In this document: positions 1 to 64,000 of the stretch, piece after piece
Layout of the letters: the number at the start of each line of letters is the position of its first letter
How positions within the stretch are numbered: the stretch's first letter is position 1
From: Elusimicrobiota bacterium
GTDB taxonomy: Bacteria; Elusimicrobiota; Elusimicrobia; UBA1565; UBA9628
Direction of reading: 5' to 3'
Assembly: GCA_044450965.1 (NCBI GenBank)
Contig: JBIOJO010000011.1
Coordinates: forward strand, 13,091-77,090
DNA length: 64,000 nt
The notes under the pieces: generated by a model
The model's database searches: none
Told to the model about the DNA's origin: nothing
What the model saw: the letters and a program-made list of their open reading frames with translations, nothing else
Translations under genes and position numbers: made by a program

Positions 1-1
1 G

Positions 2-286
2 GCCGGCATCACCTTGATCCTGTCCAAGTCGAGCGGCTCCGGCTGGACCAACGTCGGCCGCGGCGTCACCGACGCCGACGGCCGCTGCAAGAGCCTCATG
101 AAGGAGGGGAAGCTGAAAAAGGGCGCGTACCGCCTGACCTTCGGCGTCGCGTCCTACTTCAAGAAGACCAAGCAACTGAGCTTCTACCCGTCGGTCTCCA
201 TCGTGTTCACGGTGCGCGACGCGCGCCACCATCACGTGCCGCTGCTGCTCAGCCCCTGGGGCTACTCCACCTACCGCGGCAGTTAG
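2..286 (+). CDS. uraH: 5-hydroxyisourate hydrolase (transthyretin-like), 5'-truncated by window edge
   Basis: Frame continuous from position 2. C-terminal YRGS tetrapeptide and overall transthyretin/HIUase-like sequence. Confidence 0.85.
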   Translation, partial: AGITLILSKSSGSGWTNVGRGVTDADGRCKSLMKEGKLKKGAYRLTFGVASYFKKTKQLSFYPSVSIVFTVRDARHHHVPLLLSPWGYSTYRGS

Positions 287-287
287 C

Positions 288-1811
288 TCAGCCTTTCGGA
301 GCGGGAGTCGGGGCCGGCGCGGGCGCGGGTGTCGGCGAGGGAGCCGGCGTCGCGTGGCCCGGCAGGAAGGAAATCAGCTCGCGGCCCATGCTCCACAGAA
401 CCATGGCGAAGCCGGCCGCGCCCATCGCGGAGAAAATCCAGATCAAGTAAGGATTGGTCACCGCCAGCGCGAGGCCGGTCATCAGCGCCTGCAGGACGTA
501 GCCTTTGGCCATCTGCGACGGACCGGTGAGCGGCGAACGGCCCAGCTTGAAGAGGGCGGAGTACAGCGCCACGGCCACGCCGGTGACGGTCATGGCGCCC
601 ATCGCCACGGCCAAGGTCAGCGGCGGCGCGACCAGCCCGAATCCCACCACGCCCAGGCTGATGCCCAGCGCCGCGGCGACGGCCGGGAACGCGCCGACGA
701 TGCGGTCGGCCGAGGAGGTGGCGGCGTCCATGAACTTGCCCTGGAACGCCGTGCGGCCCAGCGCGGCCGTGACCACGGCGGAGGAAAGAGGCTGGAGCCC
801 GCCGGCGGCCGTCGGGCCGATGAAGGCCAAAGAGGTCACGTCGAGAAGCATGTACACCGACGCGCCGCCCAAGGCGCCGTAACGCAGCACGGAGGACAGC
901 ATCTCTCCGGAGGAGGCCTCGGAGCCGTCCTTCGGCCGCGCGGCGAACATGCCGTAGATGGCGCCGGCGACGGCGCCCGCCGCGCTGGCGGCGGGGCGAA
1001 TGGCGGCCAATATTCCGACGGTCTGGGCGACGGACATCGTTAGAGGCACCGCGGCCGCGGCGCCGGCCGCGACGGGCGCCGCCGCGAGGGCGATGCCGGG
1101 CATCAGGACCAAGGCCAAGCCGATGAGCACTTTCACGATCAGGGGCAGGCCGTGGGACGCTTTCACGTCGGAGGCGGCGGACGGAACCGGCGCCGGGGAC
1201 TGCGCCGCGGCGGCGCCGCCGGGCTTGGAGAGAGGCGACGACGCGCGGCCGGCGGACGCGGCGACGGCGGACGACTCTCCCGTCGCGAGGTCCTTGCGCG
1301 CGGCGGAGCCGTCGAAGGTCCGGTTGGAGAGGGAGCGGGAGGTTTCCCAGCCGTCGGGCGTCTGCGGCGCCTCGAACTCGCGGATGGAAACGAGTTCCCG
1401 GCCGCGCGGGCCCGTGTGGACCATTTCGTCGCCGGTGCCCATGCGCGGATCGCGATGGCCGTCGGCGTGGGGGGACCAGTACTGTCCGGGGTGCAGCGGT
1501 TCCTGGAGAGGAGTGGGGCCGTCGGCGGCGGCGGGAAGAACGGGAGCGGCGAGAGGCGAAAGGGCCGGAGCGGGCGCGGCGAGGGCGGGTCGAACGGCGG
1601 AGATCGAGGGCGCGGCCGTCAAGTTCAAGGACGGCGCGAACGACGGAACGGTCATGGACGGCATTCCGGTCGCGCGGGAGGCGGCGCCGGCGGACGCGGC
1701 GGCGGACGGAGCGGCTCCGGCGGCGCCGACGGGAGCGTTGATCGACTGCGCGGAGGCGACGAGGGGGCAAGCAAGGACGAGCGCCAGGAAAGACAGGGTA
1801 TTTCGCGTCAT
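288..1811 (-). CDS. Secreted/membrane hypothetical protein (signal peptide, Ala/Pro-rich linker, C-terminal multi-TM domain)
   Basis: N-terminal MTRNTLSFLALVLACPLVASA signal-like segment. Several hydrophobic helices in the C-terminal half; Pro/Ala/Thr-rich tail. The alternative frames in this region look like GC artefacts. Confidence 0.5.
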   Translation of the reverse strand: MTRNTLSFLALVLACPLVASAQSINAPVGAAGAAPSAAASAGAASRATGMPSMTVPSFAPSLNLTAAPSISAVRPALAAPAPALSPLAAPVLPAAADGPTPLQEPLHPGQYWSPHADGHRDPRMGTGDEMVHTGPRGRELVSIREFEAPQTPDGWETSRSLSNRTFDGSAARKDLATGESSAVAASAGRASSPLSKPGGAAAAQSPAPVPSAASDVKASHGLPLIVKVLIGLALVLMPGIALAAAPVAAGAAAAVPLTMSVAQTVGILAAIRPAASAAGAVAGAIYGMFAARPKDGSEASSGEMLSSVLRYGALGGASVYMLLDVTSLAFIGPTAAGGLQPLSSAVVTAALGRTAFQGKFMDAATSSADRIVGAFPAVAAALGISLGVVGFGLVAPPLTLAVAMGAMTVTGVAVALYSALFKLGRSPLTGPSQMAKGYVLQALMTGLALAVTNPYLIWIFSAMGAAGFAMVLWSMGRELISFLPGHATPAPSPTPAPAPAPTPAPKG

Positions 1812-1880
1812 GCCCCTATGATAGCCCGGGGGCGAAAACGACGCCTGGGGCGAAAGGTCCTTTCCGACCCGGAATAGGGC

Positions 1881-3233
1881 CTACGCTTTTCTGCGACCTT
1901 CGAGAATCTTCAGGAACGACCGGCTGGCGAACTCCTCGGGGGTCAGCCCGGTGGCCGAGGCCTCGGCGGCGGTGATGGCGCCGCAGTTTCGGGCGCGCAG
2001 GAAGTAGTTCAGCAGGCCCTGGCCGGTGGCGGCGTCGTCGAACACGTCTCCCACCAAGGTGGCCTGGGCGGCCTTCTCGATGAAGTTCTTGAGCCGCGCG
2101 GTGGCCTGGGGCAGGCCCGCGATGAAGAACGCGTAGACGGCGGCGTAGCGCGTGGGAAGCTGGGCGGGATGCAGGTCCCAGCCTTGGTAGAAGCCGTTCA
2201 CGAGCGAATGCGTGGCGTGATCGTAATGCAGCTTCCAGGCGCGGCGCACGGCCTCCAAGTTCTCCCGGTCCTGCTCCGCGGAGAGGTATTCTCCGGCGGC
2301 GGGGCGGTGCGGGCCCACGGGCATGACGTTCGTGGCCCCGTCGGACATGGTGACGCCGGTGCCGGCCAAGGTCACCTGCATGACGGCCTTGGCGAAGTCG
2401 CAGGACGCGTGCATCATGTGCTGGTGCGCGGCGGTGATGTTGCACGACGCGGTGTAATCGTAGGTGCCGAAGTGGGCGCCGGTGATGCGTCCGCCCAGGG
2501 CGTCCACCATGGCGCGCAGCGGGGCGGTGCCGTCCGCGCCGATGATGGACTGCGGCGTCTCCACCATCAGTTCCACTTTGATCGTGTTCGGCTTGAGCTT
2601 CTTCTTCTTTTCAAAAGCGTCCAGGAGCTTCGCCAGGGCGGCGGCCTGGCCGGGGTGGACGATCTTGGGGAGGGTCACGCAGAACCAATCGGGAAGACGG
2701 CCCTTGGTCTGACGGATCAGCGTCGTGAGAAAAATGTCCATCGTCCGGGACGACCTTCCGGCCAGCTCATTCGAGAACGTCTTGATGCGTATGCCGATAA
2801 ACGGGGGCAAGGTCCCTTCTTCCAAGCCCTTGGCCACTTCCAGCGCGGCGGAGACGGCGTGGCCGTCCTCCTCGGCGTCGGGGCGGTTGCCGTAGCCGTC
2901 CTCGAAGTCGATGCGGAAGTCCTCCACGGCCTCGCGCTTGAGCTTCTCCACCACGCGGTCGTACACCTTGTGGGCCAGCGCCGGGTCCATGCCGACGGCC
3001 TGAGCGAAGGTGACGGCGTCGGGCGCGTAGCGCGACAGCGCGCGGATCGAAAGCTCGCCCAGCTTCTTGGCGGAGTCGGACTTGAACAGGTGGGCGCCGC
3101 CGTACACGGTGTGCACGGGCTGGCGTCCGGCGAAATCGCCGGGAAACCGGGCCGTGTAGGCGGAATTCTGCTTGGAGAGCTTGGCCAGGACGGGCTTGAA
3201 CGCCTTGGGTTCGAGGGTGACGGTGGGCTTCAT
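1881..3233 (-). CDS. Conserved hypothetical 450-aa protein, last gene of the Mo-hydroxylase operon (possible aldolase/citrate-lyase-like fold; function uncertain)
   Basis: Start trimmed to MKPTVTLEPK; its ATG overlaps the stop of the FAD subunit (ATGA at 3230-3233). Contains a DFEDGYG motif. The 230-aa Arg-rich N-terminal extension in the ORF track is rejected. Confidence 0.7.
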   Translation of the reverse strand: MKPTVTLEPKAFKPVLAKLSKQNSAYTARFPGDFAGRQPVHTVYGGAHLFKSDSAKKLGELSIRALSRYAPDAVTFAQAVGMDPALAHKVYDRVVEKLKREAVEDFRIDFEDGYGNRPDAEEDGHAVSAALEVAKGLEEGTLPPFIGIRIKTFSNELAGRSSRTMDIFLTTLIRQTKGRLPDWFCVTLPKIVHPGQAAALAKLLDAFEKKKKLKPNTIKVELMVETPQSIIGADGTAPLRAMVDALGGRITGAHFGTYDYTASCNITAAHQHMMHASCDFAKAVMQVTLAGTGVTMSDGATNVMPVGPHRPAAGEYLSAEQDRENLEAVRRAWKLHYDHATHSLVNGFYQGWDLHPAQLPTRYAAVYAFFIAGLPQATARLKNFIEKAAQATLVGDVFDDAATGQGLLNYFLRARNCGAITAAEASATGLTPEEFASRSFLKILEGRRKA

Positions 3234-4105
3234 CGCAGGGCTCCTTCCAGGAATCGCACGATCAGGTTGCGGGAGACGTCCAGGCGGTAGTCGCGGGTGG
3301 AGCGGATGTCGTCTATGGGCGACACGTCGGAGGTCAGCAGATCGGCGGCGCCGGCGACGGCCGCGGCGTCCAGCTTTCGGCCTTTCAAGAATCCCTCGGC
3401 GGCGGCCAGGCGGCGCACGGTCGGGGCGAGGCTGCCGAAGGCCAGGCGGACGTCCTCGACGGTTCCGTCCTTCTTCACCCAGATCAATCCGGCGAACATG
3501 GTCTTGGAGATGGCCTGCGCGGCGCGGGTGCCGACCTTCCGGAAAAGGCCGCGCGTGGGCGTCTTGGCCGGAAACGGGAGCTCGATGGCTTCGATCAGCT
3601 CTCCGGGCTTGAGAGACGTCTTCTTCACGCCGGCGAAGATGTGCAAAATCGGGACGACGCGTCGTCCGGCGGGAGCCGCGGGGCCGACGCAGTGGACGCG
3701 GGCGTCGTAGACGGCGAGAGGGGGAAACGTGTCTCCGGCGGGAGAGGCGTTGGCCACGTTGCCGCCCAAGGTCCCCCGGTTCTGGATCTGCGCGGCGCCC
3801 ACGGTGGCGCAGGCGGCGGTCAAAACGGGAAAGCGCGCGCGCAGAACGGGATGCGCCTGGATCTCCGCGTGGGTGACCAAGGAGCCGATGAAGACGGACG
3901 TCTTCGTGACGCGGATCTTCTTCCACTCGGCCACGCGGGACAGGTCCACGACGGTTCGTCCGTTCATCAGGCCCATGTTCCAGCCCACCATCAGATCGGT
4001 GCCGCCGGCCAGAGGGATCGCCTGGGGATTGTCCGCCAGCGCCTGCACGGCGGCGGCCGCCGAACGCGGGGTCAGGACGACCATGGACTTCGCGTCGCCT
4101 CTCAT
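3230..4105 (-). CDS. Molybdopterin dehydrogenase FAD-binding subunit (xanthine dehydrogenase/CoxM family)
   Basis: FAD-binding-domain-like sequence (AGGTDL, NRGTLGGN). Start at MRGDAKS overlaps the 2Fe-2S subunit stop (ATGA at 4102-4105). Confidence 0.85.
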   Translation of the reverse strand: MRGDAKSMVVLTPRSAAAAVQALADNPQAIPLAGGTDLMVGWNMGLMNGRTVVDLSRVAEWKKIRVTKTSVFIGSLVTHAEIQAHPVLRARFPVLTAACATVGAAQIQNRGTLGGNVANASPAGDTFPPLAVYDARVHCVGPAAPAGRRVVPILHIFAGVKKTSLKPGELIEAIELPFPAKTPTRGLFRKVGTRAAQAISKTMFAGLIWVKKDGTVEDVRLAFGSLAPTVRRLAAAEGFLKGRKLDAAAVAGAADLLTSDVSPIDDIRSTRDYRLDVSRNLIVRFLEGALR

Positions 4106-4560
4106 TTCTTGTTCCTCGCGGCGCAAATGACCGAGTCCACGATGTGCTGGTAGCCGGTGCAGCGGCACAGGTTCCCGGAGAGGGCGGTGCGGATGGACGC
4201 GTCGTCGGCCTTGCCGCCGGACTTGAGATGGGCGTGGGCGCTCATCAGCATGCCCGGGGTGCAGATGCCGCACTGGGCGCCGGCGCACTCCATGAAGCCC
4301 TTCTGCAGCTTCGAGAGCTTTTCGGGCGTGCCCAGGGACTCCACGGTCTCGATCTTGCGGCCGTCGACCTGGCACACGGGGATCAGGCAGGAATTGACGG
4401 GCTTGCCGTCGAGCAGGACGGTGCAGGCGCCGCATTCGCCCTCGCCGCAGCCTTCCTTGGTTCCGGTGAGGCGGAACTCCTCGCGCAGGACGTCGATCAG
4501 GCGCGTGAACGGGGCGCCGCTAAACGTTTTCTTCTTGCCGTTGACGGTCAAAGTGGTCAT
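4102..4560 (-). CDS. (2Fe-2S)-binding small subunit of a Mo-hydroxylase (xanthine dehydrogenase/CoxS family)
   Basis: 152 aa with two Cys clusters (CGEGECGACTV and CGICTPG...CRCTGY). ATGA overlap with the large subunit stop at 4557-4560. The long N-terminal extension of the track ORF is rejected. Confidence 0.9.
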   Translation of the reverse strand: MTTLTVNGKKKTFSGAPFTRLIDVLREEFRLTGTKEGCGEGECGACTVLLDGKPVNSCLIPVCQVDGRKIETVESLGTPEKLSKLQKGFMECAGAQCGICTPGMLMSAHAHLKSGGKADDASIRTALSGNLCRCTGYQHIVDSVICAARNKK

Positions 4561-6776
4561 TTCAGGGCCTGGGCGATTCGTTCCGGCGTGACGGGGAGTT
4601 CGGTGATGAGGCGTCCGGTGGCGTGCTTGACGGCCGCGGCCACGGCGGGTCCGGGCACGTCCATGGGCAGTTCGCCCACGCCTTTCGCGCCGAACGGTCC
4701 GCGCGAGTAGGGCTGCTCCACCAAGGTGACGTCGAACGGCGGCGTGTCCAGGCTGGTGGGGATGACGTAGTTCGTGAGCTGGGAGTTGATCATCACTCCG
4801 TCCTTGTAAACCGGCTCCTCCAGAAGGGCCCAGCCGAGGCCCTGGGTGGAGCCGCCGATGATCTGCCCTTCCGCGAACAGGGGATGGATGGCCTTGCCGA
4901 TGTCCTGGGCGGTGGTGATCTTCACGACGCGGACCTCGTAGGTGGACTTGTCGATCTCCAGGTCGGCGGCGAAGGCGGCGTACGAGTAGACGCCGTAGGC
5001 GTCTCCTTGATAAGTCTTGTCGTCCCAGGTGACTTCCGGCGGCTTTTCGTACTGGACCTCGAAGCGGCGGGCGGGGTTGGCGCCGCACAAGACGGCGGCG
5101 GCTTTCTTCAGCTCCGCGGCGGTGCGGGGAACGCGGCCGTGCTCGGCTTGGAACGCCGCTTTCATCTCGGCGGCGGCGCGCTGGACCAGGCCGCCCACGA
5201 CCATGCAGGTGCGCGAGGCGACGGTGGGGCCTGAGTCCGGGACCTTGTGGGTGTCCGGGGTCTCCACCTGAAACCAGTCGATGGGCATGCCCAGCGCGTC
5301 GGCGGCGACCTGGGAGAACATGGTGTTGGTGCCTTGGCCGATCTCCGTGGAGGCGGCCAGGACGAACAAGCCGCCGTCCTTGGTGAGGGCGACGCCGGCG
5401 CGGCTGGCCAAATAAACCTCGCCCGAACCGGTGAAGCCGGCGCCGTGGTGGGCGACGGCCAGGCCGATGCCCTTCCAGGTCGAGTTCTTCGAATTCTTGT
5501 TCCAGCGGTCGTACTCTTTGCGCTTGGCGGCGTACTTGGAGCGCTTGACGACGATGTCCAGGCATTCCGCGGCGCCCACGGACTCGCGCAGATGCTGGCC
5601 GGTGGCGGTGATCGTGCCCAGCTTGAACAGGTTCTTCCGCTTCAGCTTCAGCGAGTCGATGCCGAGGGCGTCGGAGATCTTTTCCCAGTGCAGTTCGGCG
5701 GCGAACAGGGACTGCGGGGCGCCGAAGCCGCGGAAGGCGCCGTTGGGGGGCGTGTTGGTGGCGATCACCTTGGAGCGGACGCGGACGTTGGGGCACTCGT
5801 AGGCGCCGGCGGCGTGAAGGGTGCCGCGCGAAAGCACCACGGACGACAGGGTCGCGTACGCGCCGCCGTCCATCAGCAGCTCGATGTCCTGGGCGACCAT
5901 GGTTCCGTCCTTCATCATTCCCGTCTTGTGGCGGGCCACGGCGGGATGGCGCTTGGTGGTGGCGGCCATGTCCTCGTGGCGGTCGTAAACGATCTTGACG
6001 GGATGTCCGCACTTGAGCGCCAGCAGGGCGGCGTGGCCGGCGATCATGGACGGATACTCTTCCTTTCCGCCGAAGCCGCCGCCGGTGACGGTCTGGATGA
6101 CGCGGACCTTGGTCTCGTCGCGGTCCAGCATGACTTTGAGAGCCTTGACCACGTAGTAAGGGCACTGCAGGGAGCCGGTCACCACCATGACGCCGTCTTC
6201 TTCCCAGGCGGCGACGGCGTTGTTCTCGATGTACGCCTGTTCCTGGGCGGGGGTGCGGTACTCGCCTTCCACCACGAAGTCGGCTTTGGCGAAGCCGGCG
6301 GCCACGTCGCCCTTCTGGATCATGTACGACTTGAAGACGTTGTCTTCTTTATAAATCTTCGCCTTCAGCGCGAGGCCTTCTTCCAGGGTCAGCGCGGCGG
6401 GCAGCTTCTCGTACTCGATGGTCACGCGCTTGGCCGCCTCGTAGGCGGTCGCGCGGTCGGGGTGGGCGATCAGGACGATGGCTTCTTCGCGGTGTCTCAC
6501 CAGCCCGTCGGCCAACAGCGGTTGGTCCGGCTCGATGAGCGTGACGACGTTCTTGCCGGGGATATCCTTGGCGGTGACGATGGCGCACTCGCCCCAGGCG
6601 AACGCGGGATCGAATTTAACGGCCTTGATCCGGCCGTGCGGCACCGACGAACGCACGGTGACGCCATGCCAGCAGCCGGGGAATTGATGGTCGTCCAGGT
6701 AAAGCGCGCGCCCCGTCAGCTTTTCCGGACCCTCGCGGCGCGGCATGCTTTTCCCGACGTTCGCCATGCCGGGCAT
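4557..6776 (-). CDS. Molybdopterin-binding large subunit of a xanthine dehydrogenase family oxidoreductase
   Basis: 739 aa. GxGGGFGGK motif and aldehyde-oxidase/xanthine-dehydrogenase a/b hammerhead and MoCo-binding-like regions. First gene of the L-S-FAD-unknown operon. Start could also be 6767. Confidence 0.9.
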   Translation of the reverse strand: MPGMANVGKSMPRREGPEKLTGRALYLDDHQFPGCWHGVTVRSSVPHGRIKAVKFDPAFAWGECAIVTAKDIPGKNVVTLIEPDQPLLADGLVRHREEAIVLIAHPDRATAYEAAKRVTIEYEKLPAALTLEEGLALKAKIYKEDNVFKSYMIQKGDVAAGFAKADFVVEGEYRTPAQEQAYIENNAVAAWEEDGVMVVTGSLQCPYYVVKALKVMLDRDETKVRVIQTVTGGGFGGKEEYPSMIAGHAALLALKCGHPVKIVYDRHEDMAATTKRHPAVARHKTGMMKDGTMVAQDIELLMDGGAYATLSSVVLSRGTLHAAGAYECPNVRVRSKVIATNTPPNGAFRGFGAPQSLFAAELHWEKISDALGIDSLKLKRKNLFKLGTITATGQHLRESVGAAECLDIVVKRSKYAAKRKEYDRWNKNSKNSTWKGIGLAVAHHGAGFTGSGEVYLASRAGVALTKDGGLFVLAASTEIGQGTNTMFSQVAADALGMPIDWFQVETPDTHKVPDSGPTVASRTCMVVGGLVQRAAAEMKAAFQAEHGRVPRTAAELKKAAAVLCGANPARRFEVQYEKPPEVTWDDKTYQGDAYGVYSYAAFAADLEIDKSTYEVRVVKITTAQDIGKAIHPLFAEGQIIGGSTQGLGWALLEEPVYKDGVMINSQLTNYVIPTSLDTPPFDVTLVEQPYSRGPFGAKGVGELPMDVPGPAVAAAVKHATGRLITELPVTPERIAQALK

Positions 6777-7146
6777 CTTACCAAAATCGCCTGGCGGGGG
6801 GAGGGGTGTAGCCGCCGTTTTGGTTCTTTGCTTTTAAGCATCGCCCCCCGGTAACGGGCGAATATAAACAGCCTAATTACCCGAGCGTTGCCTTAAAAGC
6901 AGCGAACCAAAAACGGAGGCGTCCGGGCTCCGGTGTTAGTGCTTTTCAGCGGCGGCGGCAGCCTTTTTCTGTTGCTTCATCCAATCCTTGTTGAGAGGAG
7001 ATGCCGAGGGGGGCGGCGGGGGCCGCCATTATCGGCGTGATGTGCCGGGGTCATCAGAGGCATCCATCGGACAAATATAAGCCACTTCCCGATCGCGATG
7101 ATCACTGGGGCACATCAGGCCGATTTTGAAATAAACCGGCCTATCT

Positions 7147-7827
7147 TTAATGCTTTTCTTTCGTGCTTACCGATTTCACGGCTGCCTTCTGTTGTCTCTT
7201 GAGCCATTTCTTCCAATAAAAAATTTCTTCTTGGAAGGCCTTCTTTACTTCTGGAGAATCGACACTTTGATCGGTTAAGACGGCAGACACGGATTGATCG
7301 GGTTGACCTTTGGCATCATTCCTACCAGTAACTTGGACGGCTTTCTCAAGTTTCCCGTCAGTGCTGATTCGGAACCAATACGAAATCGCATCTTGCCCGG
7401 AAGATTTCCGCATATATGTGTAGAAGCAGGATGGGTGGGTTTTGGTTAGAGGGGTCGAATTGTCAGTATTAATGGAATATACGACTGCGCATTCGTGGTG
7501 TTCCCAGCTAGTTTTATTGCGAGGAGTTTCAACCTCGACCACCTTGATGGGTATGGAAGCTGGAAATCCGAGATGCGGATTTACGGACTCATCATCGAGT
7601 GTATCAGCCGTTCCTGCTTTCTGCAAATAATCGACGAGTTGCTGAACCCCGACTTCCTCATCTTTTACCGAATCCCTAAGAATATTTTGGCGAGGAGACT
7701 TGGAGTGCTCATCTGAGGGGGATGCTTTTTCGCCAGCCTTGACAGTAAGCGGAAGCAGCATCATACTAGCGAACAGGGAAATGATTGTGATGTTGTGGCG
7801 GCTATTGACGGATAATATGAATCTCAT
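7147..7827 (-). CDS. Secreted hypothetical protein encoded in an AT-rich island
   Basis: Start trimmed to MRFILSVNSRHNITIISLFASMMLLPLTVKA (signal peptide). Local GC about 45% versus ~70% genome background; no recognisable domain. Confidence 0.6.
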   Translation of the reverse strand: MRFILSVNSRHNITIISLFASMMLLPLTVKAGEKASPSDEHSKSPRQNILRDSVKDEEVGVQQLVDYLQKAGTADTLDDESVNPHLGFPASIPIKVVEVETPRNKTSWEHHECAVVYSINTDNSTPLTKTHPSCFYTYMRKSSGQDAISYWFRISTDGKLEKAVQVTGRNDAKGQPDQSVSAVLTDQSVDSPEVKKAFQEEIFYWKKWLKRQQKAAVKSVSTKEKH

Positions 7828-10039
7828 ATCGTTGGTTAATTGTAACACGCACGAATTGACCGTCAAGACCCATGCGCGGCGTGGAGTCAGACGAACAATA
7901 TTGATTTCTGCCTTGATATGTCTAGGACCCAGCGTCGCATTTGCTCGGAAGGGTTTGGATGTCGTGCTTGCGGAGACCCGTAATAATAAAACTGCAGACG
8001 GAGCGCTCGCAGCAAAAGCCAAAGCTCTTCAAGACCAAAATAACAATCTGGCAGATAATAAAGTAGTGGCGAATCAGCTTGCTGATATTCAATCAGAAAG
8101 AACGCAACGCGCGCAGCAGAGCTACGGATACGCTGATGAATATAAAGACAGCGGGGAGATGCAGCAACTCGCGGCGGATTACGCTGTTCAGCGGGGTGAG
8201 TGGGCTCAGGGCCGGACGTTCGCGGATCGAGCAGTCAATTTGGCCGGCAGCGACCCGGCGAAACTTCTTCTAGCGCTGGAATCCTCGGCAAAAGTCTCGT
8301 ATGAGATGAAAGATTATGCTCGGGCGGCGGCGGACGCCGAGCGCGGGCTCAAATTGAAACGGGACGATCCGAATCTTCAATTCATACTCCATGCTTCGAA
8401 GGGACGCGGGGCTGTAGGCGGCTCAGCAACTACTGCCGGAACGGCCGCTCCGGCTCAGAATTCGGCGACGCCGCCAGCCGCTATCAGCGATGTCCCGCGC
8501 GTGCGGATGACGGATATGCATGCGCTGGAAGCGAAGCCGTTCATCGATAAGTCCGACAATTTTCTGCGGTTGAAGGATTATCGCAGCGCGTTGAACGCGG
8601 CGATGAAGGCGGCGGCGCTGGATCCGAACAGCGGCGACGCGTATATGCATCAGGCGATCTCGCTGGCGGCGCTGAGGCAACTGGGGGAGGCGCTGAAGAT
8701 TTTGGACAAGGCGATCGCGGCGTTCTCCGCGAACGGGCCGCGCGACGCGCTGCCCGCGGCGCACAACCTGCGGGCTTCCTATAAAAATGAAGCGGGGGAT
8801 TACTCGGGGGCGAAGGCGGACGCCAGCGCGGCGGTGGGGATCAATCCGAAGTTCGCCGACGGGTATTACCAGCGTTCGCTCGCCGAGAAGAATCTGGGGG
8901 AGAAGGCGGAGGCGGCCTCGGATCTCAAGGAAGCGGCGACGTACGATCCGGAACGGTATCAGAGCCTCTATCTGGCAGCGGCCCGGGAAACGGAGGGCGC
9001 CGACGAGGCGGCCCAGCCGCGCCGAGGAGCGCCCTCGGCGTTTTCGCGGCTGACCGACGCGACGGGCGGCGGATTGTCGCTGCTGGTGGGCACGGCCGGA
9101 GCGCTGTTCGTGCTGTTCGCCGCGTACGTGTTCTTCTTCGCCAAGGACGGCTCCCGCATGCGGCGGTTCACGACGTGGTCCACGCCGGACGCGCGGCCCG
9201 CGCCCGCCGACGACGGCCCGCTGGCGATCAGCGCGAAGTACGCGCGCGGCCGCAAGGTCGGATCCGGCGGGATGGGCGACGTTTACGAGGGGAAGGACAA
9301 CGAGCTCCGCCGCCGCGTGGCCATCAAGAGCCTGCGCGCCGAGCTGCAGTCCCGCCCGCGGGAACGGGAGCGGTTCGTGGAGGAGGCGCGCAAGGTCGCC
9401 GCCCTTCATTATCCCAACATCATCGAGATCTACGACATCGTGCAGGCGGACGCGGGGACGTTCATCGTGTTCGAGTACGTGGAGGGCCAGACTTTGCACG
9501 ACGTGCGCAGCGAAAGCCCGCGGCGCCGGCTGGAGCCCAAGCAGGCGCTCAAGTATCTGCGCCAGGCCGCGGAGGCCGTGGATCACGCGCACGGCCGAGG
9601 CGTCGTGCACCGCGACCTGAAGCCGTCGAACATCATGATCGACGAGCACGGCCGGATCAAGGTCATGGACTTCGGCATCGCGCGCTTCGTCCAGGACACC
9701 ATGCGCGACATCCAGACCAACACCATCGTCGGCACCCCGCCCTACATGGCGCCGGAGCAGTCCTCCGGCAAGGTGACCAAGGCGTCGGACATCTATTCCC
9801 TGGCGGTGTCGTTCTACGAGATGCTGTCGGGGGAGCTGCCCTTCCGCGGCGACGACTTGAGCGCCAAGATCGGCCGCAGCTTCACGCCGCTGTCGCTACT
9901 GGTGCCCGGACTGCCTCCGGCCGCGGACGCCGTCGTGGCCAAGGCGCTGGATCCCGATCCGGAGAAGCGCCAGAAGACCTGCCTGGAGTTTTACGAGGAA
10001 GCGGCCGCCGCCTTCGACGAGAAGACGACCCCCGCCTGA
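7817..10039 (+). CDS. Ser/Thr protein kinase with N-terminal extracytoplasmic TPR-like sensor domain, one TM helix and C-terminal Hanks kinase domain
   Basis: Kinase motifs VAIK, HRDLKPSN, DFG, APE in the C-terminal third. TM segment LSLLVGTAGALFVLFAAYVFFFA. N-terminal signal-like RRTILISALICLGPSVAFA. Start is ambiguous: ATG 7817 overlaps the divergent gene; TTG 7856 is an alternative. Confidence 0.9.
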   Translation: MNLISLVNCNTHELTVKTHARRGVRRTILISALICLGPSVAFARKGLDVVLAETRNNKTADGALAAKAKALQDQNNNLADNKVVANQLADIQSERTQRAQQSYGYADEYKDSGEMQQLAADYAVQRGEWAQGRTFADRAVNLAGSDPAKLLLALESSAKVSYEMKDYARAAADAERGLKLKRDDPNLQFILHASKGRGAVGGSATTAGTAAPAQNSATPPAAISDVPRVRMTDMHALEAKPFIDKSDNFLRLKDYRSALNAAMKAAALDPNSGDAYMHQAISLAALRQLGEALKILDKAIAAFSANGPRDALPAAHNLRASYKNEAGDYSGAKADASAAVGINPKFADGYYQRSLAEKNLGEKAEAASDLKEAATYDPERYQSLYLAAARETEGADEAAQPRRGAPSAFSRLTDATGGGLSLLVGTAGALFVLFAAYVFFFAKDGSRMRRFTTWSTPDARPAPADDGPLAISAKYARGRKVGSGGMGDVYEGKDNELRRRVAIKSLRAELQSRPRERERFVEEARKVAALHYPNIIEIYDIVQADAGTFIVFEYVEGQTLHDVRSESPRRRLEPKQALKYLRQAAEAVDHAHGRGVVHRDLKPSNIMIDEHGRIKVMDFGIARFVQDTMRDIQTNTIVGTPPYMAPEQSSGKVTKASDIYSLAVSFYEMLSGELPFRGDDLSAKIGRSFTPLSLLVPGLPPAADAVVAKALDPDPEKRQKTCLEFYEEAAAAFDEKTTPA

Positions 10040-10046
10040 GACGCGC

Positions 10047-10847
10047 CTACTTCGTCCCGGATTGGACCGAGAGGAAGTCGAAGTAGGCCATCAGGTCGTT
10101 CAGGTCGCGCGAGTCCAGCTCGTCGAAGTCCGGCATCTTCGTGTGGCGGAACGCGGACGCGCGGTGGATGTATTCCTTGAGATGGTCCTTTTCGTGGTAG
10201 CGCGTGATCCCGCGCGGCTCGTTGAGGTCCGGGCCCACGGAGCCGCCCTGCCCGTTCATCGCGTGGCAGGAGATGCAGCGGGACTTGAAGATCGCCCAGC
10301 CCGCCGGCGCGCGCGAGCCCTGCGGCACGTTGCGCGGCACCGCCTTCGGGTACTCGTCCTCGATGATCGCCGGCTTCACGTTCAGGATCTGCCACGGCCA
10401 CGGATAGCCTTTCGCCGGCGTCTGCTCCGGCCCCGTCCAGACCAGGTAGAAAGGACCCGGCTTGGATTTTTCCTTCGGCATTTCTTCCCAGTTAGGCGCG
10501 TCCGCGTCCTCGAACGCGATCATCCCGCCGTCCTCGCTCAGCAGCGACGTCTTCGCGTGGGAGCGGTAGCCGTCCAGCGCCTCGAAGAAGAATTCCCCGA
10601 TTCCGTTCTCGATCCACGTCGGCCCGTACGCCGCCGTGAGCAGGTCCTTCACCGGGACCGCGCGATAATGCTTGAGCTTGCCGTAGAAGGGATCCTGCAC
10701 CTCGATCACGCGCATGCCTTTGCGCCCGCGCAGGTCCGCCGCGGTGACGCTGAGCGGCGTTTGGTCGCCGGAACGGAAGGAGAGGACCGGGTCGGCCGCG
10801 CGCGCCGGGGCCGCGATCAGCGCGAGGAGCAGGAGAAGGCCGTTCAT
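10047..10847 (-). CDS. Secreted c-type cytochrome domain protein
   Basis: Signal peptide MNGLLLLLALIAAPARA; single CISCH heme-binding motif in the C-terminal domain. Confidence 0.8.
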   Translation of the reverse strand: MNGLLLLLALIAAPARAADPVLSFRSGDQTPLSVTAADLRGRKGMRVIEVQDPFYGKLKHYRAVPVKDLLTAAYGPTWIENGIGEFFFEALDGYRSHAKTSLLSEDGGMIAFEDADAPNWEEMPKEKSKPGPFYLVWTGPEQTPAKGYPWPWQILNVKPAIIEDEYPKAVPRNVPQGSRAPAGWAIFKSRCISCHAMNGQGGSVGPDLNEPRGITRYHEKDHLKEYIHRASAFRHTKMPDFDELDSRDLNDLMAYFDFLSVQSGTK

Positions 10848-10869
10848 TGGTCCGCCTTGGGAGAAAAGA

Positions 10870-11310
10870 CTACTGCGGCATCAGGTCGGTCGAGCAGTTG
10901 GTCTGGCTGCAGGTCATCGTCGGCCGGGCGCCCGGCTCCACGTCGTAGGTGATCACGTACTGCGTGTAGGTGGCCACGTTCGTGTTTCGCGTGACCGTCG
11001 CTTTCCACGCCGGGCTGCCGGTGCCCGCGGCGAAGACCGGGGCGCTGAAATACTTCATGGTGGGAATCTGCATGTCCCAGCCGCTGCAGGCCGAGACGGC
11101 GCCGGTGCAGTAGCCGCCGGTGGCGGCCAGGTAGCGCTCCTGCGCGCCGCGGACGGAATCCAGAGTGGTCAGCGCTTCGCTGACCTTGCCCTTCTCGACG
11201 ACCTTGAAGTACTGGGGCACCGCGATCGCGGCCAGGATGCCGATGATCAGCACCACGACCAGCAATTCGATCAAAGTGAAGCCTTGGTTCGACCGGAAAC
11301 GTTTCGGCAT
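10870..11310 (-). CDS. Type IV pilin-like / pseudopilin protein (prepilin N-terminal methylation domain)
   Basis: Start trimmed to [34 protein letters not shown], the class III signal peptide motif G/FTLIE. Confidence 0.75.
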
Positions 11311-11368
11311 GAGGGTGCCTCTCAGTTTAATTGGCCGTCGAGGAAAATGATAGAAAAAAGAAAGACGC

Positions 11369-13147
11369 CTAAGGGCCATTTTTTAGCGAAACGACAGGAA
11401 AATAAAGTCCTTTGCGTTCCCGCTTCCACCAGGAGCCGTCGGCGCGGCGCTCGTCGGCGGTGGAGAAGCGCGTCGCCCAGACCGTCGCCCGGGCGTACAG
11501 GGGCTTTTCACTTCCCAGCGGCGAGGGCCCCATCAAGCTCTCCACCGGGGAGCCGCCCTGCAGCAGGCGGTAGATCAGGTTGTTCATCCACGGGCTGGGC
11601 GCGCCCAGCGAGGCGAACCACATCTGCCAGTCCAGACGGGGCATGTGCGGCGCCACGAAGGCGGGCGCGCGGCGCGGGTCTCCGGGTTTCCATAGGAACG
11701 GCCATTCGCGCCACTCATGGCCGTCGGCGGAGACCTCCACCATGATCTCGTCGCGGGAGGTCGTCATCACCGCGAACAGCCCGTAGGAATTGATGGAGCG
11801 CAGGGGCTCCGCGAAGGACAGGGCCCGCGGAAATAGGCTTCCCGTCAGCCACAGCGCGGCGAAGGTCGCCAGCGCCCGCGCCCGCCACGGCGAGGCGGCG
11901 CGGGGCACGGCCTTCGGCGCCCAGCGCGCCAGCCACGGGCGGGAGTCGTCCAGCGCGGACAGGCACAGCACGAGGGTCAGCAGGTTGAAGAAGCCGTAGT
12001 TCCCGGTGAGCGCGATCAGGAGCATGAGCGCGGCGATCAGCGCGGCGCCGAAGGCGCGGACGCGGCGCGGGCCCAGCAGCAGCCACGGCGCGCCCAGCTC
12101 CACGGCGAACATCAGCGCGCAGGACAGCTTTTGAACCCCGAGCGGCAGGCGGTTCGCCCACCAGGAGAGAGGCGACGGAAGCGGCTGGCTCCAGTAGTGG
12201 TAGGTCAGCGCGGTGAGATCCCGCCAAGCGGCGTCGCCGCTGAGTAGCTTGACCATCCCCGACTGCAGGATCAGCTTGAAAAGCAGGAGGCGCATCATCC
12301 ACAGAGCGCCGCGCGAGGTCGCCGTCCGCCGCCGCGGGTTCCACGCCCACGGCGCCAGGAAAAGGGCGATGAGTCCCGTCTCCAGGAGCAGGACGTCCCA
12401 CTGGTAGCCCATGAACTGGGAACCGACGCCGCACAACGACAGGTACAGCGCCCAGCACGCCAGCGCGCACGGACCCGCGGCGACGTTCAGGATCAGGCCC
12501 AGCGACGCCAACGCTCCGGCCCAGCACATTCCGACCAGCGCGGCGTCGGACGCGGAGAACCAGGCGAACGTCGGCAGGAGCCAGAAGCGTTCCGGCCCGA
12601 CCTGCTTCGCGGCCGCGTCGAGATACTGCGCCGCCGGAAGAAGGCCGTCATGTCCGATCAGGCCCCGGACCTGCACGCCCAAGGACCAGAAGGCCGCCAG
12701 GTAGCACAGCCCCAGGCCCGCCAGAAGAGCGCGGGAGGTTCCGTCCACGCGCGCGGGTACCGGGGAATCGCCCCAAAATATTTTCGTCAATCGTGAAAAC
12801 GCCGGACGGCGCGCCGCGACGAAGCGGTAGGCGGCTTCGCTGGCCGCGCGGAAGGGGGGCAGGCTCCTGTAGAAGAAAAGGCCCGCCCGGTAGGCGCCGC
12901 CGGCGCGGTCCAGGCTGCGGAAAACCGCCTCGGCGCCGCGGGAGATCGTCCCGTCCGGTTCAACCAGGTGAACGGCTTCGCCCAGGTCGGCGGGAGACAG
13001 CTTCGGGAAGCGCGCGGCGGCCTTCTGCGAGGGGAGGTACTCGACCGCGTCGCCGGTCGCCAGGCGCCAGCGCTCGATCCAGAGCCGGCAGAACCCGCAG
13101 TCGCCGTCGAAGACCAGGACGGGTTTGGAGGGCTTCATGGTTTTCAT
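11369..13147 (-). CDS. Fusion protein: DCC-family thiol-disulfide oxidoreductase (DUF393) N-domain plus lipase-maturation-factor (LMF1)-like polytopic membrane domain
   Basis: N-terminus [12 protein letters not shown] (DCC motif), followed by ~500 aa with many TM helices resembling LMF1-family proteins. Confidence 0.8.
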
Positions 13148-13240
13148 TATACGCTGAATTGATTACTTCTTGATCGCGCCTTGAGCGCCTCCTGACGCCC
13201 GCCCGCTATCCTTCGGTGAGCGATGCGGCGAGGAGGCACC

Positions 13241-13834
13241 ATGCGTGGCTTCAGGGCGCCGGCCGTTCTGATCGCGTTGATCCTGGGAGCGGGCTTCGCG
13301 TCCGCGCGGACGCCCGCGGCCTGCGTTCCCGACGCTTCCGCCGAATCGGGCCGCGTCCGCCGCTACGATGCGCTCATCCTCCGCCACGCCCAGCGCCGGC
13401 GCCTGAATCCGCGCCTGGTGAAGGCCATCATCGCCGCGGAGTCCCAGTTCGCGACGGGGGCCGTCTCGCCCAGCGGCGCGCGCGGCTTGATGCAACTGAT
13501 GCCGGCGACGGCCCGGGAGATGGGCGTACCGCCGCGGTCGCTGTCGAATCCGGACGCGAACATCGGGGCCGGGACCAAGTACCTGGCGGCGCTGTTCGCC
13601 GCCTTGCCGGAACGCGGCGCGGCGCCGGAGCGCGACGTCCGCCGCGTGCTCGCCGCGTATCATTCCGGTCCCGCGGCCCTGCGCGGCGGCGGCTGGTCCG
13701 CGGCCACCCGACGCTACGTCCGCGTCGTGATGAGCTGCTATCAGTCCGAGGCGAGCGCGTTGACGCTCGCCCGGAACGGAGGAACCTATGATGAACCTGA
13801 TGAAACGGCACGATCGATCGCTTCTGCGCGCTGA
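13241..13834 (+). CDS. Secreted lytic transglycosylase (SLT domain)
   Basis: SLT motif ESQF...GARGLMQLMPATA. GAGGAGG Shine-Dalgarno 7 nt upstream of the ATG at 13241; signal peptide. Confidence 0.8.
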   Translation: MRGFRAPAVLIALILGAGFASARTPAACVPDASAESGRVRRYDALILRHAQRRRLNPRLVKAIIAAESQFATGAVSPSGARGLMQLMPATAREMGVPPRSLSNPDANIGAGTKYLAALFAALPERGAAPERDVRRVLAAYHSGPAALRGGGWSAATRRYVRVVMSCYQSEASALTLARNGGTYDEPDETARSIASAR

Positions 13835-14039
13835 GAGCAGCATCGTTCAGGCGGTGAGGGACGCCGGCTCCGACCGCCAGGCGCTGGTGGGCGGCGTCGC
13901 CGACGTTCTGGCGCGGGACTTGAAGGAAACCGGCCGCAAGGGCGCCGGCCTGCTGAGCGCCGTCTCCGCGCTGGCCGCGTTGACGGCGGACCTGATCGCG
14001 GGCGTCGCCGTGATGCTGAAGGAGCGCGCCGGGTGCTAG
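13788..14039 (+). CDS. Possible small protein (83 aa) of unknown function
   Basis: ORF only. Overlaps the SLT 3' end in another frame, convergent with argH. Could be a GC artefact. Confidence 0.2.
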   Translation: MMNLMKRHDRSLLRAESSIVQAVRDAGSDRQALVGGVADVLARDLKETGRKGAGLLSAVSALAALTADLIAGVAVMLKERAGC

Positions 14040-15394
14040 TTCCGGCGCATCGCCGGCGCCAGGAGGGCGGACCAGGCGCCGTCCAACGCGCGCCGCCGCG
14101 TTTTTTCCCAAGCGCGCTCGCGCGCGGCGTCGGCGGCCAGCAGCTTCCAGTCGGGACGGCCCGGGGCTCCGGAGTAATCGGGAAGCGGGACGTCCGTCAC
14201 CGGGAGCGGCGCTCCGGTGCGCGCGCGCGCGGAGGCGGCGACCAGCCGGTACGCGTCGCGGAAAGGGGTGCCGGCGCGGACCAGGGCGACGGCTTCGTGC
14301 GTGGCCATGAGATCCTGGGTGACCGCGGCGGCGCAGGCGTCTTTGCGGATGTTCAGCGCGCCGGGCAGGCGCGCGGCCACGTCCAGCATCAACTCCATCG
14401 CGTCCAGGGCGGCGAACAGCGGGCCCTTGGTGAGCTGGTAGTCGCGGTGATAGCCGGATGGAAGCGCGCCGATCGCGAGGACCTGGCTCAGCCAGCCCGG
14501 GAACAGCGCCGCGCGCGCGCGCGTCAGCTCCACCACGTCGGGATTCTTCTTCTGCGGCATGATGCTGCTGCCGGTGGTGAAGGCGTCGGACAGCTTGGCG
14601 AAGCCGAACTCCGCGGAGGTGAACAGCGACAGATCCCAGGCCAGCACGCCTAAATCCCGCGCCAACAACGACAACGAAGAAAGAACCGCGGCTTCCAGCC
14701 GCGGTCTCGATGTCTGCACGCGCAAGGTGTTGCGCTGCACGCGGGAAAAGCCCAGAAGCTTGGCGACATGGGCCCGGTCGAGCGGGAGCATCACGCCGTA
14801 GCCGGCGGCGCTGCCCAGCGGGCACGCGTCGGCCTCGTCGAAGGCGAAGCGCAGGGCGCGCTGGCCGTCCCAGAGGGCCTCCGCGTGCGAGGCGGCCCAG
14901 TGGCCGATCGTCGTCGGCATGGCGCGCTGAAGGTGCGAGTAGCCGGGGATCACGGTCTTTTGATTGCGGGCGCCGAAGGCGGCCCAGGCGTCGGCCGCCG
15001 CGCCCGCTTGGGCGTGGAGCGCGAGAAGGCGGTCTTTCAGGAACAGGCGCAGGTTCACCTGGACCTGGTCGTTGCGGCTGCGGCCCGCGTGGATCTTCGC
15101 GCCGACGTCGCCGAGCGTCTTGGTCAGGCGCTGCTCGACGGCCGTGTGGACGTCCTCCTGCTCGCGGGTGACGGCGAAGGCGCCGGGACGCTCGTGCAGC
15201 TTGGTCAGTTCGGCACGCAGGGCGGAGAGCTCCTTCTTGGTCAGCACGCCGATCTTCGCCAGGCCGGCGGCGTGCGCCAAGGAACCGTAAACTTCGTAAC
15301 GAAGAAGGCGGGAGTCCAACTCCGGGTCGTTCCCAACGGTGTACGCCTCCACCGTGGCGTCCAGGTCCGTCTTCGTCTGCCAAAGCTTCTTCAT
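14036..15394 (-). CDS. argH: Argininosuccinate lyase
   Basis: Fumarate-lyase signature GSSIMPQKKNPD; 452 aa. ATGA overlap with the upstream M20 gene. Confidence 0.92.
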   Translation of the reverse strand: MKKLWQTKTDLDATVEAYTVGNDPELDSRLLRYEVYGSLAHAAGLAKIGVLTKKELSALRAELTKLHERPGAFAVTREQEDVHTAVEQRLTKTLGDVGAKIHAGRSRNDQVQVNLRLFLKDRLLALHAQAGAAADAWAAFGARNQKTVIPGYSHLQRAMPTTIGHWAASHAEALWDGQRALRFAFDEADACPLGSAAGYGVMLPLDRAHVAKLLGFSRVQRNTLRVQTSRPRLEAAVLSSLSLLARDLGVLAWDLSLFTSAEFGFAKLSDAFTTGSSIMPQKKNPDVVELTRARAALFPGWLSQVLAIGALPSGYHRDYQLTKGPLFAALDAMELMLDVAARLPGALNIRKDACAAAVTQDLMATHEAVALVRAGTPFRDAYRLVAASARARTGAPLPVTDVPLPDYSGAPGRPDWKLLAADAARERAWEKTRRRALDGAWSALLAPAMRRN

Positions 15395-16449
15395 TTCGCC
15401 GCCGCGTTCAGAAAATAGTTCCGGATCAGCTTCTCGTAAAATACGACGCCGGCCTCGAGCTCGGTCACTTCGAGGTATTCATCGGGAGTGTGGGAGCGCT
15501 TGGACTCGCCCGGCCCGGCCTTCACGGTGGGGATTCCCTTAAGAAACACCCAGTCGGACAAGGTCGGGGAGCCATACACCTTCGAACTGGGATTGGCGGC
15601 CAGCGCGGCGCGGACGACGGCGTGGGACGGATCGGTCTCGACGGACCCCAGCCTCGAGGAGCGAACGTGGACGGAGCCCTCGACGGAGGCCTTCACGGCG
15701 GAAATGATCTCCTCGGGAGAATAATTCGGGGTCGTGCGGATATCGACGACCAACTTGCAGCGGTCGGGGATGACGTTGTGGCGAGCGCCGCCGGAAATCT
15801 GGGTGACGCTCAAGGAAGGCGTGCCCAACGACGAATGGGATTTGTCGAAACGGATCTTGGACAAGGACAGCACGTCCCTCGCCGCGATCTCCACGGCGTT
15901 GATCCCTCCGCCGTGCGCCGCGTGCGCCGCCCTTCCGTTCGCCGTAATTTCTAAAACAATTAATCCCTTCTGCGCCACGGCGGGCCGCAATCCCGTCGGC
16001 TCGCCGACGACCGCGGCGTCGGGGCGGGGAAGTTCCGGAAGAAGCTTCTCCAGGCCCTGGCCGAGGACCTCCTCTTCACACGTCGCCGCCAGAAGCACGC
16101 GGCCTTTGGGCGCGTTCGTCTGGAAGGCCTTCGCCGCGCCCAAAATCATGGCGGTGAGACACCCCTTCGCGTCATTGGTCCCGCGCCCGTATATTTTTCC
16201 GTCCACGATGTCGGCCGCCAACGGGTTCTTCGTCCACTCCTCCCCGACGGGAACCGTGTCGGTATGGGAATTCAACATCAGCAGGGGACCCGGCCCGCCG
16301 TCGAAGGTCGCGGTCAGGTTGCGGCCGCGGCGCTCGGGCGTCAGGCCCAGGGTCCGGAACGCGTCCTCCAGGCGCGCGACGACCGCGTCCTCCTGGCCGC
16401 TGGGCGAGGGGATGCGGACGAGGTCCTGGAGGAGCGCGACCGCGTTCAT
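15391..16449 (-). CDS. M20-family deacylase (N-acetylornithine/N-acetylcitrulline deacetylase ArgE-like)
   Basis: M20 peptidase motifs (NSHTDTV, GRGTNDAKG). Sits between argB and argH in the arg operon. Confidence 0.8.
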   Translation of the reverse strand: MNAVALLQDLVRIPSPSGQEDAVVARLEDAFRTLGLTPERRGRNLTATFDGGPGPLLMLNSHTDTVPVGEEWTKNPLAADIVDGKIYGRGTNDAKGCLTAMILGAAKAFQTNAPKGRVLLAATCEEEVLGQGLEKLLPELPRPDAAVVGEPTGLRPAVAQKGLIVLEITANGRAAHAAHGGGINAVEIAARDVLSLSKIRFDKSHSSLGTPSLSVTQISGGARHNVIPDRCKLVVDIRTTPNYSPEEIISAVKASVEGSVHVRSSRLGSVETDPSHAVVRAALAANPSSKVYGSPTLSDWVFLKGIPTVKAGPGESKRSHTPDEYLEVTELEAGVVFYEKLIRNYFLNAAAK

Positions 16450-17396
16450 GCGGCGGCGGACTGCGTCTCGGTCGCGGCCAGCTCGGCCTGCTGGTAGGCC
16501 ACGCGCTCGCGCTTCTCGACGATCATGGTGCCGCAGCCGGCGTTGGTGAAGATCTCGCGCAGCAGGGCGCCGGGCTTGAGGCCGTTGATGATGTGGGTGC
16601 GGCGCACGCCGCCCTGGAGCGCGCGGATGCAGGCGTCGGCTTTCGGGAGCATGCCGCCGGTGAGGCGGCCCGCCTTCTTGAAGGACTCCACTTCCTCGAC
16701 GTCGGTGTAGGAGACCAGGCTTCCCGGGTTGCCCACGTCCTTGAGCAGGCCCTCGGTGTCGGTGACGACGACCAGCTTCTCGGCCTTCAGCGCGCGCGCC
16801 ACGGCCTCGGCGATGGAGTCGGCGTTGATGTTGAGGATGGTGCCGTCGTTGTCGCAGCCCAGGCAGGAGATCACGGGCGTCATGCCGGCGTCCAGCAGGT
16901 TGAGCAGCATCTTGGGGTCCACGGTCTCGATGTCGCCGACGAAGCCGAAGTCCACCTCGACCGGGGCCTCGCCGGGGTTCTTCTCCATGGAGCGCTTGGG
17001 GCGGCGCGACGCGGTGATCAGGTTGCCGTCCACGCCCGACACGCCGACGGCGGGCGTGTGGTGGGCGCGGAAGGAGGACAGGATGTCGATGTTGAGCGTG
17101 CCGGCGTAGACCATCTTGGCCACTTCCAGCATCTGCGCGTCGGTGATCCGTCGTCCGGCCACGAACTCGGGCTCAAGGCCCAGCTTGCGCGCCAGCTCCG
17201 TGGCCTGGTTGCCGCCGCCGTGCACCAGCACGATGCGGATGCCGACCTGTTGCAGGAGGCTGACGTCCTCGACGAGGGCGTCGAGCGTCTCCCGGCGGCC
17301 GACGACGCGGCCTCCGACCTTCACGACGAAGACCTTGCCCTTGTACATCCGGATGTAGGGAATGGCCTGCTTGAGCATGATGGGCGAGTCGGTCAT
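16446..17396 (-). CDS. argB: Acetylglutamate kinase
   Basis: Amino-acid kinase family; VVKVGG ... HGGG motifs. 316 aa after trimming the track ORF to MTDSPIML; ATGA-coupled. Confidence 0.9.
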   Translation of the reverse strand: MTDSPIMLKQAIPYIRMYKGKVFVVKVGGRVVGRRETLDALVEDVSLLQQVGIRIVLVHGGGNQATELARKLGLEPEFVAGRRITDAQMLEVAKMVYAGTLNIDILSSFRAHHTPAVGVSGVDGNLITASRRPKRSMEKNPGEAPVEVDFGFVGDIETVDPKMLLNLLDAGMTPVISCLGCDNDGTILNINADSIAEAVARALKAEKLVVVTDTEGLLKDVGNPGSLVSYTDVEEVESFKKAGRLTGGMLPKADACIRALQGGVRRTHIINGLKPGALLREIFTNAGCGTMIVEKRERVAYQQAELAATETQSAAA

Positions 17397-18454
17397 CGGG
17401 AGTGTCTCCTGGAAACGGCGGGGGTGTTTTTGACTTCGGGAGCGAGCAGGTGTAGCAGGACGGCTTTGGCGGCATGAAGGCGGTTCTCGGCCTCGTCGAT
17501 GACGACGGACCAGGGCCCGTCGAGGACCTCGTCGGCGACGACCATGTTGCGGCGCACGGGCAGGCAATGCATGAACAGGGCGTCCGAGGTCTTCTTCATC
17601 TTCGCCGCGGTCACCATCCACTTCGCGCGGAAGGCGGCGTCGGACGAAGGCGGTTGGCCGTAATTCGCCAGCGAGCCCCAAGATTTCGCGTATACGACAT
17701 GCTGTCCCTCGTATGCGGCCGGAACGTCGTCGGTGACCCGCAGGGTGGTCCCGGCCCGCGCGCAATTCTTTTCTACGCGGGCCATCACCTCGGGGTCGAG
17801 GTCGTAGCCCTGCGGTCTCGCGATGGTCACGTTCATGCCCGCCATGGAGGACATTTCCACCGCGGAATTCGGTACCGCCATGGGTAACGCCTTCACGTGC
17901 GGCGCCCAGGCCAGCAGGAAATTCTTCTTCTTGGGCGCAAAGCGCTCCTTGATGGTGGCCAGATCGGCGAGCGCCTGGCACGGATGGCCGCTGGCGGATT
18001 CCAGGTTGATCACCGGCACGGTGGAATATTTAAGAAAGGCCGCGAGCGGCCGTTCCTTCTTGTCCTCGTCCCATGAAGCGCCCGCCGGGAACGAGCGAAG
18101 CCCCAGTGCCGCGCAGAATCGGCCCAGCACGGGCACCGCTTCCTTGAGATGCTCCGCGGCGGTGCCGTCCATGACGACGCCTTCGACGGACTCCATGCCC
18201 CAGGTTCCGCCCGTGCCGCCGCCCAGGCTGAGAGTGATCGGATGCCCGCCAAGCGAAGCGGTCGCCACCTCGCTGGAGACCTGGGTCCGGAGGGAGGGAT
18301 TCATGTAGCAGAACGCCAGGCTTTTGCCGGCCAACGGGGCGTTCGTGGGATGCGATTTCTTCAAGGACAGGGCGAAATCGGCGAGAGCCAGAAGCTCCTC
18401 GCCGGTGAAGTCTTTCAGATGGGTGAAGTGTTTGATCTTGTTCACAATATTCAC
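17393..18454 (-). CDS. argF: N-acetyl/N-succinyl-ornithine carbamoyltransferase-type transcarbamylase (argF' type)
   Basis: Transcarbamylase fold with HCLP motif; carbamoyl-phosphate site SLRTQ instead of canonical STRTR; 353 aa. Such features are typical of the acylornithine transcarbamylases, but this was not verified by search. Confidence 0.8.
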   Translation of the reverse strand: MNIVNKIKHFTHLKDFTGEELLALADFALSLKKSHPTNAPLAGKSLAFCYMNPSLRTQVSSEVATASLGGHPITLSLGGGTGGTWGMESVEGVVMDGTAAEHLKEAVPVLGRFCAALGLRSFPAGASWDEDKKERPLAAFLKYSTVPVINLESASGHPCQALADLATIKERFAPKKKNFLLAWAPHVKALPMAVPNSAVEMSSMAGMNVTIARPQGYDLDPEVMARVEKNCARAGTTLRVTDDVPAAYEGQHVVYAKSWGSLANYGQPPSSDAAFRAKWMVTAAKMKKTSDALFMHCLPVRRNMVVADEVLDGPWSVVIDEAENRLHAAKAVLLHLLAPEVKNTPAVSRRHSR

Positions 18455-19638
18455 CGGGCAACTGTTGGCGCCAACAGTTGATCTTGCGCGAATATGTCCG
18501 CGAGTGCGTCCCGGAGCATCCCGATTTCGACCGCGCTCACGGTGAGCGGCGGCAGGAGGCGGATCACGTGGGGATCGTCGGCTCCGCCGACCAATATATT
18601 CTTGGCCAACAACGCGGCGCGGGCCGCCTTGGAGGGGCGGTCGAGAACGATTCCCAAGAGCAAACCTTTGCCCCGGATCTCCACGATCTGGGGGAAATCA
18701 AAAGTCTTACGGATCAACGCTTCCATGGCAGCGGCGTTATCCCAGAGCTTCTTATCCGAGATCGACTTCAAGGTCGCCGTGATGGCGACGGAGGCGAGCG
18801 GGCCGCCGCCGAACGTCGAACCCAGGGCGCCCGGCTTCACCTTTTTCGCGACTTCCGGAGCGGCGAGCACCGCTCCGGCCGGGACGCCTGAAGCCAGCGC
18901 TTTTGCAAATGTCTGCATCTGCGGCCGCGCGCCCCAGGCGTGGCGCGCGGAGCGGGCGCCGACGCGTCCTAATCCGGTTTGGACCTCATCAAAGATCAAG
19001 AGCGCGCCGGACTTCTCGCAGAGCGCCTGAAGGCCTTTCAAATATTCGCTCGTCGCCGTGGTGGCGCCTTGCACGCTTTGAATCGGTTCCAAAAGGAACG
19101 CGGCCGTGTTCGAATCGATCGCGGCTTTCGCCGCGGGGAGATCGCCGAAAGGCACATGAACGATGTCGGAGCCCAGCCCCGAGAGCCCCTTTCTGTATTT
19201 AGCGCCGGTGGCGGCCACAGCGGCCGCCGTGCGACCATGAAATCCACCTTCGGCCGCGATCACCTTGGCGCGCCCAGTCACGGACCGCGCTATGCGTAAC
19301 GCATTTTCATTCGCCTCGGCCCCGGAGTTGCAGAAAAACACCTGGGAGCCGTCCTCGCCGCAGAATTCCACCAGGGCTTTCGCGGCCTCGGCGCGCGCGC
19401 GGTTGTAGACGAGGTTCGAGTAGAACAGGAGCTTCTTGGACTGAGCGGCTATCGCATCGGAGATCTCCGCCGGGCTGTGACCCAATGCCGCCACGGCGTG
19501 TCCGCCATAGAGGTCTAGATATTTATTTCCGTTCTCGTCCCACACCCAGCAGCCCTCGCCGCGCTCCAGCGCGAACGGGAACTTCTCGTACGTGGGAAGG
19601 ACGTAGGCGTCTTCCAGCGCCATGGACTGTTTCATCAT
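18451..19638 (-). CDS. argD: Acetylornithine aminotransferase (class III PLP aminotransferase)
   Basis: Class-III aminotransferase motifs (LIFDEVQTG, TFGGGP). Start trimmed to MMKQSMALED. Confidence 0.9.
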   Translation of the reverse strand: MMKQSMALEDAYVLPTYEKFPFALERGEGCWVWDENGNKYLDLYGGHAVAALGHSPAEISDAIAAQSKKLLFYSNLVYNRARAEAAKALVEFCGEDGSQVFFCNSGAEANENALRIARSVTGRAKVIAAEGGFHGRTAAAVAATGAKYRKGLSGLGSDIVHVPFGDLPAAKAAIDSNTAAFLLEPIQSVQGATTATSEYLKGLQALCEKSGALLIFDEVQTGLGRVGARSARHAWGARPQMQTFAKALASGVPAGAVLAAPEVAKKVKPGALGSTFGGGPLASVAITATLKSISDKKLWDNAAAMEALIRKTFDFPQIVEIRGKGLLLGIVLDRPSKAARAALLAKNILVGGADDPHVIRLLPPLTVSAVEIGMLRDALADIFAQDQLLAPTVAR

Positions 19639-19643
19639 CGTCC

Positions 19644-20675
19644 TCAGGGGTAGTGGCCGGCGAAGGCCAGGCCTTCGCTTTCGTTCCAGCCCATCATCAC
19701 GTTCAGGTTCTGGACCGCCTGGCCGGAGGCGCCCTTGACCAGGTTGTCGATGGCGGCGATCACGCCGATGCGCCCTTCCGAGACGGTGACGAACACGTCG
19801 CAGTGGTTGCTGCCGTTGACCGCGTTCAGCGACGGCGGCTCGGTCACCAGGCGCACGAAGGTGCATCCTTTATAGGCGTCCCGGTACAGGTCCATCACCT
19901 TCTTCTCGGTCCAGCCCTTGGGCAGATCCACCTGGCACACCGCGTAGATCCCGCGCGCGAACGGCCCGGAGATGGGGATCAGCGAGAGTTTGAGCGCGGA
20001 GCCTCCCGACAGCCGGTCCAGGATCTGCTGGACCTCGGGAACGTGCTGGTGGACGAACGGCTTGTAGGCGCGCAGGTTCGCGTGCCGCGTGGGGTGGTGC
20101 GTGATCACCGACGGCGACGCGCCGGATCCCGACGAGCCGGTGACCGCGGTGACGGAGACGGTGCCGGCGATCTTTCCCTTGGCCAAGGGCCCGAGCGCGA
20201 GCGCGGTGGCCGTGGCGAAGCAGCCGGGGTTGGCGACCCAGCGCGACTTGGCGATCTCGGCGCGGTTGAGCTCCACCAGGCCGTAGGCGAACTTCTTCAA
20301 GAGGGCCGGCGCTTTGTGCGTGCGCGTGTACCAGCGCGGATAAAGCTCCGCGTCGCGGAGCCGGAAGTCGCCGGACAGGTCGATGATGCGCAGGCGCGGG
20401 CCGGTCTCGGCGATGATCGCCGGGACGTTGCCCATCGCGTCGCCGTGTCCGCCGGCCAGGAACAGGAAGTCCAGCTTCGCGTAATCCAGCTTGCGCGTGA
20501 AGGACAGGTCGGTGCGGCCGCGCAGGTTGGGATGCGCCAGGAACACCGGCTGGCCGGGAAAGGTGGCCGAGGTCGCCGCGGCGATCTCCACCTTCGGATG
20601 GCCGAGCAGCAGGCGGATCAGCTCTCCGCCCGCGAACCCCGCGCCGCCTTCGATGCCGACCCGTATCTTCTTCAT
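19644..20675 (-). CDS. argC: N-acetyl-gamma-glutamyl-phosphate reductase
   Basis: 343 aa. ArgC-like sequence with an active-site Cys in the NPGCFAT context. Confidence 0.9.
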   Translation of the reverse strand: MKKIRVGIEGGAGFAGGELIRLLLGHPKVEIAAATSATFPGQPVFLAHPNLRGRTDLSFTRKLDYAKLDFLFLAGGHGDAMGNVPAIIAETGPRLRIIDLSGDFRLRDAELYPRWYTRTHKAPALLKKFAYGLVELNRAEIAKSRWVANPGCFATATALALGPLAKGKIAGTVSVTAVTGSSGSGASPSVITHHPTRHANLRAYKPFVHQHVPEVQQILDRLSGGSALKLSLIPISGPFARGIYAVCQVDLPKGWTEKKVMDLYRDAYKGCTFVRLVTEPPSLNAVNGSNHCDVFVTVSEGRIGVIAAIDNLVKGASGQAVQNLNVMMGWNESEGLAFAGHYP

Positions 20676-21724
20676 GCCTTCACTCCCGAAAAAACGGCGT
20701 CCTCGACGAACTTGCCCAGCAGGTCGTACTCGATGCGCGCGTTCATGGCGCGCACGCCGATCTTATTCTCGATGAATTCCTTCCCGACGGCGTTGTCCGT
20801 GGCCGGGCCGGAAATCAGGTCCACCCGGCGCTTGAACGTGTTTTTGAACAATTCGACGGCGCCCCAGGCGGCCACGGGATCGTTGGCGCACATCAGATGG
20901 GCCGAGCCCGCGTTCATGAGTTCATCGTCGTGCAATATTTCCTGGACGCCGTACTCTCCCAGGATTCCGTCGCCGAGCTCGATGACCAAGACGTCGGGCT
21001 CTTCTTTGTTCAGCGCGTTGATCAATCCCTTGGCCACCGGGACCGACACCTTCCCGGTCGTGGACACCACTCCGGCGTCCGTGAAAGAGAGACTTTTGAT
21101 CGCGCCGCGGTCCACCATGCTCATCGTGTCGCGCAGGAGCGAGACGCCCGTTAATTTCGCGCCGCAGACCTTGTAGCCCTTGCGCGTCAGATACCGGATG
21201 ACCTCGCCGCAGGCGAAGGTCTTGCCGGCGTTCATGCACGTTCCGGCCACGTAGACGATCGGGGCCGATTTTTCCAGATGATCGGCCCACGGGATCGCTC
21301 CCGTCCGGATCGAAGCGGGCACGCCCACTCGTTCACCCAGATGGGGGAACGAGAGAATCTGTCCCAGAACCTCGGCCTGCAACGGTTTCCCCAATTCGAG
21401 ATTAACGGACGTGCATTTCCCGATGACTCCGCCGAGGTTCAGCACGTCGAGGCGGTCGCCCACCTTGATGACTTCAGGGACGATTCCGGCATAACCGCGG
21501 AGAGCCCGGCGCGTACCGAGAACGGCGGCGATCACGTCGCCGTCGTTCAACCCGATCATGCGGCCGTAGACGTCCTCGACCTGGTTGTAGACCGTCTTTG
21601 TCCCGTGGATCCTCACCGCCAGGACGTTTCCTTCCTGGGCATGGATGTCGTCGGACAGGAGCACTTCCCGGGGAATGCGTGCGTTGCGCGTGACCGACGC
21701 GATCTTATCGAGGGTGACTTTCAT
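20672..21724 (-). CDS. DUF1611-family protein (DgcN-like putative N-acyltransferase) embedded in the arg operon
   Basis: 350 aa after trimming. Resembles the DUF1611 family (P-loop-like region YVAGTCMNAGKTF). ATGA-coupled to argG upstream and argC downstream. No argA/argJ is present in the operon. Confidence 0.65.
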   Translation of the reverse strand: MKVTLDKIASVTRNARIPREVLLSDDIHAQEGNVLAVRIHGTKTVYNQVEDVYGRMIGLNDGDVIAAVLGTRRALRGYAGIVPEVIKVGDRLDVLNLGGVIGKCTSVNLELGKPLQAEVLGQILSFPHLGERVGVPASIRTGAIPWADHLEKSAPIVYVAGTCMNAGKTFACGEVIRYLTRKGYKVCGAKLTGVSLLRDTMSMVDRGAIKSLSFTDAGVVSTTGKVSVPVAKGLINALNKEEPDVLVIELGDGILGEYGVQEILHDDELMNAGSAHLMCANDPVAAWGAVELFKNTFKRRVDLISGPATDNAVGKEFIENKIGVRAMNARIEYDLLGKFVEDAVFSGVKA

Positions 21725-22950
21725 GAGGCGCTCCCGGCCGTCTCCGGCGTTTTCTCTCCGCGCGCGTGCGCTCGCGCGGCGAGTGTCATGGGCAGGGCGT
21801 GGAGCTTGGCGAAGCCCGCGGCCTCCGGCCCGGTCCACAGCCGCGTCGTCTCGCCGTACGTGGCGGCTCCGGCGACCATGCTGTACGGGCTCTTCAACCC
21901 CGTCACGTCGAAATGCCCGGCGCGCAGGCGCAGGCGCGCTTCGCCGGTGACGGCTTCCTGGCTGGAGGCGATCATGGCCTCGATGTCGCGCATCACCGGG
22001 TCGAAGTACAGGCCCTCGTGCAGCATCTGGCCGTAGAATTCGCCGATGTGATTCTTCCAGAACACCTGCCAACGGGTCAGGACCAGCTTCTCCAATTCGT
22101 TGTGCGCGGAAATCAGCATCAGCGGCGCCGGCGCCTCGAACGCGATGCGGCCCTTGATGCCCAGTATGGTGTCGCCCATGTGGATGCCGCGGCCGACCGC
22201 GTAGGTGCGTCCCAAGACGTGAAGAGCCTGGACCAGGGACACCCCGTCGAGTTTCTTGCCGTCCAGGGAGACGGGAACGCCTTTCTCGAAGCCCACAACG
22301 ACGTCTTGGCCTTTCGCGGGCGCCGTTTCTGACGCGGACGGGAAGGCCGAATCCGGAACTTCCGTCCACGGATCGTGCGTCGCGCCGCCGCCGACCGTCG
22401 TGCCCCAAAGACCGGCGTTCACGGAGTAAGAAACCGTTTTGGCCGGCACCGGCACGCCGAACTTCGCGAGATAGTCCGTCTCCTGCTGCCGCGACCAGCC
22501 CAGGTCCCGGATGGGCGTGTGCACCGTTATATTAGGAAGGAGCACCTGGAAAACCGCGTCGAAGCGGACCTGATCGTTGCCCGCGCCGGTGGAGCCGTGC
22601 GAGACGCCGTCGGCGGAGACTTCCTTCGCCACCCGGGCCACGACCTCGGCCTGGAGCACGCGCTCGGCGGAGACGGACAGGGGGTAGGCGCGGCCGCGCA
22701 GGATGTTGCCCTGGATCAGCGGCACCGCGAAGCGGGAGAACACCTCGGCCCGGCCGTCGATGGTGCGGTGCTCCACGGCGCCCAGGGACTTTGAGCGCGC
22801 CGCGATGGCGGCCAGCTCCTCGGGGCCGAAGCCGCCGGTGTCCACGGTCACGGTCAGGACGTCGGCGTTCAATTCCTTCTGCAGCCACAGCACGCAGAAC
22901 GTGGTGTCCAGTCCGCCGCTGAAGGCGAGGACGATCTTGGGCTTCTTCAT
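21721..22950 (-). CDS. argG: Argininosuccinate synthase
   Basis: PP-loop AFSGGLDTT; 409 aa. Confidence 0.92.
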   Translation of the reverse strand: MKKPKIVLAFSGGLDTTFCVLWLQKELNADVLTVTVDTGGFGPEELAAIAARSKSLGAVEHRTIDGRAEVFSRFAVPLIQGNILRGRAYPLSVSAERVLQAEVVARVAKEVSADGVSHGSTGAGNDQVRFDAVFQVLLPNITVHTPIRDLGWSRQQETDYLAKFGVPVPAKTVSYSVNAGLWGTTVGGGATHDPWTEVPDSAFPSASETAPAKGQDVVVGFEKGVPVSLDGKKLDGVSLVQALHVLGRTYAVGRGIHMGDTILGIKGRIAFEAPAPLMLISAHNELEKLVLTRWQVFWKNHIGEFYGQMLHEGLYFDPVMRDIEAMIASSQEAVTGEARLRLRAGHFDVTGLKSPYSMVAGAATYGETTRLWTGPEAAGFAKLHALPMTLAARAHARGEKTPETAGSAS

Positions 22951-22951
22951 A

Positions 22952-23413
22952 TCAGTGGGCCATCCTTGTTTCCAGGAATTCGATCAGCTTCTTCTGCGCG
23001 GCGCCGGAATCCGACGCGACGAACACCGTGTCGTCGCCGGCCAAGGTGCCGACCAGTCCCGTCATGTTCAAGCCGTCCAGCACCAGGCCCACGCGGGGCG
23101 CGGCGCCGGCGTCGCAGCGCACGACCGTCAGGTTGGGCCCGGCCGCGACGACGCTCCGGACGAAGGTGCGCAGGGGCATTTCGGGGTCGTGCGCGCCTCC
23201 TTCGGCGGTGGCGGCCTTGTAGGCGCCGGCCACCTTGATCAGGCCCAGCTCGGCGACGTCGCGCGAGATGGAGACCTGGGTGGCGGGGATTCCGCGCTTC
23301 TTCAGGGCGCGCACCAGATCGTTCTGCGTGGCGACCGCTTCTTGAGAAACTGCCTCGAGGATGGCGGTCTGCCGGGCGGACTTGCGGTCCTCGCGCGTCG
23401 CATATTTATTCAT
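22952..23413 (-). CDS. argR: Arginine repressor
   Basis: 153 aa; winged-helix N-domain plus C-terminal arginine-binding domain (GTLAGDDTVFV). First gene of the arg operon. Confidence 0.88.
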   Translation of the reverse strand: MNKYATREDRKSARQTAILEAVSQEAVATQNDLVRALKKRGIPATQVSISRDVAELGLIKVAGAYKAATAEGGAHDPEMPLRTFVRSVVAAGPNLTVVRCDAGAAPRVGLVLDGLNMTGLVGTLAGDDTVFVASDSGAAQKKLIEFLETRMAH

Positions 23414-23416
23414 AAC

Positions 23417-23434
23417 TATGAATAATTATACATA
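23417..23434 (+). promoter_or_regulatory. ARG box-like operator (TATGAATAATTATACATA) immediately upstream of the argR start
   Basis: Matches the E. coli ARG box consensus TNTGAATWWWWATTCANW with one mismatch. Sits in a short AT-rich patch 4 nt upstream of the argR ATG. Confidence 0.5.
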
Positions 23435-23474
23435 ACGGCGCGCGGACGTCAAGCGGTAAATTCGCGGGGAGGGC

Positions 23475-25532
23475 TTAGAACCGGTAGGCGACCGTGTAGT
23501 CGACGCGGCGCCCGTTGACGAGGGGCATCGATTCCACGACCCGCTGGCGGACGTACTCCGGCACGGCCACCGCGCTGCCCGTCACGTTGTGGAGCGACAG
23601 CGTGTGCTTGAAGGCGCCGTTCTTGAAGCCGACGCTCGCGTCCGCCCACGCCTGGTCCGGCAGCCGCGTGCGCAACGTGTCCATGCTGGAGAAATGATTG
23701 GCGACCAGGCTCCCGAAGAATTCCCCGGGCCCGAAGGGATTGGGAGCGTTCCCCGACACCCCGGACGAGAGGGAGTACCTCGGCACGTACTTGAAGTTGT
23801 AGGACTGCGCGCCGGGAAGTCCGAAAACGCCCGGCGCGGCGATGGCGTGCGCGTCTCCCTGGCTGCCCAGGATGTAGTCGAAAGACGTGAAGGCGGCCAG
23901 GCGCGGCTCCGCGTAGCGCAGCTCCAATTCGGCGCCTTTGGCGTGATAGCGGGGCGCGTTGTCGTAGAAGTTCACGCCGCTGAACGACTGTCCGTCCCGG
24001 TTGAAGCCGCCCAGGTTCCGAAAGATCGAGTTCGTGTATTCCTCGTAATAGACCGTGGCTTGGCCGAAAACACGCTCGATCTGGGTGAGATAGGACAGTT
24101 CCGTCGAGAAGGTCTTTTCCGGCCGGAGGTCGGGGTTTCCGACGATGGTCACGGGGTTGTTCAGGAAATACAATTCGAAAGGAGTGGGAGCCCGGAAAGA
24201 CTGCCCGGCCATGAACTTGACGCTGTTCTTCTCGTTGATCATGTACACGGCCGATCCGCGCGAGGAGAAGTCGTCGCCGAATTGCTCGTTGTGGGTGTAG
24301 CGCGTGCCGGCCGCGAGCTTCCAGGGGTTCTGGTCGTAGCCGACCTGCGCGAAGACCGAACCTTCCCAGACCACGCGGTTGCGCATCCCGTTCTCGGAGA
24401 CCACGGTCTGCGAGGTGCTGATGAAGTTGTTGTAGCGCGAGTCCACCCGGTATTCGTGCTCCCCGCCGAGCTCCAGGGTGAACGGGCCGGGAAGGTCGAA
24501 GTCCGCGGTCAAGGCGTTGACGTAGCGGGCGCCGAGGATGTCCGAGCGCAGCCCGTCTCCCTCGTCTCGCGGGATCTGCCGCCGCTGGCGGTCGTAGGTC
24601 GCGGAATACTTCAGGTTCGACCAGTTGGGCCCGAAGGAGTACGCGTAATTGAGCAGCTCCATCTCCTTTTCGGCGGGGTTCTGCCCGCCGGTGGCCAGGG
24701 AGATGTTGTTTCCGCCGTAGTCCTGGAGGCTGTTGGAGACGTTCGCCAGAAGGCTGTGTCCGCCGTTTTTCCATTGCGCGTTGACGTTCCGGACGGTGTA
24801 GTACTCCTGGAGCTGGTAGGCGGCGCGCGTCTCGTCGGTGAAGGCGAAGGCGGGCTCGCGTTGATTGTTGTAATCCGCCGAGAAGAAGAGGGAGGAGTTC
24901 TCCTTGGCCTGGGAGTAAAGACCCGCGGCGTGGGAGACCTGGGCGGTCCCTCCGAAGCCGTCGTGGCCGTTGCCCACGCCGGCGCCGACCAGCCCCAGCT
25001 TGGAGTTCTTCTGCGGCCGCCGCAGGACGATGTTGATGGCGCCGTTGAGGGCGTTGGACCCGTAGAGAACCGAGGCCGGACCGCGGAGGATCTCGATGCG
25101 CTCCACCGAGTCGATGCCGACGCGGTCGATGTCCCCTTCCCCGGTGACCGCGTTCCACGCCGGGACGTTCTCGATCATCACCAGGACCTTGTTGGCGTAG
25201 TGCTCCTCCAGCGCCCCGCGGAAGGTGGGGATGTGCTGCATGCTGTAGGTCCGGGTGATCATGACGCCGGCGACGGTCTGCAGGGCGTCGGAGACGTTCT
25301 CGAAGTTGTAGCGGTCGATCGTGTCCCGGTCGATGACCGTGACGTTCGAGACGCTGTTGAAGACGTTTTCCGGGCGGGCGGAGGCGACGGTGACGGCCTT
25401 CGCCTCGTCCTCCATGAACTTGAAGTAGTCGGCCTCCTTGTCTTCCGCCGCCGCGCGCGCCGCCGCGCCGGCCATCAAGGCCGTCGCGAGCAGGAAGACC
25501 GGGAGAGCGGCGCGGGGGCGATGACGAGGCAC
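23475..25532 (-). CDS. TonB-dependent outer-membrane receptor
   Basis: Signal peptide, plug-domain-like N-terminus, long beta-barrel region, C-terminal aromatic YRF. Confidence 0.85.
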   Translation of the reverse strand: MPRHRPRAALPVFLLATALMAGAAARAAAEDKEADYFKFMEDEAKAVTVASARPENVFNSVSNVTVIDRDTIDRYNFENVSDALQTVAGVMITRTYSMQHIPTFRGALEEHYANKVLVMIENVPAWNAVTGEGDIDRVGIDSVERIEILRGPASVLYGSNALNGAINIVLRRPQKNSKLGLVGAGVGNGHDGFGGTAQVSHAAGLYSQAKENSSLFFSADYNNQREPAFAFTDETRAAYQLQEYYTVRNVNAQWKNGGHSLLANVSNSLQDYGGNNISLATGGQNPAEKEMELLNYAYSFGPNWSNLKYSATYDRQRRQIPRDEGDGLRSDILGARYVNALTADFDLPGPFTLELGGEHEYRVDSRYNNFISTSQTVVSENGMRNRVVWEGSVFAQVGYDQNPWKLAAGTRYTHNEQFGDDFSSRGSAVYMINEKNSVKFMAGQSFRAPTPFELYFLNNPVTIVGNPDLRPEKTFSTELSYLTQIERVFGQATVYYEEYTNSIFRNLGGFNRDGQSFSGVNFYDNAPRYHAKGAELELRYAEPRLAAFTSFDYILGSQGDAHAIAAPGVFGLPGAQSYNFKYVPRYSLSSGVSGNAPNPFGPGEFFGSLVANHFSSMDTLRTRLPDQAWADASVGFKNGAFKHTLSLHNVTGSAVAVPEYVRQRVVESMPLVNGRRVDYTVAYRF

Positions 25533-25546
25533 TTCTATAATTTACA

Positions 25547-25819
25547 TCATTTCGCGCTATTCAACTCGCGGCGCAGGTCGTCCATCTGCTCCAGCAGATC
25601 GACGATCAGGGAGCCCGCGAACACGTCCAGCTCCAACGCGTCGCACAGCCGCCGCAGGCGCTGCAGCCGCGCCAGCCGCGCGGCCGAAAGGGCGCGCGGA
25701 TCCCCCTTCAGTTCCTCGACGATCAAGACCCCTTGGCGGACGCACTCCTGAAGAAACTCCGGTTCGACGCCGAGATGCTCGGCCAGGAGGATGATCTCCT
25801 TCTCGCTGCGCCGCTTCAT
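25547..25819 (-). CDS. cbpM: Chaperone modulatory protein CbpM-like (MerR-like small protein)
   Basis: 90 aa directly downstream of cbpA with an ATGA overlap (25816-25819). Start trimmed from the track ORF. Confidence 0.6.
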   Translation of the reverse strand: MKRRSEKEIILLAEHLGVEPEFLQECVRQGVLIVEELKGDPRALSAARLARLQRLRRLCDALELDVFAGSLIVDLLEQMDDLRRELNSAK

Positions 25820-26796
25820 GACGAGGCCTCCTTCATGTCGCGATAGATCTTCTCCAGACGCTCGCCCGACGTGTCGGGGATGTCGATGCGGACGGCGGCG
25901 TGAAGGTCGCCGCGGCCGCCGCCCTCGCGCCCCAGCCCTTTTCCGGCGACGCGCAAGATTTTCCCGGAGTGGGTGCCCGGAGGAACCTTGATCCGGATGG
26001 TTCCTTCCAAGGTGGGCACGGCGGTTTCCCCGCCCAGCGCGGCGACCCAGGGCATGACGGTCACGGTCGTCTCCAGGTCGGCGCCCGAAATTTTGAACGA
26101 CGGATGCGGCTGAAGGCGGATGCGCAGGAAGAGGTCGCCGGGTTCGCCTCCGGGGGCGGGGGAGCCTTGGCCGCGCAGGCGCAGCTTCATCCCGTCGTGA
26201 ACGGCGGCCGGCAGGCGCGCGGTGATGGTCCGGGGCGAGGAGATTTCGCCCACGCCGCCGCAGTTCCGGCAGAAGTTCCGGCCGCTGCGCCCCGTGCCGC
26301 CGCACTCCGGGCACAGCGCGGGGACGTTCAAGGTGATGTTCTTCTCTCCGCCGCGCACCGCGTCCTCCAGCGACAGCGGCATCTCCGCCTCGATGTCCTG
26401 GCCCTTGCGGGGCCCGCGCCGCGCGGAACGCCCGCCGCCCGGGGCCTGTCCGCCGTACAGGTTCTCGAAAAAATCGCTGAATCCGGAGAAGGCTTCGTTC
26501 TCCTCGCCGTTCCCGGCGGGACGGCGCGGGCGTTCCCGCTCGGGGGCGGGCTGAGGCCCGCGCTCCCAGTCGGCCCCGAACTGGTCGTACTTGGCCTTCT
26601 TCTCGGGATTGGAGAGGACCTCATACGCCTCGTTGAGCTCCTTGAACTTCGCGGAGGCTTCGGCTTTTTTGGCCTCGGGATGCAGGTCCGGGTGATGAAG
26701 CTTGGCCAGGCGGCGATAGGCCTGCTTGACTTCCTCGGGGGAGGAGTCTTTCTTGACGCCCAGGATCTCGTAGTAGTCCTTGAAGCCGTCGGCCAT
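25816..26796 (-). CDS. cbpA: Curved-DNA-binding DnaJ-family protein CbpA
   Basis: J-domain with HPD (KDYYEILGV...HPDL). No typical DnaJ zinc-finger; C-terminal DnaJ_C region. Confidence 0.85.
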   Translation of the reverse strand: MADGFKDYYEILGVKKDSSPEEVKQAYRRLAKLHHPDLHPEAKKAEASAKFKELNEAYEVLSNPEKKAKYDQFGADWERGPQPAPERERPRRPAGNGEENEAFSGFSDFFENLYGGQAPGGGRSARRGPRKGQDIEAEMPLSLEDAVRGGEKNITLNVPALCPECGGTGRSGRNFCRNCGGVGEISSPRTITARLPAAVHDGMKLRLRGQGSPAPGGEPGDLFLRIRLQPHPSFKISGADLETTVTVMPWVAALGGETAVPTLEGTIRIKVPPGTHSGKILRVAGKGLGREGGGRGDLHAAVRIDIPDTSGERLEKIYRDMKEASS

Positions 26797-26876
26797 GGCG
26801 ATTCCGGGAGCATAGTAAATCGCTCCGCGCGGCGCCGCGGAGAAAATCGCGCCCAGGGATAATATAAGATCGGATC

Positions 26877-28034
26877 ATGAGGCCGTCCCGAGTTCTCACG
26901 GTCGCCGCCGCGCTCCTCCTGGCTCCGGCCTTCGCGCGCGCCTTCACGCCCGAAGATCAGAAGGTCATCGACCGGGGTCTGGACTCTCTCTACCGCAGCG
27001 ATTACGACGGCGCCGAGAAGGCCTTCTCGGACGCGCTCGCGGCGCGGCCGGGCGATCCGCCGATGTCGCTGGGCTTCGCGGTGGCGGCGTGGTGGCGCAT
27101 GGAGAACGACTTCGCTCCTCCCGGCGGTCCGGAGGAGGCGCGCTTCCTCGCCGCGGTCAAGACCGCAATCGACGACGCCCAGCGCGCGGTGTCCGCGAAG
27201 GGCGACGCCGAGTCCTCGCTGTGCCTCGGCGCGGCCTACGGCCTGCGAGGACGGCTGGAGGCGGCCCGGAAACAATGGTTCAAGGCCTACCGCGACGGCC
27301 GCCGGGCCTATCGCAACGCGCAGCGCGCCGTCCGCCTGGATCCCGGCCTGGACGACGCCTATCTGGGCCTGGGGGCGTTCGACTATTATTCCGCCACGCT
27401 GTCCCGCTTCGTGCGCTTCTTCGTCTTCACCCGGCCGGACAAGGCCAAGGGGCTGGCCGAGCTGGAGAGGGCCAAGCGCGGTCATTTCAGCGGCACGGCC
27501 GCCCAGCTGCTACTGGTGGGCATCGACTGGACCTTCGAGAAGAAGCCGAGCGAGGCCTGGGCCGCCCTCGAGGAACTGCGCGGCCGCTACCCCGACAGTC
27601 CGCTGATCGAATCGATGCGCCTCATCGGATTGTTCCACCTGCGCGACGCCGCGGGGCTGGAGCGCGAGGCGCGGAGCTTCCTGGCGAAAGCGGACGGAGG
27701 CGCGCCCTTCTACCGCCCGCTCGACAAGGCCGCCGGCCATTACTTCCTGGGCCTGGGCGAGCAATTGGCCGGGCGCTGCGAGGAGGCGATCGCGCAGAAC
27801 CGCGCCGCCTTGGAGCTGATTCCGGCGGGTCACCGCACGCGCGGACTGCCGTGGCTGTTCATCGGGGAATGCCAGGACGTCCTGGGGCGGCGGGGCGAGG
27901 CCGTGGACTCCTACCGGCAGGCGCTGGCCAATCCGCCGTTCTGGGGCGTGCCGCGCTACGCGAAGTACCTTCTGAAGCGTCCCTTCCGCGCCGGGGACAA
28001 CCCCCTGCCCGGCCGCAACGACGAATTGGAATAG
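26877..28034 (+). CDS. Secreted TPR-like repeat protein, function unknown
   Basis: Signal peptide MRPSRVLTVAAALLLAPAFARA; helical repeat composition. Confidence 0.6.
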   Translation: MRPSRVLTVAAALLLAPAFARAFTPEDQKVIDRGLDSLYRSDYDGAEKAFSDALAARPGDPPMSLGFAVAAWWRMENDFAPPGGPEEARFLAAVKTAIDDAQRAVSAKGDAESSLCLGAAYGLRGRLEAARKQWFKAYRDGRRAYRNAQRAVRLDPGLDDAYLGLGAFDYYSATLSRFVRFFVFTRPDKAKGLAELERAKRGHFSGTAAQLLLVGIDWTFEKKPSEAWAALEELRGRYPDSPLIESMRLIGLFHLRDAAGLEREARSFLAKADGGAPFYRPLDKAAGHYFLGLGEQLAGRCEEAIAQNRAALELIPAGHRTRGLPWLFIGECQDVLGRRGEAVDSYRQALANPPFWGVPRYAKYLLKRPFRAGDNPLPGRNDELE

Positions 28035-28044
28035 GAGGCTCGTC

Positions 28045-30186
28045 ATGAAGAAATTGATCGCGGTCTTGATGCTGGCGGCCGGCGCGCCGTTCTCCTCCGC
28101 GCGGGCGGCGCTGCCGGCCTCCAATCCTTTCGCGGCGCCCAGCGCGCTTTCCGACCAATTCCCGCCGTTCGACAAGATCAAGGACGCGGACTTCGCGCCC
28201 GCGTTCGAGGCCGGCATGGCCGAGCAGCGCCGCGAGGTGGACGCGATCGCGCGCGACGCGGCGGCGCCGTCGTTCGACAACACGATCGTCGCGCTGGAGC
28301 GCTCCGGGCGCCTGCTGTCGCGGACGTCGAAGACCTTCTTCAACCTCAACGCGTCCAACACCGACGACGCGATGCAGGCCCTCGAGCGCGAGCTGGCGCC
28401 GAAGCTGGCGGCGCATCAGGACGCGATCAGCCTGGACGGCGCGCTGTTCGCGCGGATCTCCGCGCTGCACGACAAGAGGGAGTCCCTGGGTCTGGACGCC
28501 GAATCGGCGCAGCTGCTCGAGCGCTACTACAAGCAGTTCGTGCGCGCGGGCGCGCGCCTGTCCGAGGCCGACAAATCCGCGCTGAAGGCGATCAACCAGG
28601 AACTGTCGTCCCTGACCACGCAATTCGAGCAGAACCTGCTGAAGAACGCGAAGAGCGGCGCCGTGGTGGTGGACGACGCCGCGGCGCTGGACGGCCTGAC
28701 CGAGCAGCAGATCGGCGCGGCCGCCGAGGCGGCGAAGGCGCGCGGGTTGGCGGGCCGGTGGGTCATCGGCCTGCAGAACACGACGATCCAGCCGCCGTTG
28801 GAGCAGATGAAGAACCGCGCCCTGCGCGAGCGGATGTACCGCGCCTCGATCGCGCGCGGAATCGGCGGCGAGGCCGACAACACCGCCCTGGTCTCCAAGA
28901 TCGTCGCCCTGCGCGCGCGGCAGGCGGCCCTGCTCGGCTACTCGAGTTACGCCGCCTATTCGCTGGAGGACGAGTCGGCCGGGACTCCGGACGCGGTCAA
29001 CGAGATGCTCTCCCGTTTGGGCAAAGCCGCCCTGCTCAAGGCCAAGGCCGAGGCCGCCGAAATCCAGACGGTCATCGACTCGGAGGCGAAGGCCCGTCAC
29101 GAGAAGCCCTTCAAGCTTCAGCCGTGGGATTGGGCGTACTACGCCTCGCGCGTTCGCAGGGCGCGCTACGACTTCGACGAGGCGCAGGTGAAGCCTTACT
29201 TCGAGCTGAACCGCGTGCTCAACGACGGCGTCTTCTACGCCGCGCACGAGCTGTACGGCATCACCGTGAAGGAGCGCAAGGACCTGCCGGCGTACCGGCC
29301 CGACGTGCGCGTGTTCGAGGTCTTCGAGGCCGACGGATCGTCCATCGGCCTGTTGATCCGCGACGACTTCAAGCGCGACAACAAGAACGGCGGGGCCTGG
29401 ATGGATTCGTTCGTGGACCAGACCGGACTGTTCGATACCAAGCCTGTGATCATCAACAACCTGAACATCCCGAAGCCGGCCGAGGGCCAACCGGTGCTGC
29501 TGACCTTCGACGAGGTCACCACCATGTTCCACGAGTTCGGCCACGCCCTGCACGGCCTGCTCTCTCATGTGAAGTACCCGCTGCTGGCCGGCACCGCGGT
29601 CCCGCCCGACTTCGTGGAGTACCCGTCCCAGTTCAACGAGATGTGGGCGCGCGAGCCCGAAATCCTGGCGCACTTCGCCAAGGACTACCGCACCGGCGAG
29701 CCGATGCCCAAGGCCCTGCTGGACAAGGTGCTCGTCGCGCAGGACTACGGCGAGGGCTACGCCACCAGCGAGTACCTGGCCGCCGCGATGCTGGACCAGT
29801 CGTGGCATCAGATTTCCGCGTCCGGCGCGCCGGCGCCTTCCGGCGTGATGGCGTTCGAGGAGGCGGCCCTGCGCCGGAACGGCATGACCTACGGGCCGGT
29901 GCCGCCGCGCTACCACACGCCGTACTTCGCGCACTCCTTCAGCGGCGGCTACGCGGCCGCCTACTACGCCTACATCTGGAGCGAGGTTCTGGCGCGCGAC
30001 ACCGGCGCCTGGTTCCACTCGCACGGCGGGATCAGCCGCGCCAACGGGGACTTCTTCCGCGCCAAGATCCTCTCCCGCGGCAGAACCGTGGAGCCGGGCG
30101 TCCTGTTTGAGCGGTTCTACGGCCGCAAGCCCGACGTGGAGCCGCTGCTCGAGTACCGCGGCCTGGCGGCGCCGGCCAAGCGCTGA
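28045..30186 (+). CDS. dcp: Peptidyl-dipeptidase Dcp (M3 family zinc metallopeptidase), secreted
   Basis: HEFGH zinc motif; 713 aa; M3A-family-like sequence; signal peptide. Confidence 0.85.
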   Translation: MKKLIAVLMLAAGAPFSSARAALPASNPFAAPSALSDQFPPFDKIKDADFAPAFEAGMAEQRREVDAIARDAAAPSFDNTIVALERSGRLLSRTSKTFFNLNASNTDDAMQALERELAPKLAAHQDAISLDGALFARISALHDKRESLGLDAESAQLLERYYKQFVRAGARLSEADKSALKAINQELSSLTTQFEQNLLKNAKSGAVVVDDAAALDGLTEQQIGAAAEAAKARGLAGRWVIGLQNTTIQPPLEQMKNRALRERMYRASIARGIGGEADNTALVSKIVALRARQAALLGYSSYAAYSLEDESAGTPDAVNEMLSRLGKAALLKAKAEAAEIQTVIDSEAKARHEKPFKLQPWDWAYYASRVRRARYDFDEAQVKPYFELNRVLNDGVFYAAHELYGITVKERKDLPAYRPDVRVFEVFEADGSSIGLLIRDDFKRDNKNGGAWMDSFVDQTGLFDTKPVIINNLNIPKPAEGQPVLLTFDEVTTMFHEFGHALHGLLSHVKYPLLAGTAVPPDFVEYPSQFNEMWAREPEILAHFAKDYRTGEPMPKALLDKVLVAQDYGEGYATSEYLAAAMLDQSWHQISASGAPAPSGVMAFEEAALRRNGMTYGPVPPRYHTPYFAHSFSGGYAAAYYAYIWSEVLARDTGAWFHSHGGISRANGDFFRAKILSRGRTVEPGVLFERFYGRKPDVEPLLEYRGLAAPAKR

Positions 30187-30187
30187 C

Positions 30188-31585
30188 CTATTTCAGGCGC
30201 AGCGACGCCTTGTCGCCGAGGTTCGCGGGAACGAGCTGGGGAGTCTGGTCTCGGTTCTCCCGCCGGGCCGCGTCCTGCACTTTCGGCCGAAGGTCGGCGT
30301 AGAGCTCCTTGATCGTCGCGTCGCCGCCGCGGGCGTTGAGGGCCTTGAGGAAATTGTAGGTGAAGAGCCCGTGCCCCTGGGCCTCGTCCGCTCCGGTGAT
30401 CTCGTCGGCGGCCGACGCGGTGAGGACCACGAGTTTCCCGGCCGCCTCGGCCGAGGTGTCGACCCTCGTGATCAGCGGGCGGGTGCCCTGGGCTATGACG
30501 GAGCGGCCGCCCGCGCCCGAAAAACAGGAGTCGAGGGCCACGATGACACGCGGGGCCTTCAAGGCGTTGAGCTTCTCGTAGAGACGCTTGATGGGGTACG
30601 CCGTGAATTCCAGGGACGAGGCGTCCGCGTCCCAGGGCAGCAGGTAGGCCTCTCCCGTCTTGACGTCGGGCGCTCCGTGGCCGGAGTAGTAGAAGAAGAC
30701 GGTGGATTTCTCGTTGACGTTGCGCGGCAGCCAGGACTCGAGATTCTTGGCCAAGCCGGCGCGGCTGGCCTGCTGGCCGGTCAGGTAGAGGATGTTCCTT
30801 TCCGGGTAGCCCAGCGCGAGCAGGTGCTTCTTCACGGCGGCCGCGTCGCGCTCGGCGAACTGCGCTTCGGGAAGGCCCGAGTACTTCTCGATTCCGACGA
30901 TCAGGGCGAAATCGTTCGGGCGCTCCTCGCCGCTGTAGTTCGGGTTGTCGACGTCGGAATGGATCGTCTTGGGCGCCGGCGGCGCCGGCGCGGGGACTCG
31001 AGCGGTTTCGGCTGGGCCGGTCTTTGACTTGGCGAACTCGGCGAGCTTCGGCGACGAGAGGATTTCCTTAAATAGCTGCGCGCCGGCCTTCCGGGCGGCG
31101 TCCCGCATGTAAGGTTCGGGAGTGAAGCTGACGTAGGCGAGTTGCGACTGATCTCCGGAGCCGCCGACCTCGTCGATCCGCTCACCCGATGGCGTCAGCA
31201 GGATCGCCCGGGCGTCGACGTGCATCGTCATCCCCTTAGTCGTGTAGACGTCGATCACGGCCACCACGTCGGCGCGGGAGGACGCGGAGTCCTGCAGGCT
31301 GGAGATCTTCACCACCGTGCCGAACGCCTTGGCGAACACGCCGCCGATCTCCTCGAAGATCGGGCCGGCGTCGACCTTCGGCGCCATGAACTGCTTCGTC
31401 TGCAGATAGGCAGCGACGTTCCGGCTGTTCTTGGACGGGAGGAGCGCGACCGTCAGGTTCGGGTAGGACGCGCCGGCGGCTTCGGCGATTCCGGCGAAGG
31501 GGTCCTCGCGTACCGGGGGCGCATTGCAGCCGGTCAAGAGCGAGAGGAGGCCCGCGGACAAGGGCAGGAGGAGAATTTTTGTCAT
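30188..31585 (-). CDS. Lipoprotein with C-terminal caspase-like (peptidase C14) domain, paralog A
   Basis: Lipobox LLTGC; catalytic dyad motifs YYSGHG and DSCFSG in the C-terminal ~230 aa; ~200-aa N-domain of unknown function. Confidence 0.8.
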   Translation of the reverse strand: MTKILLLPLSAGLLSLLTGCNAPPVREDPFAGIAEAAGASYPNLTVALLPSKNSRNVAAYLQTKQFMAPKVDAGPIFEEIGGVFAKAFGTVVKISSLQDSASSRADVVAVIDVYTTKGMTMHVDARAILLTPSGERIDEVGGSGDQSQLAYVSFTPEPYMRDAARKAGAQLFKEILSSPKLAEFAKSKTGPAETARVPAPAPPAPKTIHSDVDNPNYSGEERPNDFALIVGIEKYSGLPEAQFAERDAAAVKKHLLALGYPERNILYLTGQQASRAGLAKNLESWLPRNVNEKSTVFFYYSGHGAPDVKTGEAYLLPWDADASSLEFTAYPIKRLYEKLNALKAPRVIVALDSCFSGAGGRSVIAQGTRPLITRVDTSAEAAGKLVVLTASAADEITGADEAQGHGLFTYNFLKALNARGGDATIKELYADLRPKVQDAARRENRDQTPQLVPANLGDKASLRLK

Positions 31586-31661
31586 CCCGTTATTTTATAA
31601 AAAGAAACGCGCTGCGGAGAGGCTTGAAAACCGGCGGCCGGAACATTGCGTAGGCGATGGC

Positions 31662-32993
31662 GTGGGGCATTCATCGCGGATCGCCTTCTTTTCTCGCGCA
31701 AGCTCGGGGCTGCTCTTGGGACTGGCGCTCCTTCCGGCGTGCTCCTCCATTCCCGTCGCTCCTGCCTTGGAGCCGTTGCCGCCCGCGATGTCGACCGTCC
31801 GGCTGTGGGTGAATTCGGTGGATTCGGAGAACGACGTGCAGAAGGTCACCGAAGGGGGGTCCATCGACGCGGAGCTCCTTCCGGCGGTGGCCTCCGCCCT
31901 GAAATCGGCGGGTTTCCGTCTGGTCTTCGATCCGGCGTCCGCGGACGCGGCCGTCGGTCTCACCGCGACGTCCGGGCCGACGAACAGCTCTCCATATCAT
32001 ACGACCCTGATCTTGACCACGCCGCAAGGAGCGCCGGTCGATCATGTCTTTTATAAAGGAGGCGCCATCGGAGTCCCCTGGAGCGGCGCTCCCGAATACG
32101 TGGCGCGGCTGAACAAGCAGATCGCGAGCGGCATCGCACTCAACCTGGTGGACGAGCTGATGAAGTCGACGACGTTCCAGGCCTTCGCCGAGGAGCGCGG
32201 CCAGGGCCGCCCCGGGAGCGTTTCGTCCGACGCGGACAGGCCTCCGTACCGGCGGAGCGAGGTTCCGGGGGCGTTCGCCGTCGTCGTGGGGGTCGAGAAA
32301 TACTCCCACGATCTGCCCGCGGCGCGCTTCGCCGAGCGCGACGCCCAGGCCGTGAAGAACCACCTGATCGCGCTGGGCTACCCGGAGCGCAACATCAAGC
32401 TGCTGACCGGAAGCCGCGCGGTGCGCTCGGCGCTGGCGGCGTACCTGGAAGACTGGCTTCCGCGGAACGTCAAAGAGGACGGCAAGGTCCTCTTCTATTT
32501 CGCGGGGCACGGCGCGCCGGACCCCGGAACGGGACGGGCTTATCTGATGCCCTGGGACGGAGACCCCAATTATTTGGACAAGACCGCGTATCCTGTCGGG
32601 AAGCTCTACGCGCAGTTGAATGCGTTGAAGGCCGATAAGATTCTCGTCGTGCTGGATTCCGGCTTCTCCGGCGCGGGCGGGCGTTCGGTCCTGGCCAAGG
32701 GCGCCCGCCCCCTGGTGTCCCAAACGGACGGCGCGGCCACCCCCGGCGGAAAGCTGGTCCTGTTGGAGGCGGCTTCGTCGAACGAAGGCGCGAGCGCGCT
32801 GGAAGATCAAGGCCACGGACTATTCACTTATTACTTCCTGAAAGGTCTGGGCGCGGAGGCCAAGGACGGGTCCGGAACGATCACGCCTCGCGGCCTCTAC
32901 GACTTCCTCAAGCCCAAGGTCCAGGACGCCGCCGGGCGCCAGAACCGGGCGCAGACCCCCGTTCTGTCGGGGCCCGCGAACGGAGCGCTATGA
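31662..32993 (+). CDS. Lipoprotein with caspase-like C14 domain carrying a Cys-to-Gly substitution in the catalytic motif (DSGFSG), paralog B, likely pseudo-protease
   Basis: GTG start at 31662 gives the lipoprotein signal ...LLLGLALLPAC; the in-frame ATG at 31524 would overlap paralog A. His motif FAGHG is retained; the Cys motif reads gat tcc ggc ttc tcc ggc. Confidence 0.7.
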   Translation: MGHSSRIAFFSRASSGLLLGLALLPACSSIPVAPALEPLPPAMSTVRLWVNSVDSENDVQKVTEGGSIDAELLPAVASALKSAGFRLVFDPASADAAVGLTATSGPTNSSPYHTTLILTTPQGAPVDHVFYKGGAIGVPWSGAPEYVARLNKQIASGIALNLVDELMKSTTFQAFAEERGQGRPGSVSSDADRPPYRRSEVPGAFAVVVGVEKYSHDLPAARFAERDAQAVKNHLIALGYPERNIKLLTGSRAVRSALAAYLEDWLPRNVKEDGKVLFYFAGHGAPDPGTGRAYLMPWDGDPNYLDKTAYPVGKLYAQLNALKADKILVVLDSGFSGAGGRSVLAKGARPLVSQTDGAATPGGKLVLLEAASSNEGASALEDQGHGLFTYYFLKGLGAEAKDGSGTITPRGLYDFLKPKVQDAAGRQNRAQTPVLSGPANGAL

Positions 32994-34315
32994 AACATCT
33001 CGCCGCGGCGTGTTTGGGCATGGCGTTGATTCTGGCCGGCTGCGCCTCCATCCCGGAAGCGCCGACGTTCGATCCGCTGCCGCCGGGCGCGGCGAACCTG
33101 CGGCTGCGCGTCGGCGCGGCCGAGGGCGGGAACAACGCCGGAAAGGCCGGCGGCGGCGGGACGACGATCGAGCAGGAGCTTCTGGCGGCTCTGGGTTCCG
33201 CGTTGAAGGAGGCGGGATTCCAGCTGGTGTACGACGCCCGGACGGCCGACGCCAGCGTGAACGTCGCCGTCGGGTTCCACGGGACTTCGTTCGCCCCGTA
33301 CCGCACGACGTTGATCCTGCGCGGGCCGCGAGGCACGCAGATCGATCAGGTCCAATTCGTGGGCGGGCAGGGGAGCGACTACTCGGCGCTCGCGCGCGGC
33401 ATCGCGTCCAACCTGGTGGACAAGCTTCTGAAGTCTCCCATCTTCATCGCCTACGCGCAGGAGCCCCGTTCCGCCGCGGCCGCGGGAGAGACGGCCGGAG
33501 CGTCGCCCGTTCCGGAGCCCATCAAAAACTTCAGCTCCGACGTGGACGAGCCGCGCTACCGGCTCGCCGAGGACGCGGGGGCCTTCGCCGTCGTCGTCGG
33601 GGTCGAAAAATATTCCAACGACCTTCCGGCGGCGTCGTTCGCGGAGCGCGACGCGCAGGCCGTGAAGAACCATCTGGTCGCGCTGGGCTACCCGGAGCGC
33701 AACATCAAGTTCCTGACCGGAAGCCGGGCGGTCCGTTCGGCGCTGGCGGCGTACCTGGAAGACTGGCTCCCGCGCAACGTCAAAGAGGACGGTAAGGTCT
33801 TTTTTTATTTTTCCGGACATGGCGCGCCGGATCCCGGATCGGGGCAGGCGTATCTGGTGCCTTGGGACGGAGACCCGAATTTCCTGGACAAGACCGCGTA
33901 TCCGTTGAAGAAGCTCTACGCCGATCTGAACGCCTTGAAAGCCAAAAAAATTCTCGTCGCGCTCGATTCCTGCTTCTCCGGCTCGGGCGGCCGCTCGGTC
34001 CTGGCCAAGGGAGCGCGCCCGCTGGTGAGCCGGGTGGATACTTCTGTCGCGCCCGGCGGCAATATGGTCCTCTTCGCGGCCGCGTCGTCGCGGGAAATCA
34101 CGAGCGCCCTGGAAGAACAGGGCCACGGGATCTTCACCTACTACTTCCTAAAAGGCCTGGGCGGGGACGCGAAGGATCGATCCGGCGCGATCACCGCTCA
34201 GGGGCTTTTCGACTATCTCAAGCCCAAGGTCCAGGACGCCGCCAGCCGGCAGAACCGTGACCAGACGCCCGTCCTTGAGGGCGCCGCGGAAAGAGAGATC
34301 ATCCGCCTTAGGTGA
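32990..34315 (+). CDS. Lipoprotein with caspase-like C14 domain, paralog C
   Basis: Lipobox LILAGC; FSGHG and DSCFSG intact; ATGA overlap with paralog B. Confidence 0.8.
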   Translation: MKHLAAACLGMALILAGCASIPEAPTFDPLPPGAANLRLRVGAAEGGNNAGKAGGGGTTIEQELLAALGSALKEAGFQLVYDARTADASVNVAVGFHGTSFAPYRTTLILRGPRGTQIDQVQFVGGQGSDYSALARGIASNLVDKLLKSPIFIAYAQEPRSAAAAGETAGASPVPEPIKNFSSDVDEPRYRLAEDAGAFAVVVGVEKYSNDLPAASFAERDAQAVKNHLVALGYPERNIKFLTGSRAVRSALAAYLEDWLPRNVKEDGKVFFYFSGHGAPDPGSGQAYLVPWDGDPNFLDKTAYPLKKLYADLNALKAKKILVALDSCFSGSGGRSVLAKGARPLVSRVDTSVAPGGNMVLFAAASSREITSALEEQGHGIFTYYFLKGLGGDAKDRSGAITAQGLFDYLKPKVQDAASRQNRDQTPVLEGAAEREIIRLR

Positions 34316-34325
34316 TCATCCTCCT

Positions 34326-35786
34326 ATGAAGATTATCATGATCGTCGTGATTCTGACGGCCGGCTGCGCGACGGGCTCCCGTCCCCCGGCGCCCCAATCG
34401 TTTCCCGCCGCCGCCGGCGCGCCTCTGCCGCTGAGGGTCGGCGTATCGGGCGAGGAGCAGGAACTTCCCATTCTGGACGAGGGTTTCGTCAAAAGCGAAC
34501 CCGGCGAACTCGACCGCTTTTCCCAGATTCTACGCGAGGCGAAAATATTCAAGGAGGTGCGGTATCCGCTGAGCCAGGCCAATCGGTCGGGCGTCGACCT
34601 AGTCCTCTATCCGCGCCTGTCCGCACGCTACGTCGATGACGCCCTCTATATTCCGAAGGCGGCGGTGGTCGCTTTCACTCTGACTCTGACGGCGCCGTTG
34701 TTCCCGGCGCGCGAGGAATTTTCGGCGAAGGCCCGGCTGACCGTCAAGGACGGAGCCGGCGAGGAGCTGAGACAATACAGCGAGTCGCAGGAGGTTCTGA
34801 CCGCTTGGAACTTGGTCTGGGACAGCTGGAATCCGGGGGCGCGTTCCGCCTACGACAACGTCACCTCGCGACTGCTCCAGGACCTGATCAACGACAGGCC
34901 CCTGTTCGAAAGAACGGCGGACCGACTGCTCGCCGCGGAAAGGACCGAGGACGCGAAGAACGGGGGGCAGGCGCGGACGAGCCCGCCGCGTTCGGCCGCG
35001 TCGTATTCCTCCGATGTGGACGTTCCGACCCTGCGCTCGCCCGAGCGTCCGGACGACTTCGCGCTGGTCGTCGGCATCGAGAAGTATTCCAACGACCTTC
35101 CGGACGCCCAATTCGCCGAACGCGACGCCGAGGCGGTGCGAAGCCACCTTCTCGCTCTTGGAGTTCCCGAGCGGAACATGAAGTTCCTGACCGGAGCACG
35201 GGCCACCAAGGGAAACCTGGAGGCGTATCTCGAGGATTGGCTTCCCCGCAACGCGAAGGAAGACGGACGCGTGTTCTTCTATTTCTCGGGTCACGGAGCG
35301 CCCGAGGCGGATTCGGGGCGGGCCTATCTGGTTCCCTCGGACGGCGACCCGAAGTTCCTCGATAAGACCTCTTTCCCGCTCAAGAAGCTTTACGCCGATC
35401 TCAACGCGCTGAAATCAAAACGGGTCATCGTCGCCTTGGACTCCTGCTTTTCGGGCTCGGGCGGCCGCTCGGTCCTGGCCAAGGGCGCGCGTCCGCTGGT
35501 GAACCGGGTGGATACTTCGGTCGCGTCCGGCGGCAAGCTGATCCTCTTCAGCGCGGCCTCGGCCGACGAGACGAGCGGCACGCTGGAGGAGCAGGGCCAC
35601 GGCGCGTTCACTTACTACTTCCTAAAAGGGATCGACGGCGGAGCGAAGGACCAATCAGGAAGTATCACTCTGCGCGGGATTTTCGACTATCTCAAGCCCA
35701 AGGTCCAGGACGCCGCCAGCCGGCAGAACCGCGACCAGACGCCCGTCCTTGAGGGCGCCTCCGCGGGCGAGGTCCTCCGGCGTTAG
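34326..35786 (+). CDS. Lipoprotein with caspase-like C14 domain, paralog D
   Basis: Start trimmed to MKIIMIVVILTAGC (lipobox); FSGHG and DSCFSG intact. The 3' 100 nt are ~95% identical to paralog C. Confidence 0.8.
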   Translation: MKIIMIVVILTAGCATGSRPPAPQSFPAAAGAPLPLRVGVSGEEQELPILDEGFVKSEPGELDRFSQILREAKIFKEVRYPLSQANRSGVDLVLYPRLSARYVDDALYIPKAAVVAFTLTLTAPLFPAREEFSAKARLTVKDGAGEELRQYSESQEVLTAWNLVWDSWNPGARSAYDNVTSRLLQDLINDRPLFERTADRLLAAERTEDAKNGGQARTSPPRSAASYSSDVDVPTLRSPERPDDFALVVGIEKYSNDLPDAQFAERDAEAVRSHLLALGVPERNMKFLTGARATKGNLEAYLEDWLPRNAKEDGRVFFYFSGHGAPEADSGRAYLVPSDGDPKFLDKTSFPLKKLYADLNALKSKRVIVALDSCFSGSGGRSVLAKGARPLVNRVDTSVASGGKLILFSAASADETSGTLEEQGHGAFTYYFLKGIDGGAKDQSGSITLRGIFDYLKPKVQDAASRQNRDQTPVLEGASAGEVLRR

Positions 35787-38239
35787 CGGCGCTGGGCCGC
35801 CGCGGCGGGGACGCGCCAGCGGATCAGCGCGACCTTGAGCGCGTCGTTGACGATCAGGCAGGCGGCCGCCGAATACGCGAAGATCATGAGCGTCAGCGGC
35901 CAAGGCAGCGGCAGGAGCCCCGGCAGCCCCACCCGGGTCAGAACGGTGCCGGTGAGCGCGTCCGCCGCGAGCGCCGCCAGAAGAGTCTTGCTCGGCATCG
36001 TCGACCAGAACCAGCGCCGCTCCCGGGCGGACACGATGGAAAAGGCCGCGAAGTAGAGCAACGTCAGGAAGCTGAAGGTGTGGAGGGCGTGCTCGTTGGA
36101 CGCCAGGCCGAAGCGCGTCCAGGCGAACCAGAGGAAGAAAAGCGACTCGGCGACCATGGCCGCGCCCAGCGCGGCCGACACCGCGATGAAGCCGCCGATA
36201 TTCCAGGTCTCCGGATTTTGGGACGGACGCACGCGGTCGGTGGCTAGCGCGATCTTGGCGAAGTCCGTCATGAAGGTCAGCAGCAGCATCGCGAAAGCGG
36301 AGACGACGAATTTCCCGGTCGCCGCGAAGGCTATGGCCACGAAGGCCGCCTTCAGGATCGTGCGGCTGATCTTGTTGATGATCCAGGTCAGGATGCGCTG
36401 GTAGATGGTGCGTCCCTGCTCGACCAAGGTCACGATGTTCGTCAGCCCCGGCTCCGTCAGAACCACGCTGGCGGCGCCTTTGGCGACGTCGGTCGCGGAA
36501 CTGACGGCGATGCCCACCTCGGCCTGGCGCAGAGCGGGGGCGTCGTTGACGCCGTCGCCCGTCATGCCGGTCACGTGCCCGGCGGCCTGAAGGCGCTGCA
36601 CGACCGTGTACTTGTCCTCGGGGTACACTTCCGCGAGGCCGTCGGTTCCCGCCAACAGGTCGAAGGCTTCGCCGCCGGCTTGAGAGCCGGCGGCCTTGAG
36701 GTCCGCGACGCGCCGGATTTTCGTCAGGCCGACCCCGCGCCCTATTTCGCCGGCCACCGCCAGCGCGTCGCCGGTGAGCATCTTGACGGAAACGCCCAGC
36801 CCGCGCAGTTCGGCGATGAGTTGCTTGGCGTCCGGCCGCGGCGGATCATACAGGGTCACTAGGCCGAGAATCGCGGGCGCGCCCGTCTCGGGGCCTTGCG
36901 CCACCGCTAAAGTTCGATAGCCCTTCAGGGCCGATTCTCTCACGCGCGCTTCCAGGGCTTCGATCGCCGCAGGTTGAAGCCCGCAGGCTTGCGCGATGGC
37001 GCTCACGGCGCCCTTCATCACGCGCAACCGCCGCCCGTTCTGCTCGATGACGGCTTCCGTTCTCCGGTTCGTCGCGTCGAACGGCGCGAAGGAGACGGGC
37101 GTGGAGGCGGGCGCGCCGTTGAAGACATTCCGTTCTTTCGCGGCGGCGAGAAACGCCAGATCGATGGGGTCCTGATTGGATTCTTGGGAGGCGAGCGCCC
37201 CGGCGGCCAAGACGTCGGCCTCCGTCGCCTTCTCCAGTGGGATGACGCCGGTCACGGCCAGCCGGTTCATGGTGATGGTGCCGGTCTTGTCCACGCACAG
37301 CACGTCCATGGTCGCGGCGTCCTCGGCGGCGCTCAGGCGCGTGACCAGCACGCCCCGCTTGGCCAGCTCCTTGGAGCCGAGGGCCATGCTGACGGTGAAC
37401 ATGACGGGAAGGGCGACGGGCACGGCGCTCATCAGGAGGACGAGCATGAGCGAGACCATCTCCAGCATCGGAACCCCGCGCAGCAGGGACAGGACGACCA
37501 CCACGCTGAGAAGCGCGCCGACGATGACGAAAAGCCAGCGGACCACCTTGGCGACCACAGCCTCGATGTGCAGCTTCGGGCGCGCCTGCTGCACCAGCTC
37601 CGTGGTGCGGCCGAAGTAGGTTTTCGCGCCCGTAAGCAGGACCACGGCGTTGCCCTCGCCGCGGCGAACGATGGAGCCCGAGGAGAGCACTCCCCCGGCG
37701 ATCTTGTCGGCTTCCTTGGACTCGCCGGTGAGGGCCGACTGGTCGAGGCTCAGCTCTCCCGCCAGGAGCTTCAGGTCCGCCGGGACGATGTCTCCGGGCC
37801 GGACGCGGACGATGTCGCCGGGAACCAGCTCCCGGGCGGGAAGGACCCGCCAAGCCGAGTCGCGCAGGACGCGCGCGCTGACCTGCAGGCGCCGCCGCAG
37901 CGCCTCGACCACGCCCGCGGCCCGCCTTTCCTGCATGAAGCTCAGCACGGCGTTGACCACCAACAGGGCGCTGACCACCGCCAGGTCGGAGTATTTCCGG
38001 AGGACGGCGGACAGGATCATGATGAGCTCGAGCATCCACGCCGAGACGCCCCAGAATTTCGCGAGGAATCGAAGCAGAGGGTGCTCCTTCTCCTCCGCCA
38101 CCTCGTTGTAGCCGTGCGCCTTCCGCCGGAAGTCCGCTTCGGCGCTCGTGAGGCCGACCTGGGGGTTTACCTTGAGAGCGGCGAGGGTTTCGGGAACCGA
38201 GGCGGTCGCGACGTCGGGGGGCGCGGTGTTTTTAGACAC
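35783..38239 (-). CDS. P-type ATPase, type IIIA-like (plasma-membrane H+ or Mg2+-transporting family)
   Basis: DKTGTIT phosphorylation motif and TGDGVNDAPAL hinge; 818 aa; 10 TM-like segments. Confidence 0.9.
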   Translation of the reverse strand: MSKNTAPPDVATASVPETLAALKVNPQVGLTSAEADFRRKAHGYNEVAEEKEHPLLRFLAKFWGVSAWMLELIMILSAVLRKYSDLAVVSALLVVNAVLSFMQERRAAGVVEALRRRLQVSARVLRDSAWRVLPARELVPGDIVRVRPGDIVPADLKLLAGELSLDQSALTGESKEADKIAGGVLSSGSIVRRGEGNAVVLLTGAKTYFGRTTELVQQARPKLHIEAVVAKVVRWLFVIVGALLSVVVVLSLLRGVPMLEMVSLMLVLLMSAVPVALPVMFTVSMALGSKELAKRGVLVTRLSAAEDAATMDVLCVDKTGTITMNRLAVTGVIPLEKATEADVLAAGALASQESNQDPIDLAFLAAAKERNVFNGAPASTPVSFAPFDATNRRTEAVIEQNGRRLRVMKGAVSAIAQACGLQPAAIEALEARVRESALKGYRTLAVAQGPETGAPAILGLVTLYDPPRPDAKQLIAELRGLGVSVKMLTGDALAVAGEIGRGVGLTKIRRVADLKAAGSQAGGEAFDLLAGTDGLAEVYPEDKYTVVQRLQAAGHVTGMTGDGVNDAPALRQAEVGIAVSSATDVAKGAASVVLTEPGLTNIVTLVEQGRTIYQRILTWIINKISRTILKAAFVAIAFAATGKFVVSAFAMLLLTFMTDFAKIALATDRVRPSQNPETWNIGGFIAVSAALGAAMVAESLFFLWFAWTRFGLASNEHALHTFSFLTLLYFAAFSIVSARERRWFWSTMPSKTLLAALAADALTGTVLTRVGLPGLLPLPWPLTLMIFAYSAAACLIVNDALKVALIRWRVPAAAAQRR

Positions 38240-38325
38240 GAGACATCGTAGGACATTCGGGAGCCGCGGCGCGGAATAGGGGCGGCGGCATTGACGCGAG
38301 GCGGTTGTCCGGCTAGACTCATCTC

Positions 38326-39699
38326 GTGATATCGGTTCTGGTCATCGTGTTGCTGCGTCTGGGTTCTCCCGCGGTTCGCGCCGAAGACGGCCATCCGCCG
38401 GCCGGCTCCGTCTACGCCGAAGCCGCGGAGGATTACAAGGCCGGCGTCGCCCTGGCCGCGCGGAAGAGCTATCCCGAAGCCGTCGCGAAACTCTCGGAAG
38501 CCGTTCGACTGAATCCGAAGTTCGGCAACGCCTATTTTTGGATCGGCGCTTGCGAGTTCGCTCAGGGCCACGACGCCTCGGCCGGCTCCAATTGGAAGCT
38601 GGCGCTGGCCAATACGCGGGACACAAGCCAATTGGCGCTGATCCACTACAATCTGGGCGTCCTGTATTTGAAGAGCGGGGATAAGCCGCTGTCGGACGCG
38701 GAGTACGGCGCCGCGGTGTCGTTGAATCCGCTTCTGGCGAACCGGCCCATCGTGGCGCGTCCGAATCCCGCGCCCGCGCCCGCACCCGCGCCTCTTCCCG
38801 TCGTCCCCGCGCTCCTGATCGGAGCGGTATTCCTCGCGGGTCTCCTCGCGCTGGTCATCGCGTTGAGCCGTCGGCGTCGCGACGCGGCGCCCGCGGCCGT
38901 GGAATCCGCCGCGGCGCCCGGAATAGACGAACTGCGCCGCGCCGTCGCCTCCTGGAGCCCGGAAGAGGAGCTGCGGTCGGCCCCGTCGCCCCGTCCGGTG
39001 AAGCTGCGGTCGCCGGTCGCGTATTGGGGGTTGTTTGCGATCCCCCTGGTCTATGTCCTGGTCGTGACTTTGATCGCCGCGCCGTCGACCGTCAAGCGCG
39101 GGCTCATCTCGTGGCGGGGCGTGGCCGGGACAGGCACGGTCCTGCGGAAATTCCAGGTCCGGCGCGCCGCCAAGCACGGCAGCTACCTGGAGAATCGTCT
39201 CGAGTTCTCTTATGCGCCGGCGGGAGGCGGGCCCCAGACCGCGGAAGCGCCGACGGGGGACGATTCGTCCGTCGCCGTCGGCCAGACGGTCCCGATACGC
39301 TTCCTCCCGGATTATCCGGGCTGGGCGGCCCTGGACGACGATTTCGGATTCAGCGCGCAGAAAATGAAAATATTTTGGGTCCTCGCGGCGACGGGGGTGG
39401 GGACTTCCGTCCTCATTCTCCTCGTCGCCTGGCCCAGGATCCGGCGGGAACGGCGCCTGATTCAGTCGGGACGGATTTGCGCGGCCAGGATCGCGGCGGT
39501 GCAGATCGGCGCGAAGGGGATGGCCGCCGTTTCGTTCCACTACGAGGTCGACGGGCAGGTCCGGCCGGGCACCTTCCTCTCGACGCGCTCTCAAAACCTC
39601 CAGCCCGGCGAAGTTCTCACCGCGATGATCGATCCCGCCGATCCCCTTTCCGCGACGATCTACAAGGCTTCCGCCTGGCGCGTCGCGGCGCCGTACTGA
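38326..39699 (+). CDS. Membrane protein with N-terminal periplasmic TPR-like domain, function unknown
   Basis: Signal-like N-terminus; TPR-like region; Pro/Ala linker; two TM helices. 457 aa. Confidence 0.55.
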   Translation: MISVLVIVLLRLGSPAVRAEDGHPPAGSVYAEAAEDYKAGVALAARKSYPEAVAKLSEAVRLNPKFGNAYFWIGACEFAQGHDASAGSNWKLALANTRDTSQLALIHYNLGVLYLKSGDKPLSDAEYGAAVSLNPLLANRPIVARPNPAPAPAPAPLPVVPALLIGAVFLAGLLALVIALSRRRRDAAPAAVESAAAPGIDELRRAVASWSPEEELRSAPSPRPVKLRSPVAYWGLFAIPLVYVLVVTLIAAPSTVKRGLISWRGVAGTGTVLRKFQVRRAAKHGSYLENRLEFSYAPAGGGPQTAEAPTGDDSSVAVGQTVPIRFLPDYPGWAALDDDFGFSAQKMKIFWVLAATGVGTSVLILLVAWPRIRRERRLIQSGRICAARIAAVQIGAKGMAAVSFHYEVDGQVRPGTFLSTRSQNLQPGEVLTAMIDPADPLSATIYKASAWRVAAPY

Positions 39700-39770
39700 C
39701 CGCGCCGAACCCCGGCACCGGAGCGCCCGGTGCTCTTGCGCCCGGGAAGGACCGGGGCTACACTCCACGA

Positions 39771-41579
39771 ATGGCAGGTTCTTGGGCGCTCTGGAGCGCT
39801 TTAGACCGCGACGAGCGCGCGCAAACGCACGCCGCCGCCGCGTTCGCGCTGGCCTGCGCGTGCCTGTGGTTCCTTCAGCCGATCACCGGCGCGCTCGTGC
39901 CGGCCGACCTGGGTCCCCGGGCGCTCGGCGGCCGCGCGGGCGGCGAGTTGGCGGCCTGGGCCTTCCTGATCCTCGCGGGGCCGGTCCTTCTGCACGAGGC
40001 CTTCCTGCGGCTGGGAAGCCGCGCGCGGCGGGCGGCTTCCTTCACCGCTCTTTACGGGACGTACGTCGCGTTCTGCGCGGCGGACGCCCTGGCGCGGTCG
40101 GCGGCGCCCGGGCGCGCGGGGGCGTGGGCCTTCGTCCTCACGGCGGCGGGCGCCTGGCTGCTTTACGGCCAGCTGCTCGGCCTTCACGGCCTGGCGCCGA
40201 AGCGCGCCGTCGCGGGCCTGGCGGCGGCGCTGGCTTTATGGGTCCTTGCGCCGGCCGGGCTGGCGCGCGCGTTCCCCCGCGCGGTCGTCTCGGGGCTCTT
40301 CGACGACGTGAGCCGCGGCATCCAGGCGGTGTCCTGGCCGGCGGAGCTGCAGCCCGGGGGCGAAGGCCAAACGGACGCGGCCCCGGAGTACATGAAGGCC
40401 GACGGCCTCCTCGCCGGCATGGATCCCGGCTCCCCGGCCATCATTAAAATATCCCAGCAGCTCCGGAAGCCGGCTTTCGACGCGGACGCGGCAAGGGAGT
40501 TCGACGAGCTCCTCAAGAAGAACGCGGCCGCCTTGGCCGCTTTCCGCCGCGCGGCGCGCCTGCCGTTCTGCGATTTCAACGGCGGCGCGAAGACGATCGG
40601 CTTCAACAACGCGTTCCCGAACCGCTTCAAGCCGTTCCGCTTGAGCACCCTCGCCCTTTTGGACGCGCGGCGCGAGCAGGCGCGCGGCCGCCCGGGCTCC
40701 GCCGTGGACGATTACGTCGCCGCGCTCTCGATGGCCCGGCATTTCGCCCGGCAGACGAACGCCCGCTGGATGCACGCGTTCTGCTACCGCACGATCGTCC
40801 AGAACGCCTGGCCCGGGCTCTCCCTCCTGCTCGCCGAGGGAAAGCCGGCGCGCGCGGAGCGCGAGCGCCTGCTCGCCGCGCTGCGCGCCCTGGAGGACTC
40901 CAAGCCCAGCCTGGCGGCCGCCGTCGCGGACGAGGAGCGGCGCCTCGAGCTCCAGGCCGAGACCGTGGGCCCGATCGAGGCGAGCGTCTTCAGCGCGCCG
41001 TTTCGCCGGTCGTTCCAGGACGCCCGCCTGGTGGTTTTCGCGCGCGAGCGCGAGGCGGTCGTCGAGGCGGCCGAACGGAACCGGCCCGAGCTGGCCTCGC
41101 GCGAGCGCGACGTCGCCGCGCGCGATTACGGCGGAACCGTCTCCGGGGGCTCGCTGTTCGAATCCTACGCCGTCTGCCTGGCCGATCCGAAGGTCGCCGG
41201 GCGGTGCTGGGGCGAGGTCAACCTGCTCTACTCCACGGACTACGGCGGCCCCATCGTCTACCAATTCATCGCCGACGCCGCGGTGGGCGTGCTGGCGGCC
41301 GCGGCCGCCGCGCGCGTCTACGAGAGCCGTCACGGCACCGCGCCCCGGACTCTCGCCGATCTGGTGCCCGGCGAGCTGTCCGCCGTGCCCGCCGACCCGT
41401 TCGACGGTTTCCGGCCCCTGCGCTACGCGGTTCGGCGCGGAGAATGGACGGCGTACAGCGTGGGCCCGGACCGCGTCGACGACGGCGGCCGGACGGCGTT
41501 CGACATGAGCGAGGAGTTCGGAGGCCGTTCCCGGAAGCAGCCGCCGAAGGGCGATCTGGTCGTGCGCGTGCGATTCTGA
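39771..41579 (+). CDS. Polytopic membrane protein with large C-terminal soluble domain, function unknown
   Basis: Start trimmed to the ATG at 39771, removing the 249-aa N-extension that overlaps the upstream gene. Several N-terminal TM helices. Confidence 0.55.
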   Translation: MAGSWALWSALDRDERAQTHAAAAFALACACLWFLQPITGALVPADLGPRALGGRAGGELAAWAFLILAGPVLLHEAFLRLGSRARRAASFTALYGTYVAFCAADALARSAAPGRAGAWAFVLTAAGAWLLYGQLLGLHGLAPKRAVAGLAAALALWVLAPAGLARAFPRAVVSGLFDDVSRGIQAVSWPAELQPGGEGQTDAAPEYMKADGLLAGMDPGSPAIIKISQQLRKPAFDADAAREFDELLKKNAAALAAFRRAARLPFCDFNGGAKTIGFNNAFPNRFKPFRLSTLALLDARREQARGRPGSAVDDYVAALSMARHFARQTNARWMHAFCYRTIVQNAWPGLSLLLAEGKPARAERERLLAALRALEDSKPSLAAAVADEERRLELQAETVGPIEASVFSAPFRRSFQDARLVVFAREREAVVEAAERNRPELASRERDVAARDYGGTVSGGSLFESYAVCLADPKVAGRCWGEVNLLYSTDYGGPIVYQFIADAAVGVLAAAAAARVYESRHGTAPRTLADLVPGELSAVPADPFDGFRPLRYAVRRGEWTAYSVGPDRVDDGGRTAFDMSEEFGGRSRKQPPKGDLVVRVRF

Positions 41580-41681
41580 CGCGTCGCGAGGCTTTTCGCG
41601 GCGCGGGCGTAGGCTTGAGGGCGGAGGGACCGCGCCCCTTGCCCGCCATAATTGCTGTTCGAGAAAAAACGCGGAGCGGGG

Positions 41682-43349
41682 CTAGCGACGGCGCAGCAAT
41701 GCTTCGATGCCCGGCGTGGGAGCCAGATCGAACGCGGACTGCCCTTTGGCGTTGACCGCGTTCAGGTCGGCTCCGTGATCGATGAGGAGCTTGATCATGC
41801 CGGCATGTCCATCAACCGCAGCATACATGAGCGGCGTCGTGCCCACGAGGTAGAACGTTTTACCGCTCGTAACCGTCCAGTGATCATCTACGTACGTATT
41901 CGGGACGGGTTCGTTGACGTTGACCCCGGCCTTGATGAGCGCCGTCGCCGTCTCGAAGTTGTCGGCCCAGATCGCCGCGCGCAAGTCTTCAACGCCAAAA
42001 TGAAGGCCGTGCTGCGGCCCATTCTCAAGTATTCGTTTAGCAAGGGCCTGGTTTCCGGACCGGAGCGCGTGTTGCAGGGCCTGCCGGTCGCCCCAGAGGA
42101 GCTGCTCGATGGTTTGGTGTTCAGGGCCGGTCAACGCAACGCCCTTCAGCGGGCGAGGTGTCAGCGTGGGAGAGGGAGGATGGCTCAGCAGCTCCAAGAT
42201 TTCGCCGCGCGCCTTGTCGTGACTCTTGTCATCGCCCCAAGAGTACGAGCCGCCGGCGATGATGAGGTTGCTCAGACGTCTGTTACGAGCCCAATCCGCG
42301 GCAGTGTGATCGTCGTAATCCTTCAGGGAGGCATCGGCGCCCGCCTCGAGGAGGAGCTGGGCGGTCGCGACATCTCCGCGCGCCGCAGTTATCATGAGCG
42401 GCGTCAGCGCCCCGTGATAGGCGTAGTGCGAGTCTTCCCGTTTGTCGGAGAGCTTGCGCGTGCCCGGGCCGCGCGTATTGACGTCGGCGCCGTTCTCGAT
42501 GAGCAGCTTGACGATCTCCGTCCGGCCGAGGTCGATGGCCTTCAGCAGCGCGTTATTCATCGTTGATTTGTCGGCCGCGACGCCGTACTTGAGCATCGCG
42601 CTCACGCACGCCACAATGTCCCGACCTATCGCGTCGTCCAGAAGCCTGACGCGGTCTTGATCAAGAAGGATGGACGTCACGTCCTCCGTTTCCGTGATCT
42701 TCTGCGCCAGTTCTCGCGTGGATGCGCGTCCGGAGTTCAGTTCCAATTTGATTGAAGCGACGGTCTGGGCCAGTTCGCCGTGAGCGAGGTTGTCGGAGGC
42801 TGGAGCTCTGTTGATTCTCTGCTCGAGAGCGTTCAGGCGCTGCATCAGGGCCTTGATATCCTCCGTGGCCCCGGCCAACCCGACCTCCACCTTCTCGACT
42901 CGCCGGGTCAGGCTGTCGGCCAGAGCCTGCTTGAAGGCGGCGTCGGATTGGACGAACTTGAGGACGCGCTCTTTCTCGATGCGGACCATGGCGTAGCTCA
43001 TGCCGTTGCAGTTCTTGTACTCGAAATCGTCCTGTTCCCAGCCGGCGAGCAGGGAGCTCTGGGGCAAGACGTTCCCGATGCCTTCAGCGACCCGAGCTCT
43101 GTCGCGGCCCGGGCCGGCGATGCGCTTGATCTGCTCCAGATTCCAGAGCTGCGCATCTCCGGTCACTTGTTGGCTCAGGCTTCGCAGGGCTGCTTCGCGA
43201 GCCTCCTGGGCGTCGGCGGCCTTTCCGGCGCCGTAATACCAATCTCGGTCGCGAGGCAGGGAAGTGTAAAAGACGGGAGGAGTGCAGTCCTTCGAATACG
43301 CGGAGGGAGCGGCCGCCGACAGAAGGCTCACGGCGAGAATCAGACGCAT
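41682..43349 (-). CDS. Secreted ankyrin-repeat protein with N-terminal coiled-coil region
   Basis: Start trimmed to MRLILAVSLLSAAAPSAYS (signal peptide). Multiple ANK repeats (TPLMxAAxxGxxxxVxLLLxxGAD). Confidence 0.8.
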   Translation of the reverse strand: MRLILAVSLLSAAAPSAYSKDCTPPVFYTSLPRDRDWYYGAGKAADAQEAREAALRSLSQQVTGDAQLWNLEQIKRIAGPGRDRARVAEGIGNVLPQSSLLAGWEQDDFEYKNCNGMSYAMVRIEKERVLKFVQSDAAFKQALADSLTRRVEKVEVGLAGATEDIKALMQRLNALEQRINRAPASDNLAHGELAQTVASIKLELNSGRASTRELAQKITETEDVTSILLDQDRVRLLDDAIGRDIVACVSAMLKYGVAADKSTMNNALLKAIDLGRTEIVKLLIENGADVNTRGPGTRKLSDKREDSHYAYHGALTPLMITAARGDVATAQLLLEAGADASLKDYDDHTAADWARNRRLSNLIIAGGSYSWGDDKSHDKARGEILELLSHPPSPTLTPRPLKGVALTGPEHQTIEQLLWGDRQALQHALRSGNQALAKRILENGPQHGLHFGVEDLRAAIWADNFETATALIKAGVNVNEPVPNTYVDDHWTVTSGKTFYLVGTTPLMYAAVDGHAGMIKLLIDHGADLNAVNAKGQSAFDLAPTPGIEALLRRR

Positions 43350-43414
43350 CCGAATGATTGTACTAAATGAAAAATCAGAGGGGCCCTGCCGCCGGTGCGC
43401 GCCGTCCTGTGTGG

Positions 43415-43807
43415 TCAGCCGTGACTTTTCAAGACGGGATAAAGCTCCAAATCCCGTCGGCAGTTGGTGCAGACCTCGGCGATCGGCCATTGCGCCGGCC
43501 GCGGCTTCAAGACATTGGGTTTCTTGCAGCCGGGGCAAGGGACCGAACCGGACACGATGAGTCCTCGGACCGCGGCCGTCTTCGCCGAGAAATAAATCCC
43601 CAGGCACAAGAAAAGCGGCACCAAGACGAAATGGATCAGCGGCAATAAGACGCAGAAGAGGGCGATGCCCCAGAAAATCCCCAGCTTCGGCAGCATGTTC
43701 CGGAGCCGTTCCGAAGTCCGGAGCAGGCGAATCTGGGCGGCGCCGGAAGCCGGGAGCAACCCAAAGACTTTGGCTTCGACTCCGACTTCCGCGATCTCAG
43801 AGCGCAT
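43415..43807 (-). CDS. Small membrane protein with C-terminal Cys4 zinc-ribbon
   Basis: Two hydrophobic helices followed by CPGC...CTNC. Start uncertain. Confidence 0.4.
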   Translation of the reverse strand: MRSEIAEVGVEAKVFGLLPASGAAQIRLLRTSERLRNMLPKLGIFWGIALFCVLLPLIHFVLVPLFLCLGIYFSAKTAAVRGLIVSGSVPCPGCKKPNVLKPRPAQWPIAEVCTNCRRDLELYPVLKSHG

Positions 43808-43965
43808 ACTGGTTTCCCCTTGGCATTCGGCGCGATCGTGCGAGGCCGCGCGGCTTCTTTCGCGTGACAACGCAACGAAAGGGCCTCGCCTTTTATGCGG
43901 GAGAGTGGACGAAACGTTGCAGTAAGTTTGGTATGAAATCGCGTTCCAGCTCATTCGTTGGGTCT

Positions 43966-43990
43966 AATTCGGAACTTAAAGTCCGAATAT
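43966..43990 (+). promoter_or_regulatory. Imperfect inverted repeat ATTCGG-N10-CCGAAT directly upstream of the Rrf2 regulator start; candidate operator
   Basis: Palindromic halves visible 6-30 nt upstream of the ATG at 43996. Confidence 0.3.
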
Positions 43991-43995
43991 TGAGC

Positions 43996-44904
43996 ATGGC
44001 CGCTCCAGTTCGTCACGCGCTGCAGGCCTTGGCGGAAATGGGCGCCCGGCCGGACAGCGTTCGCCGCGTCGGGGAGCTCGCCCGCCGCCTGGGACTTCCC
44101 GAAGCGGGCCTTTCCAAGATCTTCCAGCGTCTGGCGCGCCGAGGTCTTCTCGACTCGCGGCGCGGTCCCAACGGCGGCTACCGGCTGACACGCGCCCCGC
44201 GCGCGGTGAGCCTCGCCGCCGTCGTCGATGCGGTCGATGAGTCGAGCCGCAGCCGGGGCCGCTGCCTTCTCCGGGATCGTGCCTGCGACGAAGGCAATCC
44301 CTGCGTCATGCATCACGCCGCCGCCTCCGCGGAGGCGCGCCTGCGGCGCACGCTCGAGTCTCTGACCCTCGCCGACCTCGCCTCGGGACTGCGCCTGCTC
44401 GCTCTGACCGCGCTCTTGCCTCTCGTCGCCGCCGCGGCGCCGGCGCCCAAGGGTCCGCCGGAATTCCCCGAGGATCTCGGGCCCGCGATGATCGATGTCT
44501 CGGGCTATCCACCGGAGCAGCAGCGCGTCTATCGAGAGTTGTTCCTGCCCATTTACAAAGAGCAGCGCGGAGGCGCGGCGCGGGCGATCAATTCGCCCCT
44601 CGTCGAGATCGACGCCGCGGGCGAGAGAGTCGAGCGTCGCGCGCATCCCGACATCGCGGCCGATCCGATGCTCGTCGTCTACACACGCGGCGGCTGGCGC
44701 GCCGAGGTCTTGAGGATGAAAAATCGGCCGCCGTGCTGCGGCGCCTGTCCGATCCTCACGCGTTCGGATGCCGAGGCGCTGCGGCGCTTCTTCGCATATG
44801 ATTCCATACGACGGAAGACCGGCACCGCCGCCGAGACGTGGGCCGCCCGGCGGCGAGAGCTGATCCGCCGTTTCGCCGAGATCCAAAAGGAGAAGAAGCC
44901 ATGA
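43996..44904 (+). CDS. Rrf2-family (NsrR/IscR-like) Fe-S transcriptional regulator with unusual ~160-aa C-terminal extension
   Basis: Winged-helix N-domain; ligand spacing C-x6-C-x5-C-x2-HH. Then a hydrophobic segment LRLLALTALLPLVAAAAP and a domain with a CCGAC motif. Stop overlaps the nirK start (ATGA at 44901-44904). Confidence 0.7.
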   Translation: MAAPVRHALQALAEMGARPDSVRRVGELARRLGLPEAGLSKIFQRLARRGLLDSRRGPNGGYRLTRAPRAVSLAAVVDAVDESSRSRGRCLLRDRACDEGNPCVMHHAAASAEARLRRTLESLTLADLASGLRLLALTALLPLVAAAAPAPKGPPEFPEDLGPAMIDVSGYPPEQQRVYRELFLPIYKEQRGGAARAINSPLVEIDAAGERVERRAHPDIAADPMLVVYTRGGWRAEVLRMKNRPPCCGACPILTRSDAEALRRFFAYDSIRRKTGTAAETWAARRRELIRRFAEIQKEKKP

Positions 44905-45890
44905 ACATGCGCATCGCCGCCGCCATCCTGCTGCTCTCGGCGCCGTTCGCCGCGGCGGAAACCGCGGAGAAGGCCGTTTTGACCACGGCGCCGAACGTGC
45001 CGCCGCCGATCACTCGCCGGACGCCGGCCGTCGTCGCGGTCGAGCTGGAAGCCAAGGAAGTCGTGGGCAACCTGATGGAGAGCATCGGCGAGCCGACTCA
45101 GTACTCCTTCTGGACCTTCAACGGGACCGTTCCCGGCCCGTTCATCCGCGTGCGCGAGGGCGATACCCTGGAGTTGACGCTGAAGAATTCCATGAAGAGC
45201 TCCATGAAGCACAGCATCGACCTGCACGCGGTCACGGGTCCCGGCGGCGGCGCGGCGATCACGCTGACCGATCCCGGGGCGACCACGAAGTCGCGCTTCA
45301 AGATGCTCGCCGCCGGCCTGTACGTCTACCATTGCGCCGCGCCGCCCGTCTCGGACCACATCGCCAACGGCATGTACGGGATGATCCTCGTCGAGCCGAA
45401 GGACGGCCTGCCGAAGGTCGACCGCGAGTTCTACGTTCTGCAGAGCGAGTTCTACACGAAGCAGGAGCTCGGCTACGAGGGGCTCGCGACGTACGATCCG
45501 ATCGCGGCCTCGTCGGAGACGCCGACGTACATCGTCTTCAACGGCAAGCACGGGTCGCTGATGGAGGACGGCGCGCTGCAGGCGAAAGTGGGGGACAAGG
45601 TCCGGATATTCTTCGGCAACGCCGGGCCCAACAAGATGTCCTCGTTCCACGTGATCGGGACGATCTTCGACAGCGTCTATCCCAATGGAAGCCTCGGTTC
45701 GCTTCCGGAGCACGGCGTCCAGACGATCGGCGTGCCGCCCGGCGACGCGGCCATCGTCGAACTGCGGTTGAAGGTTCCGGGCAACTACACGCTCGTCGAT
45801 CATGCGATCTTCCGGCTGGAGAAGGGCGCGGTCGGCGTCCTTCACGCCGAAGGCCCCGAAGCGCCCGAGATCTACGGCACGGTGAAGTGA
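44901..45890 (+). CDS. nirK: Copper-containing nitrite reductase
   Basis: Signal peptide; HSIDLHAVTG and YVYHCA cupredoxin copper-ligand motifs; ~330 aa. Confidence 0.9.
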   Translation: MNMRIAAAILLLSAPFAAAETAEKAVLTTAPNVPPPITRRTPAVVAVELEAKEVVGNLMESIGEPTQYSFWTFNGTVPGPFIRVREGDTLELTLKNSMKSSMKHSIDLHAVTGPGGGAAITLTDPGATTKSRFKMLAAGLYVYHCAAPPVSDHIANGMYGMILVEPKDGLPKVDREFYVLQSEFYTKQELGYEGLATYDPIAASSETPTYIVFNGKHGSLMEDGALQAKVGDKVRIFFGNAGPNKMSSFHVIGTIFDSVYPNGSLGSLPEHGVQTIGVPPGDAAIVELRLKVPGNYTLVDHAIFRLEKGAVGVLHAEGPEAPEIYGTVK

Positions 45891-45911
45891 GCCGTCGCGA
45901 GGGAGACCGCC

Positions 45912-46121
45912 ATGGTAAACGATGAAGGTCCGACGTTGGAATTGAGCGTCACCGAGACGATCGAGCGCTGGCCCGCCACGCGCGCCGTGCTGGTCGCCCG
46001 CGGACTCGACCTGTGCTGCGGCGGAGTCCATCCCGTCGGGATGGCGGCGGGAGCGCACGGCGTGGATCCCGAGGCCTTGCTTATCGAACTTCGCGCGGCC
46101 GCGGCCGGCGGGACGCGATGA
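45912..46121 (+). CDS. DUF1858-like small redox protein
   Basis: 69 aa with a CC motif in a helix-hairpin. ATGA-coupled to the downstream membrane protein gene. Confidence 0.55.
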   Translation: MVNDEGPTLELSVTETIERWPATRAVLVARGLDLCCGGVHPVGMAAGAHGVDPEALLIELRAAAAGGTR

Positions 46122-47476
46122 GCGGCGAGGCGGTCAAGCCGGCGCCGTTTCGCGGCAGCGGACCGTTCCTGCGCATCGCCCCGCCGCTGTGGCTCCCGCT
46201 GCGCCATTTCGCGCTGGCCGCCGTCGCCTTCGTCGTCTTCGCGGCCGCGGTCGCCTGGCGCGGCGGGAATCTCGTCGGTTTCGACATCGACGCGCGGTTC
46301 GCGCTGGGGCTGGTGCACGTCCTGACGCTCGGCTGGATCGCGCAGACCATCCTGGGGGCGTGTTGCCAGATGATGCCGACCCACGGCGAGGTCCCGCTCG
46401 CCTTTCCCCGCGCCGCCGCGGCCGGCTGGTGGCTGTTCGTCTTCGGGGTCCTCGCCTACGTGGGCGCGCTTTGGAGCGGCGTCGAGCGCTATTGGATACC
46501 GGCGCTCGCCGTCGCCGGCGGCGTCGCGATCGAACTCTTCGTCCTGGCCGTGACGCACGCGCGCGCGCGGAAGCGCGACACGACGTGGCTGCATTTCGCC
46601 GCGGCGCTCTTCTGGCTCGGCGCGCTCGCGACGGCGGGCGCGCTGATGGCTTACGACCGGCACCGCGGGCTCGTCTTTCGCGATCCGGAGGGCGGGCTGA
46701 TCGCGCACGTGCACATGGCGCTGATCGGCTTCGCCGCGACGACGATCTACGGCGCGGGTCACCGGCTGATCCCCTGGATCGCCTTGTGCCAGATCCGCAC
46801 GCGCTGGGAAGGACGGGCCAGCTTCGCGCTGACCCAGATCGGTCTCGCGGGTCTGGCGATCGACTCCCTGTTCCTGGGCCGGCGTCTGATGCCGCTGTGG
46901 GCGTGCCTGATCGCCGCGGGCTTTCTTCTGTACGCGCTGCAGCTGCGGCCCATCCTGACCGGCGGGGCGACGCTCGATCCTTCCCTGGCGTTGACGCTGC
47001 TGTCCTTCGCCGGCGGCGCGTTGTGGGCCGCGATCGGACTGGGCCTCGCGTTCGACGCCTTCGCCGACAGCACGCCCGCGCGGGGCGCCTACGTCTGGGC
47101 GGCGCTGGTCGGCTGCATCACGCCGATCATCTTGGCGCAGGTCCACAAGATCGCGCCTTTCCTGGTTTGGCTGCACGTCTACAGCCCTCGCCAATGGACG
47201 CCGCCGGTCAAGGTTCCCAAGATCGACGATCTGACCAGTCGCGGCCTCGCCTGGATGGAGTTCTTCACGCTGGCCGCCGCCGTGCCGCTCGGGACGGCTG
47301 GCTTGTGGCTCGAACGCGGCGGACTCGTGCGCGCGGCTGGAGGGTGCCTGCTCGCGACCGCCGCGTGCTACGCCTGGAACCTCGGGAGCGCGCTCCGCCA
47401 CGTCGTGCGTCCCGACGGCCATTGGGACCTGCCCGACGGCGCCCTCGAGATTGACGCGGCGTTTACGGTTGATTGA
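46118..47476 (+). CDS. Polytopic membrane protein, putative NnrS-family (NO-response heme-copper membrane protein)
   Basis: ~12 TM helices with conserved His residues. Located in a nirK operon, where NnrS is typical. Assignment is from context plus topology only. Confidence 0.5.
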   Translation: MSGEAVKPAPFRGSGPFLRIAPPLWLPLRHFALAAVAFVVFAAAVAWRGGNLVGFDIDARFALGLVHVLTLGWIAQTILGACCQMMPTHGEVPLAFPRAAAAGWWLFVFGVLAYVGALWSGVERYWIPALAVAGGVAIELFVLAVTHARARKRDTTWLHFAAALFWLGALATAGALMAYDRHRGLVFRDPEGGLIAHVHMALIGFAATTIYGAGHRLIPWIALCQIRTRWEGRASFALTQIGLAGLAIDSLFLGRRLMPLWACLIAAGFLLYALQLRPILTGGATLDPSLALTLLSFAGGALWAAIGLGLAFDAFADSTPARGAYVWAALVGCITPIILAQVHKIAPFLVWLHVYSPRQWTPPVKVPKIDDLTSRGLAWMEFFTLAAAVPLGTAGLWLERGGLVRAAGGCLLATAACYAWNLGSALRHVVRPDGHWDLPDGALEIDAAFTVD

Positions 47477-48224
47477 CGAGCTTTTCGAGGCCGGACAGAT
47501 TCGGCGATGCCGCGTCGGGCGCTACGCCGAGCTCTTCCAAAGGCAGATTCAAGCGGTTGACCCAGAACGTCTTGTAGCCGAAAGCCTTGGCTCCGGCCGC
47601 GTCCCAACCGGCGAAGGCGACGAAGACGATCTCGTCTCGCTTGAGGCCCAGCGCGTCCACGGCCATCTGATACGCCCGGGGATCGGGCTTGTAGGTCTTG
47701 AGCCTGTCCGTGCTGATCGCTTGCTCGAAAATCCCTTCCAGCCCCGAACTCTTGATGTCGGCTTCGAGCATCTTTGAAGTGAAGTTGGAGAGGAAAACCA
47801 GCCGGATTCCCGCGCCCTTGAGCGATCGCAGGATCGCCGGAGCGTCCGGCCAGGGCTTCAGGTCGAGGTAAGCGTCCATCAATTGCTTCCGCTCGTCGGC
47901 CGAAAGCTGGAGCTTCTGCTTTTTCGCGGCGAACACCAGCGCGTCCTCGGTGACTTGCCAAAAATCGGCGTAGGTGCCGGACATGGAGCGCAGCCACGTG
48001 TATTCGAATTGCCGCGCGCGCCAATCGTCGCAGAGGGCGGCGCCTTTGCCCGGGAAGAGTTTCTCCGCAAGGTCGAATACCGGGCGAGGGTCGAAGACCG
48101 GAAAGGCATCGAAGGCGACGGCTTTGATCTTGGAGCCGGGCGCGGCCGATGCGGTCGCGGTCAGTCCCAGAAGGAGGACGACGATGCACGCGGCCGAGCG
48201 GACTCTTCTCAGTGATGACGTCAT
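47463..48224 (-). CDS. HAD-superfamily hydrolase, 2-haloacid dehalogenase-like, with signal peptide
   Basis: Motif I AVAFDAF and conserved HAD motifs II-IV; signal peptide MTSSLRRVRSAACIVVLLLGLTATASA. Confidence 0.75.
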   Translation of the reverse strand: MTSSLRRVRSAACIVVLLLGLTATASAAPGSKIKAVAFDAFPVFDPRPVFDLAEKLFPGKGAALCDDWRARQFEYTWLRSMSGTYADFWQVTEDALVFAAKKQKLQLSADERKQLMDAYLDLKPWPDAPAILRSLKGAGIRLVFLSNFTSKMLEADIKSSGLEGIFEQAISTDRLKTYKPDPRAYQMAVDALGLKRDEIVFVAFAGWDAAGAKAFGYKTFWVNRLNLPLEELGVAPDAASPNLSGLEKLVNQP

Positions 48225-48240
48225 AGGAGGGATTCTATTT

Positions 48241-48272
48241 AAAAAGAAGAACCGGAGGCTGCGTGCCTCCGG
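48241..48272 (-). terminator. Rho-independent terminator downstream of the NTase-HEPN operon
   Basis: 8-bp GC stem CCGGAGGC/GCCTCCGG with a 5-nt loop, followed on the minus strand by TTCTTCTTTTT. Confidence 0.55.
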
Positions 48273-48393
48273 CTCTATCTTTATGAAGACTGCTCTCGAA
48301 AGTGGCGGCCCAGTCTATATGAAAGATAGAACTTTCAAGATAGAGTTCACTGTCAGCGGGGTCGGTGCGGTTTCCAGCTGACAAGGCCCGCGA

Positions 48394-48837
48394 TCACTTG
48401 ATCAGGAGAGGATGGCGTTTGCCGATGAGGCCGTGGAGAAGAGATGAAAATTTCTTGGCCTCACGGACCAGTTCCGTGACTTCTTGCTCGGACGCGACCT
48501 CGGTTCCAAGGTATTCCGCCAGGTTTCTTTTGGACCGGCAGTCGTCCAGATAATCCAGCACGTGATGGTGCTCCGCGTCCATGAGCTTGCGCAGCGCCAT
48601 GAACACGGTATGGTGGTGGCCTTGGCCCGCGGTGCGGTACCCTTCCGCGGCGAGGAAGGCGCGTCCCGCCTGGAGCGCGGCATTGTAGGCGATCGTGAGG
48701 CGGCGATCCTCGGAGAGACCCTTCACATGCGCATCGGCCAGATCGCGCTTGACGACGTCGAACAGCTTGCCGATTTCCTCGGCGGTCGCCTTATGAGGCT
48801 TAAGACGGCCCGAGTCCAAGAACTCTTGTAAACTCAT
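48394..48837 (-). CDS. HEPN-domain protein (nucleotidyltransferase substrate-binding-like), cognate partner of the upstream NTase
   Basis: All-helical ~147 aa with HEPN-like features. Directly follows, and overlaps, the NTase gene. Confidence 0.6.
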   Translation of the reverse strand: MSLQEFLDSGRLKPHKATAEEIGKLFDVVKRDLADAHVKGLSEDRRLTIAYNAALQAGRAFLAAEGYRTAGQGHHHTVFMALRKLMDAEHHHVLDYLDDCRSKRNLAEYLGTEVASEQEVTELVREAKKFSSLLHGLIGKRHPLLIK

Positions 48838-49405
48838 CTTCGGTGCCTATGATAAAAATTTTTGGACCCTTCAGGACGTCCTTGATAAAGGAGTCTCCTT
48901 TCTTGAGCCGGGCCTGCACTTCTTCAAGCGTGAACCGCGAAGTGTTGACCTCGCGCGACAATGCGGCCTTGGTTCCGGCAAGCGCCTTGTGGACCAGGGG
49001 GCCGGAGACCTTGCCCACGATGAACAAGTCTAGATCGCTCTCCGGAGTCTCCTCCCCTTTGGCGACCGAACCGTAAACGAACGCGAATCGGATGCCGGAC
49101 AGCTGGGTGAGGGCCGCGCGCAGGCTTCCGCCGAGTCCCGCGGTCTTGATGACCATAGCCTTGAGTTCGGGGTAGAGCGTGAAGGCTTGATTGACTTGCA
49201 TGTAGCGCCGATTTCCAGAGGTTTCGCGCTTCAAAAATCCCAGACGTTCCAAGCGGTCGAGTTCGACCTTGACCGCTCGCACGTCGGCTTTGATGAGCCG
49301 CGCGGCCTCTCTCAAGTATAGACGCTCTCCCGGCCTCATGGCGAAGGCGGCGATGAGGCGCGCTCGGGTGCGCGACGCGAAGATCCCTTCCAAGAGGTCC
49401 GCCAT
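48800..49405 (-). CDS. Nucleotidyltransferase (Pol-beta superfamily MNT) with N-terminal winged-helix HTH
   Basis: GSVAKGEETPESDLDLFIV matches the minimal-NTase GS-x9-13-DxD motif; N-terminal ArsR/MarR-like HTH. Confidence 0.75.
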   Translation of the reverse strand: MADLLEGIFASRTRARLIAAFAMRPGERLYLREAARLIKADVRAVKVELDRLERLGFLKRETSGNRRYMQVNQAFTLYPELKAMVIKTAGLGGSLRAALTQLSGIRFAFVYGSVAKGEETPESDLDLFIVGKVSGPLVHKALAGTKAALSREVNTSRFTLEEVQARLKKGDSFIKDVLKGPKIFIIGTEDEFTRVLGLGPS

Positions 49406-49418
49406 ATCGTTGCTAAGT

Positions 49419-49436
49419 ATACAACGAACGTTGTAT
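49419..49436 (+). promoter_or_regulatory. Perfect 8-2-8 inverted repeat ATACAACGAACGTTGTAT upstream of the NTase-HEPN operon; candidate autoregulatory operator
   Basis: Palindrome lies 14-31 nt upstream of the NTase start codon (49405). Confidence 0.4.
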
Positions 49437-49478
49437 GAAAGTCAACGGCATATATGTCGCGTTGCTGAAGGTGTCGGG

Positions 49479-49514
49479 AAAAGAAAAAGCCGCGCTCTCA
49501 ACAGAGGCGCGGCT
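49479..49514 (-). terminator. Rho-independent terminator downstream of tRNA-Asp
   Basis: Stem AGCCGCGCTCT/AGAGGCGCGGCT with a CAAC loop, followed on the minus strand by a T-rich run (TTTTTCTTTT). Confidence 0.55.
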
Positions 49515-49532
49515 CTTGCTCGGTAAAATTTC

Positions 49533-49607
49533 CGGGGCCAACGGGATTCGAACCCGTGATCTCCGCCTTGACAGGGCGGCGTGTTAGGCCAGCTACACCA
49601 TGACCCC
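49533..49607 (-). tRNA. tRNA-Asp (anticodon GTC)
   Basis: Manual cloverleaf: acceptor GGGGTCA/TGGCCCC, T-loop GGTTCGAAT, anticodon loop CUGUCAA. No encoded CCA. Confidence 0.85.
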
Positions 49608-49651
49608 AGCGCGACAGTATAACACATTCGCGCGAATCCCGCCAAACCGTC

Positions 49652-50863
49652 TCAACCCTCCGCGGTTTCTCCGTGCGCGACGAAGAAGACCGTGCCGATG
49701 AGCCCGAAGACCAGCCCGCAGACCGCGATCACGGCGTGCGCGCCGTAGGCGCGGAACAGCGTGGGCGAGGCGGACAGCAGCAGCAGTCCCGCCCCGGTCT
49801 CCGCGGCCATGCGCAGGCGAAACAGCTTCGGGATGTCGGCCACCGGGTAGCGCGCCTGGACCAGGTCCACGAACGGCAGGTCGCTCACCGGGCCGCCGAA
49901 CCCGCCCGCCACGCAGGCGAAGCCCAGCCAGAACAGGTTCGGCGCCAATCCCATGGCCAGGAAGCCCGCGCCCATGAACCAATAGCCGACGCACGCGATG
50001 GTGACCGGCCGGCGGCGGCGCATGTTCCCGGCGGACAGCGCTCCGGCGAAGTTGCCCACGCCGTAGCACGCCACGGCCCAGCCGAACGCGCGCACGTCGG
50101 CGGGGGCGATGGCGCGGACCAGCAGGGCCAGGCCCAATCCGTACGACAGGCTCCAGAAGCCGCCGATCAGGAAGCGCACCAGCATCAGGTCGCGCATCAG
50201 CGGGCTTTTCCCGGCGGCGCGCAGCCCGTCCAGCAGGCTTTCCTGGAAGCCGGCGCGCGGCGGCTCCGGGCGCGGCGCCGCGGCCGACCGTCCCAGCCGC
50301 ATCACGGAGAACGCGGACACCGCGAAGCTGGCGGAGTCCAAGGTGAAGAAGTGGATGGTGGACACGAACGGCGCCAGCAGGCCGACCACGGCGGGGCCCA
50401 CCGCGCGCGCCAGCCGCACCGTGGTGCTCATCAGCCCCGTCGCGGCCTGCAGCGTCTCCACGTCGGGCGACACGTCGGGTAGGGTGGCCTGGAGCGCCGG
50501 CTCGAAGAACGCGCTCAGCGCCGACAGCGACAGCGCGACGAAGAAGAGAAGCGGCAAGGTCACGCGACCGAAGTAGAACGCCGCGACCGGCAGGAGCACG
50601 ATCAGCGCCCGCCCGCCGTCCACGCCGATCATGGTGCGCCGGTGGTTCCACCGGTCCGCCCAGTGCCCGCCCACCAGGCACAAGGTCAGCAGGGCGCCCG
50701 ACTGCGCGGCGGCCAGGTAGCCCGTGTCCTCGCCGATCAGCCCCACCGCCAGCCAGATCAGCGCGACCCGGTAGATCTCGTCGCCGATGGCCGACAGCGC
50801 CTGGCCGCTCCACAGGAGGCGGATGGACCGTTCGCGCAGCGCCTTGAGCATCAGCATGGGCAC
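49652..50863 (-). CDS. MFS transporter
   Basis: 12 predicted TM helices; 403 aa. Confidence 0.8.
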   Translation of the reverse strand: MPMLMLKALRERSIRLLWSGQALSAIGDEIYRVALIWLAVGLIGEDTGYLAAAQSGALLTLCLVGGHWADRWNHRRTMIGVDGGRALIVLLPVAAFYFGRVTLPLLFFVALSLSALSAFFEPALQATLPDVSPDVETLQAATGLMSTTVRLARAVGPAVVGLLAPFVSTIHFFTLDSASFAVSAFSVMRLGRSAAAPRPEPPRAGFQESLLDGLRAAGKSPLMRDLMLVRFLIGGFWSLSYGLGLALLVRAIAPADVRAFGWAVACYGVGNFAGALSAGNMRRRRPVTIACVGYWFMGAGFLAMGLAPNLFWLGFACVAGGFGGPVSDLPFVDLVQARYPVADIPKLFRLRMAAETGAGLLLLSASPTLFRAYGAHAVIAVCGLVFGLIGTVFFVAHGETAEG

Positions 50864-50933
50864 GTGAGTGTAGCAGGACGGCGCTCCCGGTCAAGGGCCG
50901 GGCCTTGCATGCGGAGCGGATAGGCGATATTCT

Positions 50934-52160
50934 TTGGACGTGAGGCTTCTGGCCGCGGTTCTCTTCGTCGTCGCGCCGCTGTTCGCCGCGGACGCTCCGT
51001 CCTATCTCTCCCGGAACGGGAGCTTCGCGCTGACCATTCCGGCCCCGTACCGGCCGCGCTTCATTCCCTGGATCAACCTGGACATCGTGGGCTGGGAGCT
51101 GGAGGGGGACCACTCCGTCGCCGGCGCGGTCTGGCGCATGAATCACGACGTGTACCGGCGCTTCGGCGGCTCGGCGGAGGACGCCGCCCGGTTCATCCAG
51201 TCCACCCATATGTGCGGCGACCACGTCTGCGGTTCCACGCCGCTGTCCACCCAGGAGCTGCCGAACGGAGGAACGCTCTCCTTTTATGAGCTGCGCGATC
51301 CGTCCATCCCGTCCGACCGCGGCGTCCTCTCCGGGATCGCCCGGTCGGGAGACGAGTTCTACCGCGTGCAGGGCGTCAACTACGACCCGCTCAAGCCGTC
51401 GCGCGCCCAGCTCCTGGGCATTCTGCGCGGCCTGCGCGCGGCGCCGGGCGCGGACGCGCGTCCCGTGCCCATCCCGAACGGCGCGGGGAGCGGCGACGAC
51501 TGGGGCATACGCTTCTCCGGCGAGTCCGACCTGTCGTTGATGCAGGACATGCACAGCTCCTCGCCCATGCCGCCCGTTCCGCCGGCGCCGGCCGTGAGCA
51601 CCGTCACGCTCCGCGTCGCGGCGAGGACCAAGCCCAGGCGCCCGGAGAAGTTCCCGGCGCCGGCCGTTCTTCCCAAGACGAAGCCCAAAGCTGCCGTCAA
51701 GCCCCGCGCGCCCGCCGCGAAACGGCGCGCGGCGCCGGCGAAGACGGCGAAGGCCGCGCCCGCCGGGCCGCAGTCCTTTCCCGTGTTGCCGCCGGTCCCG
51801 CCGCACGAGAGTCCGGCGCTTCCCTCCGGCAAGACTTACGAAGATCTGGACGAGCGCCTGCAGCACGACGCGCTCCCCGATCTGATCGAGATGCTCCGCC
51901 ACGAGAACCCGCGCGTGCGCGCGCGCGTGGCCGACCTGATCGGCCAGCGCGGGGAGTCCGCCGCCGCCGCCGTGCCGCGCCTGATGGAAAACCTGGACGA
52001 CAAGGACGACCGGGCGCGTTCCAGCGCGGCGATGGCGCTGGGCAACATCGGCGCCCCGGCGCGCGGCGCGATCCCGAAGCTGAAAAAAATGGACCACGAC
52101 CCCAACCCCGACGCGCGCATGAGCGCGCGCAACGCGCTGGAAGAGCTGAGCGCGCTCTAG
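50934..52160 (+). CDS. Secreted protein with Pro/Lys/Ala-rich linker and C-terminal HEAT/PBS-lyase-like repeats
   Basis: TTG start with signal peptide. C-terminal repeats of the type ...VRARVADLIGQ...ARSSAAMALGNIG. Confidence 0.55.
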   Translation: MDVRLLAAVLFVVAPLFAADAPSYLSRNGSFALTIPAPYRPRFIPWINLDIVGWELEGDHSVAGAVWRMNHDVYRRFGGSAEDAARFIQSTHMCGDHVCGSTPLSTQELPNGGTLSFYELRDPSIPSDRGVLSGIARSGDEFYRVQGVNYDPLKPSRAQLLGILRGLRAAPGADARPVPIPNGAGSGDDWGIRFSGESDLSLMQDMHSSSPMPPVPPAPAVSTVTLRVAARTKPRRPEKFPAPAVLPKTKPKAAVKPRAPAAKRRAAPAKTAKAAPAGPQSFPVLPPVPPHESPALPSGKTYEDLDERLQHDALPDLIEMLRHENPRVRARVADLIGQRGESAAAAVPRLMENLDDKDDRARSSAAMALGNIGAPARGAIPKLKKMDHDPNPDARMSARNALEELSAL

Positions 52161-52810
52161 CGGACGGGCGGCGCGGGCTTCACGGAGAGCACCTTCCAGT
52201 CCACGCCGGAGAAATCCACCACGAATTCCAGCGCGGGCGGGCGGCCGCCCCGCGCGTCGCGCAGCGTCACCCGTCCCGAGTAATGATCCGTCGTCAATTT
52301 CTTGACGCTGTCCTCGTCCACTTGGGGGCGCGTGAGGCGCCACGCCTTCGGTTTCTTTCCCGGGACCTTTTCCGCGTACGGCCAGTAGCCCTTGGGGCTT
52401 TTCTTGGAGACGTAGGTCTCCACGACGGTCGCGAAGTTTCCCCGCACGTCGTCCAGGCTCATGGGGCCGGGCGCGGGATCCGGGCTGACGGAATTGTCCG
52501 ACTGCCCGGGGGCGATGTTGTTGTGGATGACCGGACCGGACGGCCCGGCGCGGACGCCGGCGGCGGTCGCGGCGGGCCAGTCGCCTTTCCCGCTGTTGCC
52601 GTCGCCGATGTGGTTTCCGTTGTCGACGGAGCCCGTCGGAGGCTGGTTCGGCTGGGGCTGGATGGGTTCGTAGCCCGAGGGGTCGGTGCCCACGCGTCTG
52701 TCGGCGCCGGGGTTCGGCGCGGGGTGGACCTGCGGGAAATCGGGATTGTCCTCGCCGCGCGCGACGGCCGCGGCGCACAGCAGCAGGAAGACGAGGGGCA
52801 AACGCTTCAT
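52157..52810 (-). CDS. Secreted hypothetical protein (Pro/Gly-rich N-region)
   Basis: Signal peptide MKRLPLVFLLLCAAAVARG; no recognisable domain. Confidence 0.5.
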   Translation of the reverse strand: MKRLPLVFLLLCAAAVARGEDNPDFPQVHPAPNPGADRRVGTDPSGYEPIQPQPNQPPTGSVDNGNHIGDGNSGKGDWPAATAAGVRAGPSGPVIHNNIAPGQSDNSVSPDPAPGPMSLDDVRGNFATVVETYVSKKSPKGYWPYAEKVPGKKPKAWRLTRPQVDEDSVKKLTTDHYSGRVTLRDARGGRPPALEFVVDFSGVDWKVLSVKPAPPVR

Positions 52811-52864
52811 CGCCGCAGTATAAAGCGGCCTCCGCGATAAATCAAGCGGGGAAATCCGCCGGGG

Positions 52865-53428
52865 CTACAGGCGGTAGGTCAGAGCGACGGTGAACATGTG
52901 GCCGCGCGTGCTGAAGTCCGTGCCGAATAGGCGCAGGGGCCGGGACCAGCTCACGGTCTCGGTCCAGAGGTAGCGATAGGAGCCGTCCAGCGCCCAGTTG
53001 GAGCCCAGCAGGAGCTCCATTCCCGCGCCGACGTGGGGGCCGAACAGGCGGGGGGACGCGTAGGGGCCGTCCGCGTGCGTGGGATACCAGCCGCCGCCGA
53101 TCAGCAGGTACGGCGACAGGCTGGCGTCCGGGGCGAAGTAGCCCAGGACCGTGGCCTGGACGGCGGTGGTGCGCACGTGGGTTCCGCCGGCGGTGTAGTG
53201 GGCGAAGTCCGCGGAGGCCTCGAAGGAGTAGACGGGCGTCATGTGCAGATGAAGCTGGACGCCGGGGGCCCAGGTCCCGTGGTCGGCGTCGTCGGGGTGG
53301 TAGAACGCGGCCCGCGGCCCCAAAGAGGTGGCGCTGTGCATGCCCTCGTCGGCGGCGCCGCCGTCGTAGGCCGACGCGCCGGACGCGGCGAGGAGAAGAA
53401 CGAGTGCGGCCGCGGCGCGGGAGCTCAT
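52865..53428 (-). CDS. Outer-membrane beta-barrel protein (OmpA/OmpW-like small porin family)
   Basis: Signal peptide; alternating amphipathic strands; C-terminal YRL. Confidence 0.65.
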   Translation of the reverse strand: MSSRAAAALVLLLAASGASAYDGGAADEGMHSATSLGPRAAFYHPDDADHGTWAPGVQLHLHMTPVYSFEASADFAHYTAGGTHVRTTAVQATVLGYFAPDASLSPYLLIGGGWYPTHADGPYASPRLFGPHVGAGMELLLGSNWALDGSYRYLWTETVSWSRPLRLFGTDFSTRGHMFTVALTYRL

Positions 53429-53477
53429 GGATCACTGTACTATAGTCGGGCCTCGCGCGCGGCGGAACGCCTGGGTC

Positions 53478-53506
53478 TTGACATCGAACAGATGTTCGAT
53501 TAAGCT
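53478..53506 (+). promoter_or_regulatory. Sigma70-like promoter (TTGACA-N17-TAAGCT) with an embedded Cheo-type LexA box CGAACAGATGTTCG (53485-53498)
   Basis: Exact match to the CGAACRNRYGTTCG SOS-box consensus, overlapping the -35/spacer, 15 nt upstream of the ImuA-like gene. Confidence 0.7.
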
Positions 53507-53512
53507 GTAGGG

Positions 53513-54142
53513 GTGGCGTCTCCGCAGCACCCCGTCCCCGTCGAAAACTCGCTGGCCGGAACAGAGTCCCTCAGGCCTTTGCTCCAGGACGGACGCATTG
53601 CGCCCGGACGCTACTCGGTGTCCGGCCCGCGCGATCTGAGCGGGCGCTTTCTCACGGCGTTGTGCCCGGCGCTGCTGAGCGGCACGCGCGTGCTGTGGCT
53701 GGACGCGGGGAATTCCTTCAACGCCTACGGGCTGGGCTACGCGTCGCGCTTCTTCGGGGCGGACGCGCGCGCGGCGCTGGCGCGCGTGGAACTGGCGCGG
53801 CCGTTCAACCTCTATCAGCTGGAGACGATGGTAAAGGTGAAGGTTCCGGAGCGCTGGCGCGGGGAGCCCATCGTGATCTCCGATCCGATGCCTTTGTTCT
53901 ACGACGAGGACGTGCCCGCGGCCGCGGCGCGGCGGGTGCTGGCGCGCGTGCTGGAGGGAATGGCGGCCCTGCCGGCGGTGTGGCTGGTGCTGACCGCGGA
54001 CCGCGAGGCGCCCGCGGGGCGCGAGGGCTGGGAAGATTTATTGAGCAAGAACGCGCATGGCGCGATGAGGTTCTATGGGCCGGACATTGCCGACGATCGT
54101 GCAGACGCTTCAGGCGGAAGAGGAAGCGTGGAAGCTGTTTAG
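53513..54142 (+). CDS. ImuA/SulA-like RecA-fold protein with degenerate Walker motifs (SOS-cassette first gene)
   Basis: VLWLDAGNSFNAYGLGYA parallels the RecA AFIDAEHALDPIYA core; ~209 aa, as for ImuA/SulA. LexA box upstream. Confidence 0.55.
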   Translation: MASPQHPVPVENSLAGTESLRPLLQDGRIAPGRYSVSGPRDLSGRFLTALCPALLSGTRVLWLDAGNSFNAYGLGYASRFFGADARAALARVELARPFNLYQLETMVKVKVPERWRGEPIVISDPMPLFYDEDVPAAAARRVLARVLEGMAALPAVWLVLTADREAPAGREGWEDLLSKNAHGAMRFYGPDIADDRADASGGRGSVEAV

Positions 54143-54362
54143 GCGGGCGCTGCGCAAGGAAGACCAGGAGGCGTTCGACGCGCTGTGGCGCTTCGCGCGC
54201 TACCACGCGGCGCCGGCGTCCATGGCCAGCCGGCCCATGCCGTTCGAGGCGGCGCTGATGGCGATGCTGGTGGCCGTGGAGCGGCAGCTCCTGGAGATGG
54301 AGCGGCTGGAGAAGAAGCGGAGAGCGGATGCCGACGGAAAAAACGGAGGGGTGGATCTTTGA
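54075..54362 (+). CDS. Small hypothetical protein (95 aa) between the ImuA-like gene and polB
   Basis: ORF overlapping both neighbours; helical, charged. Start uncertain. Confidence 0.4.
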   Translation: MGRTLPTIVQTLQAEEEAWKLFRRALRKEDQEAFDALWRFARYHAAPASMASRPMPFEAALMAMLVAVERQLLEMERLEKKRRADADGKNGGVDL

Positions 54363-56571
54363 CGCGTATCCCGAGGAAGAGGGGATGCGGGTCTGGATCG
54401 TGGAGCGCGGCGGCGGGCGGCGCTCCGTGCTGGACGCGTGGCGCCCCGCGTTCCATGTGGGCGGGGATTGCTCGACGCTGAAGAAGGCTCTGCGTCTGCT
54501 GGCGCGCCTTCCGTACCGCGCCGAGACGGGGATGGTCGAGAAAAAAGAGCTGTTCCGCGGGGAAATCCTGCGCGTTCTGGAAATCCGCGTGCCCGTGTTG
54601 GAGCGCGATCCATTGGTCAAGCGGCTGGCCGGAATGGAACTGCCGCTGTACGACGCGGACATGCATTTGGTGCAGGCCTACCATTATGACCGCGGCCACT
54701 TCCCCTTGGCGCTGTGCGGCTTTGAAATCGACGGCGATCGCATGGTCTCCCATGAATTGCGCGACGATCCATGGGCGGTCGATTACGAGCTCCCGCCGCT
54801 GACGACGATGCATTTGTCGTTGACGGGCTCGGAAATAGTCGGCGCGCTGGATCCAAACCATTCTGCGCGAGGAAGAATCGTGCTGTCGATGGACGGCCGC
54901 GCCTACGAGCTCGAGGGCCGCATGGAAGAACAGCTCGAGACCGTGTCTTGTCGTTTGAAAAAATGGGATCCAGATGTCATCACCACGGACTGGGGCGACA
55001 GCGTTCTGATGCCGGAGCTGGACCGGCTCTCGAAAGAACTCCGGGTGCCGTTGAATTTCTCGCGCGAGACGGGACGCGAGATGGCGGGCAAAAAAGAACG
55101 GACCTTTTTTTCGTATGGCCGCGTCGTTTACCAGGGCGGGGCGCGTTATCTGTTCGGGCGCTGGCACCTGGACGTCAAAAACAGCTTCATGATCCAACAA
55201 ACGGACACGGCGGGGCTATTCGAGATCGCGCGGATCGCGAAGATCCCGGTGCAGCGGGCGGCGCGCTGCACGATCGGGACGAGCCTCAGCTCCATGCAGA
55301 TGGCGTGGGCGTGGACGAACGGGATCTTGATTCCGATGGAGAAGCAGCAGGCGGAGGATTTCCGGCCGGCGACGGACCTGCTCATCGCGGACAAGGGCGG
55401 GCTGGTGTATGAGCCGGAGGTGGGCTGGCACCGCGAGGTGGCCGAGTACGACTTCACCTCCATGTATCCGGAGATGATGGTCCAGCGCAACATCTCCCCG
55501 GAGACGGTGAACTGCGGGTGCTGTCCGGAGAATGTGGTGCCGGAGATCGGTCATCACCTCTGTACGAAGCGGCGGGGTCTGGTGCCGTCGGTGCTGGCGC
55601 CCATTCTGGAGAAGCGGGCGAAGTACAAGGCGCTGTACAAGAAAAAAGGCCCGGGCTGGGAGGTTTACAAGGCGCGGGCCGACGCGCACAAGTGGACCTT
55701 GGTGTGCTGCTTCGGCTACCTGGGATTTAAAAACGCGCGCTTCGGGAAGATCGAGGCGCACGAGTGCGTGACGGCGTGGGGGCGGGAGGTGCTGCTGCGC
55801 GCGAAGGACGCGGTGGAGAGGCGGGGCTATCATCTTCTGCACGCGTTGGTGGACTCCATTTGGATCCGGATCGGGCCGGGCGCGGATTTGGAGGAGCTGC
55901 GGCTGGCGATCGAGAAGGAGGCGGAGTGTCCGCTGGCGCTGGAAGGGGTGTACGAGTGGATCCGTTATTGTCCGTCGAAGCAGGACGCGCTGTCCGGGGT
56001 GCCGGGGCGCTACTTCGGGGCGTTCAAGACGGGGGAGTTGAAGATCCGCGGCATCGCCTCAAGACGGCGCGACACGCCGAAGCTGTTTAAGAACATGCAG
56101 GGCGAACTGCTTTCGAAGCTGGCGGGAATTTCACCCGGCGCGGACCTGAAGACCTTGGTTCCCGCCTTGCTGGACATCGTGGAGGATTATCGCCTGCGCG
56201 TGCGCGAGGGGCAGGTCACGGCGGAGGAACTCGCGATTGCGTTCCATTTGTCCCGAGCGCCGGAAGAATATATGCACGACACGGTGTCGTCCACGGCGGC
56301 CAAGCAGCTGGCCGCGTCCGGGGTGACCTTGCACGTGGGGGAGACGGTGAGGTATGTGATCACCAACGCCCGCGACAAGGTGAAGGACTGGCGGTCCAAG
56401 CCATTGGCGCTGATGGAGAACGGGCTGGAGTACGACGTGAAGAAATATTTGGAGCTGCTGGAGCGCGCGGCGCTGGAAATTCTCGACGGGTTGGTGCCAG
56501 CGCCCCCGCCGGCGAAAAAGAACGCGGCGCTCGCGATCCAGGCGTTGGAGTTGCCTTTGATCTGGGGATGA
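54328..56571 (+). CDS. Family-B DNA polymerase, exonuclease motifs replaced (predicted exo-deficient), degenerate motif C
   Basis: Motif A YDFTSMYPEMM; K-x-Y-like GRYFGAF. Motif C reads LVDS instead of DTDS. The Exo I region FDIE aligns to MHLS. N-terminal domain resembles archaeal PolB N-termini. Confidence 0.85.
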   Translation: MPTEKTEGWIFDAYPEEEGMRVWIVERGGGRRSVLDAWRPAFHVGGDCSTLKKALRLLARLPYRAETGMVEKKELFRGEILRVLEIRVPVLERDPLVKRLAGMELPLYDADMHLVQAYHYDRGHFPLALCGFEIDGDRMVSHELRDDPWAVDYELPPLTTMHLSLTGSEIVGALDPNHSARGRIVLSMDGRAYELEGRMEEQLETVSCRLKKWDPDVITTDWGDSVLMPELDRLSKELRVPLNFSRETGREMAGKKERTFFSYGRVVYQGGARYLFGRWHLDVKNSFMIQQTDTAGLFEIARIAKIPVQRAARCTIGTSLSSMQMAWAWTNGILIPMEKQQAEDFRPATDLLIADKGGLVYEPEVGWHREVAEYDFTSMYPEMMVQRNISPETVNCGCCPENVVPEIGHHLCTKRRGLVPSVLAPILEKRAKYKALYKKKGPGWEVYKARADAHKWTLVCCFGYLGFKNARFGKIEAHECVTAWGREVLLRAKDAVERRGYHLLHALVDSIWIRIGPGADLEELRLAIEKEAECPLALEGVYEWIRYCPSKQDALSGVPGRYFGAFKTGELKIRGIASRRRDTPKLFKNMQGELLSKLAGISPGADLKTLVPALLDIVEDYRLRVREGQVTAEELAIAFHLSRAPEEYMHDTVSSTAAKQLAASGVTLHVGETVRYVITNARDKVKDWRSKPLALMENGLEYDVKKYLELLERAALEILDGLVPAPPPAKKNAALAIQALELPLIWG

Positions 56572-56623
56572 CGGCCGCCCGCCCTCGCCTCTCCGGCCTA
56601 AACCTGTTAAACTTCCTCTCGAC

Positions 56624-56698
56624 GGGCCGTTAGCTCAGCGGTAGAGCGATCCCCTTACACGGGAAAGGTCGGGGGTTCGATCCCCTCACGGCCCACCA
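56624..56698 (+). tRNA. tRNA-Val (anticodon TAC), CCA encoded
   Basis: Manual cloverleaf: acceptor GGGCCGT/ACGGCCC, D-arm GCTC...GAGC, anticodon loop CUUACAC, T-loop TTCGATC, 3' ACCA. Confidence 0.85.
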
Positions 56699-56706
56699 GT
56701 TTTGGC

Positions 56707-57150
56707 TTAAGGCAGGATGATCTTGGACTTCGGCGCGCCGACGGTCAGGACCTCGACGTCGAACTCCAGGACCTTGCCGGCGAGCGGATGATTGAGGTCG
56801 AGCATGACGTCTTCCAGCGAGATCTCGCGGACCACCGCGCGGAACGGGCCGTCCGGGCCCTCGCCCTGCACCACGGCGCCCACGGCCAGGTCGGGAAGGT
56901 GCGCCAGGGCCTGGCGCGGGGCCTTGATCAGCAGTTCAGGGTGGAGCTCTCCGTAGCCTTCGGCGGCTTCCACGCGGATGTGGCGCTTCTCGCCCTCTTT
57001 CGCGCCGGCCAGACCGGCCTCGATGCCGGGGACCAGCATGCCCTCGCCCTGCACGTACTGAAGGGGCTCGCGGCCCGACGAAGTGTCAACCACCGCTCCA
57101 TCCACCGTCAACGTGTAATGCATGCTGACCTTCGAGCCCGCTGCGATCAT
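56707..57150 (-). CDS. FKBP-type peptidyl-prolyl cis-trans isomerase (SlyD-like)
   Basis: FKBP fold sequence with an inserted IF-domain-like region; 147 aa. Confidence 0.85.
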   Translation of the reverse strand: MIAAGSKVSMHYTLTVDGAVVDTSSGREPLQYVQGEGMLVPGIEAGLAGAKEGEKRHIRVEAAEGYGELHPELLIKAPRQALAHLPDLAVGAVVQGEGPDGPFRAVVREISLEDVMLDLNHPLAGKVLEFDVEVLTVGAPKSKIILP

Positions 57151-57175
57151 GGAAATGTCTCCTGATGCGACTTGT

Positions 57176-57430
57176 TTAGTGCCCCTCGGGCTTCGCGGCG
57201 GGAGGGAGGGTTTTCTTCAGCTCTTCGAGGCGCACCTTCGTCTCGGCCAGGTGCTGCTCGACGGACGCCAAATATTTTTTCGCGTAGTGCCCCTGGATGT
57301 CGTCGGGCTTGTAGTACGGGATCTCGAACTTGAGATTCTCCGCGGTCTGCTGCAGCCCCGCGCACAGGCGCTCCAGATAATCGGCCAGCTTGAGGGGGTC
57401 GGTGGGCTCCACGGCGGCATTGTCCCACAT
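57176..57430 (-). CDS. Small hypothetical protein (84 aa)
   Basis: C-terminal part of a long track ORF, trimmed to MWDNAAVEP; helical. Confidence 0.35.
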   Translation of the reverse strand: MWDNAAVEPTDPLKLADYLERLCAGLQQTAENLKFEIPYYKPDDIQGHYAKKYLASVEQHLAETKVRLEELKKTLPPAAKPEGH

Positions 57431-57456
57431 CCGGCGCCCGTCGTCAAATGCCCGGG

Positions 57457-57819
57457 TTAGGGGATGTACTTGATCGTGCGCAGTTCGTAGCGCCCGCCCA
57501 TGTTCGCCAGCCGCTCGGCCCGGCGCAGCCCCTTGTACAGGTCGTTGACCTGGATGGTGCTGTCCAGCTTGATGGTGACGATCCCCTGCTCCTTGTCGAA
57601 GTCCAGGACCGCCTTCTGAACCTCGGGCAGCTTCATCCACTCGGCGGCGATGGCCCGCGCGCAGACCGTGCACAGCATGCCTTTCACCCCCACCGAGTAG
57701 CGCCCCGGAGGGAGCTCCGCGTAGGACGGCGGCGCGTCGGCGAAGCCGGCCGCCAGCGCCGTGCCGGCGAGGGTCAGAAGAAGGAGCGGCAGGGCCGGAA
57801 GTTTCATCCCCAGGAGCAT
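57457..57819 (-). CDS. Periplasmic heavy-metal-associated (HMA) domain protein, copper-chaperone-like
   Basis: Signal peptide, then an M-x-C-x-x-C metal-binding motif (GMLCTVCARAI). Confidence 0.6.
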   Translation of the reverse strand: MLLGMKLPALPLLLLTLAGTALAAGFADAPPSYAELPPGRYSVGVKGMLCTVCARAIAAEWMKLPEVQKAVLDFDKEQGIVTIKLDSTIQVNDLYKGLRRAERLANMGGRYELRTIKYIP

Positions 57820-57866
57820 AGCAGGCGCGATGGCGCCCGTCCAGAGGATTTGATAAACTCCGCGCC

Positions 57867-59273
57867 GTGGAACTCTTCGGTCGCGCGACGTGGCTTATGT
57901 TCGCGGCCGGCGCATTGCCCACGGGCCTGGCCGGCTGGTGGATCGGCAGCCGCGCCGGCGCGTCGTCGCCTTGGGTCCTGGGCCTGATCGCCCTCTCGTC
58001 GGTGTTCTTCTCCGTGGGCGCGTCCCTTTTGGCGTGGCGCTGGTTCGTCGCGCCCCTGCGAGAGCTGGAGCGGGGGCTTGAGCGCTGGACCCACGGCGAC
58101 CTGTCCACCCCCCTGGACGAGGACAAGATGTCCGGCTGGCAGGGCCTGGCCCGGCAGTTCTCGCGCGCCCAGATGGACCTCCAGCGCAGCCTGGAGGACG
58201 CCAAGGCCGAGCTGGCCATCGAGCGCGCGCGCATGCAGACGCTCATCGAGAAGATCCCCGACGCCCTGATCATGACCAACATGCGCGGGGAAGTGGTCTT
58301 CCTGAACGCCGCCGCCATGTTCGTGCTGAACGCCAAGCCCGCCGACGTCCGCGCCGGCGGCCGCGCCCTGTTCAGCCCGCTGCAGCCGGAGAAATGGCGG
58401 ATGCCCGTGCAGGAGATATTGAAGAAGCATTCCGCCGGCCTGCCGGTCGAGATCTCCGGCGTGGACGAAGCCGTCTTCACCTACCGCACCGTCGTCACCA
58501 TGTTCAACGACGCGTCCACCGGGGATTTCGGCGTCCTGGTCATGCTGCGCGACGTGACCGCGGAGCGGCGTCTGGACGCGATGAAGGAGGAGTTCTTCCA
58601 ATCCGCCGCGCACGACCTGCGGGCCCCCCTGTTCGCCATCCAGGGCTACCTGCGCCTGCTGAAGAAGTCCCTGATCCTGGACGAGCGCCAGACCGGCTGG
58701 TTCGGCTCCATCGACCAGTCCTGCGAGAAGCTGACCTTGCTGGTGAAGGACGCCCTGGATTTCGCGCGCATCGAGAACGGCTACCTGCGCCTGTCGCCGA
58801 CCCCCGTGGACCCGCGCGCCCTGGTGCGCCGCGCCGTCAATCTCTTCCATCCTCTGGCCGACGAGCGCGGGCTGGTCCTGGAGGTGCGCATCGACGCCGA
58901 CGCGCCGGCCGCCTTCGAGGCCGACGAGCGCCTGATCGAGCGCATGCTGCACAACCTCCTGGGCAACGCGCTGAAATTCACCCCGCGCGGCGGCCGCGTG
59001 GTGGCCCAGGTCTCCTCCCGGGGCGATCTGATCGAATTCTCCGTCGAGGACGACGGCCCCGGCATACCCGAGGCCCAGCGCGCCGTCATCTTCGAGCGCT
59101 TCCGCCAGCTGGAGACGGCGGGCCCCAAGTCCGGCTTCGGGTTGGGACTGTCCATCTGCGCCAAGATCGTCAAACTGCACCGTGGCGTCATCTGGGTGGA
59201 GCCGGGCCCGTCCGTCGGCTCCCGTTTCGTCGCGCGCCTGCCGCTCTCGCAGCACTCCAAGGAGAATGACTGA
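57867..59273 (+). CDS. Sensor histidine kinase (TM, HAMP, PAS-like, HisKA, HATPase_c)
   Basis: H-box FFQSAAHDLRAPL; N/G boxes LGNALKFT, GFGLGLSI; GTG start. Confidence 0.9.
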   Translation: MELFGRATWLMFAAGALPTGLAGWWIGSRAGASSPWVLGLIALSSVFFSVGASLLAWRWFVAPLRELERGLERWTHGDLSTPLDEDKMSGWQGLARQFSRAQMDLQRSLEDAKAELAIERARMQTLIEKIPDALIMTNMRGEVVFLNAAAMFVLNAKPADVRAGGRALFSPLQPEKWRMPVQEILKKHSAGLPVEISGVDEAVFTYRTVVTMFNDASTGDFGVLVMLRDVTAERRLDAMKEEFFQSAAHDLRAPLFAIQGYLRLLKKSLILDERQTGWFGSIDQSCEKLTLLVKDALDFARIENGYLRLSPTPVDPRALVRRAVNLFHPLADERGLVLEVRIDADAPAAFEADERLIERMLHNLLGNALKFTPRGGRVVAQVSSRGDLIEFSVEDDGPGIPEAQRAVIFERFRQLETAGPKSGFGLGLSICAKIVKLHRGVIWVEPGPSVGSRFVARLPLSQHSKEND

Positions 59274-59274
59274 T

Positions 59275-59865
59275 ATGAAGACCCTCGCCGCCTCGCCCAA
59301 CGCCGTGATGGCCGACGCCTTTCTGCCCGCGGGCGCGTTCGCCGACGGATTAGCCGTCGTCGTGGCCAGCGTGTTCGTGGCCGCCTGCTCCCAGATCGAG
59401 ATTCACCTGCCCTTCACGCCCGTTCCGATCTCCGGGGGAACCTTGGGAGTGCTGTACGCCGGCGCCCTTCTGGGCTCCCGCCGCGGCGCCATGGCCGTCG
59501 CCCTGTATCTTCTTGAGGGCGCGGCGGGCCTGCCCGTGTTTTCGGGCGGCGCGGCCGGCTTCGCGCACCTGCTGGGACCCACGGGCGGCTACCTGCTGGG
59601 CTTCCCGGTCGGCGCTTTCGCGGCCGGACTGCTGGCCGAGCGCGGCTGGGACCGCACCCCGCTGCGCGCGTTCGCGACCATGCTGGCCGGAAGCCTCCCC
59701 ATTTTCGCGCTGGGCCTGATCGGCCTGTCGCGCTTCCTCCCGGCCCGCGCCCTGCTGGGGGCCGGCCTGTGGCCGTTCGTGCCCGGCGACCTGATCAAGG
59801 CCGCCGCGTCCGCCGGCCTGCTTCCGTTCGGCTGGAAGCTGATCGGAAAACGCCGCAAGTTTTAG
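59275..59865 (+). CDS. bioY: Biotin transporter BioY (ECF S-component)
   Basis: ~196 aa, 5-6 TM; BioY-like sequence. Confidence 0.8.
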   Translation: MKTLAASPNAVMADAFLPAGAFADGLAVVVASVFVAACSQIEIHLPFTPVPISGGTLGVLYAGALLGSRRGAMAVALYLLEGAAGLPVFSGGAAGFAHLLGPTGGYLLGFPVGAFAAGLLAERGWDRTPLRAFATMLAGSLPIFALGLIGLSRFLPARALLGAGLWPFVPGDLIKAAASAGLLPFGWKLIGKRRKF

Positions 59866-59913
59866 CGGAAGTCGCGCCTTGCCGGTCCTCGGGAGCCTGC
59901 GACCAAATCGGGG

Positions 59914-59942
59914 TTGACAGGCCATGTACGGTCCGCTACACT
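59914..59942 (+). promoter_or_regulatory. Sigma70-like promoter TTGACA-N17-TACACT upstream of the CHASE2 kinase gene
   Basis: Consensus -35 and near-consensus -10 with 17-nt spacing, ~45 nt upstream of the ATG at 59986. Confidence 0.4.
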
Positions 59943-59985
59943 GAGCCCGAATTGACGAATACGACAAGGACCCGCGACACTCATA

Positions 59986-62981
<2,996 letters not shown>

Positions 62982-62985
<4 letters not shown>

Positions 62986-63797
62986 GGACCAAAGACGCCG
63001 TGGACGTGGCCGGCGCGACGGACCCGGGCTGCGTGCGCAAGAACAACGAGGACAATTTCGCCGTCGAGCCCGACCTGGGCCTGCTGATCGTGGCCGACGG
63101 CATGGGCGGCCACAACTCCGGCGAGGTCGCCGCGGACATCGCCGTCAAGACCGTCGTGGATTTCGCGCGCAAGATGCTGGGCGGCGCGAAGCAGATGGTC
63201 CCGGAGGGCAGCGCGGGCCTGTCCCCGCGCGGGCGCCAGCTGGAGTATTTCGTCAAGACCGCCAACACGATGATCTACGAGAAGGGCCGCGCGTTTCCGA
63301 AGGACGCCGGCATGGGGACGACCTTGGTCGCGGCGATGGTGGACGCGAAATCCGTGACCGTCGCCCACGTGGGCGACAGCCGTCTCTACCTGTGGCGGCG
63401 CGGGGAGCTGATGCAGCTGACCGAGGACCATTCCTTGGTCGGGGAGCAGGTGAAGCGCGGGCAGATCACCGCCGACGAGGCCGCGCGCTCGAACCTGCAG
63501 AACATCCTGACGCGCGCGCTCGGCGCGGAGGGCGACGTGCAGGTGGACGTGGCCGAGCATCCGCTTTTCCCGGGAGACGTCGTCCTGCTGGCGACCGACG
63601 GGCTTTCGAAGATGGTTCCCGACGCGGACGTCGCCGCGGTCATCGCCGGCGGGGCGGAGCCGCGGGCGGTCGTGGACGAGCTGATCGCCCGGGCGCGCGC
63701 CGCGGGCGGAGTGGACAACGTGACGGTGCTGGTCGCGCGCGTTCCATCGCGCGACTCCGGAGTCAAGGGGATCGTCTCGCGCCTGTTCGGGCGCTGA
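62982..63797 (+). CDS. PP2C-family Ser/Thr protein phosphatase
   Basis: ADGMGGH and DGLS metal-binding motifs; ATGA overlap with the kinase gene. Confidence 0.9.
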
Positions 63798-63813
63798 GGT
63801 CGAGGAGAATTCG

Positions 63814-64000
63814 ATGCCGAAGATGCTTTTGAAGTTCAACGCGGCGGTGATCAAGGAGATCCCTTTCGAGAAGGACGCCTTGTCCGTCGGCCGCAAGCCG
63901 GACAACGACATCGTCATCGACAATCCCGCGATCTCCGGGCATCACTGCCGGATCTCCGTGCAGGGCGGCACCTATTTCGTCGAGGATCTGGAGTCCACCA
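63814..64000 (+). CDS. FHA-domain protein, 3'-truncated by window edge
   Basis: Typical FHA N-terminus (SVGRKPDNDIVIDNPAISGHHCRI). Confidence 0.7.
   Translation, partial: MPKMLLKFNAAVIKEIPFEKDALSVGRKPDNDIVIDNPAISGHHCRISVQGGTYFVEDLEST

Follow-up and report, generated by a model that had tools for sequence, protein, structure and literature searches.

Among the closest described parallels to the locus reported here is the comQXP quorum system of Bacillus, in which sequence conservation is low in the signal gene and in the sensor-encoding 5' part of the receptor-kinase gene but is retained over the remainder of that gene and in the flanks (PMC6334282). Nucleotide identity between comQXP types is about 65–70%, and housekeeping genes are near-identical (PMC4408185). 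Such an evolutionary pattern has been described so far for quorum systems of a peptide and a histidine kinase. Closely opposed promoters are known from other settings. In the Ecl18kI restriction-modification system, one promoter lies within the partner gene, and RNA polymerase at one promoter causes interference at the opposing one (PMC2760811). The face-to-face promoters pR and pL of phage 186 are attributed to Dodd (1990) and Callen (2004), as cited in PMC2760811. In excludons, mutually exclusive expression is achieved through interference and RNase III (PMC12288877).

The present locus was studied in a window of 64 kb (the whole stretch of DNA analysed) with a mean GC of 0.667. When a GC-rich genome shows an abrupt GC trough, horizontal transfer is the routine interpretation; here, the trough appears to mark an old, vertically inherited hypervariable cassette. 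On balance, we read this cassette as an ancient two-gene unit of an uncultured Elusimicrobiota clade, passed on by descent and not recently imported, and as a co-diversifying module of a secreted protein and a receptor kinase whose promoters may interfere with each other. Its features, including identities to the related locus L001, are as follows.

7050 to 8100, no strand: central part of the trough, AT-rich and hypervariable (GC 0.42–0.50; 40–58% nucleotide identity to L001, against 82–94% in the flanks).
7147 to 7827, minus strand: small gene, whose 226-aa product is a secreted or periplasmic member of an unnamed protein family (from the ORF, family alignment and AF2).
7739 to 7767, plus strand: predicted kinase promoter, TTGACA-17-CATACT, start site near 7774 (10/12 match to the sigma-70 consensus, which may not be the host's; invariant in 9/9 loci).
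7774 to 7832, no strand: predicted head-to-head transcript overlap of about 59 bp, placed from the hexamer positions and covering both start codons (7817 and 7827).
7817 to 10039, plus strand: receptor-type Hanks Ser/Thr kinase with signal peptide, TPR-like periplasmic domain, transmembrane helix and C-terminal kinase.
7839 to 7866, minus strand: predicted small-gene promoter, TTGACG-16-TGtTACAAT, with extended -10, start site near 7832 and a leader of about 5 nt (10/12 match).
7946 to 9016, plus strand: predicted all-helical periplasmic ectodomain, two TPR-like modules with a disordered Ala/Pro/Thr linker between them (AF2 pLDDT 80).
8100 to 8500, no strand: transition zone (GC 0.53–0.65; 59–69% identity to L001; GC3 0.53–0.63).
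9074 to 9139, plus strand: transmembrane helix LSLLVGTAGALFVLFAAYVFFF, then basic residues, read in translation and conserved in relatives.
9239 to 9970, plus strand: Pkinase catalytic domain, aa 475–718 (PF00069, 182 bits; cut-off 31.7).

A preliminary description of this DNA had claimed an AT-rich island, and sliding GC bears this out (42–50% at 7050–8100 against a mean of 66.7%), although the background is 67% and not about 70%, and full recovery comes at about 8600 and not at 8450. In 500-nt bins, GC is 0.488 (7001–7500), 0.478 (7501–8000), and 0.570 (8001–8500), and the lowest 500-nt window (0.452, at 7123) is about 4.8 standard deviations under the mean. A composition scan for similar troughs showed this to be the sole one below 0.55 within the 64 kb in windows of 500 or 1000 nt; at the 200-nt scale there are eight further dips, each at most 400 nt long and none below 0.485. 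GC3 in the trough is 0.43–0.48, against about 0.9 in the neighbors; set beside other genes, it is 0.46 versus 0.72–0.96, the latter range taken from a crude, ORF-based survey of the window that includes some wrong-frame ORFs and was used solely for the range of real genes. GC12 is also low (0.44–0.50), and GARP residues make up 0.19 versus 0.32–0.37, and the family of the small protein shares this GARP-poor composition.

Judged by its translated motifs, the kinase is a Hanks-type Ser/Thr protein kinase, with GSGGMGDV (GxGxxG), VAIK, HRDLKPSN, DFG, and APE all present. It may start at the ATG at 7817 (740 aa) or at the in-frame TTG at 7856 (727 aa). The NCBI/PGAP kinase model is too short (510 aa, start 8507), and full-length relatives share homology over the N-terminal extension. 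Measured from ATG to ATG, the two genes overlap by 11 nt (7817–7827), close to the overlap first proposed, and an equivalent in-frame kinase ATG is present in six other loci. As had been claimed, the kinase ORF reaches into the island with its signal peptide and with an all-helical ectodomain that is modeled as a TPR superhelix. The AF2 model of the ectodomain (pLDDT 80) has 16 helices and is predicted from a shallow alignment; it matched consensus TPR and OGT TPR superhelices in Foldseek with E values of 1e-8 to 1e-7 and probability 1.0. Pfam TPR matches fell below the gathering score (best TPR_2, 25 bits versus a cut-off of 27, confined to aa 245–379), and the island-encoded first 200 aa of the kinase had no Pfam TPR match. 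Just the first 50 or so ectodomain residues lie in the deep trough, and the first module (to about aa 200) spans the trough and transition zone. Scanning genome contigs with the ectodomain alignment returned a single unrelated Prevotella TPR match, and a metagenome scan for relatives returned one kinase relative, whose contig extends too little upstream, and one weak match.

The small protein was first described as secreted and without a recognizable domain, and both points find support. It looks secreted from a family-wide signal-peptide-like N-terminus (ending VKA|GE) and a conserved Cys pair, and its ORF has no match in Pfam, NCBIfam, or PDB. In the AF2 model (pLDDT 77, core above 90), an alpha+beta core is accompanied by a C-terminal helix that is Lys-rich and conserved. 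Nothing significant was found when this model was compared with PDB by Foldseek (best E 0.019, TM below 0.25), and a profile search of PDB sequences also gave no match. Far from being an orphan, the protein is a member of an unnamed family (99 clusters at 50% identity), which surfaced only with an exhaustive HMMER search, a word-indexed homologue search having retrieved the small protein alone. An exact-sequence look-up of the window's protein and of the shorter 205-aa NCBI model found no contig. Compositional bias causes standard annotation to clip the 5' ends of both genes, so that databases no longer show one product as secreted and the other as a receptor.

Four short invariant blocks within the variable DNA make up two predicted sigma-70-type promoters with fixed spacing, which would point at each other a short distance apart. 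The putative kinase promoter reads TTGACA-N17-[C/A]ATACT across loci and sits in the signal-peptide codons of the small gene (T-V-K-A and A-S-M). The putative small-gene promoter reads TTGAC[G/T]-N16-TGnTACAAT and sits in kinase codons N-C-N and V-K-T; 9/9 loci carry TGnTACAAT without change, and 8/9 keep the -35. Spacing between the two -10 elements is 69–72 nt in eight of the nine loci. Hexamer positions are invariant at 22/27 sites versus 7/233 elsewhere, a count that comes from a motif-anchored alignment, and an unanchored alignment of five loci gives the same blocks. Sites matching at least 10/12 are rare, with only five in the 128 kb of strand in the window (both strands), the kinase promoter among them. 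The tRNA-Asp promoter is similar (TGnTATACT). No regulator binding site was identified in this locus or in L001, and Rfam gave nothing credible over 6500–8700. Promoters fixed within each other's signal-peptide codons would clearly exemplify dual coding constraint.

Comparison with related genomes found the divergent gene pair and the low-GC trough over both genes in 9/9 related loci, from different MAGs. MAG or metagenome-contig assemblies are the source of every locus, and strain mixtures could distort assembly of a polymorphic region in them. Small-protein identity across loci spans 33–65%, and the three parts (small protein, ectodomain, and catalytic domain) vary together in identity from locus to locus (r = 0.88–0.93). 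By four-point sums on four taxa, the cassette topology is congruent with the kinase-body tree, a result that in-situ acceleration would fit as well as allele exchange; the two are equally compatible with it. The island's neighbors are XDH and cytochrome c genes. Two conserved genes that lie 3' of the kinase in L006-type loci are absent from the window. Low-GC genes with normal divergence occur near the cassette in L010 and L013.

Three independent genome pairs show the same contrast, with flanks at 82–97% nucleotide identity and the trough at 40–63%. For the window and L001 the values are 82–94% and 40–58%, and at the amino acid level the small protein is 44% identical versus 89–91% for XDH and cytochrome c; for L006-L012 and L010-L013, the cassette is at 41–63% and the flanks at 88–97%. 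The small gene has a dS of 1.11–1.36, which is near saturation, versus 0.21–0.38 in five flanking genes, and dN and dS of the cassette are both 4–5 times those of the flanks. The hypervariable stretch coincides with the trough, running from the body of the small gene to roughly kinase codons 1 to 80–100, with a promoter islet conserved at 76–81% in its middle. It ends within the kinase gene and not at a gene border. The first 80–230 kinase codons diverge far faster than the remainder, and in this one sense the mosaic gene suggested in the preliminary description is supported; the horizontal replacement it suggested did not stand, the same segment being present in 9/9 loci.

One alternative involves no special biology: a weakly constrained accessory gene, AT-biased mutation with a Lys-rich protein, and tightly packed ordinary promoters, with neither a ligand-receptor relation nor interference. 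The low GC12 and the family-wide GARP-poor composition agree with this, as do the low-GC, normally diverging genes of L010 and L013 mentioned above, and both the ligand-receptor link and the interference are themselves predictions. Yet pairing, orientation, and promoter spacing are kept in 8/9 loci despite saturating divergence, and the border of the hypervariable zone falls within the kinase gene. In a neighboring control gene that matches in GC3 (0.64), dS is normal (0.31), 4–5 fold below that of the cassette, and high dS as mere relaxed GC3 constraint was rejected on this ground. The dN/dS of about 0.2 for the small protein in relatives, together with its confident fold, indicates that the protein is maintained. 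We consider this alternative unlikely.

A locally raised mutation rate could also be the primary cause, for example transcription- or collision-associated mutagenesis at head-on 5' ends, and would account for high dS and AT enrichment alike, requiring neither diversifying selection nor old alleles. The hypervariable zone measures about 900 nt against a predicted overlap of 59 nt, and it extends asymmetrically, taking in the small gene entirely, although it is centered on the promoter pair as mutagenesis at that site would lead one to expect. The joint rise of dN and dS with a steady dN/dS of about 0.2, and the congruence of the cassette tree with the kinase-body tree, are consistent with a mutational origin, but conservation of the central promoter islet means that selection is needed anyway. 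As the main cause, this is quite improbable.

Conservation of the invariant blocks might instead act on the encoded peptides, namely S-[I/M] and V-[N/K]-A in the small-protein signal peptide, and NCNT...VVKT at the kinase N-terminus. The ATTGTA...GTCAAGA block, which contains the small-gene promoter motif, lies off the kinase frame in L001 and L015 and is still conserved, whereas the motifs are in frame with the upstream ATG in 7/9 kinase ORFs and V29 is nearly invariant among 40 family members. The same synonymous choices are fixed in every locus (Ser AGT, Cys TGT, Val GTC, and a third-position T before GTC) amid saturated synonymous divergence. Both blocks match sigma-70 hexamers with 16–17-nt spacers, and the TG of the extended -10 is invariant even in the locus with a poor -35. 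NCNT/VVKT as a conserved N-terminal peptide was rejected, being out of frame in two loci with synonymous sites fixed, and peptide conservation of the blocks in general is very doubtful. That a low-GC donor recently supplied the island or a replacement sensor end, as foreign DNA not yet ameliorated, is scarcely credible, for although GC3 is 0.43–0.48 against about 0.9 in neighbors, the right boundary near 8100 is sharp, and the gene neighborhood of the window and L001 is unlike that of the other seven loci, the same trough lies over the same genes in all nine loci at 33–65% protein identity, the N-terminal kinase region is homologous throughout with co-varying part identities (r about 0.9), the GC3 boundary is placed differently in the window and L001, and there is no tRNA within 40 kb (nearest at 49532) and no mobility gene, integrase, or flanking repeat at the island, where a repeat search gave only short GC-rich chance repeats.

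The reading that we prefer, a co-diversifying ligand and receptor module, can be put as a mechanism that is proposed from sequence. The two promoters would fire towards each other, giving mRNAs that share an antisense 5' overlap of about 59 nt over both start codons, so that ligand and receptor would antagonize each other's expression, whether by transcriptional interference or by duplex formation, as in an excludon-like switch. The small protein would bind the N-terminal tip of the kinase ectodomain, and the two would co-diversify into specificity types, as comX does with the 5' end of comP. AT-richness would then be a by-product, because the cassette would be too divergent to recombine with other alleles. 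A non-recombining cassette may escape the recombination-linked, GC-raising force that acts elsewhere (GC3 about 0.9) and drift to an AT-biased mutational equilibrium, to which a protein rich in Lys, Asn, and Ser and poor in Gly, Ala, Arg, and Pro would add. A bolder version, which we offer tentatively and think unlikely as it stands, is a protein-based self-recognition or quorum system in which a folded secreted protein and the tip of a eukaryote-like receptor kinase diversify jointly into specificity types, the face-to-face promoters form a bistable sender-or-receiver switch and the trough is the scar of long-term recombination suppression. The locus points to an uncharacterized signaling module in an uncultured phylum, in which an unnamed secreted-protein family of 99 clusters is paired with a Hanks kinase of receptor topology (9/9 loci).

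Compared with genomic islands, the cassette shares an atypical base composition and codon usage and encodes a hypothetical protein. In contrast to them, it is syntenic and present in all relatives examined, has no mobility genes, tRNA, or flanking repeats, and has a phylogeny congruent with its neighbors. Hanks kinases of the PknB/PrkC/Stk1 type usually have an N-terminal kinase domain. The kinase described here resembles them in its Pkinase score and in having all catalytic motifs, and PknB_PASTA_kin matches over the kinase part only (283 bits, below the equivalog cut-off of 450). Its orientation is reversed, with an N-terminal sensor behind a signal peptide and a C-terminal kinase, and it has no PASTA domain.

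The promoter arrangement predicted here resembles phage 186 pR/pL, Ecl18kI, and the Listeria excludons in having close, opposed promoters and transcripts that would overlap at their 5' ends, and differs from them in that both promoters would lie inside the partner's signal-peptide codons. The likeness to Bacillus comQXP(A) lies in the variable signal gene and sensor end set between conserved flanks, a pherotype-like pattern that recurs in the three independent genome pairs. The receptor differs, being a single-pass Hanks Ser/Thr kinase with a TPR-like ectodomain where ComP is a polytopic histidine kinase. A folded protein of about 20 kDa would serve as the signal in place of a modified peptide, a gene for a modifying enzyme is missing, and the genes are divergent where those of comQXP are co-directional.

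The AT-rich island of the preliminary description is real and unusual for the contig, being the sole stretch below 55% GC in the window in scans at 500-nt and 1000-nt scales; the background, described as ~70% GC, was measured at 67% (mean 66.7%). GC is 48.8% in 7001-7500, 47.8% in 7501-8000 and 57% in 8001-8500, and the lowest 500-nt window (45.2%, start 7123) is ~4.8 sd under the mean. With 200-nt windows there are eight further dips, each 400 nt or less and shallower than the trough. Smaller dips (0.49-0.53 GC, 200 nt) include 11157-11476, which covers the 5' part of a type IV pilin-like gene (N_methyl motif) together with sequence upstream of it, and three short stretches adjoining tRNA-Asp within 48139-49610. 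The trough covers a small gene and the 5' end of a divergent receptor-type kinase gene (the cassette), with the following features.

~7050-8100, deep trough (GC scan)
~8100 to ~8500, transition zone (GC scan), with full GC recovery by ~8600
7147-7827, minus strand, small gene (ORF, 226 aa)
7817-10039, plus strand, kinase gene (ORF), start ATG 7817 (740 aa) or TTG 7856 (727 aa)
aa 475-718 of the kinase ORF, Hanks kinase domain (domain search)
7739-7767, plus strand, predicted kinase promoter (10/12 consensus positions)
7866-7839, minus strand, predicted small-gene promoter (10/12 consensus positions)

Both cassette genes are 5'-truncated by NCBI in two genomes, and database entries thereby lose both signal peptides. 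The kinase is called at 510 aa from ATG 8507 in the window (full length 727-740 aa) and at 505 aa in the closest relative, locus L001 (full length 704 aa). These starts (8507 and 6486) are where GC-rich codon usage resumes, which suggests that the gene caller's composition model rejected the AT-rich part. The small gene is called at 205 aa (start 7764, source Elusimicrobiota MAG) rather than 226 aa. For both genes the earlier models were correct, and an improvement on the public annotation. The ~230 codons upstream of the annotated kinase start are clearly coding by comparison with relatives, because the same stretch is an open, homologous frame in L001 (704-aa ORF) and in the kinase relatives P0004 (766 aa) and L004 (743 aa), with invariant motifs including QRxQQxYGxAD and HASKGRG. 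ATG 7817 and TTG 7856 are both candidate starts; the former is supported by an in-frame ATG few codons ahead of an NCN motif in seven loci, and the latter is equivalent to the start in L015, L002 and L004. The 226-aa start is necessary for the predicted signal-peptide-like segment of the small protein, which the 205-aa call truncates. From its N-terminus, the kinase has a signal sequence with basic and hydrophobic residues, an ectodomain of ~375 aa, a single TM helix with basic residues after it, and the kinase domain. The all-helical ectodomain model (pLDDT 80) contains two repeat modules plus a disordered linker and matches TPR superhelices (E 1e-8).

The small protein is outside any described family. 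It has no Pfam, NCBIfam or PDB-sequence match, and a word-indexed search recovered only NCBI's own 205-aa entry. Exhaustive HMMER search yielded a family with 99 cluster representatives, 42 of them at E ≤ 1e-10; each is ~200 aa long. The family alignment has a hydrophobic N-terminus closing in V-[N/K]-A and then a polar mature start, two conserved cysteines, and, at the C-terminus, a conserved helix rich in Lys (SPEVKKAF..E..YWLKDWLKKQ). The AlphaFold model, based on an alignment of 33 homologues (pLDDT 77, core >90), combines one helix and seven strands with a long helix at the C-terminus; Foldseek gives it no significant PDB match. The protein is Lys-rich, and its GARP (Gly/Ala/Arg/Pro) fraction is 0.19 vs 0.32-0.37.

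Nine independent loci were compared, including that of the window (W), all from Elusimicrobiota MAGs or metagenome contigs. L001 was recovered via the kinase, and L006, L008, L010, L012, L013, L014 and L015 via small-protein family members. In 9/9 loci the small gene and a TPR-TM-kinase gene are divergently oriented, and in all nine junction-aligned GC is 0.47-0.55 from about -600 to +300, with flanks of 0.60-0.70. This low-GC span comprises the entire small gene and roughly the first 100 kinase codons. Pairwise small-protein identity is 33-65%, and the identities of small protein, ectodomain and catalytic domain correlate (r = 0.88-0.93). The W/L001 lineage has the deepest trough, with small-gene GC3 of 0.46-0.50 vs 0.55-0.72 in the other loci; small-gene GC12 is 0.44-0.50 in both groups, and that of typical genes is about 0.56 in both.

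Gene neighborhoods were also recorded. After the kinase, L006-type loci carry two conserved genes that have no Pfam match (L006 1049-3622; L008 47-2667; L010 1003-3731; L012 1-1629; L013 1-1665), the first of ~335-364 aa and the second of ~500-545 aa with a Gly-rich N-terminal region, and further along an FtsH-like AAA/M41 protease and DUF2332. The window has none of these downstream genes, its module lying between XDH and cytochrome c genes. A TPR-Ntox10 polymorphic toxin and an Imm27 immunity gene adjoin the small gene in L008 (5605-7160); GC is low there too (0.49-0.54). The cassette thus has another fast-evolving conflict system as its neighbour in that locus. Two long hairpins, both conserved in L001, lie between the small-gene stop and the XDH start (minus-strand RNA sense; window 6777-7146, L001 4857-5154).

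7031-7056/7099-7124, hairpin 1, 26-nt arms
6818-6838/6892-6912, hairpin 2, 21-nt arms

Hairpin 1 has compensatory changes (GAUGUG/CACAUC vs GAGGUG/CACCUC), and the region has a fold z-score of -3.2 and no Rfam family. The hairpins may serve the XDH operon as leader or operator, or terminate the small gene.

Almost nothing is conserved in junction alignments but four blocks. The kinase strand carries TTGACA-N17-[C/A]ATACT in 9/9 loci. The small-gene strand carries TTGAC[G/T]-N16-TGnTACAAT, with the extended -10 in 9/9 loci; its -35 is present in 8/9, and the exception, L015, retains the TG-extended -10. Invariant positions number 22/27 in the blocks vs 7/233 outside (motif-anchored alignment), and an unanchored five-locus alignment recovers the same four blocks. 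Only five sites of at least 10/12 quality occur on both strands of the window. Eight loci have 69-72 nt between the plus-strand -10 end and the ATTGTA block, and L015 has 84. Each predicted promoter lies within the partner gene's codons for the signal peptide. In the small protein, T/L-V-K/N codons read in reverse give TTGACA and S-M/I codons give CATACT; in the kinase, N-C-N codons give TACAAT and V-K-T codons TTGACG. Judged by frame and codon choice, the blocks are conserved as DNA, because the ATTGTA...GTCAAGA block is out of the kinase reading frame in L001 and L015 and synonymous choices are fixed (Ser AGT, Cys TGT, Val GTC) despite saturated synonymous change. Promoters of this type seem to be used in this organism, since tRNA-Asp in the window has a comparable one (TTGGCG-18-TGnTATACT, within 49416-49645) ending 7 nt ahead of the mature 5' end. 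Other strong sigma-70-like sites are TTGACT-18-TATACT (49445-49416, minus), TTGACG-16-TATAAT (11/12; 23452-23425, minus) and TTGACA-17-TACACT (59914-59942, plus); together with the tRNA-Asp site they can serve as reference promoters for this organism.

Assuming initiation 7 nt past each -10, TSSs are predicted at ~7774 (plus) and ~7832 (minus). With the predicted promoters facing each other, the transcripts would share a head-to-head overlap of ~59 nt that spans both start codons. The predicted small-gene leader is ~5 nt in the window, ~13 nt in L006, L010, L013 and L014 (whose start codons lie 6-7 nt apart), and ~35-45 nt in L001, L008 and L015, which have a Shine-Dalgarno sequence (GGAG or GGAGG); L012 joins the last group only with an upstream GTG start. 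A near-perfect palindrome, TTAACG-N2-3-CGTTAA, is conserved ~23 nt upstream of the kinase -35 (centre near -58 of the predicted promoter) in L006, L008, L010, L012, L013 and L014; neither the window nor L001 has it. This candidate operator doubles as coding sequence for the conserved L-x-x-V-N of the mature small protein.

Only the small gene and the sensor tip are hypervariable. Between W and L001, XDH and cytochrome c have 89-91% protein identity (dS 0.42-0.47), whereas the small protein is 44% and kinase residues 16-86 are 25% identical, and synonymous differences are saturated across the trough. Nucleotide identity is 82-94% in the flanks, 40-58% in 7000-8000 and 59-69% up to ~8500. Closer pairs with unsaturated flanks (L006-L012 and L010-L013) have 88-97% identity on both sides vs 41-63% from -550 to +300, with a conserved islet (76-81%) over the promoter/signal-peptide segment. 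In these pairs dS is 0.21-0.38 in five flanking genes, ~0.13-0.6 in the kinase body, 1.11-1.36 in the small gene and at least 1.6 in the first ~80 kinase codons. Small-gene dN/dS of ~0.2 shows that the protein is under purifying selection. For four taxa, cassette distances favour the kinase-body topology (sums 0.74 vs 0.80 and 0.80) and thus give no evidence of allele exchange.

The divergent pair, the trough and the facing, correctly spaced, invariant elements of the predicted promoters are thus all shown to be conserved. Transcription from each promoter would run over the other and the mRNAs would be complementary across the initiation regions, so mutually antagonistic expression would follow. 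The exported protein may be a ligand or co-receptor of the TPR-like ectodomain, with which it would co-diversify. A cassette too divergent to recombine would escape the recombination-associated force that raises GC (PMC4450053) and drift toward AT, which may explain the low GC3; AT-rich amino-acid composition and embedded promoters would add to it. This recombination-escape account is the weakest of the three steps, and a local rise in mutation rate is a live alternative for the low GC3. Relaxed GC3 constraint alone is insufficient for the excess divergence, because a control TPR gene of equal GC3 beside the small gene in L010/L013 (0.64/0.61 vs 0.64/0.66) has dS of 0.31. The mosaic kinase gene proposed earlier is partly borne out, in the rate or age of divergence, but this mosaicism is a lasting trait of the whole family. 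Neither a recent low-GC import nor a swapped sensor end is supported: the trough is ancestral, being shared by all nine loci, identities of the parts co-vary, and there is no tRNA, flanking repeat or mobility gene near the trough in the window. The same low-GC segment in related genomes is the outcome that the preliminary description itself named as refuting, and the horizontal-transfer claim is accordingly refuted. The cassette reading is more interesting than horizontal transfer and rests wholly on sequence analysis of metagenome-derived contigs.

Full-text literature search for Elusimicrobia and Hanks-type kinases returned nothing relevant. The cassette kinase shares an ordinary Hanks catalytic domain with PknB/PrkC-type kinases but differs from them in its reversed, receptor-like topology and TPR-like sensor. 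The PknB/PrkC-type topology is the usual one for Hanks kinases. There is precedent both for polymorphic signal/receptor cassettes and for face-to-face promoters. In comQXP, the signal gene and the 5' end of the receptor-kinase gene are poorly conserved and the remainder is conserved (PMC6334282; PMC4408185), the same divergence pattern as here. Mutually antagonistic behaviour is described for the face-to-face promoters of Ecl18kI (PMC2760811, where phage 186 work on such promoters is cited), and antagonistic expression of overlapping transcripts for excludons (PMC12288877); the facing promoters of the cassette, predicted from sequence, resemble these. What appears to be new is the combination of a polymorphic signal/receptor cassette with predicted face-to-face promoters, the folded protein ligand and Ser/Thr receptor kinase as putative partners, and the apparent dual coding of both promoters in signal-peptide codons.

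Follow-up and report, generated by a model that had tools for sequence, protein, structure and literature searches.

A candidate N-succinylglutamate synthase gene in an arginine operon from Elusimicrobiota

A stretch of 64,000 nucleotides of DNA from an Elusimicrobiota bacterium, hereafter called the window, contains an arginine biosynthesis operon encoding all the steps that lead from N-acylglutamate to arginine. Which of its genes, if any, provides the N-acylglutamate? Comparison with Pfam and NCBIfam families leaves a single gene of the operon without an assignment. This gene, here called X, is the subject of the present analysis.

An arginine operon with one unassigned gene

The genes of the operon lie on the minus strand in the order argR-argG-X-argC-argD-argF'-argB-argE'-argH, as proposed in a preliminary description of the locus and borne out here by Pfam and NCBIfam models. 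The argR gene (22952..23413) encodes an arginine repressor of 153 aa (PF01316 and PF02863, each with an E-value of about 4e-14; TIGR01529, E 1.6e-26). It is followed by argG (21721..22950), which encodes argininosuccinate synthase (409 aa; TIGR00032, 311 bits, cut-off 268), and by gene X (20672..21724; 350 aa plus stop), our candidate for an N-succinyl-L-glutamate synthase gene, whose product matches no Pfam or NCBIfam family above threshold. Next come argC (19644..20675; TIGR01850, 350 bits, cut-off 234), argD (18451..19635), for an N-acylornithine aminotransferase of 394 aa (PF00202, E 1e-90; TIGR00707, 350 bits), and argF' (17393..18454), for a knotted N-acylornithine carbamoyltransferase with a SOTCase signature (NF003384, 381 bits, cut-off 288). 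The distal part of the operon comprises argB (16446..17390), for an N-acylglutamate kinase of 314 aa (TIGR00761, 230 bits, cut-off 151), argE' (15391..16449), for an M20 deacylase of the ArgE/DapE family (352 aa; PF01546 and PF07687), and argH (14036..15394), for argininosuccinate lyase (452 aa; TIGR00838, 313 bits, cut-off 280). The argE' product scores 180 bits against TIGR01910, under the cut-off of 218, and is presumed to be an N-succinylcitrulline desuccinylase.

Gene X overlaps both of its neighbors by the tetranucleotide ATGA: its initiation codon overlaps the argG stop codon (ctcATGAaag) and its TGA codon overlaps the ATG of argC (gcATGAaga). A GGAG motif is found 7 nt upstream from the X start. 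This arrangement agrees with the translational coupling previously proposed on either side of the gene. A sigma-70-like promoter for the operon is predicted on the minus strand at 23425..23452 (−35 TTGACG, 16-nt spacer, −10 TATAAT); it matches the consensus at 11 of 12 positions and is the sole strong promoter-like site in the interval between 13600 and 23600. Two palindromes resembling ARG boxes, TGTATAATTATTCA and TGAATAAATATGCG (minus strand, 23399..23432), overlap with the −10 hexamer and with the start codon of argR. Each departs from TGMATWWWWATKCA by one mismatch, and the window as a whole holds three ARG-box matches against 0.45 expected by chance. The location of the two predicted boxes over the operon promoter lends weight to the suggestion that the genes are under ArgR control, and supports transcription from one promoter that ArgR would repress.

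The preliminary description also pointed to the lack of argA and argJ, and indeed neither is found in the operon. The Escherichia coli ArgA sequence matches only the kinase domain of the argB product, which consists of the amino-acid-kinase domain (PF00696) alone and shows no acetyltransferase domain in Pfam or NCBIfam. In this tblastn search, the GNAT part of ArgA had no counterpart in the window, nor at 85 loci within 10 kb of X, and no GNAT or ArgJ was recognized among 10 further ORFs of suitable size in the window. A linear pathway that finishes with hydrolytic deacylation, as this one does, needs a stoichiometric first enzyme. The broader statement that the first enzyme is often unassigned in argF'-type pathways does not hold in general: in Xanthomonas this step is carried out by a bifunctional NAGS/K (PMC4490483) and in Bacteroidetes it is attributed to the GNAT protein BT3761, a proposed N-succinylglutamate synthase (PMC7311316). 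The glutamate-succinylating enzyme outside Bacteroidetes is, for its part, an acknowledged gap (PMC4490483).

Synteny of X and nature of the acyl group

X is a real, conserved gene. Homologues of its product number 5747 at E<=1e-3, and clusters at 50% identity number 1563. A search with an alignment of 20 X sequences gave at least 594 loci in species genomes, of which the best 80 were compared. In all of these 80 best loci an arg gene directly adjoins the X homologue, and in 74 of them argC directly follows it. The 80 best loci span at least six phyla and include members of Elusimicrobiota, Gemmatimonadota, Planctomycetota, Myxococcota, Acidobacteriota and Bdellovibrionales. Relatives with 32-49% identity are still found inside arg operons (L081, L082, L084 and L088). 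The gaps between X and argC were inspected at eight loci, in three frames, for a LysW-like carrier; they contained heptamer repeats only, with no zinc ribbon or small conserved ORF, and this candidate was discarded. As a separate observation, paralogues lie inside a phosphonate cluster (L085) and beside a gene for an archaeal RimK-family glutamate ligase (L091).

The idea that proteins of this kind acylate glutamate is already published as a prediction. In the GapMind-2026 preprint, Price et al. (10.1101/2024.10.14.618325, Appendix 2) used comparative evidence to predict an N-succinylglutamate synthase function for ACG33_RS14135 of Steroidobacter. The organism grows in minimal medium and has no recognizable ArgA, and homologues of ACG33_RS14135 never co-occur with ArgA homologues in one genome (10.1101/2024.10.14.618325). 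Like X, ACG33_RS14135 is a hypothetical protein encoded almost always in argB/argC/argD/argF'/argG/argH/argR clusters; its neighboring ArgF' has A, P, S or V at position 92, and it gives a weak Foldseek match to 7XRJ (rmsd 5.6 A, compared with 5.5 A for X). The two differ in that ACG33_RS14135 comes from another phylum, X being Elusimicrobiota-like, and in that the Steroidobacter cluster lacks ArgE whereas the X operon includes the M20 ArgE'. Judged by these matching descriptors and not by alignment, X and ACG33_RS14135 (A0A127FCT3) appear to belong to the same family; the latter was not returned by the X homologue searches, those with proteobacterial seeds included, or by cluster look-ups of 20 representatives. 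Together, the synteny with arg genes, the absence of any other unassigned gene in the operon, the relation to the glutamate acyltransferase DgcN (see below) and the independent prediction support the view of X as a candidate for the missing acylation step. We consider it probable, from comparative sequence evidence, that X fills this step by making N-succinylglutamate.

The choice of succinyl over acetyl was suggested by the argF' product. Alignment to the AOTCase of X. campestris places Ala, Pro and Val at the positions of Glu92, Asn185 and Lys302 of the Xanthomonas enzyme, and the best PDB match of the window protein is the E92A mutant 3l02. Among 62 ArgF' proteins linked to X, position 92 is V, A, P, I, S or T and never Glu, position 185 is Pro, and position 302 is E, V or I. 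In SOTCases the equivalents of the three residues are A/S/P/V/Q, P and V/I/E, respectively (PMC4581275). Thus, argF' is predicted to encode a protein with an N-succinylornithine carbamoyltransferase-type signature. At one locus (L088), a deacylase domain of the AstE (succinylglutamate desuccinylase) family is fused to ArgH (NF003706, E 1.6e-20). Because the ArgF' residues are of the SOTCase type and an AstE-family desuccinylase is found in L088, the acyl group would be succinyl and not acetyl, so that of the two products initially envisaged, N-acetyl- or N-succinylglutamate, only the second is retained. One could argue that the ArgF' signature is misleading in these phyla and that X transfers acetyl or another short dicarboxyl group. 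The NCBIfam name for ArgF' is N-acetylornithine carbamoyltransferase, DgcN uses an acetyl donor (as stated in the title of its PDB entry and in the preprint description), and the position-92 rule rests on two enzymes only. Nonetheless, all three discriminating residues are SOTCase-type in every linked ArgF', which adds to the E92A match and the AstE-family domain, and the same misnaming as an acetylornithine enzyme is documented for the Bacteroides SOTCase (PMC7311316). We hold a different acyl group to be very improbable.

With succinyl as the acyl group, the operon would specify a linear, succinylated pathway of the Bacteroides type. X would convert L-glutamate to N-succinyl-L-glutamate in the first committed step of arginine synthesis; the product would then be processed by the ArgB kinase, the ArgC reductase and the ArgD transaminase, carbamoylated by ArgF' acting as N-succinylornithine carbamoyltransferase, hydrolytically desuccinylated by ArgE' at the level of N-succinylcitrulline, and finally converted to arginine by ArgG and ArgH. 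In E. coli, the substrates of ArgB to ArgE are acetylated, and N-succinylglutamate is hydrolyzed by AstE.

A different role for X must be weighed at this point, since one operon, L081, encodes both X and a 167-aa GNAT protein resembling short NAGS and the C-terminal domain of ArgH(A) (NF005840, E 1e-29), which indicates that X and a conventional first-step candidate can coexist. X might be an accessory protein, such as a nucleotide-binding metallochaperone for a metal-dependent deacylase, a scaffold or a regulator, with a GNAT or ArgJ protein encoded elsewhere acylating glutamate. The search of the source genome for argA and argJ covered the 64-kb window, and the top structural matches of X include the metallochaperone NTPase HypB and SRP GTPases; it was the HypB match that prompted the metallochaperone reading, which we rate as unlikely. 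The GNAT of L081 is present in only one of 85 loci, with no homologues in the window or the 80 loci, and X is kept in clusters with no nearby M20 deacylase (L011, L076 and L084) as well as in L088, where the deacylase is of another family. Furthermore, a cysteine conserved throughout the family is lacking (none is invariant or nearly so among 61 X members), the large and strongly conserved N-terminal domain of X resembles a substrate-binding module, and Steroidobacter grows in minimal medium with no ArgA-like protein (10.1101/2024.10.14.618325). An accessory role thus seems improbable.

Domain structure of X and possible reactions

X is not a GNAT protein: no family of the Acetyltransf type matches it at E<=10, and its fold, as seen in an AlphaFold2 model (mean pLDDT 91), combines a P-loop domain with a beta domain. 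Predicted secondary structure and conservation define an all-beta N-terminal domain of residues 1-150 (minus strand, 21275..21724). Its conserved residues include S10, G32, E50, G70-x-R72, G80, P83 and the motif L95-N-x-G-G99. Used alone as a Foldseek query against PDB, this domain gave no match, 7xrj included (best E 0.64, TM <0.25), and no N-terminal family of Pfam matched it even at E<=10. The C-terminal domain, residues 155-350 (minus strand, 20672..21262), was recognized as a SIMIBI-type P-loop domain by Foldseek, profile search and hhalign; Foldseek matches it to SRP54/FtsY, HypB, DgcN (7xrj) and dethiobiotin synthetase at E-values of 1e-6 to 1e-5. The P-loop, G161-T-C-M-N-A-G167-K168-T169 (minus strand, 21218..21244), is of the dethiobiotin-synthetase/CobQ type, GTxxxxGKT, and aligns to GTDTEVGKT of BioD. 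In a set of 61 diverse members of the X family, about 30% identical, G167, K168, K190 and E249 do not vary and T169 hardly does.

These results bear on the initial description of X as a 350-aa DUF1611-like protein. The length is correct; membership in DUF1611 is not, as the DUF1611_C model scores 13.0 bits (E 0.069), where the cut-off is 25, and the N-terminal domain is a different one, which leaves the label weakly true. The DUF1611_C match covers residues 151-189, that is 39 residues of the P-loop region, and is tied with CbiA. DUF1611_N is a Rossmann-like alpha/beta domain. In the Foldseek comparison, the DgcN structure 7xrj ranks eighth (E 4.9e-6, TM 0.36/0.38, rmsd 5.5 A, 13% identity); the likeness is limited to the P-loop domain and is no better than that to SRP GTPases or HypB.

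The scheme that we infer for the reaction, its donor and the residues involved is one in which the all-beta N-terminal domain would use the conserved E50 and R72 to bind glutamate and the acyl group, while the P-loop domain would grip the nucleotide-diphosphate part of CoA. Succinyl-CoA would be the donor by analogy with DgcN, and we put the chances that X makes N-succinylglutamate from this donor at about even.

The same product might be obtained through other chemistry. [quoted passage not shown] At the sequence level the best solved relative of X is in fact dethiobiotin synthetase and not DgcN, with 7xrj absent even at E<=10. The X family profile matches Mycobacterium tuberculosis BioD with an E-value of 1.4e-4 over 49 residues, and hhalign aligns X to E. 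coli BioD over 101 columns (E 3.3e-5) with a probability of 72%, which is modest. In this alignment, the threonine of G161-T, K168 and T169 correspond to T11, K15 and T16, K190 to K37, and E249 (in ELGDG) to E115 (in EGAGG). Hence, K168/T169, K190 and E249, which belong to the small number of family positions with little or no variation, fall on the BioD catalytic set K15/T16, K37 and E115. The P-loop, the lysine and the acidic residue are, however, common to the whole SIMIBI class, presumably including DgcN, and for this reason do not discriminate between donors. In addition, among relatives only DgcN is known to N-acylate glutamate, and it is designated an acetyltransferase (PDB title; 10.1101/2024.10.14.618325). 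We look on the ligase mechanism as a rather unlikely one. Its corollary, to which we assign a similarly small chance, is that X would found a class of ATP-dependent succinate:glutamate ligases that dispense with acyl-CoA and recycle succinate, the wider superfamily forming glutamate-type amide bonds elsewhere (L085, L091).

Relation to known systems

If X, acting as N-succinylglutamate synthase, fills the gap in the pathway, arginine prototrophy could be called correctly in Elusimicrobiota, Gemmatimonadota, Planctomycetota, Myxococcota and further phyla that are mostly uncultured. Current annotation of these groups lacks the first step and wrongly gives ArgF' the name of an acetylornithine enzyme. 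With X, N-acylglutamate synthesis would have a second solution, one that is not homologous to GNAT and relies on a P-loop fold. The family, which comprises more than 1500 sequence clusters and is not covered by a Pfam model, would gain a function.

As judged from structural models, DgcN is the only characterized relative of X that acylates glutamate, and the relation is remote and structural. DgcN (PDB 7XRJ), a D-glutamate N-acetyltransferase of the DUF1611 type (PF07755 plus DUF1611_N), shares with X the SIMIBI fold and the GTxxxxGK[ST] loop. It also shares the glutamate substrate and the N-acylation of the alpha-amino group that we propose for X (PDB title; 10.1101/2024.10.14.618325). Unlike DgcN, X has an all-beta N-terminal domain with no solved relative, and the X family profile search does not recover 7xrj. 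Moreover, X would use L- and not D-glutamate, succinyl and not acetyl, and would serve anabolism and not catabolism.

By sequence profile, the closest solved relatives of X are BioD and the CobQ/CobB amidoligases; their P-loop, the lysine that follows strand 2 and their acidic ExGxG motif align with invariant residues of X. These enzymes use ATP, act on other substrates and have no counterpart of the N-terminal beta domain. The GNAT proteins of the BT3761/Cabys_1732 type from Bacteroidetes, ArgA and short NAGS resemble X in the type of reaction proposed, in the succinylated pathway and in being encoded in arg operons (PMC7311316); their fold is unrelated to that of X, which would be an analogous, non-homologous replacement. 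Lastly, arginine synthesis with LysX/ArgX and LysW likewise begins by protecting the amino group of glutamate by means other than acetylation (PMC4490483). That route relies on a carrier protein and on a ligase of the ATP-grasp type, whereas the ArgF' encoded in the X operon would act on a small N-acyl-ornithine.

The arg operon of the window

The arg genes form a run of nine tightly packed genes on the minus strand (23413-14036, identified with Pfam and NCBIfam), several of which overlap by 4 bases. The run begins with argR (arginine repressor, 22952-23413) and argG (argininosuccinate synthase, 21721-22950). These are followed by X (20672-21724), which has no family match, argC, argD (aminotransferase, 18451-19635), argF' (17393-18454), which encodes a knotted carbamoyltransferase (NF003384, 381 bits against a cut-off of 288), argB (16446-17390; 314 aa, kinase domain alone), argE' (M20 ArgE/DapE-type deacylase, 15391-16449) and argH (argininosuccinate lyase, 14036-15394). 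The ATG of X overlaps the argG stop codon and its TGA overlaps the argC ATG, each time as ATGA; a GGAG motif lies upstream of the X start codon. The sole strong sigma-70-like promoter in 10 kb (TTGACG, 16 nt, TATAAT; 23452-23425) lies directly upstream of argR. Two ARG-box-like palindromes (23399-23432) overlap the −10 hexamer of this near-consensus promoter and the argR start codon, implying autoregulation of the whole operon. Thus, gene order, translational coupling and ArgR control proved to be as the preliminary description had them. No ArgA-like GNAT domain was found within the 64-kb window, and ten further window ORFs of suitable size contained neither GNAT nor ArgJ.

The window has a G+C content of about 67%, and its genes have their closest relatives in Elusimicrobiota metagenome-assembled genomes. 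The lowest G+C (0.55) is at 6001-8000. A third, weaker ARG-box-like match (two mismatches; 8137-8150) falls within a 779-aa ORF and probably arose by chance. Downstream of the arg operon region, a type IV pilin-like gene (10870-11379, minus strand) with an N-terminal FTLIELLVV motif adjoins a gene for a 592-aa membrane protein. Overlapping HEPN (PF18726) and nucleotidyltransferase (PF01909) genes at 48394-49405 (minus strand), where G+C is lower (0.61), form a HEPN/MNT toxin-antitoxin-like pair.

X homologues in other genomes

X relatives are encoded at no fewer than 594 loci in a scan that took one genome per species; the best 80 of these were examined by tblastn with the arg proteins of the window. 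They belong to Gemmatimonadota (the majority), Elusimicrobiota, Planctomycetota, Myxococcota, Acidobacteriota, Bdellovibrionales and unclassified "proteobacterial" genomes. In all 80 an arg gene directly adjoins the X homologue; argC directly follows X in 74, and the contig ends after X in four. The commonest order is argG-X-argC-argD-argF'-argB-argE'-argH-argR. Distant members also remain in arg operons, at 48% identity (locus L081), at 35% in Planctomycetota (L082/L083; argR-argG-argH-X-argC-argD-argF'-argB), at 33% (L088; carA-carB-argG-argF'-X-argC-argB-[AstE domain fused to ArgH]-argD) and at 32% (L084; argG-X-argF').

Three X-containing arg operons carry an inserted alpha/beta-hydrolase gene (PF00561/PF12697; L010:13264-14052, L034:13290-14069 and L076:9019-9951, plus strand), between argD and argF' in two of them and between argG and X in one. 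The X-argC intergenic region of Gemmatimonadales (L019:11044-11142, also L016 and L020) contains two heptamer tandem arrays, (GAGTCAC) x4.9 and (GACTCTC/GACTCGC) x7.7, which could form a long hairpin since the core of one, GAGTC, is the reverse complement of the core of the other, GACTC.

At such distances, some family members lie outside arg clusters as well. One paralogue (L085:967-2097, plus strand; about 33% identity, E 1e-35) has both domains and sits in a phosphonate biosynthesis cluster with a split thiamine-diphosphate decarboxylase, a methyltransferase and PEP mutase. An archaeal-looking contig (L091:7132-10136) carries two adjacent X-like paralogues (8001-9092, plus strand; 9081-10136, minus strand), the first overlapping by 4 nt a gene for a RimK-family alpha-L-glutamate ligase (TIGR00768, 205 bits) that scores below the cut-offs of the LysX and MptN models. 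A homologue of 32% identity (L089:8001-9047, plus strand), with no arg context, lies among genes with LysM, ankyrin, LPMO_10 and lipase domains on a 3.4-Mb contig of GCA_016097325.1, which looks eukaryotic from its gene spacing and intron-like gene ranges.

Family and fold of X

At E<0.01, X (350 aa) hits neither a Pfam nor an NCBIfam family, and it matches no PDB sequence. Its family is nonetheless large and well conserved: a 90%-identity database gave 5747 matches at E<=1e-3, every one unnamed or called "hypothetical protein", and there are 1563 clusters at 50% identity. A confident AlphaFold2 model from 25 homologues (pLDDT 91, pTM 0.89) has an all-beta domain (1 to ~150) and, after it, an alpha/beta P-loop domain (155-345). 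Foldseek matches in the PDB were confined to the P-loop domain: SRP54/FtsY, HypB, dethiobiotin synthetases and, at rank 8, the D-glutamate N-acetyltransferase DgcN (7xrj; E 4.9e-6, TM 0.36-0.38, rmsd 5.5 A). For a separate model of the N-terminal domain (pLDDT 82), Foldseek gave no match (best E 0.64).

With a profile of 61 diverse members, the best solved relative was the M. tuberculosis dethiobiotin synthetase (E 1.4e-4). Alignment of the family with E. coli dethiobiotin synthetase, BioD (hhalign, probability 72%), pairs K168/T169 with K15/T16, K190 with K37 and E249 (ELGDG) with E115 (EGAGG), all catalytic in BioD. P83, G167, K168, K190 and E249 are invariant among the 61 members; E50, R72, T169, D199, D216 and D282 are among the nearly invariant residues. 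From this alignment, the family matches and the conservation, we therefore conclude that X is a distinct family of the SIMIBI/dethiobiotin-synthetase-like superfamily. X was first described as DUF1611-like. At E<=10, the sub-threshold matches were confined to residues 151-191, with DUF1611_C tied with CbiA (E 0.069 each) and followed by AAA_26 (E 0.19), and DgcN was absent from the matches of the 61-member profile. X is only remotely related to DUF1611/DgcN and lies outside that family.

The acyl group and the role of X

Glu92, Asn185 and Lys302 of the Xanthomonas N-acetylornithine transcarbamylase are replaced in N-succinylornithine transcarbamylases by A/S/P/V/Q, P and V/I/E, respectively (PMC4581275). 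Residue-by-residue alignment places Ala, Pro and Val at these positions in the ArgF' of the window, and among PDB entries this protein is matched best by 3l02, the E92A mutant. Position 92 is V/A/P/I/S/T, position 185 Pro and position 302 E/V/I in each of the 62 scored X-linked ArgF' proteins. The signature at L088 is P-P-E. This locus also encodes a 735-aa fusion (10869-13076, plus strand) of a succinylglutamate-desuccinylase/aspartoacylase (AstE) family domain (NF003706, E 1.6e-20; TIGR03242, E 8.5e-18) with argininosuccinate lyase, probably an alternative N-succinylcitrulline desuccinylase. Because its deacylase is an AstE-family domain, succinylated intermediates gain independent support. 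Together with the residues of the N-succinylornithine type, this domain suggests that the NCBIfam name "N-acetylornithine carbamoyltransferase" is probably wrong for the ArgF' of the window, a misnaming already documented in Bacteroides (PMC7311316).

Thus, of the two products proposed at the outset, N-acetyl- and N-succinylglutamate, the evidence favours the latter. The proposal that X supplies the missing acylation step is itself supported, as a predicted function, by the constant proximity of X to an arg gene in the best 80 loci and by an operon otherwise devoid of a first-step enzyme; it is sharpened here to a succinyl group and to a protein other than DUF1611. X is likely to form N-succinyl-L-glutamate. 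The main observation against this hypothesis is a 167-aa GNAT whose gene (L081:16258-16761, plus strand) separates argE' from argH in one X-carrying arg operon; this GNAT resembles short NAGS and the C-terminal domain of ArgH(A) (NF005840, E 1.4e-29; PRK12308, E 2e-19). Such a GNAT was seen in one of 85 loci, the sole one where X and a conventional candidate occur together. That X is instead an accessory or chaperone protein seems improbable, since it is kept in clusters where an M20 deacylase is lacking or is replaced by one of a different family, the X family has no cysteine conserved throughout, and the pathway would still require a first enzyme.

As to the acyl donor, analogy with DgcN, described as an N-acetyltransferase, favours succinyl-CoA. 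X is nearer in sequence to dethiobiotin synthetase than to DgcN and conserves the full catalytic set of the former, as would suit an ATP-dependent succinate:glutamate ligase; we consider this reading unlikely. The chemistry of X may be unusual.

In a preprint (GapMind-2026, Price et al., 10.1101/2024.10.14.618325), homologues of the Steroidobacter hypothetical protein ACG33_RS14135 are virtually always found within arg operons and never in the same genome as homologues of the Pseudomonas ArgA. The protein matches 7XRJ weakly by Foldseek (rmsd 5.6 A), 90% of the ArgF' proteins neighbouring its homologues have A/P/S/V at position 92, and GapMind lists it as a predicted ArgA, a prediction made without experiment. 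The arg context, the weak 7XRJ match and the residues at position 92 all fit X, so the two very probably belong to the same family. Since the preprint already predicts this function for the family, the idea is no longer new. The enzyme succinylating glutamate was still unidentified in 2015 (PMC4490483), and the GNAT BT3761 was later proposed for this role in Bacteroidetes (PMC7311316). The Bacteroides-type pathway is otherwise similar to that of the window, where X would stand in place of the GNAT.

Follow-up and report, generated by a model that had tools for sequence, protein, structure and literature searches.

Caspase homologues of prokaryotes are mostly discussed as cytoplasmic proteases involved in cell death, stress or defence. 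Outside family C14, the gingipains (C25) and the C11 lipoproteins have in common with the proteins described below the clan-CD fold, export, a membrane or surface tether and, if our assignment is right, Arg/Lys specificity, but they belong to other families and other phyla, and their accessory domains and secretion routes are different. The systems that come closest are the orthocaspases and the bacterial metacaspase-like C14 peptidases, which share the Pfam C14 domain, the His-Cys dyad and the motifs SGHG and D-x-C-x-SG with the present family (PMC6426788, PMC3501461). Orthocaspases also share with it an acidic residue two positions before the catalytic Cys, consistent with a basic P1 residue, and variable accessory domains on a conserved protease; they are reported to cleave after basic residues (PMC6426788). 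A 2012 survey listed the Elusimicrobia as lacking metacaspases, and took N-terminal helices only as "possibly signal peptides" (PMC3501461). Unlike orthocaspases, the family described here is predicted to consist of exported lipoproteins located in the envelope, with the accessory module at the N-terminus, and its sequences show no similarity to those of solved C14 structures.

The window, that is, the whole stretch of 64,000 nucleotides that was analysed, comes from an Elusimicrobiota MAG and contains four adjoining caspase-like genes, A to D. The first-pass annotation, which had proposed four paralogues, a single one on the minus strand and the rest on the plus strand, is borne out: gene A (30188-31585, minus strand, 465 aa), gene B (31662-32993, plus strand, 443 aa from a GTG start at 31662; an alternative start in NCBI, TTG 31716, gives 425 aa), gene C (32990-34315, plus strand, 441 aa) and gene D (34326-35786, plus strand, 486 aa) are all intact open reading frames. 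The three plus-strand genes had been described as ATGA-coupled, which is the case of B and C (overlap 32990-32993) but not of C and D: C ends at 34315 and the ATG of D is at 34326, which leaves a gap of 10 nt. A and B diverge from an AT-rich intergenic region of 76 bp (31586-31661), which presumably holds promoters; we only infer this role, since a search of the region for the sigma-70 consensus gave no match. The proposed flanking genes, a secreted M3 peptidase and a P-type ATPase, are both supported by Pfam. The former (28045-30186, plus strand, 713 aa; Peptidase_M3, E 1.4e-116) starts with a signal-peptidase-I-type signal and runs convergently towards A, with 1 bp between its end and the stop codon of A; the latter, a cation ATPase (35783-38239, minus strand, 818 aa; E1-E2_ATPase, Hydrolase and Cation_ATPase_N), is convergent with D, and its end overlaps the stop codon of D.

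In all four proteins, a hydrophobic N-terminus ending in Cys is followed by an N-domain and then by a C-terminal caspase domain. All four pass Pfam Peptidase_C14 (PF00656), whose gathering score is 21.4 bits, with 65.6 (A), 35.3 (B), 50.9 (C) and 57.5 bits (D). For C, the sole full-length protein modelled, the AF2 structure (pLDDT 78.6) was matched by Foldseek to MALT1 (3v4o; E 4e-10, probability 1.0, TM(target) 0.67) and also to caspases 3, 6, 7, 8 and 9, CED-3 and Yca1, with 183 PDB chains at E <= 0.001, which points to a caspase-hemoglobinase fold in C. The likeness to the MALT1 paracaspase and to animal caspases lies in this fold; the identity is 10-16%, these proteins are cytosolic and have death and Ig domains, and the same regulation is not indicated. 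The first-pass annotation had made its C14 assignment depend on profile searches for the fold; the profile and the fold evidence both hold, so that the assignment stands.

The caspase domains of A (30191-30958), C (33536-34312) and D (35010-35783) keep every invariant residue of the family, including the dyad in SGHG...DSCFSG: His303 (30677-30679) and Cys354 (30524-30526) in A, His277 (33818-33820) and Cys328 (33971-33973) in C, His323 (35292-35294) and Cys374 (35445-35447) in D. These three proteins are predicted to be active enzymes. Searches by sequence for a solved C14 structure gave E values above 0.1 with the profile and, with single sequences, matches that included no C14 chain; the S1 pocket was therefore assigned from motif positions only. 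The Asp two positions before the catalytic Cys (LDSCFSG in A, C and D) and the Asp of AERDA, which lines up with CINDA of Yca1 in a weak alignment (E 0.17), are invariant in A-D, and the family is probably specific for Arg/Lys.

A His-Cys dyad had been announced for each of the four proteins, and B is the exception. Its caspase domain (32226-32990, plus strand), which has the lowest Peptidase_C14 score of the four, keeps His283 but has Gly at the catalytic position 334: codon 32661-32663 is GGC, where C and D have TGC, and the motif reads AGHG...DSGFSG. B is thus predicted to be a pseudo-protease, an inactive C14 homologue, which may either be decaying or act as a non-catalytic partner of C, to which it is translationally coupled. 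Its orthologue at another locus (L001) retains the Cys and a canonical LVAGC lipobox, and dN/dS between the two is 0.12-0.13. Comparable catalytic losses are seen elsewhere in the family (L023 H/G, L055 Y/G, L029 Y/C, P0009 N/G). Like the pseudo-orthocaspases treated in PMC6426788, B is a C14 paralogue that lacks a catalytic residue while remaining intact and, compared to its orthologue, under purifying selection. The pseudo-orthocaspases described there, discussed for photosynthetic bacteria, have Tyr/Ser in place of His/Cys; B, on the contrary, keeps the His, has Gly for Cys, is predicted to be exported, and is translationally coupled to a paralogue predicted to be active.

Regarding localisation, the PROSITE rule for bacterial lipoproteins, PS51257, asks for [LIVMFWSTAG](2)-[LIVMFYSTAGCQ]-[AGS]-C after an uncharged stretch, with the Cys at residues 15-35 and K/R within the first 7 residues. 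It is fully satisfied by A, where the signal MTKILLLPLSAGLLSLLTG directly precedes Cys20 (31526-31528), and by C, where MKHLAAACLGMALILAG precedes Cys18 (33041-33043). The short signal of D, MKIIMIVVILTAG, matches the pattern, and its Cys14 (34365-34367) is one residue short of the window of positions. The signal-like N-terminus of B ends with LLPA before Cys27 (31740-31742) and fails the rule because of the Pro at position -2, where its orthologues have LVAGC, LIAGC or LLAGC. The lipobox that had been assigned to all four proteins thus follows the rule in full in A and C, is present as a pattern in D, and is not canonical in B. Lipoprotein signals occur in at least 74 of 102 complete relatives. 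A TonB-dependent receptor is encoded in the window, 4.7 kb upstream, which indicates that the organism is diderm. The residues at +2 (N, S, A and A) do not include Asp, which by the E. coli rule would place the proteins in the outer membrane; the sorting rules of Elusimicrobiota may differ, and surface exposure is possible. The view that these are exported, lipoprotein-type C14 peptidases with variable N-domains, and that such proteins are uncharacterised, is upheld.

The N-domains (about 160-215 aa) lie at about 30959-31525 in A, 31740-32225 in B, 33041-33535 in C and 34365-35009 in D, the last of which contains an inserted hydrophobic segment of about 26 aa. As had been noticed, those of B and C are related and, in amino acid identity, the N-domains (18-46%) are far more diverged than the protease domains (59-78%). 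The N-domain of A had been called distinct, but profile comparison by hhalign shows it to be distantly homologous to the B/C type (96%, E 2.5e-9); that of D, also called distinct, is probably homologous too, judging from its comparison with the A type (70%, E 4e-5). Pfam profile searches gave no match for the N-domains of A and D, and for that of C only DUF4136, at E 0.065 and 14 bits against a cut-off of 32.8 bits. The N-domain of C, the only one modelled (pLDDT 81, pTM 0.78), matches the structures of CsgG, PelC, LptE and TolB-N, so that it is predicted to adopt this outer-membrane-lipoprotein fold. Compared to the CsgG/PelC/LptE/TolB-N/LpoB/TraT/DUF4136 group, it shows 8-16% identity (22% with LpoB), has no significant Pfam match and, unlike the CsgG-type lipoproteins, is fused to a protease; the likeness to CsgG, PelC and TraT is one of fold, from which neither ring formation nor transport can be inferred. 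The same module recurs elsewhere, both fused to TPR and in short lipoprotein sequences where it apparently stands alone.

The family comprises at least 544 confirmed stretches, nearly all from Elusimicrobiota, and several genomes have 4-6 loci. His and Cys are both kept in 96 of 102 relatives. The N-modules are swapped among the members (ankyrin in 29, A-type in 25, and others), full-length homologues of the D type number 10, and orthologues of the N-types of all four genes exist in other genomes. Among 78 related loci, 20 have 2-4 copies, mostly differing in N-type; no neighbouring gene is conserved around the family members in these 78 loci, and a P-type ATPase never adjoins them. The 3' ends of C and D had been described as 85-95% identical in DNA sequence, which is too high: the caspase domains of C and D are 75% identical at the nucleotide level, reaching 91-92% only in two stretches of about 90 nt each. 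B and C share 80%, and the remaining pairs 62-68%. The caspase domain of C is about as close to ankyrin-type members of other genomes (74-76%) as to B (78%) and D (75%). The caspase domains evolve under purifying selection (omega 0.1-0.3). We read the cluster as a set of old paralogues with occasional short gene-conversion tracts, and not as the result of recent duplication.

We lean, with some reserve, towards the idea that these proteins are stand-alone, envelope-anchored C14 endopeptidases, probably Arg/Lys-specific and targeted by their N-modules, of a highly expanded family specific to Elusimicrobiota, in which B is a pseudo-protease. Each protein would consist of a Sec/lipoprotein signal whose Cys is acylated, an alpha/beta module of about 150-200 aa at the N-terminus, a Pro/Ala-rich linker and a caspase-fold domain with a His-Cys dyad (incomplete in B). 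Together, the lipid anchor and the N-module would keep the enzyme at the periplasmic face of a membrane and dock it, or make it oligomerise, at certain sites of the envelope or on certain partners, and the conserved protease domain would cleave exported or envelope proteins in a limited way, after Arg/Lys. One catalytic unit would be steered to different targets by its various N-modules (the A, B/C and D types here, ankyrin and others elsewhere). Docking or oligomerisation is a generic inference, since the CsgG/PelC/LptE fold is common to functionally very different proteins. The role is probably in the cutting of cell-envelope proteins rather than in the triggering of cell death.

A nutritional function, which we consider unlikely while taking it seriously, would fit most of the data just as well: the proteins would be bulk proteases anchored at the surface or in the periplasm, functionally similar to gingipains or to the C11 lipoproteins of Bacteroidota, and would cut proteins of the environment into peptides that the neighbouring M3 peptidase and other exported oligopeptidases break down further for uptake. 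Export and lipid anchoring, a large family without dedicated partner genes, the nearby TonB-dependent receptor and the nutritional roles of other exported clan-CD proteases all fit with it, as does the M3 gene that adjoins A and is found again within about 0.6 kb (L041) and about 2.4 kb (L057) of a family caspase. However, only 3 of the 78 loci have an M3 gene in the neighbourhood of a family caspase, so that it is not a conserved partner, and bulk degradation leaves unexplained why so many distinct interaction or docking modules (ankyrin, Sel1, CsgG-like, TPR) are conserved. To our knowledge, the cleavage carried out by those C14 enzymes that have been characterised is limited and site-specific. 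The idea of a non-enzymatic or decaying array, made of duplication relics of which at least B is drifting towards a pseudogene, perhaps with a purely structural role as lipoproteins, draws on the missing nucleophile and non-canonical lipobox of B and on the similar losses in L023, L055, L029 and P0009. We find it hardly credible, given that all four reading frames are intact, that nearly all relatives retain His and Cys, that no invariant residue is missing from A, C or D, and that the caspase domains, including that of B compared to its orthologue (omega 0.13), are under purifying selection.

The first-pass annotation had called the pattern typical of "sensor-diversified" systems. On such a reading the array would serve in conflict or signalling, with each variable N-domain recognising its own ligand or invader and switching on the caspase domain, as in NLR-like, EACC1 or gasdermin-type bacterial defence. 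Between paralogues the N-domains indeed diverge much faster than the protease domains (omega 0.5-0.9 versus 0.2-0.3), the closest curated subfamily is NCBIfam NF047832 (caspase, EACC1-associated type), and the generic "caspase" model of PADLOC matches all four proteins (E ~1e-16). But the NCBIfam scores (78.5-87.1 bits) are far below the 140-bit cut-off, PADLOC returned no system-specific model with partners, and the surroundings of the related loci show no conserved NTPase, effector, gasdermin or EACC partner. The N-domains are old classes, separately conserved across genomes (omega 0.11-0.12 for the orthologue pairs of B and C) and not locally hypervariable, and the fold modelled is that of a structural lipoprotein, of scaffold or docking type, not of a known ligand sensor. 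The proteins are also exported, whereas the caspase-type defence systems known to us act in the cytoplasm. We therefore regard this proposal as improbable. It may also be, which we hold to be very improbable, that CsgG/PelC/TraT-like N-modules form rings or heteromers under the outer membrane and activate the caspases by induced proximity, the dead B being a cFLIP-like regulator of C. If true, this would be an envelope analogue of the apoptosome or of the CBM signalosome, and through its swapped N-modules the family would have several distinct "platforms" in the envelope, each setting off proteolysis at specific sites.

Last, we note that these proteins are already annotated as "caspase family protein", so that the novelty lies in their architecture and biology and not in a new fold or family. 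The N-terminal lipoprotein module defined here, with its predicted CsgG/PelC/LptE-like fold, is absent from Pfam. C and B, as a predicted natural pair of active and inactive paralogues, may serve to ask whether bacterial pseudo-caspases regulate active partners. A phylum with dozens of conserved copies per genome set, which appear to be exported and lipid-anchored and each to combine the protease with a different envelope-docking module, suggests that caspase-fold enzymes may take part in the biology of the envelope, in protein maturation, turnover or nutrient harvesting.

The window holds exactly four copies of this gene family, according to tblastn searches with A, C and D as queries, and all four are intact open reading frames, one on the minus strand and three on the plus strand, as the first-pass annotation had described. 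A lies on the minus strand (30188–31585, 465 aa). On the plus strand, the best start of B is the GTG at 31662, which gives a protein of 443 aa; the NCBI start (TTG 31716, 425 aa) would truncate the signal. C (32990–34315) encodes 441 aa, and D, read from an ATG, spans 34326–35786 (486 aa). The three plus-strand genes had been described as coupled by ATGA overlaps, but this is the case for B and C only, C and D being 10 nt apart. The flanking genes are those initially recognized: an exported M3 peptidase, which ends 1 bp from the stop codon of A, and a P-type ATPase, which shares 4 bp with the end of D. A scan of 29900–36100 detected no promoter or terminator above shuffled expectation, including in the divergent region between A and B, and Rfam and tRNA scans gave no match within the cluster.

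All four proteins score above the Pfam gathering score of Peptidase_C14 (21.4 bits), with 65.6 bits for A, 35.3 for B, 50.9 for C and 57.5 for D. The AlphaFold2 model of C has a mean pLDDT of 78.6, mostly above 85 in the caspase core, and its top PDB match in Foldseek is the MALT1 paracaspase (E 4e-10), followed by caspases 3, 6, 7, 8 and 9, CED-3 and the yeast metacaspase Yca1; in total, 183 PDB chains match at E ≤ 0.001. The His-Cys dyad had been assigned to each of the four proteins; it is present in A, C and D, which HMM score, fold and dyad together place in peptidase family C14, but not in B, which reads AGHG...DSGFSG. When the PDB is searched by sequence (with D, the caspase domain of C or the family profile), nothing significant is found, the best match being Yca1 with E 0.17, so that, within C14, the family is a remote branch. 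Of the curated subfamilies, the closest is the NCBIfam "caspase, EACC1-associated type", whose membership is ruled out by scores of 78–87 bits against a cut-off of 140. PADLOC returns a generic caspase match only, and the proteins are part of no PADLOC system.

Two acidic positions are invariant in A–D: the Asp at position -2 from the nucleophile (LDSCFSG) and that of an AERDA motif, which aligns, weakly, with the CINDA motif of Yca1. Orthocaspases reportedly cut after basic residues (PMC6426788); taken together with these invariant Asp residues, this leads us to predict an Arg/Lys specificity from sequence. The model has low confidence in the strongly conserved GGRSVxxxGxRPLV loop that follows the nucleophile, and the invariant Arg residues of this loop are candidate autoprocessing sites. 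We also note a conserved basic C-terminal tail (VRLR, IRLR or LRLK) in most family members, for example at 34301–34312 in C, modelled as the last beta-strand; it is absent from B, which ends in ...NGAL.

A lipobox had likewise been attributed to every protein of the array. A and C pass the full PROSITE lipoprotein rule, D fits the pattern only, with its Cys at residue 14, and B fails, since its degraded lipobox (LLPAC, 31728–31742) has a Pro at position -2 where B orthologues have LVAGC, LIAGC or LLAGC. Among the 102 relatives with complete N-termini, at least 74 have a lipobox-type signal, the remainder mostly carrying ordinary signal peptides.

B has also lost its catalytic Cys: the codon at 32661–32663 is GGC (Gly), a single T-to-G change from the TGC found in C and D. 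The orthologue of B in the related locus L001 keeps both the catalytic Cys and a canonical lipobox. The reading frame of B is nevertheless intact and translationally coupled to that of C, with an omega of 0.12–0.13 against its orthologue. B is best described as a predicted pseudo-protease, which would be either decaying or a non-catalytic partner of C. Similar, independent losses of the dyad are seen elsewhere in the family, in the protein P0009 (N/G) and in the loci L023 (H/G), L055 (Y/G) and L029 (Y/C); both His and Cys are kept in 96 of 102 relatives.

The N-domains match no Pfam family, even when they are searched in isolation, nor can they be assigned to any named sequence family. The model of the C N-domain has the fold of outer-membrane lipoproteins: the values obtained in the fold comparison are 10.8 for CsgG, 10.1 for XCC0632/DUF330, 9.7 for PelC, 9.6 for the flagellar LPHT-ring protein, 9.1 for TraT, 8.4 for both LptE and HpaA, 8.0 for the TolB N-domain, 7.0 for LpoB, 6.8 for PqiC and 6.4 for DUF4136. 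The first-pass annotation considered B and C as related in this region, which is correct, and A and D as distinct, which profile–profile comparison does not support. Over its C-terminal half, the A type (25 sequences) shares homology with the B/C type (96% probability, E 2.5e-9). The D N-domain alone as a query returned zero matches although the identical P0024 is in the database, so that this implies no biological absence, and full-length D retrieved ten D-type homologues; once these were added, the D type aligned with the A type over 136 columns with the same order of elements (70%, E 4e-5). These homologies make it most likely that the four N-domains are divergent versions of one lipoprotein module rather than unrelated domains. 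The D type has an additional insertion, hydrophobic and ~26 residues long, YIPKAAVVAFTLTLTAPLFPAREE (D residues ~99–124, window ~34620–34700), which is conserved throughout the D-type homologues but missing in the A and B/C types; it might serve as a loop that inserts into the membrane. Of 1.84 billion representative proteins, only 19 match the B/C-type profile. They include apparently stand-alone, possibly incomplete, short lipoprotein sequences of 157–236 aa that lack a caspase domain and one fusion with TPR repeats (P0128, P0130–P0133, P0137 and P0138), as well as a protein in which the module is joined to a more divergent caspase, which shows that this module is independent and rare.

Regarding the age of the array, the caspase domains of B and C are 80% identical in nucleotides, those of C and D 75%, and the other pairs 62–68%. 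The 85–95% identity initially proposed for the 3' ends of C and D is therefore true only of two patches of about 90 nt (91–92%). The caspase domain of C (33536–34312) is in fact a mosaic: its 5' half is 86–92% identical to B (32226–32990), and the two 3' patches resemble D (35010–35783). At variable sites, the longest identical runs that C shares with D and with B are longer than in permutations (p ~0.002 for C–D, ~0.015 for B–C), a pattern suggestive of gene conversion in short tracts between adjacent paralogues. A recent tandem duplication is rejected: synonymous divergence (dS) between paralogues is 0.6–1.2, and in the caspase domain C resembles ankyrin-type members from other samples (74–76% identity) about as much as it does B (78%) or D (75%), so the array is old. 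L001 carries an orthologue of B (74% in the N-domain) followed by one of C (77%), and the B–C pair thus predates the split of these genomes. In L001, a gene for a DUF4384 protein (3276–4091) lies directly downstream of this pair; it is absent from the cluster of the window.

The window belongs to an Elusimicrobiota MAG, in a contig of 81 kb. A scan in which each species was represented by one genome confirmed at least 544 relatives. Among the best 76 loci, all but three are labelled Elusimicrobia or Elusimicrobiota, and several MAGs have 4–6 loci. The 105 family genes of the 78 loci examined cluster into ankyrin (29), A-type (25), B/C-type (5) and D-type (3) N-modules and about twenty smaller classes; precomputed Pfam domains add Sel1, PEGA and CARDB. 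In 20 of these loci, 2–4 copies occur within 20 kb (four in tandem at L040), and N-types differ in 25 of the 35 co-located gene pairs. The neighbours are not conserved: the M3 peptidase lies within ~10 kb of a family member in 3 of the 78 loci and the ATPase in none, and no cluster of neighbouring genes is shared by more than 7 loci, which led us to reject an operon or "system" reading.

The analysis thus shows export-type signals, a C14 fold with its dyad, a lipoprotein-fold N-module, the swapping of N-modules and the lack of partner genes. The first-pass annotation saw in the divergent N-domains a sensor-diversified system. This is unlikely, since the N-classes are conserved across genomes and under purifying selection (omega ~0.11–0.12 between B or C and its orthologue), the fold modelled for the N-domain is structural, and the proteins are extracytoplasmic, with no effector or NTPase partner conserved nearby. 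Bulk nutritional degradation is a substantial alternative, which agrees with the exported M3 peptidase adjoining the family here and in two other loci; against it stands the joining of one slow-evolving protease domain (omega 0.1–0.3) to many conserved protein-interaction or docking modules. For the same reason we prefer targeted proteolysis in the envelope. The proteins would carry an acyl anchor holding them to the periplasmic face of a membrane, probably the outer one, the N-module would dock or oligomerise them at particular envelope sites, and the protease would then make limited cuts after Arg or Lys in exported proteins.

The remaining content of the window is ordinary chromosomal (arginine biosynthesis, DnaJ, kinases, and a TonB-dependent receptor which confirms a diderm envelope). 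At a distance of 6 kb from the array, the minus strand encodes a 641-aa ankyrin-repeat protein (41682–43607), whose longest ORF has no obvious signal peptide; in other genomes, no N-module of the caspase family is more common than ankyrin repeats. A low-GC island at 7000–8000 (48% versus ~67% for the window) contains an ORF of 291 aa and atypical composition (7147–8022, minus strand), which overlaps a Ser/Thr kinase gene (7700–10039) at the annotated 5' end of the latter; the island may have been horizontally acquired, or the kinase start mis-set. The gene for a 747-aa family-B DNA polymerase homologue (54328–56571) lies in a stretch of unusually strong GC skew (0.16–0.21) and is immediately followed by a tRNA-Val (56624–56698); this may be a mobile-element remnant. 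At 11369–13147 (minus strand), a protein of 592 aa joins a DCC1-like thiol-disulfide oxidoreductase domain to LMF1 and LMF1_C domains; the lipase maturation factor family is best known from eukaryotes.

Last, a 2012 survey of prokaryotic caspase homologues placed Elusimicrobia among the phyla without them, and noted that the N-terminal helices of some bacterial metacaspases "might be signal peptides", nothing further (PMC3501461). That such proteins are poorly characterised is borne out by our literature searches for exported or lipoprotein orthocaspases and for Elusimicrobia caspases, which found no account of this family. B, C and D already carry a generic NCBI label in GenBank ("caspase domain-containing proteins"). 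What is new is a phylum-wide expansion of caspase homologues that would be lipid-anchored, with a putative docking module resembling CsgG, PelC and LptE, in which B and C would form a natural inactive/active pair.

Follow-up and report, generated by a model that had tools for sequence, protein, structure and literature searches.

A predicted caspase-domain lipoprotein of an Elusimicrobiota bacterium with glycine in place of the catalytic cysteine, encoded next to an intact paralog

When a gene for a caspase-like protein has exchanged the residue that should carry out catalysis, is it a gene on its way to decay or one that is kept for another role? This question is raised by a gene cluster in a window of 64,000 nucleotides (the whole stretch of DNA that was analyzed), which comes from an Elusimicrobiota metagenome-assembled genome and is available as a single consensus sequence. 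Four open reading frames in the window, named here paralogs A, B, C and D, have a Peptidase_C14 caspase domain over the Pfam threshold. All four encode predicted lipoproteins that are built from a lipoprotein signal, an N-terminal domain that is variable and about 160-210 residues long, and a C-terminal caspase domain of about 255 residues. In NCBI, the proteins B, C and D are P0001, P0004 and P0041 of a contig of 81,374 bp, and P0001 is identical to B. The first-pass annotation of this DNA called B a probable pseudo-caspase. Our analysis upholds this description: the Cys of the catalytic motif is lost, the mature protein has no other Cys, the gene is intact and its branch has been under purifying selection. 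The reading that we favor, and regard as fairly probable, is that B is a retained pseudo-protease which most likely serves the live paralog or paralogs next to it as a non-catalytic partner.

The features of the locus are collected in Table 1. A and B lie on opposite strands and are transcribed divergently, which contradicts the common orientation implied by the first-pass annotation, and a promoter scan of the spacer between them found no consensus promoter. Three in-frame start candidates can be found for B: TTG at 31524, GTG at 31662 and TTG at 31716. The first would overlap A on the opposite strand and the last, which is the NCBI call for P0001, leaves only MGLALLPAC as a signal remnant. 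We prefer the GTG, which yields a normal lipoprotein signal peptide and has a weak ribosome-binding site. An ATG start overlapping A, as was suggested before, has to be abandoned, since no ATG start lies in the frame of B, and the one at 31657 belongs to another frame. The suggested coupling of B to an active paralog is supported by the sequence, as the TGA stop codon of B (32991-32993) overlaps the ATG of the intact C (32990-32992), with a GGAG 4 nt upstream.

Table 1. Positions of the caspase lipoprotein genes in the window and of the features of paralog B.
Feature	Position	Strand	Basis and remarks
Paralog A	30188-31585	-	YYSGHG / DSCFSG, His/Cys pair intact, Cys codon TGT; PF00656 65.6 bits
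A/B spacer, A+T-rich	31586-31661	.	Sequence; 76 nt between divergent starts, presumed promoter region
Paralog B, 443 aa, caspase-domain lipoprotein without catalytic Cys	31662-32993	+	PF00656 35.3 bits, AF2
B signal peptide and lipobox, MGHSSRIAFFSRASSGLLLGLALLPAC	31662-31742	+	Translation; Cys27, Pro at -2, non-canonical
B N-terminal alpha/beta domain	31743-32225	+	No Pfam match; AF2 pLDDT 83 when modelled alone
B caspase-fold domain, identity with the C domain 78%	32226-32990	+	Pfam, AF2, Foldseek
Ala281 codon GCG; family residue here is Ser	32502-32504	+	Alignment
His283 codon CAC, catalytic His kept, motif YFAGHG	32508-32510	+	Aligns with the His of Yca1 YSGHG
DSGFSG motif, gat tcc ggc ttc tcc ggc	32655-32672	+	Sequence
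Gly334 codon GGC in place of the catalytic Cys	32661-32663	+	Codon alignment
B/C junction, GGAG Shine-Dalgarno (32982-32985) and ATGA start/stop overlap (32990-32993)	32982-32993	+	Sequence
Paralog C, intact caspase lipoprotein, nearest to B in the caspase domain and its proposed partner	32990-34315	+	ORF, Pfam, alignment; YFSGHG / DSCFSG
Paralog D, intact caspase lipoprotein	34326-35786	+	ORF, Pfam; P0041; start 10 nt past the C stop

The caspase genes are surrounded in the window by genes for an M3 peptidase, TPR proteins and a P-type ATPase. A role as an anti-phage defence caspase module was considered and found no support: matches to the defence caspase NF047832 (NCBIfam EACC1-associated caspase) reach 79-87 bits, below the cutoff of 140, PADLOC reports nothing beyond a generic 'caspase' match, and the neighbor genes were also taken into account.

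In a four-way alignment the motif DSCFSG is found in A, C and D and DSGFSG in B, and the GHG of the His motif is found in all four proteins. The codons of the B motif, which the first-pass annotation had placed within 32641-32700, were read correctly, and so was the retention of the His motif. Its reading of C and D as gat tcc tgc is right for the Cys codon, TGC in both, and wrong for the Asp codon of D, which is GAC and not GAT. The codon at the Gly334 column is TGT in A, TGC in both C and D and GGC in B, hence B differs there from C and D by one T-to-G change. The D-S-C-x-S-G sequence is the catalytic motif of metacaspases and of GSU0716, and YSGHG and SDSCHSG are the published catalytic-residue motifs that these proteins have in common (PMC3881575). 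The family profile aligns FFYFSGHGA with FLHYSGHGG of the yeast metacaspase Yca1, in an alignment that covers the N-terminal half only, up to the His. A phmmer search of the PDB with the caspase domain of B gave no match. That Gly334 occupies the position of the catalytic Cys is thus based on motif identity, the literature and the fold match described below, rather than on a residue-level superposition, and together these indicate that Gly replaces the catalytic nucleophile. The only Cys of B is Cys27 of the lipobox, so that the mature caspase domain has no other thiol, and B can be regarded as a structural and not an active member of the C14 family, a protein that is predicted to have no proteolytic activity.

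One may ask if B could still hydrolyse substrates through a different nucleophile, such as Ser333 or Ser336 together with His283, as His283 and the motifs around it are kept and serines flank Gly334. However, 27 of the 120 closest homologues have Ala at position 333, as do three other catalytically dead family members (P0007, P0095 and P0222), which indicates that Ser333 is not a conserved nucleophile. Moreover, three dead variants have lost the His too, and metacaspase mutants with Cys-to-Gly or Cys-to-Ala are the standard inactive forms in crystallography, the Cys-to-Gly exchange having been used to inactivate metacaspase 9 (PDB titles). We therefore consider such an activity very improbable.

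Apart from the missing nucleophile, the caspase fold of B appears to be complete. B matches PF00656 over profile positions 3-223 of 233 (cutoff 21.4 bits; A, C and D score 51-66 bits), and since the match spans nearly the whole model, the second half of the fold is present, in a compact form. The AF2 model of B has a pLDDT of 87.6. In the model Gly334 lies at the C-terminal end of the strand 326-334 and His283 follows the preceding long strand. A Foldseek search of the PDB with this model returned GSU0716 (3bij), which is the best structural match, the MALT1 paracaspase, metacaspases and caspases, with E of about 1e-10 to 1e-7 and a probability of 1.00; for the best matches, to GSU0716, MALT1 and metacaspases, E is about 1e-10 to 1e-9. 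The N-terminal domains of the paralogs have no Pfam match. For that of B, Foldseek shows a weak resemblance (E 3e-4 to 1e-2, TM 0.4-0.54) to the folds of the lipoproteins LptE, PelC, TolB-N, PqiC, DUF330 and TraT, and this resemblance to outer-membrane lipoproteins fits an envelope location, without being strong. Read from GTG 31662, the lipobox of B is ...GLALLPAC, followed by SS; the Pro at -2 departs from the pattern L-[ASTVI]-[GAS]-C. The lipoboxes of the other paralogs are canonical (LTGC in A, LAGC in C and TAGC in D) and the orthologues of B have IAGC or VAGC. The GTG start, the weak ribosome-binding site and the lipobox Pro could lead to poor expression or processing of B.

To see how common such a loss is, catalytic residues were compared in 310 family proteins taken from three database searches; the family as a whole comprises 29,241 cluster representatives at E <= 1e-3 and 1,540 at 1e-30. 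The His/Cys pair is kept in 305 of the 310 proteins and five (1.6%) are dead: B and P0222 have His/Gly, P0007 and P0095 have Asn/Gly and P0214 has Tyr/Cys at the two positions. The Cys column contains Cys in 306 proteins, and the remaining four all have Gly. Three Gly variants more came from metagenome contigs, which were scanned with a degenerate DNA pattern for L-D-[SA]-G-F-S-G. These are L011a, which has His/Gly and keeps the Ser two residues before the His, L012, which has Asn/Gly with Ala at that position, and the fragment L013. A short-motif profile search for further Gly variants gave no candidates, and a profile that was based on the three Asn/Gly variants brought no others of this kind to light.

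The residue two before the His turned out to be linked with the loss. It is Ser in 296 of the 305 intact proteins and Ala in only eight of them (2.6%), and it is Ala in all five dead members of the census (Fisher p = 6e-8, or 1e-6 when B is left out). This bears on the possibility that the Gly codon is a sequencing or consensus error, or a minority allele, and that the true codon is TGC. Such an artefact is conceivable for a single-nucleotide difference in a metagenome-assembled genome, in a gene with one database copy. Yet Ala281 is present in B as it is in all four of the other dead census variants, and a random error in an ordinary intact gene would seldom coincide with it; furthermore, the His/Gly or Asn/Gly state also occurs in six other unrelated assemblies. 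The occurrence of Ala281 and Gly334 together argues against a sequencing error and against a brand-new Gly. Among the arguments available it speaks most strongly for a real Gly, and we consider an artefact improbable. The same co-occurrence suggests that B has followed a trajectory shared with the other dead copies.

In a neighbor-joining tree of the caspase domain (257 columns) the dead variants are scattered instead of forming one group. B branches together with C and L011a with its gene neighbor L011b, and P0095 is placed close to P0063 and P0067, which are both intact. A single ancient clade of all Gly variants including B is therefore rejected on the present evidence, this tree being weak, and on the same weak tree a single origin of the three Asn/Gly variants is possible. 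Each of the dead variants found is a lone tip without dead close relatives, a pattern that short-lived losses would fit too.

The history of the B position can be followed in related gene pairs. Strain-level relatives of B were not found in the databases searched: the cluster of P0001 has one member and its next match, P0002, is 63% identical, a scan of GTDB species representatives gave no close relative and an exact look-up of P0001 gave no other contig. By similarity of the N-terminal domain, B groups with P0002 (63-66%), the gene at 255-1718 of L015, P0003 and P0007. A B-type gene is followed by a C-type gene in L002, L014 and L015, as it is in the window, and the same order appears in L001. 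The first-pass annotation had proposed to look in such orthologous arrays for the same loss; it recurs in part, as the B-position gene of L001 (P0007) is Asn/Gly and those of L002, L014 and L015 are His/Cys. Since the nearest counterpart, P0002, has the Cys, Gly is the derived state in the lineage of the window, and from this comparison catalysis is deduced to have been lost at the B position at least twice, independently in the window and in L001. The Cys of this 63% identical protein shows no more than the polarity of the change and is no instance of the TGC in related strains that the first-pass annotation named as refuting.

The two domains of these proteins have different histories. B and C are 78% identical in the caspase domain and 46% in the N-terminal domain, and for B and P0002 the values are 71% and 63%. 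In other genomes the likeness between neighbors is even closer: the caspase domains of P0002 and P0006 are 96% identical and those of the L015 pair are identical at the DNA level. Caspase domains of neighboring paralogs are thus closer within a genome than between orthologues, which points to gene conversion that homogenises them in some genomes. In the window B and C retain leftover tracts of 89-96% nucleotide identity, and apart from these tracts gene conversion is judged to have largely stopped. This halt would have made B able to keep a different active site.

Another possible option is that B is a recent loss-of-function allele, redundant beside C and D, which has taken the first step of decay and has no new role. 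Several observations agree with it: three intact paralogs adjoin B, its nearest counterpart P0002 still has the Cys, its start is a weak GTG and its lipobox is odd, and the dead variants are all isolated tips. Also, B has about twice the omega of C and exceeds it three- to fourfold in unique amino-acid changes. Measured against the family consensus B has 36 unique changes and C has 9, and in a relative-rate test with D as the outgroup the numbers are 31 and 6. However, C is unusually conservative, and the intact D and A show excesses that are similar to or larger than that of B. The caspase domain of B is 73.7% identical to the family consensus and the family median is 74.0%. A view of B as an unusually fast-evolving, decaying copy was therefore rejected.

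The pattern of constraint on B can be examined further. None of the 52 columns conserved in at least 98% of the family deviates in B, which, with an intact reading frame, speaks against decay and for a specific loss at a constrained site. Among the 95 columns conserved in at least 90%, B deviates in 6 (family median 2), and A, P0007 and P0095 deviate in 9, 9 and 8. The dN/dS of the caspase domain is 0.22 for B-C, 0.21 for C-D and 0.19 for B-P0002. Polarised with D, the branch of B has 44 synonymous and 45 non-synonymous changes against a neutral expectation of about 1:2.9 (p = 2e-6). The resulting omega is about 0.35 for the B branch and about 0.17 for C, a difference that is not significant (Fisher p = 0.08), as is also the case for B against D. 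An omega of 0.35 is far from the neutral value of 1 and indicates purifying selection on B. As it is an average over the entire branch and not only over the time after the loss of Cys, it means that B was under purifying selection during most of its separate history, and for the period after the loss this is not demonstrated.

Three further points weigh against a first step of decay. B carries the convergent Ser-to-Ala change that is typical of other dead variants; the Asn/Gly variants P0007, P0095 and L012 have kept their full length and agree with the family at 86-87 of the 95 columns of at least 90% conservation, so that dead copies do persist; and Gly alone is found where the Cys is lost, unlike what random decay would predict. 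Taken with these points, a recent loss without a role seems rather unlikely to us, and we continue with B as a retained pseudo-protease.

The gene neighborhoods of dead and intact copies are of special interest for this reading. All dead copies with readable neighbors (the window, L017, L011 and L018) adjoin an intact paralog on the same strand, mostly with a 4-nt overlap. In L017, P0222 (His/Gly) overlaps by ATGA an intact paralog with YFSGHG / DSCFSG. In L011 a His/Gly gene with ankyrin and caspase regions is followed after 48 nt by an intact paralog, and the caspase domains of this pair have a dN/dS of 0.10. L018, with L019, shows the reverse order, in which an intact gene overlaps P0214 (Tyr/Cys) by 4 nt and the dead copy is downstream. 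The dead copy of L001 is probably likewise placed beside an intact paralog, as P0007 (Asn/Gly) runs with a 4-nt overlap into a gene of which the first 34 residues, up to the contig end, resemble those of the C-type lipoproteins. P0095 also has a 4-nt overlap with its downstream gene, and a TPR-kinase gene lies downstream of L012.

In L003-L007, L020 and L022, by contrast, an intact family gene has no second copy within 5-8 kb, and in L008 the second copy is 2.6 kb away on the opposite strand. In this small sample, which carries no phylogenetic correction, pairing is found for four of the four dead copies with readable surroundings and for 3 of the 11 intact copies (hypergeometric p ~0.03), and the three paired intact cases are the intact B-type pairs of L002, L014 and L015.

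Inactive homologues of caspases have been described in other bacteria. A pseudo-orthocaspase is defined as a prokaryotic p20 caspase homologue in which one or both catalytic residues are substituted, and 858 of 9,994 bacterial orthocaspases are such pseudo-variants, mostly Tyr/Ser (Klemencic et al., 2019; PMC6426788). Orthocaspases have a p20 domain and no p10 domain of the metacaspase type. Most of the pseudo-variants described come from cyanobacteria and alphaproteobacteria, and single substitutions such as His/Ala have been reported (PMC6426788). The pseudo-orthocaspase of Synechocystis, SyOC (PMC7889975), is Tyr/Gly, and in Synechocystis and Synechococcus the dead copy is the sole caspase homologue in the genome (PMC6426788). 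In another survey about 16% of bacterial caspase homologues were without an intact His/Cys pair (PMC3501461). Because inactive homologues are already this common, the substitution in B is unsurprising by itself. B belongs among the pseudo-orthocaspases by its substitution, with the His kept and Cys replaced by Gly, and it resembles them as a Peptidase_C14 homologue with a broken His/Cys pair and with the fold and the pocket residues kept. It differs from them as an Elusimicrobiota lipoprotein with an envelope-type N-terminal domain, and its family differs in the states found (His/Gly, Asn/Gly and Tyr/Cys) and in that dead copies are 1.6% of the members and adjoin a live paralog.

A model for the proposed relationship of B and C is the vertebrate cFLIP (CFLAR), a caspase-fold paralog without the catalytic Cys that heterodimerises with caspase-8 and modulates it. 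It is encoded beside active paralogs in the CFLAR-CASP10-CASP8 cluster, as B is encoded beside an active paralog with the B/C ATGA overlap. The homology is limited to the caspase fold, since B has neither death-effector domains (its N-terminal domain has no Pfam match) nor orthology to CFLAR; cFLIP is also cytosolic and eukaryotic, whereas the B-C heterodimer is only proposed. A second analogy is metacaspase 4 (MCA4) of Trypanosoma brucei, which is lipid-anchored to a membrane. It is described as a pseudopeptidase that interacts with an active paralogous metacaspase (PMC3220528). MCA4 is different from B in being eukaryotic, in its Cys-to-Ser substitution and in being encoded outside an operon; there the live copy has the dead one as its substrate, which for B is only one option. 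The proteins GSU0716, Yca1, AtMC9 and TbMCA2 are the best structural matches to the B model and have the YSGHG and DSCxSG motifs, with 13-16% identity to B, the Cys present and no lipoprotein signal or LptE-like N-terminal domain. To our knowledge, the caspase lipoprotein family of B has no biochemically characterised member.

Based on these data a mechanism can be suggested. B would be an envelope lipoprotein with an intact caspase fold, the catalytic His and the pocket-lining motifs, in which the nucleophile is absent by the change of Cys334 to Gly. B, C and D would be made together from one transcript, and B may then act on C, be it as a protomer with an allosteric or scaffolding function or as a decoy that binds substrate, a role suggested by the gene arrangement and by analogy. 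From the same analogies we infer a physical interaction of B with C and a regulatory effect of B. The dimerisation is assumed from caspases and MALT1, whereas metacaspases are described as monomers (PMC12914765).

A more far-reaching hypothesis, which we put forward tentatively and consider possible rather than probable, is that translationally coupled modules of a dead and a live copy arose repeatedly and convergently among the envelope caspase lipoproteins of Elusimicrobiota, always with Cys-to-Gly and Ser-to-Ala and often with His-to-Asn afterwards, and that the live protease is under the control of the dead protomer, its obligate partner in a heterodimer. If this is true, the repeated modules would be a bacterial counterpart of cFLIP and caspase-8, and the link of the Ser-to-Ala change with catalytic loss would mark that Ser as an unrecognised residue of the catalytic site in this clade.

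What is new here is the context: dead copies are rare in a large family of about 29,000 representatives and have arisen several times with the same residues. They are found beside a live paralog, in most cases with a stop codon that overlaps the next start codon, and such a gene pair offers a testable bacterial couple of pseudo-protease and enzyme. This simple two-gene system may help to answer whether dead paralogs regulate caspase-fold proteases in organisms other than animals, and what the role of the abundant envelope caspases is, and the recurrent, coupled pair of a dead and a live gene is the part that is worth following up.

In the census of 310 family proteins, an Ala replaces the Ser located two residues N-terminal of the catalytic His in all five catalytically dead proteins, one of them B, the probable pseudo-caspase of the window that carries a Gly for its catalytic Cys, and in only eight of the 305 proteins with an intact His/Cys pair. 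Based on this distribution in the aligned sequences, we can suggest that the Ser has a part in catalysis. Ala is also found at the Ser column in the intact partner (L018:4664-6004) of P0214, a dead Tyr/Cys variant.

Another conserved element is S-D-[VAI]-D-x-P, which is near-invariant throughout the family (S, D and P are each present in at least 90% of sequences, n=82) and lies exactly where the N-terminal domain meets the caspase domain. Its sequence resembles a DxxD-type cleavage site, at which the protein could process itself. The N-terminal domains of B (window 31743-32225) and of its paralog C (33044-33535) belong to no Pfam family. An AF2 model of the domain shows a weak likeness to the outer-membrane lipoprotein folds of LptE, PelC, TolB-N, PqiC, DUF330 and TraT; several of these assemble into rings or plug barrels.

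Features of the caspase array and its surroundings (window positions)
Feature	Position	Strand or score
Ala codon in B	32502-32504	+
Junction motif in B, SDADRP	32226-32243	+
Junction motif in A, C, D, SDVDxP	equivalent to 32226-32243 of B	
Antisense ORF, 381 aa	31671-32816	-
Antisense ORF, 409 aa	32897-34126	-
M3-family oligopeptidase	28045-30186	391 bits
P-type cation ATPase	35783-38239	-
TPR protein gene	array flank (26877-30186, 35783-39699)	
TPR/DUF3592 protein gene	array flank (26877-30186, 35783-39699)	

Regarding the gene starts, GTG 31662 is a better start for B than TTG 31716, the NCBI start, which would leave a signal of only nine residues (MGLALLPAC); the ribosome-binding site at the GTG is weak. 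In the signal region of B (31662-31742) the lipobox is LLPAC, with Pro at -2, and differs from that of paralogs A, C and D and of the B orthologues. In two related loci the B-type caspase gene is overlapped at its start, by 4 nt, by a small lipoprotein gene of ~150 aa (L001:4140-4589 and L014:812-1294; 56% identity between them); a tblastn search of the window returned no equivalent of this small gene. Many long antisense or out-of-frame ORFs overlap the caspase genes at window 26328-41579; their Arg/Gly/Pro-rich translations are typical for spurious ORFs in 67% G+C DNA. Among the genes adjoining the array, none of a defence, toxin or mobile-element type was seen.

In the locus L019, the database gene upstream of P0214 is only 98 aa long (1261-1557), whereas tblastn detects a full caspase domain at 772-1554, as in L018; the L019 contig probably has a frameshift or an erroneous gene call here.

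The caspase domains of the tandem pair in L015 (255-1718, 1786-3123) are identical in DNA, whereas the N-domains are 62% identical. Those of P0002, the nearest counterpart of B, and its pair partner P0006 share 96% identity (L002:2803-4275, 4447-4848), and those of B and C (window 32226-32990 and 33536-34312) share 78%, with tracts at 89-96% nucleotide identity. The caspase domains of such tandem neighbours undergo concerted evolution, and together these identities point to gene conversion limited to the caspase domain.
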